A DNA stretch of 64,000 nt, taken from contig NIVC01000995.1 of NCBI GenBank assembly GCA_002269645.1, positions 124,001 to 188,000 on the forward strand. The letters run 5' to 3'. Positions 1 through 64,000 of the stretch are shown here, piece after piece (the stretch's first letter is position 1; every line of letters starts with the position of its first letter). Below the pieces are notes generated by a model. The model had not been told where the DNA came from, did not search any database, and saw nothing but the letters and a program-made list of their open reading frames with translations. The position numbers and the translations under genes were made by a program. This stretch comes from Macrostomum lignano (Eukaryota).

Positions 1-14
1 GTAAACATTATTGA

Positions 15-350
15 GTGAGTTCATGAGTGAAGTCATGAGTAAGGTCATGAGTGGGGTCATGAGTAAAGTCATAAGTGAGATTATGAGTATATTCATGAGT
101 AAGGTCATCAGCGACTTCATGAGTGAGGTCATGAGTAAGGTCATAGGTGAGGTCATGAGTGAGGTCATGAGTAAGGTAATAGGTGAGGTCATAAGTGAGG
201 TCATGAGTAAAATCATAGGTGAGGTCATAAGTGAGATCATGAGTGATGTCATAGGTGAGGTCATGAGTGATGTCATAGGTGAGGTCATGATTAAGGTCAT
301 AGGTGAGGTCATAGGTGAGATCATGAGTGAGGTCATGAGTGAGATCATGA
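15..350. repeat. 12-bp minisatellite (GAGGTCATGAGT variants), intronic
   Basis: Direct inspection. Confidence 0.85.
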
Positions 351-365
351 TGCGCGCACTTACAG

Positions 366-3300
366 AACGGCAGCTCCGCGGACGCGGATCCGTCGACACC
401 GGCAGGCGGCGGCGAGCTCGTAGGCGGTCTGAGGAGCTGCAGCTGCCCGCTGGGGTTCTACGGCAGCCGCTGCCAGTTCAACTACACAACCTGCGCTGAC
501 CGGCCCTGCGGCGATCGCGGCGACTGTCGCAACCTGCCGGACGGCGGCGGCTTCAGCTGTAGCTGCCACCCCGGCTGGGCCGGCCGCGGCTGCGAGGAGA
601 ACGTCAACGACTGCCCGAAGGATTACTGCGCCAACGGTGAGGGATTGCGCCAAAGGTTTTACTTTTGTCAGAGTCTCGTATCAATGCGGTAACAAAACTT
701 CTAATTCCTAATCCGATGGCGCCACTTGGTGCTGGCGCCACTTGGTGCTGGCGCCACTTGGTGCTGGCGCCACTTGGTTCTGGCGCCCCTTGGTTCTGGC
801 GCCCCTTGGTTCTGGCACCCCTTGGTTCTGGCGCCTCTTGGTGCTGGCGCCTCTTGGTGCTGGCGCCCCTTGGTTCTGGCGCCCCTTGGTTCTGGCACCC
901 CTTGGTTCTGGCGCCTCTTGGTTCTGGCGCCCCTTGGTTCTGGCGCCCCTTGGTTCTGGCGCCTCTTGGTGCTGGCGCCCATTGGTTCTGGCGCCTCTTG
1001 GTGCTGGCGCCCATTGGTTCTGGCGCCCATTGGTTCTGGCGCCTATTGGTTCTGGCGCCCATTGGTTCTGGCGCCCATTGGTTCTGGTGCCCATTGGTTC
1101 TGGTGCCCATTGGTTCTGGTGCCTATTGGTTCTGGTGCCCATTGGTTCTGGCGCCATTTGGTTCTGGCGCCCATTGGTTCTGGCGCCCATTGGTTCTGGC
1201 GCCCATTGGTTCTGGCGCCCATTGGTTCTGGTGCCTATTGGTTCTGGTGCCCATTGGTTCTGGTGCCCATTGGTTCTGGCGCCCATTGGTTCTGGTGCCC
1301 ATTGGTTCTGGTGCCCATTGGTTCTGGCGCCTCTTGGTTCTGGCGCCCCTTGGTTCTGGTGCTCCTTAGTTTTGGCGCCTCTTGGTTCTGGCGCCCCTTG
1401 GTGCTGGCGCCCATTGGTTCTGGCGCCCATTGGTTCTGGTGCCCATTGGTTCTGGTGCCCATTGGTTCTGGCGCCTCTTGGTTCTGGCGCCCCTTGGTTC
1501 TGGTGCTCCTTAGTTTTGGCGCCTCTTGGTTCTGGCGCCCCTTGGTGCTGGCGCCCATTGGTTCTGGCGCCCATTGGTTCTGGCGCCCCTTGGTGCTGGC
1601 GCCCCTTGGTGCTGGCGCCCCTTGGTGCTGGCGCCCCTTGGTTCTGGCGCCCCTTGGTTCTGGCACCCATTGGTTCTGGTGCCCATTGGTTCTGGCGCCT
1701 CTTGGTTCTGGCGCCCCTTGGTTCTGGTGCTCCTTAGTTTTGGCGCCTCTTGGTGCTGGCGCCCATTGGTTCTGGCGCCCATTGGTTCTGGCACCCATTG
1801 GTTCTGGCGCCCATTGGTTCTGGCACCCATTGGTTCTGGCGCCCATTGGAGCTGGCGCCCATTGGTTCTGGCGCCCATTGGTTCTGGCGCCCATTGGTTC
1901 TGGCGTCCATTGGTGCTGGCGCCCATTGGTGCTGCCGCTCCTTGGTGCTAAGTTGGCTATGTTCCCGCTGGGGGTTTCAACCATAGACACTTTCGTTTGA
2001 TGAAAACGAAGCTTTTCATGCAGCACTGCAGTCTAGAAAAAAGTTGCAGCACAGTATAATAGTAATTATAATTTGGGCTTTCCAAGAAATCGTAGTAATA
2101 AGAAACCGTATTTTACCATGACCTTTTGCCCGGTGGGCACTTACTCAATCCCTTTAATACGAGCATCGACTACATTCAAGCCCTGGGTTGAAATTTGCTG
2201 CACTTCTGTAAGAGCCATAATAGTCATCTGATAGTCGCTGAACATCAGTTTTCATTAAGTATTGCGAGTTCGAGAAGGTCGCTAATCAGGGCTCCGGATC
2301 CTTCACAGCCCACCTGGCTGCCCCAAGTCGAGGAGACTCAAGTTTCTGGACAAAAATCTCCCCGATAATCTCAACTAGCTGGCTGAATTATTTCTCTCAG
2401 CTTCCCAGCAGCAGCACGCCTCCTCCGATGCGACCTGAAGCAGTTTTCCACCTAAAAAACTCTCTAAGCCCTCCATCCTTGCAGGCCTGGGGCTTGCAGT
2501 CGCACAGGTGAAGAGGCCAGAAGAAGCCACTCCAAACCGGGTCTCTCTGTTGCCAACGGTGGGCCCCGTACCAACCTGAGAAGGAGAGGGGGGGTGGTGC
2601 AGTCAAGGTGAAACAAACCCGCTAGGCCAGGGCGAATATGACGAGCTGAAAGTGGATGCTTGGGGTCTCTCTTCTCTCTTTCACAGATCTGCCAATCAGC
2701 CACTTTAAAGCTCCACCTGTGTGCGCCCATTTTCTCATTTGGCTTTTTTGGCAAGCTTAAGATTCGCTGCCTTGCACACCTGGATGGTAGATAGCATATG
2801 GTAAATAGCGGATGGTAGATAGCGGATGGTAGATAGCGGATGGTACCTGGTAGATAACGGATGGTAGATAGCGGATGGTAGATAGCGGATGGTAGATAGC
2901 GGATGGTAGATAGTAGATAGCGGATGGTAGATAGCGGATGGTAGATAGCGGATGGTAGATAGCGGATAGTAGATAGCGGATGGTAGATAGCGGATGGTAG
3001 ATAGCGGATGGTAGATAGCGGATGGTAGATAGCGGATGGTAGATAGCGGATGGTAGATAGCGGATGGTAGATAGCGGATGGTAGATAGCGGATGGTAGAT
3101 AGCGGATGGTAGATAGCGGATGGTAGATAGTCGATAGCGGATGGTAGATAGCGGATGGTAGATAGCGGATGGTAGATAGCGGATGGTAGATAGCGGATGG
3201 TAGATAGTAGATAGCGGATGGTAGATAGCGGATGGTAGATAGCGGATGGTAGATAGCGGATGGTAGATAGCGGATGGTAGATAGCGGATGGTAGATAGCG

Positions 3301-6300
3301 GATGGTAGATAGCGGATGGTAGATAGCGGATGGTAGATAGCGGATGGTAGATAGTCGATAGCGGATGGTAGATAGCGGATGGTAGATAGCGGATGGTAGA
3401 TAGCGGATGGTAGATAGCAGATGGTAGATAGCGGATGGTAGATAGCGGATGGTAGATAACGGATGGTAGAGAGCGGATAGCGGATGATAGATAGCGCATA
3501 ACGGATGGTTGGTAGATAGCCTACAGAGGGTGGTAGGTAGCGGATAGCGGATTTTAGGTGGCAGATAGCGGATAGCGAATATTGCTAACAGAGAAAGCCA
3601 AAGCCGTTAAACCCATTTTGACCCCCAGTTGTTGCTCCCAGCAGGGTAAAAACAGATACCCTTAGCAACCAACAACCCCCATTATGCGTTCTGCTGCTTT
3701 CGCTCGCACTGCATTACTGCTTTGGCGGCAAGGAGTTCTATATATACATGTACAATATCCGGAGTGGAAACTTAGCCACACAAAACCTGATCATCGTAAA
3801 CGCTGCATCACCAGGAATTAGGGCTTAAAGGCCTAAAAAATATGTTTTCCCTTATATATCCATAAAAAAATGCTTCATCGATTGCAAAATATACTAGATC
3901 AACAATAAAAATTATTGTTTTCACAATCTAGATGGCTAGCTTCAAGACTCCATGATTCCAAGTCCCTTGCCCCCGAGCACTGGCTCAGTAAAAGGCATTG
4001 AGAGGCTACATTGAAAAGGCCGGGTCCTGAGTAGCCCTGTTAGCCAGTTCTGAATTGGCTTTTCCCATTGCCCAGAGTGGCTTCATTTTCAGTTCCAACT
4101 TGGCCAAGGTGGGAAGGGGAGGAGAAAAGTGAAACAATATCTTGTTTAATGCGTGCGTGAAAACAAGGCGACCAAAAAATGACAAGGGTCACGTGACTAC
4201 AAGGTGTGTTATGAGCCTGTTAGAAGCTTTGCGTGAACTAGAGGAAGCTCTAGCAATTACGAAAGGGCAGTGCGTTTTGCTAGTTTGAGTACGAAACCTG
4301 CTCAAGCGGCTGGAACTGGGCAAAACTTACCGGTCATAAAAACACCCGGTGTTCTACAGTCATAAAACACCCGGTGTTCTACCGGTCAGAAAAACACCCC
4401 GATGTTTTACGGTCATAAAAACACCCCGATGTTTTACGGTCACAAAAATATCCCGATGTTTTACGGTCATAAAAACGCCCCGATGTTTTACGGTCACAAA
4501 AACACCCCGATGTTTTACGGTCATAAAAACACACCGATGTTTTACGGTCATAAAAACACACCGATGTTTTACGGTCATAAAAACACACCGATGTTTTACG
4601 GTCATAAAAACACCCCGATGTTTTACGGTCATAAAAACACCCCGATATTTTACGGTCATAAAAACACCCCGATATTTTACGGTCATAAAAACACCATTTT
4701 TTGTTTTATCGGCTACCAAGCCAATTGAGATCCCTCACAGAAATTGATTCGCAATTTTCCCTTGGCCCCACCCTCACACCAGGCGGCCAATGCGTGGACC
4801 TGGTGAACAGATTCCAGTGCATCTGCCGACTCAACTACCGCGGCCCCAGGTGCACCGTCAACCTGCGCGACTGCCGCAACCTCACCTGCCTAAACGGCGG
4901 CGTCTGTCGCGACTTGGCCGACGGTCTCGGCTGCGACTGTCCGGCCGGACTGAGCGGCAAATTCTGCGAATTGGGGACGCCGGCGGCCTCGGACTGGCCG
5001 CCCACAGTCAGCTGGTCTTCTACAGAGGACCTTCGGCGGCAGCCGGGGGTGGCTGTGCTGCTGCTGGTCATCGCCGTGCTGCTCATCCTGCTGCTGCTCC
5101 TGGCCGCCATCGTCTCCGTCTTCGTCTGGCAGCGTCGCCGAAAACGACGAAGCCATCAGGCCGGAGTCACCGCCGCTGCTGCGGCTGCCGCCGCGGTTGC
5201 CATCCAGGATGCCGGGTCCGATGATGACGACGATGGCCCTCGACGCCAGAAGATTGACAGCTTCGGCGGCGAAGAGTCCGCCAAGCTGCGTATCAGCTGC
5301 GACGATTTTTACAGCATCGGCGACGTCGACCAGCCCGGACTGGCGATGAACAACAGCCGGTGCAACGTGCTGCGGCCGGGGCTGGCCGAGAGCAAGATGG
5401 ACTACTTTGCGCACAAGCAGATCAACAACCTGCTGAGCGCCAGCCAGGGCTGCCTCAGCCCCAGGGAGCTGCGACAATCCGCCGCCTTGATGCATGGGTA
5501 CGGGCCTGGCCGTGTGTCTGGCCGTGTGTCTGACTGTGTGTCTGGCTGTGTGTCTGACCGTGTGTCTGGCCGTGTGTCTGGCCGTGTGTCTGACTGTGTG
5601 TCTGGCCGTGTGTCTGACCGTGTGTCTGGCCGTGTGCCTGGCCGTGTGTCTGACCGTGTGTCTGACCGTGTGTCTGACTGTGTGTCTGGCCGTGTGTATG
5701 ACCGTGTGTCTGACCGTGTGTCTGACCGTGTGTCTGACCGTGTGTCTGACCGTGTGTCTGACTGTGTGTCTGACTGTGTGTCTGACCGTGTGTATGACTG
5801 TGTGTCTGACCGTGTGTATGACTGTGTGTCTGACCTTGTGTCTGACTGAGTGTCTGACAGTGTGTCTCACTGTATCTGGCCGTGTGTCTGACCGTGTGTC
5901 TTACTGTATCTGGCCGTGTGTCTGACCGTGTGTCTGACCGTGTGTCTGACCGTGTGTATGACCGTGTGTCTGACCGTGTGTCTGACCGTGTGTCTGAACG
6001 TGTGTCTGACTGTGTGTCTGACCGTGTGTATGACCGTGTGTCTGACCGTGTGTCTGACCGTGTGTCTGACCGTGTGTCTGACCGTGTGTCTGACTGTGTG
6101 TCTGACTGTGTGTCTGACCGTGTGTATGACTGTGTGTCTGACCGTGTGTCTGACTGAGTGTCTGACCGTGTGTCTCACTGTATCTGGCCGTGTGTCTGAC
6201 CGTGTGTCTGACCGTGTGTCTGACCGTGTGTATGACCGTGTGTCTGACCGTGTGTCTGACCGTGTGTCTGAACGTGTGTCTGACTGTGTGTCTGACCGTG

Positions 6301-7181
6301 TGTATGACCGTGTGTCTGACCGTGTGTCTGACCGTGTGTCTGACCGTGTGTCTGACCGTGTGTCTGACTGTGTGTCTGACTGTGTGTCTGACCGTGTGTA
6401 TGACTGTGTGTCTGACCGTGTGTCTGACTGAGTGTCTGACCGTGTGTCTCACTGTATCTGGCCGTGTGTCTGACCGTGTGTCTTACTGTATCTGGCCGTG
6501 TGTCTGACCGTCCTCATTTGCAACATTGAGCTATAAATGCTGCATAGCAACTCATAGCAATTATTCCCCTAACTTGGCGCGTTGCCAAAGCGAAATTTTT
6601 GCAGATCTTTCTGGCGATTGAAATCGCACTTGATGTCAGTTTGATTCTCTTCAATCCTTTTGCTAACGAAGTCTTCATGCATTTAGAATAAATTCTGACC
6701 CTTGTTAAGCAGGACCTTGCCAACGGAAATGAGCTTTCTTGAGTTGCGTAGCTCCCGTTGGATACGAGAATATTAACAGTGAAACCCAAAGAGCCGGAAG
6801 TGGCAGACACACCCCCGGACAAAGGACTGGCCACTTTCAGTAACTGTTCTGTGAATTGGGACTTAACAACTTTTTCATTTTCTAAATTTTCCCTGAACCA
6901 AAAGGTCTTAAGGATCTCGCTTTTCGAGCAGAACTTGGCAATTGAGCATGGTTTTTGCTACTATCAGTAGTGTAACGACAATTTCCTCGCGATTCTCCCC
7001 ACCCAGAATGCGGCCCGGTCAGTCTCGACCCCGCCTGCAGCCTTCCTCGTCGATGCAGTTCAGCGGCCGCCTGGCAACCGTGAGCCGGGCCGGCCTCAGC
7101 TCGTCCTTCGTGCAAAGCGCCTCTGTAGCCATGCGGCATACCCGCATTCCCAGCTGCGATTTTGGCCACGGCTGGGCCTGA
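366..7181 (+). CDS. 3' part of a Delta-like Notch ligand (EGF repeats + TM + intracellular tail); 5' exons lie outside the window
   Basis: Exons 366-636 (NGSS...CSCPLGFYGSRC..TCADRPCGDRGDC..FSCSCHPGWAGRGCEENVNDCPKDYCAN), 4783-5497 (GGQCVDLVNRFQCIC..CDCPAGLSGKFCE, TM VAVLLLVIAVLLILLLLLAAIVSVFVW, basic stop RRRKRR, tail with MNN..KQINN) and a probable last exon 7007-7181. The phase-1 GT-AG intron 637-4782 restores CANG|GQC. No Cys-rich vWC domain before the TM, which favours Delta over Serrate. The DSL domain is not visible and the last exon is less certain. Confidence 0.75.
718..1948. repeat. 16-bp minisatellite CATTGGTTCTGGCGCC
   Basis: About 75 tandem units in the Delta intron. Confidence 0.95.
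2783..3500. repeat. 14-bp minisatellite AGATAGCGGATGGT
   Basis: About 50 tandem units. Confidence 0.95.
4330..4695. repeat. 27-bp minisatellite CCGATGTTTTACGGTCATAAAAACACC
   Basis: About 13 units, internal inverted TGTTTT/AAAACA. Confidence 0.92.
5508..6510. repeat. 12-bp minisatellite GACCGTGTGTCT with a 274-bp higher-order duplication
   Basis: Direct inspection. Confidence 0.95.
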
Positions 7182-7342
7182 CCATCTGCTGCGGCTGCCT
7201 CTCCCCCTGCCGCCCTGTGCGCCGCTCCTGGTACTGCCGGCCCGACTACAACAGGCCCTTCTGTAGCCACTCCTGCAATGGCAGCGCTCCCTCATCTGGC
7301 ACCCACCCCTCCTCCACACCCACCCCCCTTCGCAGCCACCCC

Positions 7343-7556
7343 TACCCACTCCGCATACACCCCACTCCGCATACACCCCACTCCGCATACACCCCACTCC
7401 GCATACACCCCACTCCGCATACACCCCACTCCGCATACACCCCACTCCGCATACACCCCACTCCGCATAAACCCCACTCCGCATACACCCCACTCCGCAT
7501 ACACCCCACTCCGCATACACCCTACTCCGCATACACCCCACTCCGCATACACCCAC
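7343..7556. repeat. 16-bp minisatellite CCACTCCGCATACACC
   Basis: About 13 units downstream of the Delta stop. Confidence 0.92.
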
Positions 7557-8333
7557 TCGGCAAACCTTCACCAGCCTCCAACTCCTTCATCTCGGCGCTG
7601 CGGCAACCAGCGGGACAAGCCTAAACAAGCAATCCAGCGACAAAGCGAAACACATCGAAAGCGAGACTAGTCGCGCAGCCACACGTAAACCGTTTGTTTT
7701 TATACCTTTGATTCTGGCTTTTAGCCTGACAACAACCTGTGTTCCCTCATTGCCTCGCGAGTCCCTATGAATACTTTATTTGTTAAACATTGTATTCCGG
7801 CACTTTCATGCTCTACCTACCTCCATTTAGTTTTCTTCTTCTCTCACTAAAATCTTCAAGTTCCCTGTAGTCAATTGCTGTGCAAGACGCGTGTTAATTG
7901 GAAGCACTAATTTACCGTACAAGACTTGCTTTTGTGCTTCAGTTTTTTGCAGTTTCGGTGAATAATTTGAAAATCAATTTTTTATACCCGTTGTTCTGTT
8001 TTCAATTATTTAGACGGTTGTCGCTTCAAGCCGACTTTCTATTCGCTTTGCTAAGCACTTATTTTTGCTGCATGTGTAAATTTAATCAAAGCAATGTGTG
8101 AGCCTATTCGTGTATTTGCTGGACAATCTAGAGCCTGAAACCCCCGACACTTAGCTACTGAACAGATAAGCACTTGCCCAGAAGCAATAAATATCTGCAG
8201 CAATTCGATTGCAACTTTGAACAAAAAAATTGTTTCAGTGGACAGACTTAACTGTTTGACGTATGCTGAAAGCCAAGCGGATTGTTCAAAACTTTTTGCT
8301 CTCTGTCTCCTAACACTATCTTCTCTACATCTC

Positions 8334-8660
8334 GGAGGTCGTAGCCCAGCGGTGCAGCGTGGCGCTCTGATGTGCCAGCGGCCCAGGCTCGATTCCAAGT
8401 GCAGTCAACATTAATTTGGGGCTAATTTGGAATCTCGGCTTGGCTCTGCTCGTGCAATTAACGCCCTGAAGGGCCAACCCCCAAGGCACAGTGAAGTGTA
8501 CATGCCTGACGATAAATAAAGTTAGGGCCGCTGTGCAATCCTGTGTGCCTGCTAAGGGGAGTTGGCGGAATGGGCAGCAATGCCTTTCGTTGGCTGTGTG
8601 ACAATGGGTGCATACAGTCCCTCTACACTCCTACAGCTGAAGGTCATTATAAACCAGTAA
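8334..8660 (+). mobile_element. Second tRNA-headed SINE-like family
   Basis: A box TAGCCCAGCGG (8342-8352), B box-like GGCTCGATTCC (8386-8396), A-rich end; body AAGGCACAG..AGTGTACATGCCTGACGAT..GGGCCGCTGT recurs at ~55965-56035. Confidence 0.55.
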
Positions 8661-9829
8661 AAACGAGCTGAAAAAAAATATAAAAATGAAAAATTAGAAT
8701 ACTTTCTTTGCATTCAAAAGAATTCAAAGAAATTCAAATTCAAAGAGAATTTCCGAGTTTGACAATTTGTGTAGCCGGCCTTTAGATAAAATTTTTAAAG
8801 CCTTAGCTTGCTCTCCCCTTCGACTGCTTCTTTCTTTCATTTTATTTTAATACCGAGCGAGCTGTGCTCATTCAGATGCAACAATACGATCGGGCCATAG
8901 ACCATTCTCTACCGCAATGCTGCAGCGAGATGAATAATAACACAATAATCCATAGAAATAAAGACTTTCCGTGACACATGCTTTTTTCGGGAGTTATATA
9001 TTAGTTACATTATAATACTACGAATTACCATAGACAAAAGGTTGCAGTTTCGTTAGATGCACGTTGAAGACGAGAAGAGAGAAGAATAAAGCAGAGCTAG
9101 CTTTACTGACTCAAAAAGAGAATGGAACTACCGAGAAAAGAAAACTAATAGACCTGCTGCACTTTCCAAATGAAATAATTTCTTGGAATGTCCACGGATC
9201 AAATCAAAGATTTATTGACGCATTCCCTCAAGGATTTATCAAGGATCAAGGATGCATTCCCTGAGTCCAAGATTTCTACAGGCCTACAGATGGAATATCT
9301 GAAAAAAATGTCCAGGAACTACTGGAAACCTGCTTTGTGTAAGAACTAAGAATGTAACGTGCACTGCGTCGTGGTAGTGACGTGACTCCTACAGCCCAAG
9401 AGCCTGCTAACACCACTGTTGAGCCGCCTAATCAAGAGCAACATGTTTTGATGATCGATTCATTGGCAGTGATGAGCCAGTCTCTGAACACAGTGACAGT
9501 GGAACAACTGATATTACCACCGCAACGACGCTGACCAACACTACTGGCAATGGCAGGCCTACAGTGATGTACAATATCTACGGTTTACTGCACAACTGCA
9601 TTTTTAATCACTGAAGTGAATCAGATCGAACTACGCGTGAATTGACTATATTTTAGGACCGCATGCTTGCTTTCAATCTCTGTTTACTTAATATCTGCTC
9701 CTGTTTTTAGCGTGCCTATAATGGAAAGATAGTGCACGGCTTGCAAGTGCAACAACGCCTAGGACCACGAGTGCGCGTAGCGCACGAGTGTCTATGGCGT
9801 TGTTGCACACGCAAGCCGTGCTTCTATCA

Positions 9830-10624
9830 CATTATCATATAGACTAGCCAACAGTGGCTATTCATTTTTGTCTATGGCAATTTGCAAAGAACAGGGTTGA
9901 GGGAGGCAAGGAATATCTTTCTCTCCACTACAGCGCGATATTTGTTCGCCTCAGTGTGCGTTCATTTGAAAACATGATTCATCTGTCACAATTCCCGGAC
10001 AATTGCATAACCGGCTTGACTACGGCGGAAATCGAGAAGCATGTAGAGCTAGCTCATGGACAGACATTCGTTGATCGAGCGGACGATGTTCGATGATGAG
10101 CCGCTGTATGGAGCCAGTTCGTCTTCTGCGACCAACGATAAGTCTGTGGCTATCGTCGGACCATCTGGCGATATGGATTCGGCGGGGGATGCTACGTCTA
10201 TCTCCGAGGTCCCAAAGCGGGTGGCAAGTGTTGGAATGATGACGTCAGTCCAAAATGTCAAGGTTGACGTTCAAGCATCTTCGGCCGATACTGTTCGACC
10301 GGAGCTACATATTCATCTGAGTGGGAGTTTCAGCAATTGCAACTTCAAATTCGGTGATCAGTGAGTACTGATGAGTACTGAGTGAGTTACTGAGTTTTCG
10401 AGTTACTACTAGAGCACTGACTACTAGACAAAGAGCTCGTTAAAAATGTTCAACTATTTGCTACGTTTGCTTTTCGTAAAATATAAAGTTTGTGTTGTTG
10501 CATTATTGCACGCTGAAAGCCGCCAGCGTGAATTTTTGGCGCATTATTGCACCCTGATTGTCAATTGTCTATGGTAAAATCTCCATTATTTTGACTCGCT
10601 TGTTGGCTAGACTATATGATAATG
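9830..10624. mobile_element. TIR-bounded element without clear TSD (possibly Crypton-like) carrying a 102-aa ORF
   Basis: CATTATCATATAGACTAGCCAACA (9830-9853) vs TGTTGGCTAGACTATATGATAATG (10601-10624), 23/24 match; internal ORF 10056-10364 ends SGSFSNCNFKFGDQ. Confidence 0.65.
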
Positions 10625-11861
10625 CATTATACGCACGCTGCCTGCGTTAAATGCACGCTGATTTATTTGTTGAAATACATAATGATTACCACGGTTTGGC
10701 CATAGACTATGTTGTTAAATGCACACTTCGTCGTGTTATAATGTTTTGAACTGGGTTTAGACCACAGATTCTATAAACACTAGATGGCTCACTCTCCATT
10801 CCTTCAGTGGAGGCCAAATTCTCACTGTCTATGGTTGGAATCCCTCGCTCGCGAGACTTCGCCTCCCCCCCCCCCGCGCCAGCAGCTTATAACTAGCGTA
10901 GAGCCAGCAAAAGAACTTTTCTCTCACTGATTCTAGCACACCCAGTTCTTTCTCCTGCTATCTGTCTGTGGGTTAGACTGGGCCCCAGTCTAAATTGTCC
11001 GAATTGAATTTCCGCTAGCTTTTTTTAGAACTGGACTTTGATCAAAATTGAACATGAAAAGGTGTAGTTACGCTTTAGTTTCAGCTCAGTTGTGTGCTCA
11101 GTTTTATATTTCTCTAAATGTTTGTGCTTTATTGCTTACTCCACAAATCCAGCACCAGTGACACTGGAAATGATTAAATTAGTGCTCCGATTACTATATT
11201 GGTCGCCTCAGAGCCCACAGTTTGGGCCATAGACTACTGAGAAATCAATCTTATAGCGCGTGATTTCCCTTCCCCACTGATTAATTAAATTGCTTGCTCT
11301 AAGTGTAAAATGGCTTCCAAATATTATATTTGCTACGCACTCGCTTCATCTACTGAACAGTCGCATGCGCGGTTAAGCAGACAGACAATCTGAAATAAAA
11401 TTGCACAACAATTGCCTGTAAAGTGCTGCAAATACTTTGAAAAAACTTGACTACATATCTGCGCGTCACTGCTCTCCTATCTCTTGCAGTCAGAAAACTT
11501 CCATTTTTTATTTTTAAACGGCGGCGGAAATTTCTAAGAAATAAAAGAACCGCGTTGACGTCATGCTTCGGTGAACATGTATCCATGGAGTTCTAAAACT
11601 ATAGCTATCTGGATTGGAAACTGGTGGCTCGCTAACAACTATCCTTTGGTTTACATACCGCACATTAAGACGAAAATCGCGACTTGCAATGAGTTGCCCA
11701 TTCACCTGACCCTGACCTTGACCAAAGGAGGGGACATGGGGGCATGTGCCCCCTTTGGTCAAAGTTATGTAGGGTGCTACATGTATGCTTGCAATTTTTC
11801 TAACAAGGTTCTATCCTTAGATTTTCGTTAGCTTCTTTAATCCTAAGTTTGTCTCTAGGGG

Positions 11862-12731
11862 TGTCAAAATCAGTGCCCAGGCCAGTTGTCTGATGTCAAA
11901 GCGCCAAAATCAGTGCCCAGGCCAGGTGTTTGATGTCAAAGCGCCAAAATCAGTGCCCAAAGCCAGGTGTTTGATGTCAAAGCGCCAAAATCAGTGCCCA
12001 AAGCCAGCTAGGTGTTTGATGTCAAAGCGCCAAAATCAGTGCCCAAAGCCAGGTGTTTGATGTCAAAGCGCCAAAATCAGTGCCCAAAGCCAGCTAGGTG
12101 TTTGATGTCAAAGCGCCAAAATCAGTGCCCAAAGCCAGCTAGGTGTTTGATGTCAAAGCGCCAAAATCAGTGCCCAAAGCCAGCTAGGTGTTTGATGTCA
12201 AAGCGCCAAAATCAGTGCCCAAAGCCAGTTGTCTGATGTCAAAGCGCCAAAATCAGTGCCCAAAGCCAGCTAGGTGTTTGATGTCAAAGCGCCAAAATCA
12301 GTGCCCAAAGCCAGGTGTTTGATGTCAAAGCGCCAAAATCAGTGCCCAAAGCCAGGTGTTTGATGTCAAAGCGCCAAAATCAGTGCCCAAAGCCAGCTAG
12401 GTGTTTGATGTCAAAGCGCCAAAATCAGTGCCCAAAGCCAGGTGTTTGATGTCAAAGCGCCAAAATCAGTGCCCAAAGCCAGGTGTTTGATGTCAAAGCG
12501 CCAAAATCAGTGCCCAAAGCCAGCTAGGTGTTTGATGTCAAAGCGCCAAAATCAGTGCCCAAAGCCAGGTGTTTGATGTCAAAGCGCCAAAATCAGTGCC
12601 CAAAGCCAGCTAGGTGTTTGATGTCAAAGCGCCAAAATCAGTGCCCAAAGCCAGGTGTTTGATGTCAAAGCGCCAAAACCAGTGCCCAAAGCCAGCTAGG
12701 TGTTTGATGTCAAAGCGCCAAAATCAGTGCC
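11862..12731. repeat. 41/45-bp minisatellite (GTGTTTGATGTCAAAGCGCCAAAATCAGTGCCCAAAGCCAG +/- CTAG)
   Basis: About 20 units in two length classes. Confidence 0.95.
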
Positions 12732-13856
12732 AGTTCGCTAGCAGTTAACTTTCTATCCAGATGTACATGTACTTATCTAGAACTCCTTGGCAAACGTTGG
12801 AGTTCGTGGCCGCATTCCTATCGCTTCTCTATTACTGGCCGGGTGCATTGTGCGCCAGCCCTCCCAGTTCGGTCTGCAGTGCTGCTATAAAATAACTACT
12901 CGCCCCACCCACAAACAAACACTTCAATGCCGGCCGGCGCGCTCTGGTAACCAGGAGCAACCAGACTATATAGGTGGAATGCGAAAGCTAAAACTCTTTC
13001 TCTCTCTTTCTCTCTCTCTGTAGCGAGCGTGAAAATTCCCATCAATCTGCATTGGCAACTTGTGCGCTGGGCGACCCTCCCCCCCCCTACCGTAACAAAG
13101 TTCTAAGTGCAGTTAAACTCTTGCAGTGAGCAAGCGGCAGAGTCACCGTGACTCCTTCCTCTCTGTCTTCTTATTATCTGTTCTCCTCTGTGTGTCTGCG
13201 GTGCGCACGCTTGCACAGCATGGCTAGGCCAGGGCCTATAGGCGCTGGCACATAGAGATACCACCTGACAGCTCAATTGCTTCCACTTGTGCCCTCATTT
13301 TGCCGATGCTTTAAGTGCAGGCTCGTCGAACTTTTCGTTTATTTATTGACGGAAGAAATAAAATCCAAGGCAGGATTTGTTTAATCGAACTCTGATCCAG
13401 TCAGTTATTTTATTCAATTTATAAGCAAAAAATGCTCAGAAAATTTGCGATTGAATACAATCGGCGGCACTTTTTTAGACTTTCAATTGTGAGCAATTAG
13501 TGAGCAATGAGAAACAGCTGAGAGCCGAGCTCACTTGAGGTCAGGAGGGCACAAGCGGTATGAGCAGCTGGAGGTCATATGAACTGTGTAAAGATGTGGG
13601 TTGTGACTGGTTTGCGCGTGAAGCAAGCTGAATAAACATGCACAAATTTAAAATAATGTAAATTTCAAAGACAACTTCGCGGAATAATTGAGTTGGTTGG
13701 CCAGCGCAATTACAAAGCCAGTTTCCTAGCTGAGTTCAACTATTCATTGATGATGTAGAGAGTACAGCATCACAGCATCATAGCAACGCTAATTAGCGAG
13801 AGCAGCACAAGAGTTAAACTGTCAAATTTGGTGTAACGGCCGGAGCGGAGGACACT

Positions 13857-14150
13857 TCAGCACTTCAGGCTGGGCGGCGGCTTCTTGCCCTGCTTCCGGT
13901 ACAGGTTGCACTGGTAGGCTCGCATGAGCACGTTCTCAGGTCCGCGTCGCTTTCGGCTGAGCAGTGCTGCCGCTGGGGACTCGGAATCCGGCCGCTGCCG
14001 CATCAAGTAGGTCTCGCTGGCGGCCGAGTTGCGGTTCAGCTCCAGTCGCAGAGCCCCGGATGGAGACAGGGCCACAGCGTCCAGTGTGGCGATGCACAGG
14101 GCCATGGTGAATACCAGAGCAATGAGAAGGCTGCCGTTTAATCGTTGCAT
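13857..14150 (-). CDS. Secreted prepropeptide, 97 aa (signal peptide - propeptide - RKRR - 28-aa 2-Cys peptide)
   Basis: Intronless ORF with hydrophobic N-terminus (LLIALVFTMALCIATLDA), furin-type RKRR site and mature GPENVLMRAYQCNLYRKQGKKPPPSLKC. TATAAAT at 14274-14280 (-); AATAAA-type signals (plus-strand TTTATT) near 13340 and 13410. Confidence 0.7.
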   Translation of the reverse strand: MQRLNGSLLIALVFTMALCIATLDAVALSPSGALRLELNRNSAASETYLMRQRPDSESPAAALLSRKRRGPENVLMRAYQCNLYRKQGKKPPPSLKC

Positions 14151-14273
14151 GTCTGCTGTCTGCTTTCTTGCTCCTTTGTTGTTTTGTCTTCTTTTGCCTT
14201 TTGCGTCTGACTGGCAGTTGCGAATGAGTTCGTAGAAAAGTGGAGGGCTTGGAGGCCGCCGCCGGGGCCTCGC

Positions 14274-14280
14274 ATTTATA
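14274..14280 (-). promoter_or_regulatory. TATA box of the prepropeptide gene
   Basis: TATAAAT in GC-rich context about 125 bp upstream of the ATG at 14150. Confidence 0.5.
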
Positions 14281-14784
14281 GCCGGCGTTGGAAGGGGGTG
14301 GGGCAGGGGGGGGCAGTGTTCTATTTTTAGCTCCTCCCCCGCCAGCCAGCGTCAGTTCTGAAGCTGCTGTGCCCAACCGTCTGCTGTGCTGTTGTGTGCT
14401 GTGTGTGGAGGCGTGGGAAGTGCTGAAGTGACTCAGGCAGCCCCCCAAAAAATTGGGACTTGACAAGAGATTCTGGACCAAAAATCTGGAGTAACTGGAG
14501 TATGTATCCAATTTGTCACACACGTCACCTTGTCATACTTAAGTTTTCTAAACTAAATTAGAACAGCTATACTAGCTACTGTATTTTGTTAAAATTTGTA
14601 GCTTCTGTAGCTTGTAGATTTTAAGCTTTCAAATCAGTGTTTTCCTGTAGCAGGAATCGCAAAACTCCGGCCCATGAAGCCCTCTCTATCCGGCACTGTC
14701 GGGTCCTTTGAAACTTCACAATAGCAATTCGGCCCGATAAAGGCTTGTTTCTCTTCTGAGTTTTTTCCCCTAATCTCCTCTTTT

Positions 14785-15127
14785 TTCTCATCTCCCATCT
14801 CCTCTCTCCTCCTCTCCCCTCTCCCAACTCGTCTCCTCTCCTCTCTCTCCTCCCTCACTTCTCTCTCCCCTCCTCTCCCTTCTCCCCTCCTCTTTCCCCT
14901 CTCTCCTCCTCTCCCCTCTCCCAACTCGTCTCCTCTCCTCTCTCTCCTCCCTCACTTCTCTCTCCCCTCCTCTCTATCTCCTTTCTCCCCTTCTCTATCT
15001 TCTCTCTCCCCTCCTCTCCCTTCTCCCCTCCTCTTTCCCCTCTCTCCTCCTCTCTCTCCCCTCCTCTCCCGTTCTCTCCTACTTTCACTTCTCTCTCCTC
15101 TCTCCTCTCCTCTCCACTCTCCTCTCT
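14785..15127. repeat. CT-rich polypyrimidine tract with an internal ~97-bp duplication
   Basis: Direct inspection. Confidence 0.85.
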
Positions 15128-15969
15128 CTGACCCGCAGTCCTGTGCTAGGTTCTCTATCTGCCCTTAAGTTGAAAATAGTTTACCGGCCCCTGCCCTATA
15201 GCATCATTACCATTTTTTAGTATTTGGATTATGATCATTTTTGTTGAAAATTGTAAAACGTTAAAATATGCCTAGTCGTATTGCATGTAAGTGGCTGGAT
15301 GAAAATGAGGATTTTATGTGGGATGGAGAGTTGTCAACTCCAGACACTGGTTTAAAGTTTCCTTGGACTTGCCAATAAAGGAGAGGTGCGAGAGAGAGAC
15401 GGGGGGTGAAATAGTGTGACACTCTGCACCTGAATAGATGGAAAATCCAGTTCTATAAAGCCAACAGCCAACCAACGCCACCTTAGTGACCGTCTGGGCC
15501 TGTCCGTCACCTGGCAGACTTAGTTTCCCATACCTAAATCCCTTCCTTCTCCATGGGAACGGCAAATGCAGTGGCTGCTATGTGAAGCTGCAGGTGCAGA
15601 GTTTTGGGTGAGGATTTTAACACTTTTGGAGACGTGGTGCAACTTAAAGCTTGGCTGACTCACGTTTTAACTGAACTCCTGGCCCAAGGTGGACTCAAGC
15701 TCAGGGTGTTAAAATAGTATTAAAGAGAATTTTCATGTGGATCTGGAATTAACAACTGTTCTCTCTAATTTTCTCAAATCATTTCCGTTTTTGGTTCTGT
15801 TTGTCGGAAATTAGGGGTAAAAAATTGCATTGAAATGTAAATAGACCTATTTATGAGATTCTGCGCAGCCAGTCACTTGCGGCTTGTTACAATTTGTCTT
15901 GGAAAATCTTCCCGCAGACGAGCAATTAGAAAATTTCTATATTTTTTTATTTCAAATTACATGTACACA

Positions 15970-16745
15970 TGTCTCTTGTGGGCCGCTAACTGTCTCTTGG
16001 TGGGTGCCCCTGTCTCTTGGTGGGCCGCTAACTGTCTCAGTTAGGGTGCCCCTGTCTCTTGGTGGGCCGCTAACTGTCTCTTGTTGGGTGCCCCTGTCTC
16101 TTGGTGGGCCGCTAACTGTCTCTTGGTGGGTGCCCCTGTCTCTTGGTGGGCCGCTAACTGTCTCTTGGTGGGTGCCCCTGTCTCTTGGTGGGCCGCTAAC
16201 TGTCTCTTGGTGGGTGCCCCTGTCTCTTGGTGGGCCGCTAACTGTCTCAGTTAGGGTGCCCGTCTCTTGGTGGGCCGCTAACTGTCTCTTGTTGGGTGCC
16301 CCTGTCTCTTGGTGGGCCGCTAACTGTCTCTTGGTGGGTGCCCCTGTCTCTTGGTGGGCCGCTAACTGTCTCTTAGTGGGTGCCCCTGTCTCTTGGTGGG
16401 CCGCTAACTGTCTCTTGGTGGGTGCCCCTGTCTCTTGGTGGGCCGCTAACTGTCTCAGTTAGGGTGCCCCTGTCTCTTGGTGGGCCGCTAACTGTCTCTT
16501 GGTGGGTGCCCCTGTCTCTTGGTGGGCCGCTCACTGTCTCTTGTTGGGTGCCCCTGTCTCTTGGTGGGCCGCTAACTGTCTCTTGGTGGTGCCCCTGTTT
16601 ATTGGTGGGTCCCCTTTCTCTTGGTGGGTGCCCCTTTCTCTTGGTGGGTGCCCCTTTCTTTTGGTGGGTGCCCCCTTTCTCTTGGTGGGTGCCCGTATTT
16701 CTTGGTGAGTACCCCTGTCTCTTGATTAGCGCCCCTGTCTCTTGA
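15970..16745. repeat. 42-bp dimeric minisatellite (GTCTCTTGGTGGG core)
   Basis: Direct inspection; degenerates toward the 3' end. Confidence 0.93.
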
Positions 16746-17920
16746 TGGGCGCCCTCAGTCTCTTGGCTTGATTTTGGATGCCAAAAAGAAATGCGGCGAC
16801 AACTTCCTTTGTTGGCAATCAGTATCGTATAATACATTCAATGCGAGCTCTTAGCCCAGCCATTCAATCCGCCGACGCCCCGCCCACGCACTGCATGGGC
16901 TGACGCATGCGCACTAACCAACAGCCAACTGACAGCTCAACTCACTGTTCATGAGCAGCTTTCATATCGATTTGGAGGGCAAATTGCCAAAAGTTTATAG
17001 AGCTCCGCATTCCGCAATGAAGAAAACCCGGTGCATGCAAACAGGTGAGCACTGTGTGTGTGTGTGTGTGTGTGTGTGTCAACCCGCCCACTGGAACAGC
17101 AAACAGACTTTGTGCAATATAAAACTGTTTGCGCGATAAACTCTTATCATTAATGATGAGATACTGCATAGTTGTATACGAGCTACTTATAATAAATAAT
17201 GTATTTTCATTTTGAACTAAAATCATTAAATAGACGAAACCTACAGCAGAATATATTTTGGGACAGTGCCAATTAGGGACTAATACCATTATCTTCATCA
17301 CTGACTATAATTCAATAAAAATTCATGTAAAATGAAAGCTGAAATCAGCTCCCAGTGTTAGTTATAAACCAGCCAATGCTGCGAGTCCGTGTGTACACAT
17401 AATAACAATATAATTATCCCACATTAGTATTGAATATTTATTATGATATTATTTATAAATAGATTTATATAGAAGTGTTCTAAACCGCAACAATACACAA
17501 GTGTATTCATTGATATCCTGCTACTAAACAGTTCGCTATCAGCAAGGTTGCAGCAATGTACACATGTGCATATGCCATTTGAGTTAAGCGATGAAGAACA
17601 TCAATCAAGGTAAAAACACAAATTTAATAAGACATGCTGCGATCGCGTTAAGAATTATCAAATTAATTTCAACTAGAAAGCATGCGAATAATCAGATAGC
17701 CATTGGGATAATGGAGCTCAGGACGAGAGCAGATCAGGAATATTATTCGGAAAATAATTAGAAAGAAACAATATAAGACAAAAATCAAAGTCACAGTCTC
17801 TGAGGAAGGACAAGGAGCAATTCCAGTCACTCACAAACGGGGGAAGAAAGACAATGCTGAATAAGTGCCAGATAAGTTGATAAGTAGCTACGACTTCGCG
17901 GGTTCAGAGAGATGTGAAAT

Positions 17921-18530
17921 CATAATAATCCCATTTTGGGATATTTTAGGCTGTCAACTCAAACAGGGAGATATGGAACCATAATAATCCCATTTTGGGA
18001 TTTTTAGGCTGTCAACTCAAACAGGGAGATATGGAACAATAATAATCCCATTTTGGGATATTTTAGGCTGCCAACTCATACAGGGAGATATGGAACCATA
18101 ATAATCCCATTTTGGGATATTTTAGGCTGTCAACTCATACAGGGAGATATGGAACAATAATAATCCCATTTTGGGATATTTTAGGCTGTCAACTCATACA
18201 GGGAGATATGGAACCATAATAATCCCATTTTGGGATATTTTAGGCTGTCAACTCATACAGGGAGATATGGAACCATAATGATCCCATTTTGGGATATTTT
18301 AGGCTCCCAACTCACACAGGGAGATATGGAACCATAATGATCCCATTTTGGGATATTTTAGGCTGCCAACTCACACAGGGAGTTATGGAACCATAATAAT
18401 CCCATTTTGGGATATTTTAGGCTGCCAACTTATACAGGGAGATATGGAACCATAATAATCCCGTTTTGGGATATTTTAGGCTGCCAACTCATACAGGGAG
18501 ATATGGAACCATAAGAATCCCATTTTGGCA
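17921..18530. repeat. 59-bp minisatellite containing ATCCCA-TTT-TGGGAT
   Basis: About 10 units. Confidence 0.93.
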
Positions 18531-19424
18531 TATTCTAGGTCCTCAGCCCCTATGGTAAGACAGGGAATAGTGAAAATCCCATTTAGGATAAGTAAAACAG
18601 CACAATACAGAAGCGACAAGGTTAGACGCGGATCAGAAGGCGCAGGTGAGTCTGTATTTTTTTTAGCGCGGAATTATTAAATCGATCACAAGCCAACAAA
18701 TACGCATTATATATAAGCAATAGCATATATATAATCTATTCTACATTCGAATAGCAAGTCCTGAATATTGCTTAGAGAATGGGAGAGCTTAGACAACAGA
18801 AGTGGCACTGATAAGAGGAGGGCTTGCAGCGGCCAGGCGAGCCAACGTGAGGCTCACGTTGAACCTTTTTTAACTGACCAATATACATGAACGTGTTCCC
18901 ATTGAAGACTCGCACATCGAAAACACAATTAGGTGTACATAGCAAGGCACCACCTGCGTCAGCCGCTGGCCGCTGCTTCATAGCGCTTCAAATAGAAACA
19001 TCGCTTACGCCTACTAAATCAACTTACAGATACAAGTCTGAATTGTAGAAAAATAAAAAAGCGCACAAAATGTCTATAAATAGGAATATCCATACAACAC
19101 GGTGTTAGCAATATTATCATATAGTAATTGTGCCCCCATTGAAGTAACTGTGTTTTACTCGGCCATACTGTTACACATAGCAATAATCTATATCGGACAG
19201 CATTACAAACCCCTGCACACGCTCTGGATACGGGCAAGAAGCATCGGAGGCGCTGGCAAAAGTGCATGTAGCAATCGCGATTGGAGAATGCGCAAACAAT
19301 TCGGGGAAAAAGCAACACTGCAAAGCTAATAATAGGGAAATCACAATGGGATGATTATTGTTTGCTTGCCGCAGTCTGCAGTTCTCACAGCCCAGCTGGA
19401 TCAGTGCGCGGGTCTTTGGCGCGC

Positions 19425-19590
19425 TAGACAGACACACAGACAGGTGGACAGACGGACAGATGGACAGACAGACAGACAGGCAGGCAGACAGACAGACACA
19501 GACAGACAGACGGACAGACAGGCAGAGAGACATACAGACAAACAGACAGACAGACAGGCAGACATACAGACAAACAGACAGACAGACAGG

Positions 19591-19645
<55 letters not shown>

Positions 19646-19739
19646 CCAGCCAGGCAGACAGACAGCCAGGCAGACAAAAAGACAGGCAGACAGACAGACA
19701 GACAGACAGGCAGACAGGCAGACAGGCAGACAGACAGAA

Positions 19740-19776
<37 letters not shown>

Positions 19777-19780
19777 GGCG
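19425..19780. repeat. (GACA)n microsatellite just 3' of the USP32 stop
   Basis: Direct inspection. Confidence 0.92.
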
Positions 19781-19801
19781 GTCAGTGAGTCGGGACGGGC
19801 A

Positions 19802-22800
19802 TCACTGCAGGCTGCACATCTTGCGCATCTCGGTGTCCACCTCGTCCTCCTGAATCGGTCCCTCGCACGGCGCCCTCCCGGTGACATCCGGCAGCAGTTT
19901 CTCCAATTTAGTATCGTCCCGCTCGTAGAATAACAAATAGGCGGTTGTCATGTCCACTTGGTCCTCAGACACCGGCTGCAATGTGGCGTGAATGTGAATA
20001 AGTGTGCAAAGTAATTTGTAGAAAGACTGAGAGTAGACAGATAGAGTACAGAGTGGACTGAAGGAGTCAAGAGTGGACTGAGAGATTAGAGAGTGAACTG
20101 AGAGAGTAGAGAGTGGATTGAGAGAGTAGAGAGTGGACTGAGAGAGTAGAGAGTGGACTGAGAGAGTAGAGAGTGGACTGAGAGAGTAGAGAGTGGACTG
20201 AGAGAGTAGAGAGTGGATTGAGAGAGTAGAGAGTGGACTGAGAGAGTAGAGAGTGGACTGAGAGAGTAGAGAGTGGACTGAGAGAGTAGAGAGAGAAAGA
20301 GTATAGAGTGGATCGAGCGAGTGGATAGTGGATCAAGAGAGTAGATAGCCGACACTGTAGAGAGTAGATGAACTGAAGAGTAACTAACACGTGTAAAAGC
20401 ACATTAGCATAGTAATGAGATAATTTTGGCAGACGCCCACCTTGACAGAGCTGTCATTGAACAGGTACCACTGGCCGGTGGAGTTTCTCGCATAGGACAC
20501 ATAATGGCCGCCGCCCAGTATGCCAGAGTGGCAGATCACAGCGTAGAGATGGTATTGGGCATCGTCTGTGGCGGCGGGCGCCCCGGGACTGGCGTGCGGC
20601 TGCAGCCGGAGACCGCGAGTAGGACAGGTGACCACTTTGTGCGACTTCACCCACCGATTAGCCACGAAGTGGAAGCGTTTGAGGTGCAGAATGAGAATGG
20701 GAGGCAGGCGCCATAGCCGCATGGCCAGGCTGGCAGTGCGGTGCTCGCGGCATTTGGAGCAGAAATAGGTGTCCTTGTCGTTAAGCTCCTCGACGCGGGT
20801 GAAGGCGCGAAAGCAGGCGTCCAGGTTCATTGGCTCGGCGACAACCTTGATAAAGAATAGAAAGTCGCATTCTCCTACTTATTAACAATAATAAAGAAAC
20901 CAAGAGAGTTAAAGACTATCATACATGGGCACGGGACAGTGTCATGGACGCCTCTAGGTAGAAATGGGACAGTGTCAAGGATATCTAAATGAACACTGGA
21001 CAGTGTCCAGGGCACGGAACGGAAGCGCAACAGTGCCAGGGACGCCTATATGAACACGGAACGGGTGCGAACTCTAAGGACGCCTATATGAACACGGAAC
21101 GGGTGCCAACTCTAAGGACGCCTATTATGAGCACGGAACGGGTGCCAAGGACGCCTATATGAACATGGAACGGGTGCCAAGAACGCCTATATTTACATGG
21201 AACGGGTGCCAAGGACGCCTATATGAACACGGACGGGTACCAAGGACGCCTGAGTGGATATGGCGACACCTAGACAGACATTATTGAATCCTAGAACGAC
21301 ACAGGACCGTTTTAAGGGTGACTAGGTTATGAGACGCCTAAGCCAGTTATAAGCATTATTACGAGATCGTGAACTATAGCAGCAACCCTAAACAAAGAAG
21401 CTTACAACCCAAGCTGCAAACCTTTTGCAATTGCTGCAAAGATGGATCAGTAGCAAAGTCCCTCTCTAGCGAGGCCTGATAGCGCAGGTGCAAAGCTGTA
21501 TGCTCCCAGTCTACAGCCAGATGGTCAGAGCGTGACGTGTCATAGATGGAATCGTCGCACGGCACAAGGCAGCCGCGGCAGAACCGGTACCAGGGACACA
21601 GGGCGCAGGCCAGACCGGTGCTATTGATGCACTTCACCTGGAATGGATACTCGCCGGAGGCGCCCACCATGTCGCCTAAGGTGGCGTGATTGGAATGGGG
21701 AAACTCCGGCTTGGGAGTTACAAGGCGCTTCACCTGCGGGATCGATGTTGATGTAGGATGTTAAGCGTTCCGAATAAGTGGTCCGCTAATCCCTTATAAT
21801 ACCTGGGTAATCAGAGGTCCGCTAATCCCTTATAATACCTGGGTAATCAGAGGTCCGCTAATCCCTCATAACACCTGGGGAGTCAGAGGGCCGCTAATCC
21901 CTCATAACACCTGGGGAGTCAGAGGTCCGCTAATCCCTCATAACACCTCGGGAGTCAGAGGGCCGCTAATCCCTCATAACACCTGGGGAGTCAGTGGGCC
22001 GCTAATCCCTTATAACACCTGGGGAGTCAGTGGGCCGCTAATCCTTTATAACACCTGGGGAGTCAGTAGTCCGCTAATCCCTTATAACACCTGGGGAGTC
22101 AGTAGTCCGCTAATCCCTCACAACACCTGGGGAGTCAGTGGGCCGCTAATCCCTCATAACACCTGGGGAGTCAGTGGGCCGCTAATCCCTCATAACACCT
22201 GGGGAGTCAGTGGCCCGCTATCCCTCATAACAAAACACCTGGGGAGTCATTAGTCCGCTAATCCCTCATAACACCTGGGGAGTCAGTGGGCCGCTAATCC
22301 CTCATAACACCAGGGGATTAGCCAATTCGCACAACAGCTCACCTGCATCCAAATGCAGCGATAAACGTCGGAGTTCTTCATCCCGGGCAGCAGAGGCAGC
22401 ACGCATGGCAGGCTAAACAGAGACAGCCTGGTTTTGTGATAAGATAGAAAGTACACATCCATGCGAACCTGCTTTCGATGATACACTAGAGCAAATCCCA
22501 GAGTTCTAGACATCAACGCGGACGATGAGGATGACTGCAGGCTTTGTGTCTGCTGCTGATCGGGCAACTGCTCGGCCAGGCTGTTCACTGAGCTGTTCCT
22601 TGACAGCTGGCTGTTGGCGCTGGGGCCATTGCTGCCGTTGCAAACTGGCTGACGGGTAGCCGGGGTCACGGCTGGGGTCACGGCCGGGGTCACGGACACG
22701 ATCGGCACAGCTGACGGCATCAGGTAGGCGAATAGCGAACTACCAGAAGCCAAATATTTAATCTGTTGCTCGTCCGATGGGAAGTTCTGCCGAGATTTAA

Positions 22801-25800
22801 AACAATTGAGTTAAAAAATGCGTTACTTGCTACTAATGAGTAGTAGTGCGATCAATCCAAAAATACAACGCTAACCAGCACAGTTGAAGAGATAACCGCT
22901 GCCAGCACAATGAGGCGCTGATCGATGCCGAACCTGTCTGACACCGCCTTCCGCACCTCGGCGTACTTGTCATCGTGATTCAGCAGCACGCCGAACCGGA
23001 CCGGCAGCCGCTCGTCTAGGAAGAACACTGCGGAGTGGGAAGGGCGGTGTGGGAGGACAACGACCGTTTATTGAGTAACTAATAAGGGCTTGCCGATATT
23101 TAACATCCTGATAACTAGTATCTCATCATCTAATACCTAATATCTTATCATCTGACCCCTAGTATCTCACCTAGTAGCTCACCTAGTATCGCATCATCTG
23201 ACACCTAGTATCTCACCTAGTAGCTCATCATCTCAACCTAGTATCTCACCTAGTATGATCATCTTAAACAGTATCTCATCATCTGAAACCCTAATACCTC
23301 ACATTAGCTCATTAATTAACTCACCGATAACCTCAATTAGCAGTGAGTTCTCCAGCGGCAGCGGCAGGGACAGCACCGAGAAGGGATCGAACTTAACGGA
23401 CGAATTCGAGCACACCTTGCACTGCACCTCGGTGCGCAATTGGCCGTGAAATAAATCGACAATAATACTCTGATTGCGGGCCAGGTGATTGTCCCAGCAT
23501 TCCGCTGCCACCTCGTCATCCGGGCGGCCGTCCGAGTCCTTCAGCTCGGTGTAGGGCTTCTCCTTCACCCGGTTCAGATCCTCGTGTAAGCCGTCGAGTA
23601 GGAAGCTGAGAAACTCTTGCGAGTCGTGCTGCTGATTGCCTGAGAACCTGCGCGAGTACCTGGCGATCGTCATCTGTAGGTATAGTGCGATGGAAAGTAG
23701 AACCATGTATTGTAGGAGACATGAATCATGTATTCTCTGTTACTTTGATCATGTATCATAAGACATGTATCATGTACTCTCTGTCATTTCGATCATGTAT
23801 CATCTGGCACATGAATCATGTATTCTCTGTCACTTCGATCATGTATCATCTGGCACATGAATCATGTATTCTATGTCACTTCAATCATGTAACATGTGGC
23901 ACATGAATCATGTATTCTCTGTCACTTCGATCATGTATCATCTGGCACATTAATCATGTATTCTATGTCACTTCAATCATGTATCATGTGGCACATGAAT
24001 CATGTATTCTCTGTCACTTCAATCATGTATCATGTGGCACATGAATCATGTATTCTCTGTCACTTCAATCATGTATCATCTGGCACATGAATCATGTACT
24101 CTCTGTCACTTCGATCATGTATCATCTGGCACATGAATCATGTATTCTCTGTCACTTCGATCATGTATCATGTGGCACATGAATCATGTACTCTCTGTCA
24201 CTTCGATCATGTATCATGTGGCATATGAATCATGTACTCGCTGTCACTTCAATCATGTATCATCTGGCACATTAATCATGTATTCTATGTCACTTCAATC
24301 ATGTATCATATGGCACATGAATCATGTATTCTCTGTCACTTCGATCATGTATCATGTGGCACATGAATCATGTACTCTCTGTCACTTCGATCATGTATCA
24401 TGTGGCACATGAATCATGTACTCTCTGTCACTTCAATCATGTATCATCTGGCACATGAATCATGTACTCTCTGTCACTTCGATCATGTATCATCTGGCAC
24501 ATTAATCATGTACTCTCTGTCACTTCGATCATGTATCATCTGGCACATGAATCATGTATTCTCTGTCACTTCGATCATGTATCATCTGGCACATTAATCA
24601 TGTATTCTATGTCACTTCGATCATGTATCATGTGGCACATGAATCATGTACTCGCTGTCACTTCGATCATGTATCATCTGGCACATTAATCATGTACTCT
24701 CTGTCACTTCGATCATGTATCATCTGGCACATGAATCATGTACTCTCTGTCACTTCGATCATGTATCATCTGGCACATGAATCATGTACTCTCTGTCACT
24801 TCGATCATGTATTATGTGGCACATGAATCATGTACTCTCTGTCACTTCGATCATGTATCATGTGGCACATGAATCATGTATTCTCTGTCACTTCAATCAT
24901 GTATCATCTGGCACATGAATCATGTACTCTCTGTCACTTCGATCATGTATCATCTGGCACATGAATCATGTACTCTCTGTCACTTCGATCATGTATCATC
25001 TGGCACATGAATCATGTACTCTCTGTCACTTCGATCATGTATCATCTGGCACATGAATCATGTACTCTCTGTCACTTCGATCATGTATCCTCTGGCACAC
25101 GAATCATGTACTCTCTGTCACTTCGATCATGTATCCTCTGGCACACGAATCATGTACTGTCTGTCACTTCGATCATGTATCATCTGGCACAAGAATCATG
25201 TATTCTCTCACTTCAATCATGTATCATCTGGCACATGAATCATGTATTATTTCACTTCGATCATGTATCATCTGGCACATTAATCATGTATTATTTCACT
25301 TCGATCATGTATCATCTGGCACAAGAATCATGTATTATTTCACTTCGATCATGTATCATCTGGCACATTAATCATGTACTCTCTGTCACTTCGATCATGT
25401 ATCATCTGGAACAAGAATCATGTACTCTCTGTCACTTCGATCATGTATCATCTGGCACAAGAATCATGTATTCTCTCACTTCAATCATGTATCATCTGGC
25501 ACATGAATCATGTATTCTCTCACTTCGATCATGTATCATCTGGCACAAGAATCATGTATTCTATGTCACTTCGATCATGTATCATCTGGCACATTAATCA
25601 TGTACTCTCTGTCACTTCGATCATGTATCATCTGGCCATTAATCATGTACTCTCTGTCACTTCGATCAAGTATCATCTGTCACAAGAATCATGTATTATT
25701 TCACTTCGATCATGTATCATCTGGCACATGAATCATGTACTCTCTGTCACTTCGATCATGTATCATGTGGCACATGAATGATGTATTATTTCACTTCGAT

Positions 25801-28800
25801 CATGTATCATCTGAAACAACACATGATACATAAAACGCAAGCAAAACTCACCCGCAGTTTAAGCGGCGCCACAACAGACGCGTTGCCGTTCCACATGTCT
25901 TTGATTAGTTCGGCGTATCGTTCAGCCATGTGGCCTTTCATGCCCAACGGATTAGTGCTGCAAAATAAATAAAAGCACATTAGTAACTTATGCATAACAT
26001 TAATTGTAAGACAGTTTCAGTGTTTAACTGGCCACCCACCGGTTCAGCTCGTACAGGTGCAGGCCATCCTGAAAGTAGGCCGTCAATGTAGGCGTATTGC
26101 TAACGCACTGCAGAGCCGAATTCAGAAAGCAGGTATTGCCTAAATTGTTCAGCCCTGTGACGCCTCGCATCATTGAATTGCGCCTGCGGACCAGGGACCG
26201 GCTCTTCGCTAGCTCGGCCAGCTCCTCCGGCCATGTCAGATCCCGATTGCGCACCTCGAACAGCAGGCAGCCGCCAGTGTCTGGCAGGCCCAGCTCCTCT
26301 AGACAGGCGTTCTCAGCTTCCAGCGGCTCCAATTGGTGTCCGTCATCAAACACGCGCCATAATCGGAAATTCTCCTTAGCAACTGACATTCGCTGACTGA
26401 AAAATGTGTACAGCTGGCCAACCGTATGGCGCCGGCTGAAACAGGCCGAATGGCACAGCACCCGGCGCGGGATGGCGGCCGCGGCGGCGGCTGCATCGGC
26501 GCTGACACCAGCGGGAGGCGCGCCGGCGACAGCAGCGCCTGAGCCAGCCGCAGCCGAGGAGGAGCCACCGGGGACAACAGCAGATGCTGCCGCTGCCGCC
26601 GCCATAGCGGCCGAGGTTGGCAAAACGCCGGAGATGAATCGGCCAACGCTGGCCGCCCGGGCAACGGCGGAGGAGCCGGCAGCGCCAGCCGGAGCCGGCT
26701 GCTGGTGCTTGAGAATGCCGACGGAGATGGGGTAAAGCTCCAGGCTGCCGGAGTCTGTTACTAGGCGGGGCAGAGACGGGCCGCCGCCATACCAGGCCTG
26801 CAGGGCCCACCAGACCTTGTCTGGGAGCATTTGGAAGTCCTCGCCAGGTCGCAACGGGCCGCCGTCGGGTCCGCGACGTAGCAGGCCGCCTTCGTTAGTC
26901 AGAGACGGCGGCCGGCCGGGGCAGGGCGCCAGTAAAGGCGCGTTGTTGATGGCGCCGGGTTTAGGAGGCGGCGCTTTGACGCCAGCAACGCCAGACCCCG
27001 ATGATGAAGCTGAGACTCCGCTAATGGAGCCGGCGCCCACACTGCTAATTGAGGAAGTCTTCTGGTGCCGCTTTGGAGGCGCCGACTGCGACTGCGGCTG
27101 CTGCAGCTGCAGCGGATAGTGATGATGCTGGGGCGCGTCCGAATCGAAGCTGACATACTGTTGCCAGGCTGCCCACCAGGTAGGGTGCACCAGGTACCAG
27201 TTGTCGCCAGGCTGGAGTCCGCGCCGGCGCTCCCGGTTCACCCATTCGTACACAATGCGCTGCTCGTCCTGCCTGTACTGTGGCCGCAGGCCCAGAACTA
27301 CATGGCAAACCTGTACAGGTGCGAAATCAGCAATTCACATGAGACGGATAAATGCATGGGGAGAATAGGGCCCTACATGTTATTAAGATACGATTTATTA
27401 CGGAAAAGGACACATTGTACTCGTATAAAGCTGTTTTAAAGTTCTGGGCAAGGACTACTCAAGTAGGAGGATGGGAGACTCTGTTTCTTAGAAAAATACA
27501 CTACGGAGATAGGAAGCTTTCATTTTTCAATTTTAATAAGAAAAAGTGAAAACTTGCCATCTCTGCAGTGTATTTTTCGGCGAAAACCAGCCTCATAAAC
27601 ATTTTCTAAGAAACATAGTCTCCCATCCTTCTACTTGAGTAGTCTTTGGTTCTGGGAGTATCAAGTACTCGTAATTTATAATTCTTGACATCTCGGGAAA
27701 CCTCGAAGGATTTAACTGATTTGACAGGTAAAGTTTTGACCTAATTTTGAAATTTTGACAAGGCTAATGCTAAACCCCAGCCCTACCTGGTACAGCAGTC
27801 GCATAAGCGCATCGGACAGAGAGTTGCTTAACGACCACATTAGATATTCTTCAGTGCTGACCCGGCGCTCCTCGCTGTGCAACTGAAGCAGTTCGCCAGT
27901 CACCCGATTAACCAGATCGCTGTCTACCGAGTTTGACAATCCGCCACAGCTGTTCCCGTCCGAACTGGAGGCGGCGGCTCCCGACGATTGAACCGGAGCA
28001 GTCGTGGGCAATGTTGAGCAGTCGTCAACGCTGGTGTGACTCTGGGCCAATACGAATGCCCCAACCATGCGGCGAACGTCCTGCTGGTCCAAGTAGCCGT
28101 CTCTGTCCCGGTCGAACACCTTGAAGCAGACTGAGTTGGGCAGGGGGAGATAGGGTGCAGGTGCGATCTGGATATGAATAGCTGGACTGGGATTGTCTGG
28201 GTTGGTGCTCAAGTGGTATCCGGGTTGGTGCTCAAGGGGTATCCGGGTTGGTGCTCAAGGGGTATCCGAGTTGGTCCTCAAAGGTTGTCCGGATTGGTCC
28301 TCAAGTGGTATCCGGGTTGATTCTCATGTGTCTAGGTTGGTCCTAAAGTATATCTGGATTAGTCCTAAAGGGGTGTCCGGATAGGTCCTTATGATGTGTT
28401 TGAGTTGGTCCTCATGATGTGTCTGAGTTGGTCCTCATGATGTGTCTAGGTTTTTTGTCATGATGTGTCTGGCTTGGTCCTCGTGATGTCTGAGTTGATC
28501 CTCATGATGTGTCTGGGCTGGTCCTCATGATGTGTCTGGGCTGGTCCTTATGATGTGTCTGGGCTGGTCCTCATGATGTGTCTGGGCTGGTCCTCATGAT
28601 GTGTCTGGGCTGGTCCTCGTGATGTGTCTGGCTTGGTCCTCATGATGTGCCTGGGTTGGTCCTCATGTGTCTGGGCTGGTCCTCGTGATGTGTCTGGCTT
28701 GGTCCTCATGATGTGTCTGGGTTGGTCCTCATGATGTGTCTGGGTTGGTCCTCATGATGTGTCTGGGTTAGGTTGTCTGGTCGGGAAGCCACAGATTGAC

Positions 28801-31800
28801 TAAACCAACATGCTAAATTCTAGAAGTCGCAAAGCAAATTAGCAACTGAGAAGCATAATACATTTTTGTCGCTCAGTGATGGGCCCCCGGCAGCAGGCGG
28901 AAATACCGCAGGACATCTCCTTGAAGTCGATGTGGTCGTCATTATTCTCGTCGAATGCGGCAAAAAAGCCATCGACAATTTCGTCAGGAATTGGCGGCGA
29001 GACAAGGCGACGAAAAGTGATCAAGTCGAATCGACCGGACTGCGATACGCCTTTGAGCTGCCAGTAGCGCTTCTCAAGCTCTATGATGTCATTCTCGTCA
29101 ACTGAAAGCAAATAAAAAATATGCTGGTTTGAGGTTGCACGTCACAACTGACTTTAATCTAAAAAAAATTAAACATGCATAAGGTACAGAGAGCTAGTAA
29201 AATGGAATATTACCGACACAAAAATAAAAACACGCTTTTACGTACAATACAAACATGTTTACTAAAGTTTAATAATCTTACTGAAATGGCCACCTTGACA
29301 AAAGCAGAAGACCACAGTATACATAATAAACAATACATATATGAAAAAAAATATTACTAAAATAACAGAAATCCAAAAGCATTTAAAGTACAAATATACT
29401 TTAAAGTGCAAAGGCGATAAAATTACAAGCAGACAAAAGTGCAAGTACAATAAAATTACAACTCGTACTAAAGTGCAAAGGCGCTAAAATACAAACATAC
29501 CAAGGTACAAATACAATATCAGTATGTAAATACTAAATATCAAAGGCGGCAAAAGTACAAGGATACTAGAGTGCAAGTACAATAAAAGTGCAAATATACT
29601 AAAGTGCAAAGGCGCTAAAAATAAAAACATACCAAAGTTCAAGTACAATAATAGTATATTATACTCGTAAAATACTATATTGCTAAGGCGATAAAAGTAC
29701 AAGCAGACTAAAGTGCAAGTACAACAAAAGTACAAACAAGGTTAAAGTGCAAACAGCCCCAAGACTCACGGTGGGTAACGCCGGCCAGGATCTGATAGAA
29801 GCTAAGCGACTCTGAATCATCGGACAGTCGAACAACGCAGGGCTCCTTCAGCAGCCAGGTGGAGAAGGCGGTGACAGATTGGTGCTCAAGCAGCCACTTG
29901 GTGAACTGTTCCAGATTGGCCCGGTCCCGGTTCTTGAAGAGCTCCTGCAGTTCGGGTGGCGTGCGACCGTCCGTATCCTGAATGTGCGCCTCTAGCTGAG
30001 TCTTTTCAACGTGTGTCCCGTTTTCATTGCTGTACACGCAGAATAGAACTGTAGATAGCAATTGTTGGAATTCAATAATAAGAGCTGGCTTCCGTAAAAT
30101 AACTTTATCTAAAAAATATTCTGAAAGATAATAATCATAATTGATTACACCTGCCGCAATTGGGTTAGATGAGCAACCGACAGCTCAGCCGCAGCTATTG
30201 CGCGGTGCAACTGAAGGCTGCGTACGGCTGTTCAGTCTAAGGACTGCAATGGGGGGGGGTCGCCACACACACCTTCAATTACCCCAGCTAATGCTGGCAC
30301 CCATTTTACAGCTGGGTGAACTGAAGCAATGCAAGAGTTACATCATTATCTTATGACACAAATTGTGCCAGGGTGGGTCGAGAATCGAACCCCCAACCTA
30401 CAAGTAGTGAGTCCAACGCTCCAACCACTAGACTAAAAACCCCTAAAAGATAATATCTGTCTGATAATCAAAACACCCCAATTAGGCCTAGTTTTAAGCT
30501 TTCAATCAATTCAACAATGTAATGTATAATATGGTGTATTTAAAACTTGTTGTATTTTTATTGCTATTCATACTACTAATAGTATGACGCATAAATATCA
30601 TAACTTACAGCGCGTCTTCTCAGCCAGCCGTCCCCTGGTTAGCAGCACAAGGCCAACAAGCAGATCTTTGAATGTTAGTCCCGAACTGCTACTAGATAAG
30701 AAACTATAAATCTCCTGCAATAAACCAGAAGAAAACAATTGATGAAGTGAACGAATACATTTGGGTAAATATTATTCTAATAACACAACTTGCCTCAGCC
30801 AATTTATTTGGCACATTCTCGCCTAGCACCTCCTTCATGAACACCTTCTTGTTCATGTAGTCGCCGACAGACATAGTTTTGAAGGCCTCCTTCAGGCGTT
30901 TGAGCTCCGCCTCGGAAACTAAAAGTCAAGTAGGCTTTAATTTATGCTGACAAATGGTGGCACAGCGGTGGAGACAGAGGGGGCAGCTAGGTGGAATTAG
31001 GAGAGAATAAAGTGCAAAAGAGGAGCTATCTAGGGAGGGAGGTCAACTGTCCCTCCAGTAAAAAAATGATATTGTATTATATAGTATTCTAACATTCTAT
31101 GATTTATAGGGCTATAGTTTTATCTTCACTTTAAAGTTTTATAAAACTACAATAGACCTATTAAGCTATCTGATATGCTAATATAAACAGAATACTATTT
31201 ATAGAAAAAATTGCAAAAAGAGCCTATGCACAAAAACCCACCATACTTTGACAAAGTTATTGTTTTTTTAATACAAACAATAGGGTCATTCTACAAGTAA
31301 TAAACACTTTGAAAATATAAATTACAGATTATACTCAAACTAAAATAGCTATTAAAAATATACTATTTTATAAGAAATATCTATATATAAAATGCCTATT
31401 TATGACTCTCTATATTTCAAATAGCTAAATAAAGGTTTTTAGCTATTTTAGCTAAGCATTTGTTTTAATAAATGAGCTAAATCTACTACAAATCTACTCA
31501 AAACCATTCCAACTTTGACTATTACTACCTATAACTTTTAGACTTTGTCTTGAAGCTTTAACAAAGCAACAATAAAGATCTCTTTTTATTAAATGCATTA
31601 GTTAGGTTTTATTTTCATAGTATGACATTAAAGAAAGTTATAATTACTCAAAATAATTATGCTTTTGGAGGTAAAATATGCTAATTTATTTTTTAAATAG
31701 CATGATTAATAGCAATCATTAATAGCATGATTAATTCCAAAAAGATATAATATTTAATATTATGTTAGGTATATAAGTTTTTTGTTATAGTTTTTGTCTG

Positions 31801-32784
31801 CAAAAAGCTAATAGCTAATTGATTTTTTAACTATTTAATAACATTAAATGAAGCTCTAGTTCATTTTAACATTTTCAAGAATTTTTAATACAGTTTAAAA
31901 ATAAAAATATATATACTTCTACATGTATAGATGAGATAAAACTTTAAGTTTAAGCAAAGTTTTTCACCATAAAAATGATTGATTTAAATGCTTTTGAATC
32001 TTAAATTAATATGCAGTCTAATAAGGTCTTAAGAATAAAATGTACTGTTTATGTGTCAAGATATTTGTGAATTATTTCAATTGTAATATTATGCACATGA
32101 TCTAATATAATGACCCAACAATATTTTAGGGTATTAAAAATAGAATTTAGCAAAACATAGTTTTTTTCAAAATAACATTTATATTACATCATGAAAATCT
32201 ATTCTTGATTTTAGAATGTACTTGTTGGATTCTTATCTATAATACAATCTTTATCTTAGAATATCTTAGGTATAATAAGGTACAGAATAAAATATAAGAC
32301 GCAATAGGAAATACTTTATTATGAATTTTTTAAATCTATTAGACTAAAAATATTGCTAAAGCCAAGGGTAAAGCTGCAATCCTAATACTAAAGTAGTATA
32401 GTAGGTTAAGTATATTTTGAGTAAAGTTTTACAAAACAGAATATGATAATCTGACTAACTGGCAACCTAGATAGATAGCTAGAGAAATACCTTATTAATA
32501 CATAAGATTACCATTTCAAAAAAGTTAAATTGTTGAATGGTAAATAAAAATTATCAGGCCTATACCACTATATTATGTTAACAATGTTAATGTATTAAAG
32601 TAGAATGAAAGGAAGTTATATAATCAAATAAGGAAAAAAGGAAAAAGCTGCCATAACATAAATATTAAATTTAATAAATTAAATGCTTCGCCACATTTAG
32701 TATTTTCCATGGATATTTACCTCTTCTCTCAGCATCCTCATAGGAAAGTGAAAGTATTTGAAGTTTTGTGTTTCTATTCCCCAT
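19802..32784 (-). CDS. USP32: Ubiquitin carboxyl-terminal hydrolase 32 (EF-hands, DUSP, USP catalytic domain, C-terminal CaaX)
   Basis: 14 exons: 32721-32784, 30794-30918, 30609-30714, 29770-30048, 28862-29101, 27787-28130, 26040-27310, 25852-25957, 23325-23673, 22876-23027, 22343-22786, 21422-21733, 20441-20845, 19802-19975. Sum 4371 nt = 1456 aa + stop, all phases consistent. Motifs: [64 protein letters not shown], Cys box [25 protein letters not shown], His box [18 protein letters not shown]-terminal CSLQ. Confidence 0.95.
20025..20365. repeat. 20-bp minisatellite GAGAGAGTAGAGAGTGGACT
   Basis: Last USP32 intron. Confidence 0.9.
20950..21250. repeat. ~32-bp degenerate minisatellite GGACGCCTATATGAACACGGAACGGGTGCCAA
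   Basis: Direct inspection. Confidence 0.8.
21780..22318. repeat. 36-bp minisatellite CCGCTAATCCCTCATAACACCTGGGGAGTCAGTGGG
   Basis: About 15 units. Confidence 0.93.
23718..25812. repeat. 46-bp minisatellite containing ACATGA-A-TCATGT
   Basis: About 45 units filling one USP32 intron. Confidence 0.95.
27449..27648. mobile_element. 200-bp MITE with ~48-bp TIRs and 8-bp TSD (hAT- or P-like)
   Basis: CAAGGACTACTCAAGTAGGAGGATGGGAGACTCTGTTTCTTAGAAAA at the left is the near-perfect reverse complement of 27601-27648; GTTCTGGG flanks both sides (27441-27448, 27649-27656). Confidence 0.88.
28190..28770. repeat. 23-bp minisatellite GGTCCTCATGATGTGTCTGGGCT with a graded degenerate end
   Basis: Direct inspection. 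Confidence 0.88.
29380..29750. repeat. Degenerate A-rich repeat (AAAGTGCAAGTACAATAAAA / AAGGCGATAAAA)
   Basis: Direct inspection. Confidence 0.7.
30226..30443 (-). mobile_element. tRNA-derived SINE with CORE-like central domain, copy 1 (USP32 intron)
   Basis: A box TAGTCTAGTGG (30425-30435), B box GGTTCGATTCTC (30380-30391), then TTCAGTTCACCCAGCTGTAAAATGGGT; second copy at 46195-46346. Confidence 0.75.
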
Positions 32785-33503
32785 TTTTCTTAATTTTAAA
32801 CTTAATTGATCCTTCAATTCAATATAGCTATTTAAATTACAGGCTTAGATAAAGATGTTCACACATAGTATAGAGTTTCTATTCAGTAACTGTAAGTAAA
32901 GAACACGGATAACAATGTATGAGCTACATCAAAGAGCCGTGCTTCGCTTTCGGCCTCGGCTTTCGGCTACTTTTTTTTCTTAAATTTCTCTTATCTGTAA
33001 TTCTTTTTCCAAGATACAAAAAAAGCGACGCAGCGGAAAATCGTTTTAAATAATGTTTAAAAGCATAAAATCTATAAAAAATACTACTTTCTATTCTGAA
33101 ATTTGCTAAACTTTTATTATCTTATTATCAATGCACAAATAAATGCAAAAATGTTGTTAATTTTTACTACATAATCAACTCCGCAAATTTATTGCAATAT
33201 ATTTATACTTTTTTAGACCCGTCGAGTATATAAAGCTTTCTGATTTACAGTATATTTAATTTGTGGAGTCAAACTAGTTAAAGATTTTTTATTTTGTGCT
33301 TTTTCTGCCGCTACTAGGAGCAATCCATGTATAAAAGAAAATTTGAGCAATAAATTTACGAGGTCGTATGGTGTCATGGTTCTCATGGTAACCAGTGTAA
33401 AGACATGTACAGACATATAAAGAAAGTAAAACATGACACAAAACATGATTTTTTAAGCATGTGCAGGTTATACGTACATTTCAGCCCCAGCCCCAATTCC
33501 TGA

Positions 33504-35041
<1,538 letters not shown>

Positions 35042-35104
35042 TTACGTTCCTTGGCTCGTACCGAGAAGGAAAGTCTTCCCGAGAAGGCTCATTGTATTGC
35101 ATGT

Positions 35105-35400
35105 CCATATACATGGTAGTCCTTACAGGTAACACGTCCATACACATGGTATGTCCTTACAGGTAACACGTCCATACACATGGTATGTCCTTACAGGTAA
35201 CACGTCCATACACATGGTATGTCCTTACAGGTAACACGTCCATACACATTTTACAGTATGTACTTACAAGTAACATGTACATACAACATGGTACTGGTAT
35301 TTCCTTACAAATATCATGTCCATATAACATGTTTTGTCCTTACAGATAACATATCCTTACATGTACAGATAGCATGTCCTTACAGTTGGTATGTCGACAT
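35105..35400. repeat. 34-bp short tandem repeat CATGGTATGTCCTTACAGGTAACACGTCCATACA
   Basis: About 4 good units plus degenerate ones. Confidence 0.8.
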
Positions 35401-35666
35401 TACGCTATAGATGGTATGTCCTAACCCACGTCTGTAACCTGGACTATTTCTTGCAAGAATTATAAATCTAGTAAATATGATACCACGGTTTCCAATTAGC
35501 TATCGTTCGAAAATTTAGGATTGAAATAAAATAGCCTCGGCATCTTTTTGGGACAGTGTAATTTCTTCTAAACCGCAAAACAGAAAACAAAACGGAAGCA
35601 GAGGAGAAACCAAAAACTTTAAGGCTCCTTGAGCAGCATGCCGTACATGCATGCGCAGTTTCATCA

Positions 35667-36083
35667 TCAGTACGGAGGTGGATTGTCGGACGCTGGCGCT
35701 GGCGCACCGCTGCTGCTGCACTGACGCGACGTTGATGTCGTCTTGTCCGGCGCTGACGCAGACGACGAGTCAGACAGCTCTTCCTGACTAACGGGCTTCG
35801 AACACCTGTGCGACGGGCTGACTGTCTGAGCTACTCTAAGGTGCTGATTAGCCGCTGCCGCTGTTTTGCCTTGGGCCGTCAGAACCACCGGCGATTTGCC
35901 TATGGGAGGCGGTGACGTCTGCGGCGTCGCGGTTGTCAACGGAGCCCGGCACGCTGTTGCCGACGACTCGTCTAGTGAACCAGCCGACTCCTGCGGCCAG
36001 GACTCTTCGCGTGCCAGAATCGGCTCGTGATGGCGCTGCTTCTGTTGTTGCTGCTTTTTGTCCGGCTTCTCCGTAGCGCTCAT
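35667..36083 (-). CDS. Orphan 138-aa Ser/Ala/Thr-rich ORF ending in NPPPY (PPxY)
   Basis: GC-rich open frame within a lower-GC neighbourhood, with composition like the low-complexity exons of neighbouring genes; AG acceptor-like site just upstream of the ATG; no recognised domain. Confidence 0.45.
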   Translation of the reverse strand: MSATEKPDKKQQQQKQRHHEPILAREESWPQESAGSLDESSATACRAPLTTATPQTSPPPIGKSPVVLTAQGKTAAAANQHLRVAQTVSPSHRCSKPVSQEELSDSSSASAPDKTTSTSRQCSSSGAPAPASDNPPPY

Positions 36084-37020
36084 CTCGCATCTTACGATGA
36101 AGTGTAAGTAACGTTGTACGTTGTAGTTAGCCTAGATGAGTCCAAACGAAGCTGCAACTCCCAAGTAGCCCACCAGCGCGGATGTCTATGGTCGAATTTC
36201 ACCTATCCGAGCATTAAAGTTTTTAGTTTTATTTACGAGAATTGTATTCAAGACATTTTGTACTCGTATTTTGAAATAGAATATTTACCATAGACAGTGC
36301 CAGCATCTAATCGATGTTAACTCCAGTTATTGTTACATAGAATGCTTTTATTAAGATTTTCTATTTCTCTTGTGCCTATTTTGGGAGCTACTACGCGTCA
36401 CGATGTTTCATAGCGTTTCAGTCCTCTGTAGACGATCCATTTTGGTATAATAGGTTGTACGATTAGTCAGCCTAGACGCATGTTGAAACAACTGGAAAAG
36501 GCACGGCAACTCGTCCGCTGAGAATGTCTATGACCACCAAAAGACATTATTGATTCAGTACATAATCAGTGGGGACGAAATACTGTCTGTAGCTCGTACA
36601 AAAAAGAATAGATAGGCTTCTTTCCCGCGTTATTGGCACTCTAGTCTAAAGCACAGATTCTATATACCCCCAAGACCATAGACTGTAGCTTCTGCTGCTC
36701 CCAAGCATTTGCACTCGAGGAACACCACTTGAAAAGCTTTTGAAAACAGCGCAGGTTTGAAGTTCTATTTATTCAACTATCAGTGCGCATAACCTTTCTG
36801 CACACACTGCTATAGGAGATTCGCTTCAAATTCTTTCGATGCTACTCTTAAGTAGACAATTACCGTTAGCAATATTGCATCAGAGAATACGAGTATCTAA
36901 CCTAAGATGCGCTCGTATCAGCATCCATCTTTGACCTGTGGTATCTCAGATTTCCCCCTCGGTCTATGGCCTAACCCAAACCCCAATCCAAACTCTCCCT
37001 TTGATGCTCTAAGCAACTCC

Positions 37021-37520
37021 CAAGGATAACTTGATAACTGCCAACTTGACAACTTGGGTGAGTTCGCCACAACGCACCCAAACAATCGACGATGCGACAT
37101 TGCCACTATGCTCCAATCTGCTTTGCTTTACCTGATTAGCAGTATTATTCACTATTTATCATAGTCAGCTCTTGTCCCGTTCTGTAACTGTTATTTTCCT
37201 CTCTGTTTGTAGTTCAGATGAAGAAAGAATCGTACATTTTTCTCGAGTTTCCTTATACATGTGCTGCATGTACAGCTTTCCCATTGTGTATTTTCACGAT
37301 GTTTACTTTATGTAATAAAACTATTCAACATTTAAGAAAACCGACCCTGCACCCGCCTTCTGACTGCCTATCAAAAAGGCAAATATGATCCGAGTATACA
37401 TTGGCAACTGAAAGCATGCGCATACGGATGGGCCATAGAACAATGCTTTTAAACGAGCCTCATACTTTTTTTCGCCATGAATTGGCTCGTTTCCGGTCCT
37501 GAGTTATCAAGTTGTCCTTG
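37021..37520. mobile_element. 500-bp non-autonomous DNA transposon with 19-bp TIRs and 8-bp TSD
   Basis: CAAGGATAACTTGATAACT (37021-37039) vs AGTTATCAAGTTGTCCTTG (37502-37520), 18/19 match; GCAACTCC at 37013-37020 and 37521-37528. Confidence 0.82.
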
Positions 37521-37539
37521 GCAACTCCCCATTGGGTTT

Positions 37540-37750
37540 TAGCATCTCAGCAACACCCCCTGGGGCCCTAGCACCTCAGCAACTCCCCCTTGAGTCCTAG
37601 CACCTCAACAACTCCCCCTTGAGCCCTAGCACCTCAGCAACTCCCCCTTGAGTCCTAGCACCTCAGCAACTCCCCCTTGAGCCCTACTACCTCAGCAACC
37701 CCCCGAGCCCAATCGCCTCAGCAACCCCCATCTGAGCCCTAGCACTTCAA
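37540..37750. repeat. 29-bp minisatellite CCTAGCACCTCAGCAACTCCCCCTTGAGT
   Basis: About 6 units. Confidence 0.85.
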
Positions 37751-38054
37751 TAACCTCTTTCTAAAAGTGCACGAGGAATCAGAAAATGCAAACTTCATTT
37801 ACGGTAAATATCTGCCTGATAAATAAATAGCCCCACTTCAAAGAAAAGGCGCAACCTGACTCCCAACCGACTCAATATTGACTACAAGATAGATCTTTTT
37901 GTGATGAAAAAGACGATTGGGAGAAATGAACGAGAGAAATCGAAGAGCATCGCAGCAAATATTAAAATTCTCTCTTCGTGCTTTTAAAAGCTTATATTTC
38001 CTTCGGTAACAGAGCAGCATCTGGCTGGAATTCTTTTTTTGTGGATAAAGAGTA

Positions 38055-39022
38055 GAAAGGAGAGTAGAACAGAAAATAACAGAAAATAACAGAGTAGAAC
38101 AAAATAGAACAGAGTAGAACAGAGTAGAACAGAGTAGAACAGAGTAGAACAGAGTAGAACAGAGTAGAACAGAGTAGAACAGAGTAGAACAGAGTAGAAC
38201 AGAGTAGAACAGAGTAGACAGAGTAGAACAGAGTAGAGCAGAGTATAACAGAGTAGAATGGAGAGTAGAACAGAGTAGAACAGAGTATAACAGAGTATAA
38301 CAGAGTATAACAGAGTATAACAGAGTAGAACAGAGTAGAACAGATTAAAAAACAGTAGAACAGAGTAGAACAGATTAAAACAGAGTAGAACAGAGTAGAA
38401 CAGAGTAGAACAGAGTAGAACAGAGTAGAACAGAGTAGAACAAAATAGAACAGAGTAGAACAGAGTAGAACGGAGAGTAGAACAGAGTAGAGCAGAGTAG
38501 AACAGAGTAGAACAGAGTAGAGCAGAGTAGATCAGAGTAGAACAGAGTAGAACAGAGTAGAACAGAGTAGAACAGAGTAGAACAGAGTAGAACAGAGTAG
38601 AACAGAGTAGAACAGAGTAGAACAGAGTAGAACGGAGAGTAGAACAGAGTAGAACAGAGTAGAACAGAGAGTAGAACAGAGTAGAACAGAGAGTAGAGCA
38701 GAGTAAAACAGAGTAGAACAGAGTAGAACAGAGTAGAGCAGAGTAGAACGGAGCAGAGCAGAGTAGAACAGAGTAGAACAGAGTAGAGCAGAGTAGAACA
38801 GAGTAGAACGGAGCAGAGCAGAGTAGAACAGAGTAGAGCAGAGTAGAACAGAGTAGAGCAGAGTAGAACAGAGTAGAGCAGAGTAGAGCAGAGTAGAACA
38901 GAGTAGAACAGAGTAGAACAGAGTAGAACAGAGTAGAACAGAGTAGAACAGAGTAGAACAGAGTAGAACAGAGTAGAGCAGAGTAGAGCAGAGTAGAACA
39001 GAGTAGAACGGAGCAGAGCAGA
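38055..39022. repeat. 10-bp minisatellite AGAGTAGAAC
   Basis: About 95 units. Confidence 0.95.
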
Positions 39023-39316
39023 GTTGTGTAGAGCAGAGCTCATCTCATATCAATCATTGGGTCATCCCTATTTTATGAATGAGAAGCACACGCATTCAGC
39101 TAAAATCAATGAAGCCTCTCCATTGGCTGCAACTTCCCGGGCCGATCACAGCACATACTGCAGTGTACTTGTACAAGTTAACCATCTATTAAGCCTATAT
39201 CTCACATTGGAATTAGGAATCGAATAGCCTAGTTTAGTGCATCCTCAACTGAGCTCGTCTCAAACTCAGACTATAGCTATAACTGCTCAAACTAAAGTGC
39301 AACAGTGAGCATTGAT

Positions 39317-42300
39317 ATGCTGCATCCGGGACACGGCAAAATTGCTCCATCTGTTCGATCAGAGGCTGGCCAGCAGCTCGGTCGGGTGCCCAGTCTGCAG
39401 AAGAGGCACGCCTACGCCAACAAGCCCTGCCGGTCATCGGATGACGCATGCTTTGCCGAGGACATCGGGTGAGAGTGAGGCTGTGTGATAAGACTAGGAA
39501 CTGGCTGTATGATCAGACTGGAAACTGGCTATATGATCAGACTGGGAACTGGGTGTATGATCAGACTGGAAGATGGCTGTATGATCAGACTGGGAACTGG
39601 CTATATGATCAGACTGGGAACTGGGTGTGTGATCAGACTGGGAACTGGCTGTATGATCAGACTGGAAACTGGCTGTGTGATCAGACTGGGAACTGGGTGT
39701 ATGATCAGACTGAGAACTGGCTGTATGATCAGACTGGAAACTGGCTGTATGATCAGACTGAGAACTGGCTGTATGATCAGACTGGGAATTGGTAGTAGAA
39801 TCAGACTCAGAGCTTTGTAATCAGCTTGAAAGCTTTATGACCAGACTCAGAGCTTTATGACCAGACTCAGAGCTTTATGACTAGACTCAGAGCTTTAAGA
39901 CCAGACTCAGAGCTTTATGACCAGACTCAGAGCTTTATGACCAGACTCAGAGCTTTATGACCAAACTCTACAACAAGAATAAACGTGTAAAATTATTAAA
40001 AGATTACAGAAGATCCACTGGCAGTGGCTTCTGCTGTTTAAAAGCCATTTTAGACTTTAGGACTGAAGCCACCGCGGATTAAAAATAGCAAATTCTAGGA
40101 AAATATTTGCTTGCTACTAAATGTATCGAATTAAACTCGAACGCAGATGTCCAGAAATTGATTCTAATTGTGGATCATCTGTCAGTGAATTTTTGTTTAT
40201 TTTTAGTCAAGAACAGTCTTGACTTTGCTACATTAAGTAGCTGATCTGATAAAAATAGATTAATGGGTTTATTGCTGCCTTATCAGAATGGCAATATACA
40301 GGCACATGCTCCCCTGTCCACCTGTCAAATATCTACTTCTTCCAGTCACACCTCCATTTTCCCCAGTCACGCATCTACTCGTCCAGCCCTTCCTCCTAGC
40401 AGTGAAGTATTAATGAATCAGTGATCTTGTGCTCTCACTCAAAATACAACTCTGTCACTCAGAATGCCACTCTGTCACTCAGAATGTCACTCTGTCACTC
40501 AGATAGTTACTCTGTCACTCAGAATGCCTCTCTGTCACTCAGAATGTCACTCTGCCACTCAGAATGCCACTCTGTCACTCAGAATGTCACTCTGTCACTC
40601 AGAATGTCACTCTGTCACTCAGAATGTCACTCTGTCACTCAGAATGCCACTCTGTCACTCAGACAGTTACTCTGTCACTCAGAATGCCACTCTGTCACTC
40701 AGACAGTTACTCTGTCACTCAGACAGTTACTCTGTCACTCAGACAGTTACTCTGTCACTCAGAATGCTGCTCTGTCACTCAGAATGTCACTCTGCCACTC
40801 AGAATGCCACTCTGTCAGCCTAAATGCAACTATCACTCTGAATATCCCGCTGTCCCTATAATTGTAACCATCACTCTGTCACGGCCCTTACTCCAAATCC
40901 CTCATTAATCACTCAATCTCTGTCCCTCAATTGATTTGAGTTCAGTTTTTCGACAACAAAAACACAAACAGGTTTTTTTCTGGCGCATTGCTGACGAGCT
41001 GCAGAAATTAATCATTCTGCGGCTTGCACAAAAAGCAATTAGCTCCATCGAAATAAAATATGCATGCAATTTCAGAGGCAGAACTAAATTGCACTGACGA
41101 CTTTCGAGTTAATAGTGTGAAAGCAAAGGATTAGTGAGAGATGAGGGAATGGGGGGAAGCGGATTACGAACTCTTTTGTCGCGAGAATTTTCCTCAGTTC
41201 GACCAGGAAAGAATTCACTCCCTCTTCCGTTTGAGGAGGGTTTCGCCTTCCACCAGCCTACCTAGACTCCTGTGAGAGCAATTATAATATGGAACTCACC
41301 AGTTCGAGTGCTTTTTAACAAATTAGGCAAAAACTTCAACTTGAATATTGCGAATTTTGAGTTAAAGTGCAGCGCTGTCGGAGAGCTGAGTGAGATCTGC
41401 TCAATGAGATCTGAGTGAGATCTGCTCAATGAGATCTGAGTGAGATCTGCTCAATGAGATCTGAGTGAGATCTGCTCAATGAGAGCTGAGTGAGATCTGC
41501 TCAATGAGATCTGAGTGAGATCTGCTCAATGAGAGCTGAGTGAGATCTGCTCAATGAGAGCTGAGTGAGATCTGCTCAATGAGATCTGAGTGAGATCTGC
41601 TCAATGAGATCTGAGTGAGATCTGCTCAATGAGAGCTGAGTGAGATCTGCTCAATGAGATCTGAGTGAGATCTGCTCAATGAGATCTGAGTGAGATCTGC
41701 TCAATGAGAGCTGAGTGAGATCTGCTCAATGAGATCTGAGTGAGATCTGCTCAATGACCTTCACTGCAACCCAACCGCAGCGGTGAGTCTGAACTTCTGC
41801 TGAGCGACCACCCAAACGACGACCTGAAAGTTCGCGGCGGCACCCTTCGCGGCCTCGTGGAATTCGGAATGAGCTGCTTCGGTGAGGCCAGATTCAAAAT
41901 TCTTGGCAAATCGAGTCAAACGCAATTCTTAGTATCAAAATCTTTCCAAAATTCCAATCTGCAACCTGCAGAGGTGTGCAACAAAGAGCTGCAGGTGCGA
42001 AATCAGCAATATCTTCGGGTGCTGTTCCTGATGCACGAGTGGATCACCGACTCTGTAGCCATGGCGTCCACCATTATTGAGATTTGCGAACAGAACAGCC
42101 AGATGACCAGGCGCGGACTTTTTATGATCAGGCGAGTCCTGGACTGTTTCGGCTTGCCCTTGGGACTTTTGGGACTATGGGACTATTAGGACTTTCGGGA
42201 CTATTGGGATCTTCGGGACCTTCGGGACCTTCGGGACCTTCGGGACCTTCGGGACCTTCGGGACCTTCGGGACCTTCGGGACCTTCGGGACCTTCGGGAC

Positions 42301-45300
42301 CTTCGGGACCTTCGGGACCTTCGGGACTTCAAGTGAAAGATTGTGCAATAGCATCACCCGTTCCTCATCAACTTTGCCCGATCGTGCAGATTCTGGATTC
42401 AAAAATATCCCAACGCATTCGAAGGCAACCGAGCCCTGGCCAGGCTTGTCGAAGCCTTCTTCGAGCGAGTCAACGCTCGCGACATCGACAACATCGTGTC
42501 CTCGGCTGACCTGCGGGCCACGTGAGTCCGTGGGCTGAAGTGACACGATGAGAAAGAACGCTGTCAATAAGTGCAAGGACCACTAAATTCGCAAATCTTG
42601 TGCAAGACGCCGGCGAAACGCATTGGCGAGATAGCAGGCTTTTTCAGCAAACTTTTTTTGCTCTAAAAGAAGATCCCTACCGACAAACCATTTTTAGTAT
42701 ATAGGACTAGCAATCTGCGCCCCCCCCTTTGGGGAGGCCATAAAAAGTGAAAAAAAAATTTATTTAGCTACACGTAGCTTTTGACCTTGTAAAGTCACCA
42801 TGCTAGTGAGGGAAAAAGATGTTTAAAGCAGAAAAAGCATCGGTCCTGAAAGCCAGATATCAGCATTCCCTTTTAGCTTTGGCATCAAAGCATCTCTTAA
42901 GCCATAACTTAACTCTAGCAATCTCTTTGATGCTTGGCCTACTAACAACTCACAATTGACCCTTGGCATCTCAGCGATTCCCTACATGACCCTTGAGATC
43001 TCAGCAATACCCCCTGAGTCTTGACATCTCAGCCTAATGCATTTTGCTGCAAGGACAGGGCAGGGCGTACAGTAAAATTCGCACACAGGTTGCAAGCACA
43101 GTGTCTTTCCACTCCAATCTCACCCGCAGTGTCAAGCACGAATGGCTGCGGCTGGACTCGCTGAAGAAGGGCCGCGTGAATCACGAGAGCGTGAACTCGC
43201 TGGTGTTCAACCAGCTGGAGCCGGAGCAGCTGGCCGCCCAGCTCACCGTGCTGGAGTTCAAGGTGTTCCGCCGTATTCAGGTCTGATTGGTTGGCGGAGT
43301 TTTTAGCTGGGGTTGGGGTTAGCTCTGATTGGCTGGGGAGTTTTTAGCTGGGTTGGGGTTAGCTCTGATTGGCTGGGGAGTTTTTAGCTGGGTTGGGGTT
43401 AGCTCTGATTGGCTGGGGAGTTTTTAGCTGGGTTGGGATTAGCTCTGATTGGCTGGGGAGTTTTTAGCTGGGTTGGGGTTAGCTCTGATTGGCTGGGGAG
43501 TTTTTAGCTGGGTTGGGGTTAGCTCTGATTGGCTGGGGAGTTTTTAGCTGGGTTGGGGTTAGCTCTGATTGGCTGGGGAGTTTTTAGCTGGGTTGGGGTT
43601 AGCTCTGATTGGCTGGGGAGTTTTTAGCTGGGTTGGGGTTAGCTCTGATTGGCTGGGGAGTTTTTAGCTGGAGTTGGGGTTAGCTCTGATTGGCTGGGGA
43701 GTTTTTAGCTGGGGTTGGGGTTAGCTCTGATTGGCTGGGGAGTTTTTAGCTGGGGTTGGGGTTAGCTCTGATTGGCTGGGGAGTATTTAGCTGGGGTTGG
43801 GGTTAGCTCGATTGTCTGCAGTTTGGGACAACCTCAGCTCAAACTATGACAATGTCATAAAGTTAGCCTACAAACTGGTCGAAAGGATTCTGATTGGCTA
43901 CGCTGTTTTATGATTCAGTGATCAACACCAGTTTAGAGTGTTCAACTTAGAAGTTTAAACTTTGACAACTGATCATACACACAGTCATTTCGTATCTCTC
44001 AATCTCTCACAGGTCTCCGACTTGCGGAACTATGCTCAAGGCGAGAATTTAAGAGGCAGCCCATTCCTAGAGAAGTCGGTGACACTTTTCAATGGTCTGT
44101 CGCAGTGGGTGCAGTGTATGATTCTCAGCAAGACAACACCAGCTGAGAGGGCCACGGTTTTGGCCAAGTTTCTCGAAGTTGCGGAGGTGAGTGAGACTGA
44201 AATTTTGGGAGCTTACAATGAGGGATTAATAAGATTATCGAGTGAGTAGATACGGTGATTAGGCACATGATTATCCAGCAGGGCGGCACGGTGATTAGAC
44301 ACGAGCAAAGTGATTAAATACATGATTATCTAACAGGGTGATTAGATACATGATTATCGAGAAGACTGATTAGATACATGATTATCTAACAGGGTGATTA
44401 GATACATGATTATCGAGAAGACTGATTAGATACATGATAATCGAGAAGAGTGATTCAATACATGATTATCGAACAGGGTGATTAGACACATAATTATCGA
44501 AAAGAGTGATTAGATACATGACTATATAATAGGGGGATTAGATACATTATTATCGAACAGGATGATTAGACACGTGATTATCGAACAGGATGATTAGACA
44601 CGTGATTATCGAACAGGGTGATTAGACACGTGATTATCTAACAGGGTGATTAGACACGTGATTATCTTAACAGGGTGATTAGACACGTGATTACCTAACA
44701 GGGTGATTAGACACGTGATTATCGAACAGGATGATTAGACACGTGATTATCGAACAGGATGATTAGACACGTGATTATCGAACAGGGTGATTAGACACGT
44801 GATTATCTAACAGGGTGATTAGACACGTGATTATCTTAACAGGGTGATTAGACACGTGATTATCGAACAGGGTGATTAGACACGTGATTATCTAACAGGG
44901 TGATTAGACACATGATTATCGAGCAGAGTGATTAAATGCAATGATTATCCAGCAGCAGCAATCCACATTCCGCAGGAGCTGAGGAAGGTGCGCAACTACA
45001 ACTCGCTGATGTCGGTGATTGGCGGTCTGAACCACAGCGCCATAGCCAGGCTGAGCAAGACTCACGCCTGCTTGTCGCAGAAGTCGCAGAAGGTGAGCGA
45101 GTAACTTTTGAGGCTGAGAAGTCTCTGAGAGTAAAAAAAAATATTAAACAAGTTGTACAGGAATAGACGCATATAAAGACGTGTTGATTAGAGCAGGAGT
45201 AGACGTCTGAATAGAGTGTGACTAGATATCTGAGTACATTATGACTAGATTTCTGAAAAGATCATGATTAGACATTTGAATAGATTACTATTAGACATCC

Positions 45301-48300
45301 GAAAAAAATTTGATTAGACATTTGAATAGATCATAAATAGACGTCTGAATAGATAAATAGACATCGGAATAGCTTGTGATTACACATCGGAATAGATTAT
45401 GATTAGACATCGGAATAGATTATGATTAGACATCGGAATAGATTATGATTAGACATCGGAATAGATTATGATTAGACATCGGAATAGATTATGATTAGAC
45501 ATCGGAATAGATTATGATTAGACATCGGAATAGATTATGATTAGACATCGGAATAGATTATGATTAGACATCGGAATAGATTATGATTAGACATCGGAAT
45601 AAATCATGATTAGATATCTGAATAGATTATGATTAGACATCGGAATAAATCATGATTAGATATCTGAATAAATCATGATTAGACGTATAAATAAATCATG
45701 ATTAGACGTCTGAATAAATCATGATTTAGACATCTAAATAGATTGTGATTAGACATCTAAATAGATTGTGATCAGACATCTGAATAGATTGTGATTAGAC
45801 AGCTAAATATACTATCATTAAACACCTCGATGGAATACAATTAATAAACTTCGCAGATGCTGCTAGACCTGGTGGAGCTTCTGTCTTCCTCGAACAACTT
45901 CACCAACTATCGCAAGGAGTACGCGGATGTACAAGAGTCCAAGATACCAATTCTGTGAGGAGGGCACTGAATACAAAGTGATTCGGCAATGCTTTTATCA
46001 TCACAAATGAATGAAAATAATTCTAATAATTTTCCTAAATCGTTCCTGAAAATAACATATAGCAGGAGTGACTATAGGTGCATGAGTAATATTAGATTCT
46101 CAGATTTTTAGCTCTAAAATTTTTAGTATAGCGGACTAGCAATCAGCGCCCCCCCCCCCTGTTGGGGAGGCAACAAGGAAATGAATAAAAAATTGGCTGT
46201 TCAGTCTAAGGACCGAAGGTTGCCACACACCCATTTTACAGCTGGGTGAACTGAAGTAATATAGAGTAAAGTGTCTTACACACAAATTGTTCCATTGGGA
46301 TCGGGAATCGAACCCCCGATCTCCAATTCGACCACTAGGCTACAACCTCTCTTGAAGATTACTTCAGACTACTCCAAACCCATTGCAGAGCAGTCCACCT
46401 GAAAGATCTGATGCAGCTGAACTCGGCCCTGCCGGACAGACTCTCTGGCCCGGCCAGCAGGTTCATCAACTTTCGCAAGCTCGCCCAGCTGGCGCAGACA
46501 GTCGGCCTGCTGACGGCCGCTCAGGGCACACCGATGAGCATCGAGGAGAACCCGAACCTCTGCAACACGCTCAGGGTGCGATTCCTGTCTGCATTCCAAT
46601 GTCTATAAGATATAAATGCTGCTCATCGCTGATTGGCTGCGTGGTTCGCAGTCTATACCAATTTTTATTCTTGATGTACAAATGTACAGTCTCTTCGGAG
46701 GGGGTGAAAATTGGCGGCAAAGCGCTCTGCTCTGATTGGCTATGAGAATTTTTACAGTGTGAGGCTACAATTTCTCGGCGAGGACCTCATAAAGACTTGG
46801 GCCGTCAACGCAGCCAGACCGGGGGTAATTAATAATGATAATTGCAGGTGGGTTGTGGGCACCCACGGCGAAATTGTGCCACAACCAGCGCTGAGGCAGT
46901 TCCGCTCACACAGGGTGTACAGCGGCCCTGACTTTCTTATCGTCAGGCATGTACACTCTGTGCCTTGTTGGTTGACCCTCACGAAGGTGTAAATCGCTAA
47001 GCGCAAAAGTGCATGTAGACTAGGTATCACTGAGTACTTTCTTACCGGTACAGGCAAGTCGCAGAGAATCTGCAACTGAACTCTGCACACCTGCACAAAC
47101 CCGCAGCTGTCGCTGGACTGCCACTACACTGAGGACGACATTTACGAGGTCTCTCTGCTGAGAGAGCCGCGCTGCCTGGCTTCGGTGAGTCTGCAGGCCA
47201 GCTTGAGCAGGCCAGCTTGAGCAGGGCTGCGGCTTCATTATCGATGACAGATTAGCGAGGTAAACCTAGCTTATTTCAGACAGTAAGCAGGAGGTCTTTT
47301 ACTCGATCCTAATTTAATTTGAGATCCCCCAGGGACTGATTTGATGGAGCTGAAATTTTACTTTTACTACCTTGGATTTTCTCTCCGTCAGTCCCTTGCC
47401 CTCCTTCATGGGTGATTAAAGCCAGTTTGTTCAGTGCCTTCAGCTCAGATTTTGTGCTAGGCAGACAGACTTAAGTAAGATGGAGAATCCTGCGTGGCTT
47501 ATCTCCTGCGCCCTATTCGTTAATTCTCTAGGAGCAGCGAGCAGGAGTTAAACACAAAGAGTTGCGCACAAAGTGGCACACATCAAAAAGAATAATAGCT
47601 GTAGCCTCTGGCGCGTGCAAAATCTCGGTGCAGAACATTTTTTGGGAAGTTAGCAACAGTCAGATCAAACTACTCCTGGAGACACCTAGAAAGGGACTAA
47701 AGAACTTTGACTGCTCATCGTTCCCACGATTTCCCTGTCCAATTATCCTGACCCTCCCCCGAAATTGTGTTCATCTCTTATCAAATGATAATTAGGAGAG
47801 AAATGTGACAGACAGACATGAAACTATCCTGGAGAGAGGCCCCTGGTTCGAAGTGAAGTCCTGAGCTTTAATAACGGGCGCAAAGACATGCCAGGGATCT
47901 TAATTAGCTCCTATGGAGCACACTCACCCTTCCGACCCCAGCACCTGCATCCCACAGCACCCTCCCCGATCTTCACCCCTACTCCACATGGCTGACCCAA
48001 GCACCTGCACCCCACAGCACCCTCCCCGATCTTCACCCCTACTCCACATGGCTGACCCAAGCACCTGCACCCCACAGCATCCTCCCCGCGCCTCACCCCT
48101 ACTCCACATGGCTGACCCAAGCACCTGCACCCCACAGCATCCTCCCCGCGCCTCACCCCTACTCCACATGGCTGACCCAAGCAGCTGCACCCCACAGCAT
48201 CCTCCCCGATCTTCACCCCTACCCCACATGGCTGACCCAAGCACCTGCACCCCACAGCACCCTCCGCGCGCCTCACCCCTACTCCACATGGCTGACCCAA

Positions 48301-51300
48301 GCAGCTGCACCCCACAGCACCCTCCCCGATCTTCACCCCTACTCCACATGGCTGACCCAAGCACCTGCACCCCACAGCACCCTCCCCGCGCCTCACCCCT
48401 ACTCCACATGGCTGACCCAAGCACCTGCACCCCACAGCATCCTCCCCACTCTTCACCCCTACTCCACATGGCTGACCCAAGCAGCTGCACCCCACAGCAT
48501 CCTCCCCGCGCCTCACCCCTACTCCACATGGCTGACCCAAGCACCTGCACCCCACAGCACCCTCCCCACTCTTCACCCCTACTCCACATGGCTGACCCAA
48601 GCAGCTGCACCCCACAGCACCCTCCCCGCGCCTCACCCCTACTCCACATGGCTGACCCAAGCACCTGCACCCCACAGCACCCTCCCCGCGCCTCACCCCT
48701 ACTCCACATGGCTGACCCAAGCACCTGCACCCCACAGCACCCTCCCCACTCTTCACCCCTACTCCACATGGCTGACCCAAGCAGCTGCACCCCACAGCAT
48801 CCTCCCCGATCTTCACCCCTACTCCACATGGCTGACCCAAGCACCTGCACCCCACAGCATCCTCCCCGCGCCTCACCCCTACTCCACATGGCTGACCCAA
48901 GCACCTGCACCCCACAGCACCCTCCCCACTCTTCACCCCTACCCCACATGGCTGACCCAAGCACCTGCACCCCACAGCACCCTCTTTGCGCCTCACCCCT
49001 ACTCCACATGGCTGACCCAAGCAGCTGCACCCCACAGCACCCTCCGCGCGCCTCACCCCTACTCCACATGGCTGACCCAAGCAGCTGCACCTCACAGCAC
49101 CCTCCGCGCGCCTCACCCCTACCTCAGAAGCAATCTTCATGCCTCCTATTGACTCAACAAGCCACTCACTCTGCACTGACCGACGCAATGCTTTGCAGCC
49201 CTCAACGCCGACCAAGCCAGTCGTATTCGCTCAGTGGGTCTCGGGTTCGAAGCCTCCAAATCCGGAAACGCTAAAGAGGCACATATTCGACATGGTTGAG
49301 GTGAGCTGTGTGCCTACACTTCTCAGATTCCGAGTGGACCAAGCCAGTGTCCTGCTAACATACAAGTTATTAACTCCTTCCAGGCGGTTTTCAAGGTTTA
49401 CGATCACGACAAAGATGACATGATCTCTGAGAGCGAGTTCGAGCAGATTGCCGAAAATTTCCCTTTCATCGACTCGTTTGCTGTGCTGGACACTGACAAG
49501 TGAGTCTGCCTGCTGCCTTGGCTTGAATTTTACCTGCAGCTGGGGCTTTTGAGTGACTCAATGTAAGCGGACAGGTGCTCTGACTGGTACTGAGGAGTGA
49601 CTCAATGTGAGCAGACAGGTGCTCTGACTGATACTGAGGAGTGACTCAATGTGAGCAGACAGGTGCTCTGACTGATACTGAGGAGTGACTCAATGTGAGC
49701 GGACAGGTGCTCTGACTGGTACTGAGGAGTGACTCAATGTGAGCAGACAGGTGCTCTGACTGATACTGAGGAGTGACTCAATGTGAGCAGACAGGTGCTC
49801 TGACTGATACTGAGGAGTGACTCAATGTGAGCGGACAGGTGCTCTGACTGGTACTGAGGAGTGACTCAATGTGAACGAACAGGTTCTCGCAATCTAACAG
49901 CTACCCTACAAATTCAGCTTTCGCTCTCACGCATCGAGTTTAAAAGTGCTTCGTTGCGTCTCTCGCAGCAACCACCCCCCCCCTGGTCCATATTAGGAAT
50001 TTGATGGAAATCATCCCCCGCACACAAGAGTGCTCTAGATACAGGTGTGGCTTGCAAACCCAAGCATATATTGACAGACCTGGTCCTTGAGTAGCATGAT
50101 ACGCCGGCTCAATGCAGCAGGATCAACAGCAGCTGGGTTGACACTATCAGACTCCTCAAATATCTCTCATTCTATCTAGTTGCTAGGGTCAGCCAGTCCG
50201 ACTAAGGGGGGGGGGGGTTGCGGAGGCTGTGCCAGCCGAAATGAGAATCAATTTTGTCTCGATCTTCCGCCCCTAATATTCTTTGTCATGCGCCGTGAAA
50301 GCACCTGCCTTATTCTCAGTTCCGATCTCCCTTCCTCCCGACTGCCAGGAAAGGCGGGAGAGGGAGGTCAGTCAATAAAACCATGGCAGTCGCGGGTCAC
50401 AATGGAGACAGGCTAAAAATGAATTGGAGGCAGCGGGGCCGAATGGGGATGGGGGGCTTTGCGGTTCGTGCCAATGACTCCGGTTCATTTCTGCGATTTA
50501 TATTGCGATGGAAGAATAGGGTGTGGGCCTCAATCCATCATCACTGATACGGAGTATGCAGCTTAGTGATGGCTATTTAAGTACTGTTGTGATAATCTAT
50601 TGCTTTATTGCAATTGTACTTGAGAAAAGACTTGGGGACTTAAAATGGGTACGTTAGAGGCTATTGTTTAGAGATACTCATTAGAGAGACTCATTAGAGA
50701 GACTAATTAGAGAGACTCATTAGAGAGACTAATTAGAGAGACTCATTAGAGAGACTCATTAGAGAGACTCGTTAGAGAGATTCATTAGAGAGACTCGTTA
50801 GAGAGACTCATTAGACAGATTCGTTAGAGAGACTCATTAGAGAGAATCATTAGAGACTCATTAGAGAGACTTATTAGAGAGAATCATTAGAGAGACTCAT
50901 TAGAGAGACTCATTAGAGAGACTCATTAGAGAGACTCATTAGACAGATTCGTTAGAGAGACTCATTAAAGAGAATCATTAGAGAGACTCATTAGAGAGAC
51001 TCATTAGACAGATTCGTTAGAGAGACTCATTAGAGAGAATCATTAGAGAGACTCATTAGAGAGACTCATTAGACAGATTCGTTAGAGAGACTCATTAGAG
51101 AAACTCATTAGAGAGAGACCCATTAGAGAGACTCATTAGAGAGACTCATTAGAGAGACCCATTAGAGAGACTCATTAGAGAGACTCATTAGAGAGACTCA
51201 TTAGAGAGACCCATTAGGGAGACTCATTAGAGAGACTCATGAGAGAGACTCATTAGAGAGACTCGTTAGAGAGATTCATTAGAGAGACTCGTTAGAGAGA

Positions 51301-53188
51301 TTAATTAGAGAGACTCGTTAGAGAGACTCATTAGACAGATTCGTTAGAGAGACTCATTAGAGAGAATCATTAGAGAGACTCATTAGAGAGACTCATTAGA
51401 CAGATTCGTTAGAGAGACTCATTAGAGAGAATCATTAGAGAGACTCATTAGAGAGACTCATTAGACAGATTCGTTAGAGAGACTCATTAGAGAAACTCAT
51501 TAGAGAGAGACCCATTAGAGAGACTCATTAGAGAGACTCATTAGAGAGACCCATTAGAGAGACTCATTAGAGAGACTCATTAGAGAGACTCATTAGAGAG
51601 ACCCATTAGGGAGACTCATTAGAGAGACCCATTAGAGAGACTCATTAAAGAGACTCATTCTCTCACAATGTTGCAGCTCTACCAATGCTACTGTGAGTAA
51701 TAAAATCAAACTTTTCCCCCTTGTCACTCAAGCGACGGCATGATATCGAAAGTGGAGCTGAAGAACTACTTCCTTAGGGCGAACTCGCAGGCCCTGAAGA
51801 GCAGCTTCAAGCACGACTTCCACGAGACATCCTACTTTAAGCCGACCTTCTGCGACCGCTGCGCCGGCCTGCTGTGGGGCCTCATCAAGCAGGGCTGGAA
51901 GTGCCGGGACTGCGGCATCAACGTGCACAAGCACTGCAAGGACACCGTGGTCATGGAGTGCCGGCGGCAGGCCGCGTCCACCGCTGCCGGTCACGGCCGC
52001 TGCGCAGACAGCGGAACTTCGTCTGGTGCGGCCAGCGGAGTCCTTTGACTTTTGTTAACTGGCCTGACCGTGTCAACCGAGTGACCAGAATTACCAAATG
52101 ACCAGAATCATCAGAATCACCAGAATGACCCGAGTGACCGGAATGACCTGAGTGACCAGAATGACCTGAGTGACCAGAATGACCCGAGTGACCAGAATGA
52201 CCTGAGTGACCAGAATGACCCGAGTGACCAGAATCACCAGAATCACCACAATGACTCGAGTGACCAAAATTACCAAGTGGTCAGTATGACTTGAGTTACC
52301 AAAATTACCAAGTGGTCTGAATGACCGAGTGACCAGAATCACCAGAATCACCAGAATGTCCCAAGTGACCAGGATGACCCGAGTGACCAGAATGAACCGA
52401 GGCCAAAATGACCCGAATGACCAGAGTGACCAGAATGACCAGAATTTCCAGAGTGACCAGAACGACAAAAATGACAGATTTTACAAATGATCCAAAAGAC
52501 AGGTGCAGGAGCGACCTAAACGACCGAAGTGATTGAACTCAAGCCACAGTAACCAGTGTGACAAAAATAGCCAATTATCTGAACTGCTAGACTGCTAGCC
52601 GCTACCCAAGCCCACTCAACATTCAGCAGTCCTGTCTTGCACGAGGCCATCGCCCAATCTGAAGTAAGAACGAATCCTCGTTTAACGACATCCTTAGGCT
52701 GCAGCGCTCCGGTCAGCTGTTCGACCTCGGTTTCCGGCGTTTCGACTGCGTGTTCGCAAGCTGACGGCCTGTCGGCAGCGGCCGCCGCCTCCGACAGTCA
52801 ACAGCCGACGAGGCGAAGATCGATGGCGGAGCAGGCAGTGCAGACGGAACTCACTGCCAGCGCTGCTGACGGCTGCCGCTGGCTCGGCAACGACGAAGCT
52901 GAGAAGCTGGCGCAGGTGAGGGACCGGCTGCTGAATGAGAATAGTTTGAAATTTAAGCAACTTTGAGTCAGCTGTGTGACCCAATCCTGACCCTCTGTGA
53001 CCATATCCTGCACGCAGGAGAATGACCAACTGCGCGAGGAGACGACACAGCTGCGCCAGCAAGCTCAGAGCCAGGCCGCCAGCATTGCCAGCCTGAGATC
53101 GCAGATGTTCAGCATGCGGCAGCAGACTTTGAACTTCATCATGCGACAGATGGACGCGCTGGAGATTCAGCGGAATTCCGAAGTTTAG
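39317..53188 (+). CDS. RASGRP: Ras guanyl-releasing protein (REM, CDC25 GEF, 2 EF-hands, C1, coiled coil)
   Basis: Exons 39317-39468, 41781-41881, 41972-42131, 42390-42521, 43130-43280, 44013-44186, 44976-45092, 45857-45954, 46389-46575, 47107-47184, 49199-49300, 49384-49499, 51733-~52025, ~52698-52915, 53018-53188. Motifs: LVFNQLEPEQLAAQLTVLEFKVFRRI, NGLSQWVQCMILS, NYNSLMSVIGGL, KIPILAVHLKDL, YTEDDIYEVSLLREPR, C1 HDFHETSYFKPTFCDRCAGLLWGLIKQGWKCRDCGINVHKHC. The first exon and the exon 13/14 junction are less certain. Confidence 0.92.
39490..39965. repeat. Compound array: 24-bp ATGATCAGACTGGGAACTGGCTGT switching to 20-bp CCAGACTCAGAGCTTTATGA
   Basis: Switch near 39800. Confidence 0.9.
40440..40820. 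repeat. 20-bp minisatellite CTCTGTCACTCAGAATGCCA
   Basis: About 19 units. Confidence 0.93.
41385..41757. repeat. 25-bp minisatellite GAGATCTGAGTGAGATCTGCTCAAT
   Basis: About 15 units ending ~25 bp before an acceptor. Confidence 0.93.
42160..42328. repeat. 9-bp repeat GGGACCTTC
   Basis: Fills most of the GC-AG intron of RASGRP. Confidence 0.92.
43283..43810. repeat. 40-bp G-rich minisatellite CTCTGATTGGCTGGGGAGTTTTTAGCTGGGTTGGGGTTAG
   Basis: About 13 units starting at the donor site. Confidence 0.93.
44250..44950. repeat. 28-bp minisatellite ACACGTGATTATCGAACAGGGTGATTAG
   Basis: About 25 units. Confidence 0.9.
45190..45810. repeat. 23-bp minisatellite GATTAGACATCGGAATAGATTAT
   Basis: Homogeneous core 45360-45600, degenerate flanks. 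Confidence 0.88.
46195..46346 (-). mobile_element. SINE, copy 2 of the same family (RASGRP intron)
   Basis: Shares GGCTGTTCAGTCTAAGGAC, CCCATTTTACAGCTGGGTGAACTGAAG and GAATCGAACCCCC with 30226-30443. Confidence 0.72.
47925..49125. repeat. 60-bp C-rich minisatellite
   Basis: 20 near-identical units of exactly 60 bp. Confidence 0.96.
49552..49880. repeat. 44-bp minisatellite GAGTGACTCAATGTGAGCAGACAGGTGCTCTGACTGATACTGAG
   Basis: About 7 units, each with TGACTCA. Confidence 0.92.
50672..51660. repeat. 13-bp minisatellite GAGAGACTCATTA
   Basis: About 75 units. Confidence 0.95.
52065..52490. repeat. 9/18-bp minisatellite GACCAGAATGACCCGAGT
   Basis: Direct inspection. Confidence 0.88.
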
Positions 53189-53321
53189 ACAGTGTGATTT
53201 TGCCGGCAGCAGTTGCGAGACATTGAGAGAGAGAGAGAGATGCGTTCGCGCACTTTATCCGGTAGTTAGGGCTTTTAATGCTGTACATTTTTACCCTAGA
53301 TTGGGAAATCAAAGGTATGTA

Positions 53322-53575
53322 CACTTTGCAGTCACGTGACTCCTTCCATACATTTCTGCCCTAGATATAATAAGCTGGTCTACTTTGCAGTCACGTGACT
53401 CCTTGCGTACACTTCTGCTCTAGATATAATAAGCTGGTCTACTTTGCAGTCACGTGACTCCTTCCATACATTTCTGCCCTAGATATAATAAGCTGGTCTA
53501 CTTTGCAGTCACGTGACTCCTTGCGTACACTTCTGCTCTAGATAGAATAAGCTGATCCACTTTGCACGTGACTCC
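53322..53575. repeat. 59-bp tandem repeat (alternating A/B units), each carrying AGTCACGTGACT
   Basis: 4 full palindromes plus 1 partial. Confidence 0.92.
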
Positions 53576-54304
53576 TCTCGGAAGAAGTTTGTGATTGGAT
53601 AAGCTGACAAAAACCACCACTGTTCCCATGATGTGACAATCAATTTCCCCTTGTTCTCTGATTGAATTTTGAAAACAATACAAAGTGACATATTTTTCTG
53701 AACATTAATAATTAACCACAAAGTAAATTTGCGTGCAACTACAAAAGCAACACAGAGGCAAAAACACAGTGCGACTTAGTAATACCGAGGTTCCATATAT
53801 ATTAGCTGATAGAATATCTATGAAAATGGACGCATGCGACATGACAATTCTGAACGTTTTAAAAGTACAACATCTGCACACATTGCGACCAAAGCTGAGT
53901 AATTCCATTTATAATTATTACAGACCAGATCCAAGAGAGAAAAACTATGCATTTTATAATATGAGCTGCTCGCTCGAAAAATTCGAATTTTATCAATTAT
54001 TAAAATAGAAACGAAAGTATTTGATTTGATAAGAAACACAAAAAATTGCCGACTTATAAAACCCCATCGATGGATGGTGACGAACTGACACAACAGCGGG
54101 AACTCCTGTCCGGTAAAAGCGAACAAAACGACCGATATTTCTATATCTCTGCAGTGGATTTTATTATAAAGATGTGCATTTATACTGCTTTCAGTAGGCT
54201 ACGAAAAAAAAATAAAGCTAAAAATAATACAAAATATTTCGTAGTTTTTTAAAATCTATGAAGAGCCACGCCAATGCGGCGTTGGATTAGCGGAGATTCG
54301 AGAC

Positions 54305-54690
54305 AGAGTGACAAGTAAGGGAGTGACAAGTAAGGGAGTGACAAGTAAGGGAGTGACAAGTAGGGGAGTGACAAGTAAGGGAGAGACAAGTAAGGGAGTG
54401 ACAAGTAAGGGAGAGACAAGTAAGGGAGTGACAAGTAAGGGAGTGAGTGACAAGTAAGGGAGAGACAAGTAAGGGAGTGACAAGTAAGGGAGTGAGTGAC
54501 AAGTAAGGGAGAGACAAGTAAGGGAGTGACAAGTAAGGGAGAGACAAGTAAGGGAGTGACAAGTAAGGGAGTGAGTGACAAGTAAGGGAGAGACAAGTAA
54601 GGGAGTGACAAGTAAGGGAGTGACTAGAAATGGAGTGACAAGTAAGGGAGATACAAGTAAGGGAGTGACAAGTGGGGGAATGACAAGTAA
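54305..54690. repeat. 15-bp minisatellite GAGTGACAAGTAAGG
   Basis: About 24 units. Confidence 0.92.
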
Positions 54691-55409
54691 ATTGTTAAGA
54701 GGTCAGATGGTAAAACGTCAATCCAGGGTGTGATAAGTAAAGACACGAAAAGTCAGAAGGTGAGAAGTAAGGTAGTGACAACTTGTCAACTGACTTGACA
54801 ACTGACAAGTCTGCGTTGACAAGTTAAGGGGTACGAGGCCAAGACAGATTAACACCAGACCAGATTTAAATAAGGTATAACCTAAGGTAAACTCAGGTGA
54901 ACCGAAAGACGAACCCGACAGGGTGACAAGACCGAGAGGACAGAGTGAAAGAGTGAAAGCAGTAGAAGGCCAGAGTGCTGGGACGGAGTGACAGGCTGCA
55001 GTGACGAAATAGTGTCCAGACAGTGCAAGAAAAATGATTAGAAGAGCAGAAATCTTCTAGGAGACAGGTCTCGGCCAGGTACTACCTCATTCACAAGCGT
55101 TCTTCTCACCCGAGGCCAGAAAGACTGTACTGGATTGTTTCCGCAGACGATATTGATTGATGCCTCACCGAGGACAAAACACAAGATCACATTGCGAAAA
55201 CTGATTCATTTACAAGGCATGACTTCGCTACGTTAGGTTTAAAGATTCAGTACCATGACAACTGACAGTGCAATTATGAAATTGTATGAATTCAATTTGC
55301 TATTAATTGACAGCTAACTTAAGAGGACACTGCACTCGCATATCGTGTCAACGGGGGTGGGGGTGGGGGTTTACAATTTATTAAATCTTTTAACAGTTCC
55401 TTAATTTGG

Positions 55410-55858
55410 CACAGATTCTAAAATAACTAGATGGGCCACTCAGGCATATATACTTAGTAAAACAGCTTTCTACTTTCCGTTCAGTAGCAAAGAAGAATGC
55501 ATAAGCTATTTTAAAAAAATAAAGGCAGCTGAAATGACTTTGATAAGTTTAGAAGCCCAAGCTTGCAGGCGTAAACAACTTGCTAATTGGTTCAGCTATA
55601 ATGTACATTAGCCAGTCCACTGAAATGTACATGGCCGCTTTCGACTGGAATTCCGAGAAAGGCAATAAAAATTGGGCCGGGGCGAGGGGGTAGTCTGGAA
55701 AGGCGCGGTTGAAGGGTTTAAGCTGGAGGGTAAGAGCCAATAAATGAGCCTTGGCTTTAAAAATACATTAAAATGCTTCTGTTTAACTTACTACTGAACT
55801 GAAAGTAGCTTACACGCAAATGTACTGAGTGACCCATCTAGTTATTCTATTATCGGTG
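55410..55858. mobile_element. 449-bp MITE-like element with 32-bp TIRs, no TSD seen
   Basis: CACAGATTCTAAAATAACTAGATGGGCCACTC vs the reverse complement of 55827-55858, 27/32 match; a related terminus occurs at 10763-10794. Confidence 0.7.
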
Positions 55859-56250
55859 TTACATGTAATTGGCAAAAGTTCTACTTCTGAGCTTCCCGAA
55901 TTGATGTATAATTTCAGTCAATTTCCGCGGGGGGGTTGTCCGTGCAATTCACACCCATGTATGTCAACCCCAAAGGCACAGAGAGTGTACATGCCTGACG
56001 ATTAGAAAGTCAGAGGGCCGCTGTACACCCTGTGTGAGCGTGTGTGTGAGTGCGTGGCTGTGTACAGTGTTGGTGCGCTTGTATGCTCTCAGGAGTCAGC
56101 GGAATGGATGGGCAGAATCCCACAGGCCCCTCCTGCTAATGTATTATTTATTAAAGCGCACGACTTGCGAGTGTAGCGTCTGTCTGCTCTTGTTTTCCAT
56201 CATAAATACTCAAAGTCTGAGTCCAGCCGGGCATCCGAGGTGCAAGCTGC

Positions 56251-58194
56251 TCACTTTCCCACCCGACCGACTGAGGGCTGCTGCTGCTGCTGCTGCGGCG
56301 GCTCGATGGGTTGAAAGCCGCGCATCTCGCTGTTAATCCGGTCCCGCTCCATCAGGTACTCGCCCTCCGAGCAGCTGCCCAGGGCCGAGCTGCGCCCGCT
56401 CTTGGCCTGGGGGAACACCGCACGCTCGATTACTGCAAGGTTGTAGCGGGGTTCGGACACGTTCGGGATTTGGACACATTTAAGATTTGGAGACTCAGGA
56501 TTCGGACACACTCTGGATTCGGACACATCAGGATTCAGACACACTCTGGATTCGAACACACTTGGGATTCGGACACACTTGGGATTCGGACACACTCGAG
56601 ATTCGGACACATTTGGATACACTCGGAATTCGGACACATTCGGGATTCGGACACACTCAGGATTCGAAAAACTCGGGATTCGGACACATTAGGATTCGGA
56701 CACATTAGGATTCGGACACATTAGGATTCGGACACATTAGGATTCGGACACATTAGGATTCGGACACATTGGGATTCGGACACATCCGACATTCGGACAC
56801 ACTCAGGATTCGGACACACTTGGGATTCGGACACACTCGGGATTCAGATAAACTCGGGATTCGGATCAACTGGGACACTCACTAGAAAGCTGGTACTGCA
56901 CAGCCTGCAGGTTGTACAGGCAGGAGTGCAGGCTGTCCTGCAGCTGACTCCTGTGCTGCTGCTGCCTGTCGGGGCTGCGCTGCTGCAGCATCGGCAGATC
57001 GTCGGTGGGACTGGGCGTCCGGCTCAGATGGCGGCTGCGGCGCAGCTTAGAAAGCAGTTCGTCGGAGCAGCGGCGCAGCTTGCAGGACATCTGCAGAAGG
57101 CTCGCAGCCAGTACGGAGTCGTAAGCCGCGCCGCTGTCGGCTGCGGCGGCGGCAGCGGCGGCAGCGGAAGAGGGCGACGCGGAGGCAAGAAAAGCTGCGG
57201 AGCGGCTTCGGTGGTTACCAAGAGTGGCGGCTGAAGGTGACTGACAGCAGTGCACTGGGGAAAAGGCGGAATGCCGGCCGGAGATCGCGTTAAAGTCCTG
57301 CGGTTGATAGGCGGGGTAAGACTGGTCAACGGAAAGACTGTGTTGCCTGCTTGCTCGAACAAGACTTAAGCACCACTCTAGCCAACTCACTCCCCTGCCG
57401 CACCCATCCCAGTCCGACAGCTAACTCACTCCCCTGCGGCACCTATCCCAGTCCGACAGCTACCTCACTCCCCTGCCGCACCCATCCCAGTCCGACAGCT
57501 ACCTCACTCCCCTGCCACACCCACCCCAGTCCGACAGCTACCTCACTCCCCTGCCGCACCCATCCCAGTCCGACAGCCACCTCACTCCCTGCCGCACCCA
57601 TCCCAGTCCGACAGCCACCTCACTCCCTGCCGCACCCATCCCAGTCCGACAGCTACCTCACTCCCCTGCCGCACCCACACCAGTCCGACAGCCACCTCAC
57701 TCCCCTGCCGCACCCACACCAGTCCGACAGCCACCTCACTCCCTGTCGGTCTCTAGGAATTTGCAAACGCGACTTACCTCGTGCCTAGTCAGGCGGTCCA
57801 GGTCTCTGCTGAGCTCTGAGCCGGAGCCGAACCTGGTCTGGTGGGCCAGCAGCTGCCGCGCAAGCAGGTCCTCGCTAGAGGCGCCCTGCTGCTGGTAGCG
57901 CATGCTGGCCTCGTGCAGGCTTAGCGGCCTGTTGGAGCCACTGGAAACTCCGCCGAAACCCCGGGCCTCCTGAGCGTGCTGCCTCTGTTGATGCTTGCCG
58001 CGCTGAAGCAACATTAACTGCTGCTGCTGTTGCTGTTGCTGCTGCTGAGAGTAGCCGCAGGCTGCATGTCTTGAAGCCTGATTAGGCACCTGAGACGCCT
58101 TCAGAGAGTGCCGGCCGTACTCAAACCGCACCGGTTCGCTGGAGCTTCCGCCGCTGACGCTTCTCAACCGCTGTGCTTGTTGTTGTTGTTGTTG

Positions 58195-58238
<44 letters not shown>

Positions 58239-60340
58239 CGGAAGTCAGGCCTGAGGTGCTGCCCCGAAGCGTGGAGAGCCGGGACCTGATCCCGCCGCCG
58301 CGGGGAGGCGGCACAGTGTCGTAGGGATTCGCGCACTCCTCGGCGAGGGCGTCGACAACGGCGGATGGCAGCGAGCCGCGCTTCTTCCCCACTGGGTGCT
58401 GGTGCTGCAGGTGGTGCTGGTAGCCGCGGTACGTCGCTTGCGGAGAAATCGCGGCATCTTCGGAATCGTCCGACGAAATTTCGTCGTCAGCAGTGGCAGC
58501 CGACGCCGCTGAAGCGGCGGCCGCGGCAGCAGCAGCAGCAGCAGCAGCGGACTCCTCATCGTCTGCGTAAGGAATGTCGAGGGCGCTGCGGGCCAGGCGG
58601 GCCTCCATGTCGTGCAGCAGTGCCGCCGTGTCGTGCAGGAGACAGGCGGTGTCCATGCCGGCGGCCGCGGCGGCGCCCGAGCCGAAAGCGTCGTCCTGCC
58701 TGAGCCGGAAGGACACCATGCTCTGACTCATGATGGCCGCGGCTGCGGCGGCGGCGGCGGCTGACGCTGTGCTCTCTGTGCCGGACGCTGATGGCTTCGA
58801 CTGAGCAATGGCGTCGGCGGCGGAGCTGGAGGAATCGGTGGCCGCCGCCTTCGACTTGGCAGCCACTGCTGCCGCTGACGTCACCGAGTGAAAATTTCTG
58901 TAGCCGAGCTCGTTCAGCTGCGAGTCTGAGGCGAGCATGCGCCTGGTGTCCTGCATTTGCTGCTGCTGTTGCCTGCTGTACTGCTGCTGCTGCTGCTCCC
59001 TGTCTTGCTGGCCACTTTTCTTCTTCTGGTCGCGTCTGGGCGACGAGTCTAAATGGCAAAATGTAGGGTGTAGGTACGCTTTTTGGTGTCTGCTGGTTTT
59101 CTAGTGTGTCTGGCTTGCCAAGATGCAAGCTTTTTTAGTATCTGTTTCGCCAAGTTTCGAGCTGGTCAAGTTTCGGGTTGGTCAAGTTTCGGGTTGGTCA
59201 AGTTTCGGGTTGGTCAAGTTTCGGGTTGGTCAAGTTTCGGGTTGGTCAAGTTTTGGGTTGGTCAAGTTTCGGGTTGGTCAAGTTTCGGGTTGGTCAAGTT
59301 TCGGGTTGGTCAAGTTTCGGGTTGGTCAAGTTTCGGGTTGGTCAAGTTTCGGGTTGGTCAAGTTTTGGGTTGGTCAAGTTTCGGGTTGGTCAAGTTTCGG
59401 GTTGGTCAAGTTTCGGGTTGGTCAAGTTTCGGGTTGGTCAAGTTTCGGGTTGGTCAAGTTTCGGGTTGGTCAAGTTTTGGGTTGGTCAAGTTTCGGGTTG
59501 GTCAAGTTTCGGGTTGGTCAAGTTTCGGGTTAGTCAAGTTTCGGGTCGGTCAAGTTTCGGGTTGGTCAAGTTTCGGGTCGGTCAAGTTTCGGGCTGGTCA
59601 AGTTTCTACTTGTCAAGCATGGAATTTGTCTAATTTTAGACTCATGTAAATGCAAAGTTCAGTAGGGGCAGATTTTCTCTGGCCTCGTGCTCTCTCTCCG
59701 AAGTGAACTAATTTTAGAAAAACCTTGGTTGAGCAGGGGAAGCGACTGAGTGCGAGGCGCAGATCTCATCCAACTCAACACCCGAGATGAAACAAAAATC
59801 GAGAAGAAGCAGACCCATCGCTTGATGAGGCTCCCTTGCTGATCTGCTTTTTTATATAAAAAAACAGCAGCCTACTCAAGAGAAGCAGACAGTCGGGTAA
59901 GGCTATTGCTATTCTCAAAATCTTCTCAGCCCAGAACTGCTCAAATCAATTGTACTATTAATATTGAAAAAACACTGTTGTTCCCTCAATGCTCTCGCAC
60001 CGTTCTGCCCCAGTACTACAGGAAGAGATGGCGACGTTGACAAGACAGGAAAGAGGACTGACTGCTGGAGCAGACACGATTGTCTGGTTGGACTGGCTGT
60101 CGGATTTGACTTTTTCCTTCTACTCTCTCTCTGGCCCTCTCTCTCTCTCTCTGTACGTGGCTCACCTGAACTGGACTTTGAGCTTCTCTGGCTCGGTTGC
60201 GACACGTTCAGATAGCCGTTGTTGCTGGCCGCAGGCTGGAATGCCATGCCGCCTGCGCCGCCACCGCCTCCGCCGTCTCCGGGACCGTCCATCACGTCTG
60301 ACATCCACTTAGGACTGGTGCTGGTCTTCAGCTCGAGCTC
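56251..60340 (-). CDS. Unidentified low-complexity Gln/Ala/Ser-rich protein, convergent with RASGRP
   Basis: Exons 60166-60340, 57778-59048, 56883-57321, 56251-56432 join with consistent phases (1, 0, 1) across GT-AG introns, three of which contain minisatellite arrays. The true start (ATG at 60304 or an upstream exon) and the last exon are uncertain. Confidence 0.7.
56455..56865. repeat. 16-bp minisatellite GGATTCGGACACATTA variants
   Basis: Intronic. Confidence 0.9.
57378..57745. repeat. 39-bp minisatellite CCCAGTCCGACAGCTACCTCACTCCCCTGCCGCACCCAT
   Basis: About 9 units, intronic. Confidence 0.92.
59163..59605. repeat. 16-bp minisatellite GGTCAAGTTTCGGGTT
   Basis: About 27 units, intronic. 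Confidence 0.95.
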
Positions 60341-60397
60341 CTGCGGTGCGACGGAGGAGGGTTTGGATTGATGAGGTTAAGAGTGTAGAGCGAGGGA

Positions 60398-60980
60398 GTG
60401 AGAGACTTGAGTGATGGGGGTGAGAGACTGGAGTGATGGGGGTGAGAGACTGGAGTGATGGGGGTGAGAGACTGGAGTGATGGGGGTGAGAGACTGGAGT
60501 GATGGGGTGAGAGACTGGAGTGATGGGGGTGAGAGACTGGAGTGATGTGGGTGAGAGACTGGAGTGATGGGGTGAGAGACTGGAGTGGTGGGGTGAGAGA
60601 CTAAAGTGATGGGGTGAGAGACTGGAGTGATGGGGGTGAGAGACTGGAGTGATGGGGGTGAGAGACTGGAGTGATGGGGTGAGAGACTGGAGTGCTGGGG
60701 TGAGAGACTGGAGTGATGGGGTGAGAGACTGGAGTGATGGAGTGAGAGACTGGAGTGGTGGGTGAGAGACTAAGTGATGGGGTGAGAGACTGGAGTGGTG
60801 GGGTGAGAGACTGTAGTGGTGGGTTAGAGACTGGAGTGGTGGGGTGAGAGACTGTAGTGGTGGGTTAGAGACTGGAGTGGTGGGGTGAGAGACTGTAGTG
60901 GTGGGTTAGAGACTGGAGTGGTGGGGTGAGAGACTGGATGGGGTGAGAGACTTGGGTGACGGAGTGAGATACTGGAGTGA
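60398..60980. repeat. 21-22-bp minisatellite GAGAGACTGGAGTGATGGGGGT
   Basis: Direct inspection. Confidence 0.92.
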
Positions 60981-61461
60981 GAGCAAACGGGCCGTCAGGG
61001 CAGTGTAATTTTCGGTCTGAATGCTTGCTCAGGTTGCTGAGGCCAAACGGTTATTCGCAACAGACCGAGCAGCTGGAGTTTGTCGATATTTCATCAAAAC
61101 ACGGCCGCCCGCCGCCCCCCCCCCCGAGTCCCGAGCCAAAGAGAATTGCCGGGGGGGGGGGGCGAGTGGCGCCATCTGCCCGCTTGGCCGCCCCTCCCTG
61201 CCGGGGCATCGGATGGCCTGCCTGAGTCTGGGCGGTACGTGAGGCGAGTGACTTGAGCAGAGAGAGGCGGAGAGTGACTTGAGCAGAGCAGGGCGGCGCA
61301 CACGATAAGGACAAATTAAGTTGGCAGAAATTGGGACAAAAACGGCTTGGGAAAAAGCTGGCTGGCTAAGTAAGCCTTCTGTATCCCAAAAATCGGTCAC
61401 ATCTCTGGCATGGAAGCTGAGCTGTAAGAAAAACTAACAGATGAAGAACTAGAAATTAGCA

Positions 61462-61820
<359 letters not shown>

Positions 61821-62271
61821 GCCCTGGGAGGCCCTGGTGAGGAAATGTGATTCAAGATTAGCATTTTGCTAAGCCAACACAGGCAGCGGAGATGAGTTCA
61901 GGGAGGCCCTGGCGAAGAAGCAGAAGGGATGCCTCGCATCAGCCTCTGTATGCCGATTTCCTGTTTTCCCCTTCTCTCTTTCCCCATTTCATTCGCTTTC
62001 TCTTCTCCTAGCCTGCAAATCGGAATTCCCAGACGCGTCTTTGAATTGATCTTCTCCCAAATCCAGTCTGGAATTCCGGGCTCGAGTCCTGAACGCGCCT
62101 TACATTTCCTTTTCTAAATTTTTGCAAATCATCTTTTTTTTCGATTTTTCACCGAAGCCGGTTCGGCGCACCCCCCCCCCCAACCCCAGGTCACTGATGA
62201 GGTAATTGAAAATCGTTTTGAAAAAAAAAATCGGATTAAAAATTCTTTTAAGGAAGACATGAAAAGATATG

Positions 62272-63447
62272 AGAGAGACAGAGCACGAGACACAAGGTGG
62301 GGAGACAGAGAGAGAGCGGGAAACACAAGGTGGGAGACAGAGAGAGCGGGAGACACAAGGTGGAAGACAGAGAGAGAGAGCGGGAAACACAAGGTGGGAG
62401 ACAGAGAGAGAGGGAGACACAAGGTGGGAGACAGAGAGAGAGAGAGCGGGAGACACAAGGTGGGAGACAGAGAGAGAGGGAGACACAAGGGGGGAGACAG
62501 AGAGAGAGCGGGAGACACAAGGTGGGAGACAGAGAGAGAGAGAGCGGGAGACACAAGGTGGGAGACAGAGAGAGAGGGAGACACAAGGTGGGAGACAGAG
62601 AGAGAGAGAGCGGGAGACACAAGGTGGGAGATAGAGAGAGAGGGAGACACAAGGTGGGAGACAGAGAGAGAGCGGGAGACACAAGGTGGGAGACAGAGAG
62701 AGAGGGAGACACAAGGTGGGGAGACAGAGAGAGCGGGAGACACAAGGTGGGGAGACAGAGAGAGAGGGAGACACAAGGTGGGGAGACAGAGAGAGCGGGA
62801 GACACAAGGTGGGAGACAGAGAGAGAGAGCGGCAGACACAAGGTGGGAGACAGAGAGAGAGGGAGACACAAGGTGGGAGACAGAGAGAGAGAGAGAGAGA
62901 GAGGGAGACACAAGGTGGGGAGACAGAGAGAGCGGGAGACACAAAGTGGGGAGACAGAGAGAGCGGGAGACACGAGGTGGGAGACAGAGAGAGAGAGCTG
63001 GAGACACAAGGTGGGGAGACAGAGAGAGCGGGAGACACAAGGTGGGAGACAGAGAGAGAGGGAGACACAAGGTGGGGAGACAGAGAGAGAGGGAGACACA
63101 AGGTGGGGAGACAGAGAGAGCGGGGGACACAAGGTGGGGAGACAGAGAGAGAGGGAGACACAAGGTGGGGAGACAGAGAGAGAGGGAGACACAAGGTGGG
63201 GAGACAGAGAGAGAGGGAGACACAAGGTGGGGAGACAGAGAGAGAGGGAGACACAAGGTGGGGAGACAGAGAGAGAGGGAGACACAAGGTGGGGAGACAG
63301 AGAGAGCGGGAGACACAAGGTGGGGAGACAGAGAGAGAGGGAGACACAAGGTGGGGAGACAGAGAGAGAGGGAGACACAAGGTGGGGAGACAGAGAGAGC
63401 GGGAGACACAAGGTGGGGAGACAGAGAGAGCGGGAGACACAAAGACA
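62272..63447. repeat. ~30-34-bp purine-rich minisatellite GGGAGACACAAGGTGGGGAGACAGAGAGAG
   Basis: About 37 units with variable (GA)n. Confidence 0.93.
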
Positions 63448-64000
63448 GCAAAATCTTACCCGTTTCAACTTCATGAAAGGCCGGGAGAGAAAGTTAATCA
63501 TTGCAGGCTACAATACTAAGCTCAGGTTTAAATACGCGTATATAAGTTTGTCGATTCGATCGAAATTGCGACTCCGCGGGGAGAGGGGCCGGGAGGAGGA
63601 GCTGTAAGACGCTGAAGTCGCCGCCGACCTCAGAGACCTCAGAGGGCTCAACTGCCTCTCTAGTCGCAATCTGTCCGAGCTCTACCGCCGCCGCTGCTCA
63701 AGGATCCGACCCTGCTGCGCTAGCGAATCTATTTTCTTTAGCTAAGATATTCTCCGTCCCACCCTATTTCAGCAGACTGCCAGACGGAAGGGAGAGAGAG
63801 ATATCGGCAAGGGCCGTGGCGCCTTCTCAGCTAGATCGTTGGGGATCTACAGGAAGGGAGGTAAGGCGAGTCACATCGGCCCGCACATGGCCAACCCCCG
63901 GTCCTGGACCAGAGTACACCGCGGAGAGGGGAGTCCGTGAGGATGGGAGAGTCGCCGAGAAGGCAGAGAGACGAGAGGAGAAGAGGCTGGCAGATGCGTG

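What the first reader, a model, noticed from the sequence alone, without database searches (positions are those of the whole stretch)
13857..14280. Orphan intronless prepropeptide gene encoding a 28-aa disulfide-ring peptide
Seen: TATA box, a 97-aa ORF with a signal-peptide-like N-terminus (likely cut near TLDA|VA), a ~40-aa propeptide, RKRR, then GPENVLMRAYQCNLYRKQGKKPPPSLKC-stop, with downstream AATAAA-type signals. Established: RxK/RR is the furin/prohormone convertase consensus, and signal-pro-dibasic-mature is the architecture of neuropeptides, toxins, antimicrobial and seminal-fluid peptides. Inference: Cys12-Cys28 would close a 17-residue cationic ring; the internal RK and Q-GKK allow alternative cleavage or amidation. 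I do not recognise the family, so it may be an undescribed signalling, defence or reproductive peptide.
Basis: partly seen in the sequence, partly recalled or inferred. Interest (0 to 1): 0.82.

Follow-up and report, generated by a model that had tools for sequence, protein, structure and literature searches.

The report
Orphan flatworm secreted propeptide gene
This is a real, already annotated but uncharacterised single-exon gene of the flatworm Macrostomum lignano. It most likely makes a small secreted precursor that is cut at RKRR to release a 28-residue, positively charged, disulfide-looped peptide of unknown role. It is a plausible new peptide family, but one of very many lineage-restricted genes in this genome.

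Summary
A 97-codon ATG ORF lies on the minus strand at 13857-14150, with TATAAA at 14280-14275. It has one N-terminal hydrophobic segment, RKRR at residues 66-69, and a 28-residue C-terminal peptide with two Cys.

The window is Macrostomum lignano contig NIVC01000995.1. The ORF is already a gene model built from RNA-seq, named only "hypothetical protein" (paralogue Mlig013743.g1, PAA64917.1).

Coding is well supported:
- GC3 is 0.77, against 0.44-0.48 in the flanks.
- Codon-usage log-likelihood is +26 bits in this frame and negative in the other five.
- All four differences from the 95-98% identical duplicate locus are synonymous, including CGA->AGG at the first Arg of RKRR.

No homologue was found in 1.8 billion representative proteins, Pfam, PDB or the contig scans.

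AlphaFold predicts a signal helix, a disordered pro-region, and a confident helix (71-87) followed by a GKKPPPSLKC tail. The helix is not amphipathic, which argues against a membrane-lytic antimicrobial peptide.

Processing, the disulfide, the site of expression and the function are all inferred, not shown. The nearest canonical AATAAA is 443 nt past the stop codon. Orphan genes are very common in this genome, so interest is modest.

The parts
14321..14330 (-). MEF2-consensus-like element CTAAAAATAG (YTA(W)4TAR), 41-50 nt upstream of the TATA box. It is a possible tissue-specific promoter element and is speculative.
   Evidence: the pattern CTAWWWWTAG matches 6 times in the window against 0.75 expected. 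One match is here. It is unchanged in the duplicate locus L001 (one search lists no difference at 14321-14330). Whether it functions was not tested.
14275..14280 (-). TATA box (TATAAA).
   Evidence: It lies about 37 nt upstream of the 5' end of the annotated model. With 49 TATAAA in 128 kb of strand, the chance of one falling in a 20-nt window on the correct strand is about 0.008 (my arithmetic).
14237..14245 (-). Inferred transcription start region. The annotated model begins at 14243-14245, and an Inr-like CCACTTT (YYANWYY) sits at 14243-14237.
   Evidence: The window's own annotated product P0002 (128 aa) starts at 14243. The paralogue's P0001 (126 aa) starts within a few nt of the equivalent position. 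The nearby CCAAG does not fit the M. lignano trans-splice acceptor motif [T/C]TNCAG (PMC8629364).
14151..14243 (-). 5' UTR, about 93 nt. It has no upstream ATG and no in-frame stop, which is why the model is flagged 'partial'.
13857..14150 (-). Complete coding sequence: 97 codons plus TGA, in a single exon.
   Evidence: GC3 is 0.765. Codon LLR is +26.2 bits in this frame and negative in the other five frames. Four of four differences from L001 are synonymous.
14070..14150 (-). Predicted signal peptide, residues 1-27 (MQRLNGSLLIALVFTMALCIATLDAVA). The n-region contains Arg3, the hydrophobic core is L8-L23, and the AVA|L site follows.
   Evidence: The Kyte-Doolittle profile shows a single hydrophobic peak of up to 2.9 at residues 4-20, and none later. 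AF2 predicts a helix at 4-28. The cleavage site comes from the -3/-1 rule and is an inference.
13956..14069 (-). Propeptide, residues 28-65 (38 aa). It is electrically neutral and predicted to be disordered.
   Evidence: One search gives pI 6.3 and charge about 0. One search gives pLDDT below 50 over residues 36-69.
13944..13955 (-). RKRR (residues 66-69), a furin / proprotein-convertase consensus R-X-K/R-R.
   Evidence: Seen directly in the sequence. Arg66 is CGA here and AGG in L001, a two-step synonymous change that keeps Arg.
13860..13943 (-). Predicted mature 28-aa peptide GPENVLMRAYQCNLYRKQGKKPPPSLKC. Net charge is about +5. Cys81 (13910-13908) and Cys97 (13862-13860) would close a 17-residue ring.
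   Evidence: AF2 on the 30-mer gives mean pLDDT 84, with a helix at 71-87 followed by a 10-residue non-helical tail. There are 0/87 nt differences from L001. The calculated monoisotopic mass of the oxidised form is 3215.65 Da.
13409..13414 (-). First canonical AATAAA downstream of the stop, and so a candidate poly(A) signal. Others are ATTAAA at 13385 and AATAAA at 13347 and 13343.
   Evidence: The actual 3' end was not determined.

Best explanation
A TATA-driven, single-exon, lineage-restricted gene of Macrostomum lignano encodes a 97-aa secretory prepropeptide.

Proposed mechanism:
1. The first AUG of the mRNA starts translation. The N-terminal leader (about residues 1-27) directs the chain into the ER and is removed (inferred).
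2. Cys81 and Cys97, the only cysteines left, form one intramolecular disulfide (inferred).
3. A furin-type proprotein convertase cuts after RKRR69 in the late secretory pathway (inferred from the consensus). This releases a disordered 38-aa propeptide and the C-terminal 28-mer. No carboxypeptidase trimming or amidation is needed, because the peptide ends at the stop codon.
4. The product is a hydrophilic peptide of about +5 charge. It consists of a non-amphipathic helix (71-87) followed by a Gly-Lys-Lys-Pro-Pro-Pro tail that is tied back to the helix by the disulfide.
5. It most likely acts outside the cell as a ligand (a signalling, hormone-like peptide) rather than as a membrane-disrupting agent.

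Shown: the ORF, the promoter motif, the coding signature, purifying selection, the existence of a gene model, and orphan status.
Inferred: every processing step and the function.
For: Identity and transcript:
- The window is 100% identical to M. lignano NIVC01000995.1.
- The ORF is an annotated gene. The annotation pipeline builds models from RNA-seq (StringTie/TACO) and calls ORFs with TransDecoder (PMC5730564).

Coding:
- GC1/GC2/GC3 are 0.61/0.50/0.77. This matches the neighbouring USP and Delta exons and contrasts with flanks at 0.44-0.48.
- Codon LLR is +26 bits in this frame and negative in the other five.
- It is the only one of 110 ATG-ORFs with a leader, positive codon evidence and a furin site.

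Selection:
- Against the duplicate locus L001, the flanks differ at 2-5% of sites. The CDS has 4 differences, all synonymous.
- P(4/4 synonymous) is 0.005-0.01.
- At the pooled flank rate of about 3.3%, roughly 7 non-synonymous changes were expected and none was seen. Poisson P is about 1e-3 (my arithmetic).

Promoter: TATAAA lies about 37 nt upstream of the model's 5' end, and there is no upstream ATG.

Secretory architecture: there is one N-terminal hydrophobic peak and the rest is hydrophilic.

Structure:
- In the full-length model, AF2 gives a helix at 4-28, a pro-region with pLDDT below 50, and a helix at 72-86 with pLDDT 72-90.
- In the isolated 30-mer, mean pLDDT is 84.

Against a lytic role: the helix hydrophobic moment is 0.148, below the shuffle mean of 0.25, and GRAVY is -1.0.
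Against: - No signal-peptide or cleavage predictor was available, so the leader call rests on hydropathy and the -3/-1 rule.
- I did not see RNA-seq reads myself. The transcript is inferred from the existence and provenance of the gene model.
- No orthologue is available, so the mature peptide, its Cys residues and RKRR cannot be shown to be preferentially conserved.
- Pro at P2' (G70-P71) is not optimal for furin.
- No canonical poly(A) signal lies within 440 nt of the stop.
- The AF2 models are single-sequence, and Foldseek found nothing meaningful.
- No expression site, peptide mass or phenotype is known. Searches of the supplements of several M. lignano papers for the gene ID found nothing.
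Confidence: 0.5

Rival explanations
1. The gene is real and its product is secreted, but the product is not cut at RKRR. The functional molecule would be the whole ~70-aa basic protein (pI about 10.4), for example a gland, mucus or matrix-associated secretory protein. The basic cluster would then serve as a charge patch.
For: - The pro-region also shows no amino-acid change against L001 (3 synonymous differences only), so it too is constrained.
- Pro at P2' is sub-optimal for furin (my own knowledge).
- The protein after signal removal has a charge of +8.7.
Against: - R-K-R-R is a full furin consensus, lying in a region predicted to be disordered and accessible.
- The confident fold is confined to the part downstream of the site.
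- Arg66 is retained through a two-step synonymous codon change.
Confidence: 0.17
2. The 28-mer is a host-defence (antimicrobial) peptide: a cationic, disulfide-looped effector secreted by epidermal or gland cells.
For: - Net charge is about +5, the peptide is small, and it has a single C-terminal disulfide loop.
- Taxonomically restricted genes are typical of antimicrobial peptides (general knowledge).
- A furin-type site suits the constitutive secretory pathway.
Against: - The predicted helix is not amphipathic. Its hydrophobic moment is 0.148, and 77% of shuffles are equal or higher. Mean hydrophobicity is -0.30 and GRAVY is -1.0.
- The propeptide is neutral, not anionic.
- There is no tandem gene family or local paralogue, unlike many antimicrobial-peptide loci.
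Confidence: 0.12
3. It is a reproductive secretory peptide, made in the prostate or another accessory gland and transferred to the partner. This would be analogous in role to insect sex-peptide-type molecules.
For: - Reproduction-related genes of Macrostomum evolve fast and often lack homologues (PMC7336406, title and abstract).
- The peptide has a C-terminal disulfide loop that ends at the last residue, as in Drosophila sex peptide and DUP99B (my own knowledge).
Against: - The gene ID is absent from the stored part of the germline/neoblast-enriched tables of PMC5816591. Those tables do use this ID format. The evidence is weak because the file was cut when stored.
- No positive expression evidence exists.
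- The protein is perfectly conserved between the two duplicate copies. That is not what fast sexual-conflict evolution predicts, although the divergence time is short.
Confidence: 0.13
4. The ORF is not translated. The locus would produce a non-coding or spurious transcript, and the prepropeptide look would be coincidence.
For: - No homologue exists anywhere.
- 20% of non-trans-spliced M. lignano gene models are non-coding (PMC8629364).
- The locus sits in a minisatellite-rich intergenic stretch.
Against: - The GC3 and codon signature is specific to this frame.
- There are 0 non-synonymous against 4 synonymous differences where about 7 non-synonymous were expected.
- The start codon is the first AUG of the model, with a purine at -3.
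- It is the only ORF in the window with this combination of features.
Confidence: 0.08

Closest known systems
Preprosomatostatin / cortistatin / urotensin II / allatostatin-C type precursors (comparison from my own knowledge; Pfam tested)
   Same: Both are precursors of about 100 aa with a signal peptide, a spacer and a basic cleavage site. The bioactive peptide sits at the extreme C-terminus and carries one disulfide ring. Somatostatin-28 is also 28 residues long and also ends in Cys.
   Different: - The ring here has 17 residues, not 6-12.
- The core motifs (FWKT, FWKY, YFNPISC) are absent.
- There is no Pfam Somatostatin hit and no sequence similarity in any search.
C-type natriuretic peptide (CNP-22/53) (from my own knowledge)
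   Same: It is a furin-processed precursor. The peptide ends exactly at the second Cys, with a 17-residue disulfide ring and no C-terminal tail.
   Different: The invariant ring motif CFGxxxDRIxxxSGLGC is absent. Here the ring is CNLYRKQGKKPPPSLKC, with one coincident Leu. No Pfam hit. The shared ring size is a coincidence of number, not evidence of homology.
Drosophila sex peptide / DUP99B (from my own knowledge)
   Same: They are small, lineage-restricted secreted peptides with a C-terminal disulfide loop that closes at the last residue.
   Different: They have no propeptide or furin site, since the mature peptide follows the signal peptide directly. The loop has 13 residues with a conserved CRLNLGPxxGGRC motif. 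There is no sequence similarity.
Cationic disulfide-loop antimicrobial peptides: brevinin 'Rana box', thanatin, arenicin (from my own knowledge)
   Same: They are cationic peptides of 20-30 aa with a single disulfide loop, cut from the C-terminus of a prepropeptide.
   Different: Those peptides are amphipathic helices or beta-hairpins with hydrophobic faces. This peptide is hydrophilic and its helix is not amphipathic. It has no BRICHOS domain and no anionic pro-piece.
Trp-cage / exendin-4 C-terminal cap, [20 protein letters not shown] (from my own knowledge; a lead only)
   Same: There is a local pattern NLY-helix, then Gly, then PPPS. AF2 predicts a helix followed by a Pro-rich tail that could pack back on the helix.
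   Different: There is no Trp. The link here would be a disulfide rather than a hydrophobic cage. It is not a glucagon-family precursor. Foldseek gave no significant match.

Membership tests
Convertase-processed secretory prepropeptide (a kind, not a homologous family) | Cleavable N-terminal signal peptide | tested here: inconclusive
   There is a single N-terminal hydrophobic core L8-L23 (KD up to 2.9), preceded by Arg3 and followed by an AVA|L site. No later hydrophobic stretch exists. AF2 gives a helix at 4-28. No trained predictor (SignalP) was available.
Convertase-processed secretory prepropeptide (a kind, not a homologous family) | Basic cleavage motif (R-X-K/R-R or a dibasic pair) separating the pro-region from the product | tested here: met
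   RKRR lies at residues 66-69, in a segment predicted to be disordered. Arg66 is kept through a CGA->AGG change in the duplicate.
Convertase-processed secretory prepropeptide (a kind, not a homologous family) | Actual proteolytic release of the peptide, and an even number of Cys in the product | not testable with these tools
   The product has exactly two Cys (sequence). Cleavage and disulfide formation need peptidomics or expression experiments.
Convertase-processed secretory prepropeptide (a kind, not a homologous family) | The gene is transcribed and the ORF is translated | tested here: inconclusive
   An RNA-seq-derived gene model exists at this locus and at the duplicate (pipeline described in PMC5730564). 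The coding signature and purifying selection are met. I did not see reads or peptides directly.
Somatostatin / urotensin II / allatostatin-C superfamily | Short (6-12 residue) C-terminal disulfide ring with an aromatic-Lys or FNP core motif; Pfam Somatostatin profile | tested here: not met
   The ring has 17 residues and no such motif (sequence). There is no Pfam hit even at E<=10.
Natriuretic peptides (ANP/BNP/CNP) | 17-residue ring with CFGxxxDRIxxxSGLGC | tested here: not met
   The ring size matches at 17, but the motif is absent. No Pfam hit.
Amphipathic cationic antimicrobial peptides | Net positive charge together with an amphipathic secondary structure | tested here: not met
   The charge of about +5 is met. 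Amphipathicity is not met: the hydrophobic moment is 0.148, below the shuffle mean of 0.25, and mean hydrophobicity is -0.30.
Any described protein family (Pfam, PDB, 1.8e9 representative proteins) | Detectable sequence or fold similarity | tested here: not met
   - Pfam: none.
- Word-indexed search: only its own cluster.
- Exhaustive phmmer: only itself plus a spurious translated tandem repeat.
- PDB by sequence: none.
- Foldseek: none significant.
- Metagenome and viral contigs: none.

The most novel reading that the evidence does not exclude
A Macrostomum-restricted, possibly recently originated gene encodes a new class of bioactive peptide. The peptide would be a miniature 'helix plus polyproline tail' fold stapled by a Cys12-Cys28 disulfide and released by furin. 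It would act as a ligand for an orphan flatworm receptor, and could come from muscle or neurons given the MEF2-like site next to the TATA box.
Probability: 0.2. Interest if true: 0.5.

Novelty: new member of a known kind. Interest (0 to 1): 0.3.

Why it matters
If the peptide is made and is active, it would add a lineage-specific signalling or effector molecule to a flatworm model with transgenesis (PMC5730564) that is used for RNAi studies. Its function and receptor could therefore be tested directly. The compact TATA promoter and single exon would also make it a convenient reporter or secretion cassette. It also illustrates how short prepropeptide genes sit in databases as 'hypothetical protein, partial'. 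It does not touch a long-standing open question. About 43% of non-trans-spliced M. lignano genes lack conservation (PMC8629364), so an orphan secreted peptide is not surprising in itself.

Tried and rejected
1. Homology searches all found nothing:
- Pfam.
- The 5.8-billion-cluster word search.
- Exhaustive phmmer over 1.84 billion representatives. Its only extra hit, P0003 (E 2e-4), is a 650-aa translation of a tandem repeat and was rejected as spurious.
- PDB by sequence.
- Foldseek with both AF2 models (best E = 2, generic helix fragments).
- Metagenome and viral contig scans.
- tblastn for hidden paralogues in the window and the three related loci.

2. RNA-gene alternative: no Rfam family matches anywhere in the window.

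3. Literature:
- The gene ID and five fragments of the peptide occur in no searchable full text.
- Supplements of PMC5816591, PMC7336406, PMC5946080 and PMC12896417 do not contain the ID.
- PMC12435804, PMC11398382, PMC10786194 and PMC8629364 have no stored supplements.
- The negative for PMC7336406 is uninformative, because no ID beginning Mlig0137 occurs there.
- The negative for PMC5816591 is weakly informative, because the ID format is present but the file was cut when stored.

4. Trans-splicing with an SL-donated AUG was considered, because the M. lignano spliced leader ends in ATG. It was rejected for two reasons. The nearby CCAAG does not fit the [T/C]TNCAG acceptor motif. Splicing at that AG would also put the SL AUG out of frame with the ORF.

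5. The overlapping 195-aa alternative-frame ORF (13936-14523) was rejected. Both alternative sense frames score -21 and -28 bits on codon usage, and it begins upstream of the TATA box.

6. Kinship with natriuretic peptides or somatostatin, suggested by the ring size of 17 and the length of 28, was rejected for lack of the defining motifs.

Full report
WHAT IS THERE

The minus strand of 13857-14150 carries an ATG-to-TGA ORF of 97 codons.
- RKRR is residues 66-69.
- The C-terminal peptide is residues 70-97, with Cys at 81 and 97. That makes a 17-residue ring counting both Cys.
- The only other Cys (C19) lies in the leader.
- TATAAA is at 14280-14275 on the same strand, 130 nt upstream of the ATG.
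- No ATG lies between the TATA box and the start codon.
The first canonical AATAAA starts at 13414, 443 nt past the stop, followed by ATTAAA at 13385 and AATAAA at 13347 and 13343. Only an AATGAA variant (13748) is closer.

WHERE IT COMES FROM

The ORF matches GenBank PAA64917.1, 'hypothetical protein BOX15_Mlig013743g1, partial [Macrostomum lignano]', at 100% identity.

Three places in assembly GCA_002269645.1 carry the gene:
- L002 (NIVC01000995.1) is 100% identical to the window over 11 kb, so it is the window itself.
- L003 is a 99.6-100% identical copy, either an allele or a redundant contig.
- L001 (NIVC01001700.1) is a duplicate locus that is 95-98% identical in non-coding DNA. This fits the recent genome duplication of this species (PMC10733133, title and abstract).

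In all three places the gene sits between a USP32-like gene and a Delta/Jagged-like gene. The USP32-like gene is 1456 aa, lies upstream on the same strand, and has EF-hand, DUSP and UCH domains. The Delta/Jagged-like gene lies downstream on the opposite strand. The intergenic stretch is full of minisatellites.

IS IT A GENE?

(a) Transcript.
- The Mlig_3_7 annotation was produced from RNA-seq by StringTie/TACO, with ORFs called by TransDecoder (PMC5730564). A gene model therefore implies a transcript.
- The window's own model (P0002, 128 aa) reads through from 14243. The paralogue's model (P0001, 126 aa) begins within a few nt of the equivalent position.
- 'Partial' means only that no in-frame stop precedes the ATG within the transcript.
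- The model's 5' end lies about 37 nt downstream of the TATA box and on an Inr-like CCACTTT. With 49 TATAAA in the window, such a placement has a chance of about 0.008 (my arithmetic).
- The gene span equals 128 codons plus the stop, so the coding sequence has no intron.

(b) Composition.
- GC1/GC2/GC3 are 0.61/0.50/0.77, against 0.44-0.48 in the UTR and flanks. The USP and Delta exons show the same pattern (GC3 0.62-0.78).
- A codon-usage model trained on those exons gives +26.2 bits in the annotated frame, and -4 to -42 bits in the other five frames.

(c) Selection.
- Against L001, the flanks differ at 2-5% of sites. The CDS has four differences, all synonymous.
- Two of the four lie in one codon, CGA->AGG at Arg66, the first residue of RKRR.
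- The chance that four random substitutions are all synonymous is 0.005-0.01.
- At the pooled flank rate of about 3.3%, roughly seven non-synonymous differences were expected and none was found. Poisson P is about 1e-3 (my arithmetic).

(d) Uniqueness. Of 110 ATG-ORFs of at least 60 aa in the window, this is the only one with an N-terminal leader, no later hydrophobic stretch, positive codon evidence and an RX[KR]R site.

I conclude that it is a real protein-coding gene, with a probability of about 0.9.

WHAT THE PRODUCT LOOKS LIKE

- Hydropathy shows one peak at the N-terminus (KD up to 2.9, core L8-L23). Arg3 precedes it and A25-V26-A27|L28 follows, which is the best -3/-1 site. Everything after that is hydrophilic.
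- The 38-aa pro-region is neutral (pI 6.3). The 28-mer has a charge of about +5, pI 9.8 and GRAVY -1.0.
- Single-sequence AlphaFold2 on the full protein gives a helix at 4-28, pLDDT below 50 across residues 36-69, and a helix at 72-86 with pLDDT 72-90.
- The isolated 30-mer (RR plus the peptide) has mean pLDDT 84, with a helix at 71-87 followed by a 10-residue non-helical tail, GKKPPPSLKC.
- Cys81 lies in the helix and Cys97 at the end of the tail.
- The helix is not amphipathic. Its hydrophobic moment is 0.148, against a shuffle mean of 0.25.

MOST LIKELY MECHANISM (INFERRED)

1. Co-translational entry into the ER, and removal of the leader.
2. Formation of the single possible intramolecular disulfide.
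3. Cleavage after RKRR69 by a furin-type convertase.
4. Secretion of a 3215.65 Da peptide that needs no further C-terminal processing.

The KK is followed by Pro, and both sites lie inside the loop (my own knowledge of convertase preferences).

The peptide is hydrophilic, non-amphipathic and has a defined mini-fold, so I favour an extracellular ligand over a membrane-active antimicrobial. A gland or reproductive product and an uncleaved 70-aa protein remain open. A MEF2-consensus-like CTAAAAATAG lies 41-50 nt upstream of the TATA box (6 matches in the window against 0.75 expected). This hints at muscle or neuronal expression, but it is only a lead.

COMPARISON WITH KNOWN FAMILIES

No homologue was detected in any of these searches:
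- Pfam.
- The 5.8-billion-cluster search.
- Exhaustive phmmer over 1.84 billion representatives. Its one extra hit is a translated tandem repeat.
- PDB by sequence.
- Foldseek.
- Metagenome and viral contigs.
- The window and related loci themselves.

In its architecture the gene works like preprosomatostatin or pro-CNP. Each has a signal peptide, a spacer, a basic site, and a C-terminal peptide closed by one disulfide that ends at the last residue. Somatostatin-28 shares the length, and CNP shares the 17-residue ring. The defining ring motifs of both families are absent, so membership is rejected. Sex peptide/DUP99B and cationic loop antimicrobial peptides are analogues in shape only. The NLY...G..PPPS pattern recalls the Trp-cage of exendin-4. 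That resemblance is recalled from memory and was not tested.

NOVELTY AND INTEREST

The gene is already in GenBank as a hypothetical protein, but nothing has been written about it in the literature I could search. It is best filed as a new member of a known kind: a convertase-type secretory prepropeptide, and probably the founder of a lineage-restricted family.

In M. lignano, 42.9% of non-trans-spliced genes are non-conserved (PMC8629364), so a specialist would not be surprised. I could not obtain expression data. Supplement searches were empty or uninformative. Interest is 0.3. The decisive work is simple and is listed under next steps.

Noticed in passing
window 20384-28212 (-): Exons of a USP32-like deubiquitinase, with an EF-hand (27712-28212), a DUSP domain plus the Cys box (26024-27253), and UCH core exons (23299-23706, 20384-20830). 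This is the 1456-aa annotated gene upstream of the peptide gene on the same strand.
   Followed up: partly
window 4701-5849 (+): Terminal exon of a Delta/Jagged-like Notch ligand, with EGF repeats, a transmembrane segment and a cytoplasmic tail. The annotated 757-aa product carries MNNL, DSL and EGF domains. The ORF then runs on into a (GTCTGTCA/SDRV)n-type repeat.
   Followed up: partly
window 11865-12731, 15970-16766, 17905-18539, 14786-15128, 19426-19777: Minisatellite arrays bracket the peptide gene: 41/86-nt units x20, 42-nt x19, 59-nt x11, a CT-rich tract, and (AGAC)n x88. Copy number differs between the duplicate loci. Much of the window elsewhere is also tandem repeats, which generate long spurious ORFs.
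   Followed up: partly
window 33510-34952 (+), within the AT-rich block at about 30-34 kb (GC 0.33): A 480-aa ORF with an RNase H domain (PF00075, E 1.5e-13). It looks like the 3' part of a non-LTR retrotransposon ORF2.
   Followed up: partly
window 14321-14330, 19074-19083, 19326-19335, 31195-31204, 59630-59639, 59708-59717: The MEF2-consensus-like pattern CTAWWWWTAG occurs 6 times against 0.75 expected from shuffles. One copy lies just upstream of the peptide gene's TATA box.
   Followed up: partly
window 13936-14523 (-): A 195-aa GTG-ORF overlaps the peptide gene in another frame. Codon usage is negative in both alternative sense frames, and the ORF starts upstream of the TATA box. It is judged spurious.
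   Followed up: yes
window 56866-58956 (-) and 51740-52048 (+): Further ORFs have positive codon-usage scores but no Pfam domain. One is a 406-aa poly-Gln/poly-Ala-rich ORF (57736-58956), with a neighbour at 56866-57390. The other is a 102-aa ORF (51740-52048, LLR 26 bits). They are probably exons of other genes.
   Followed up: no
L001 (NIVC01001700.1) against window 9001-20000: The duplicate locus is 95-98% identical in unique non-coding DNA. The segment 14600-15000, the CT-rich repeat, drops to 85%. L003 is an essentially identical second copy of the window's locus on a 47.7-kb contig.
   Followed up: yes
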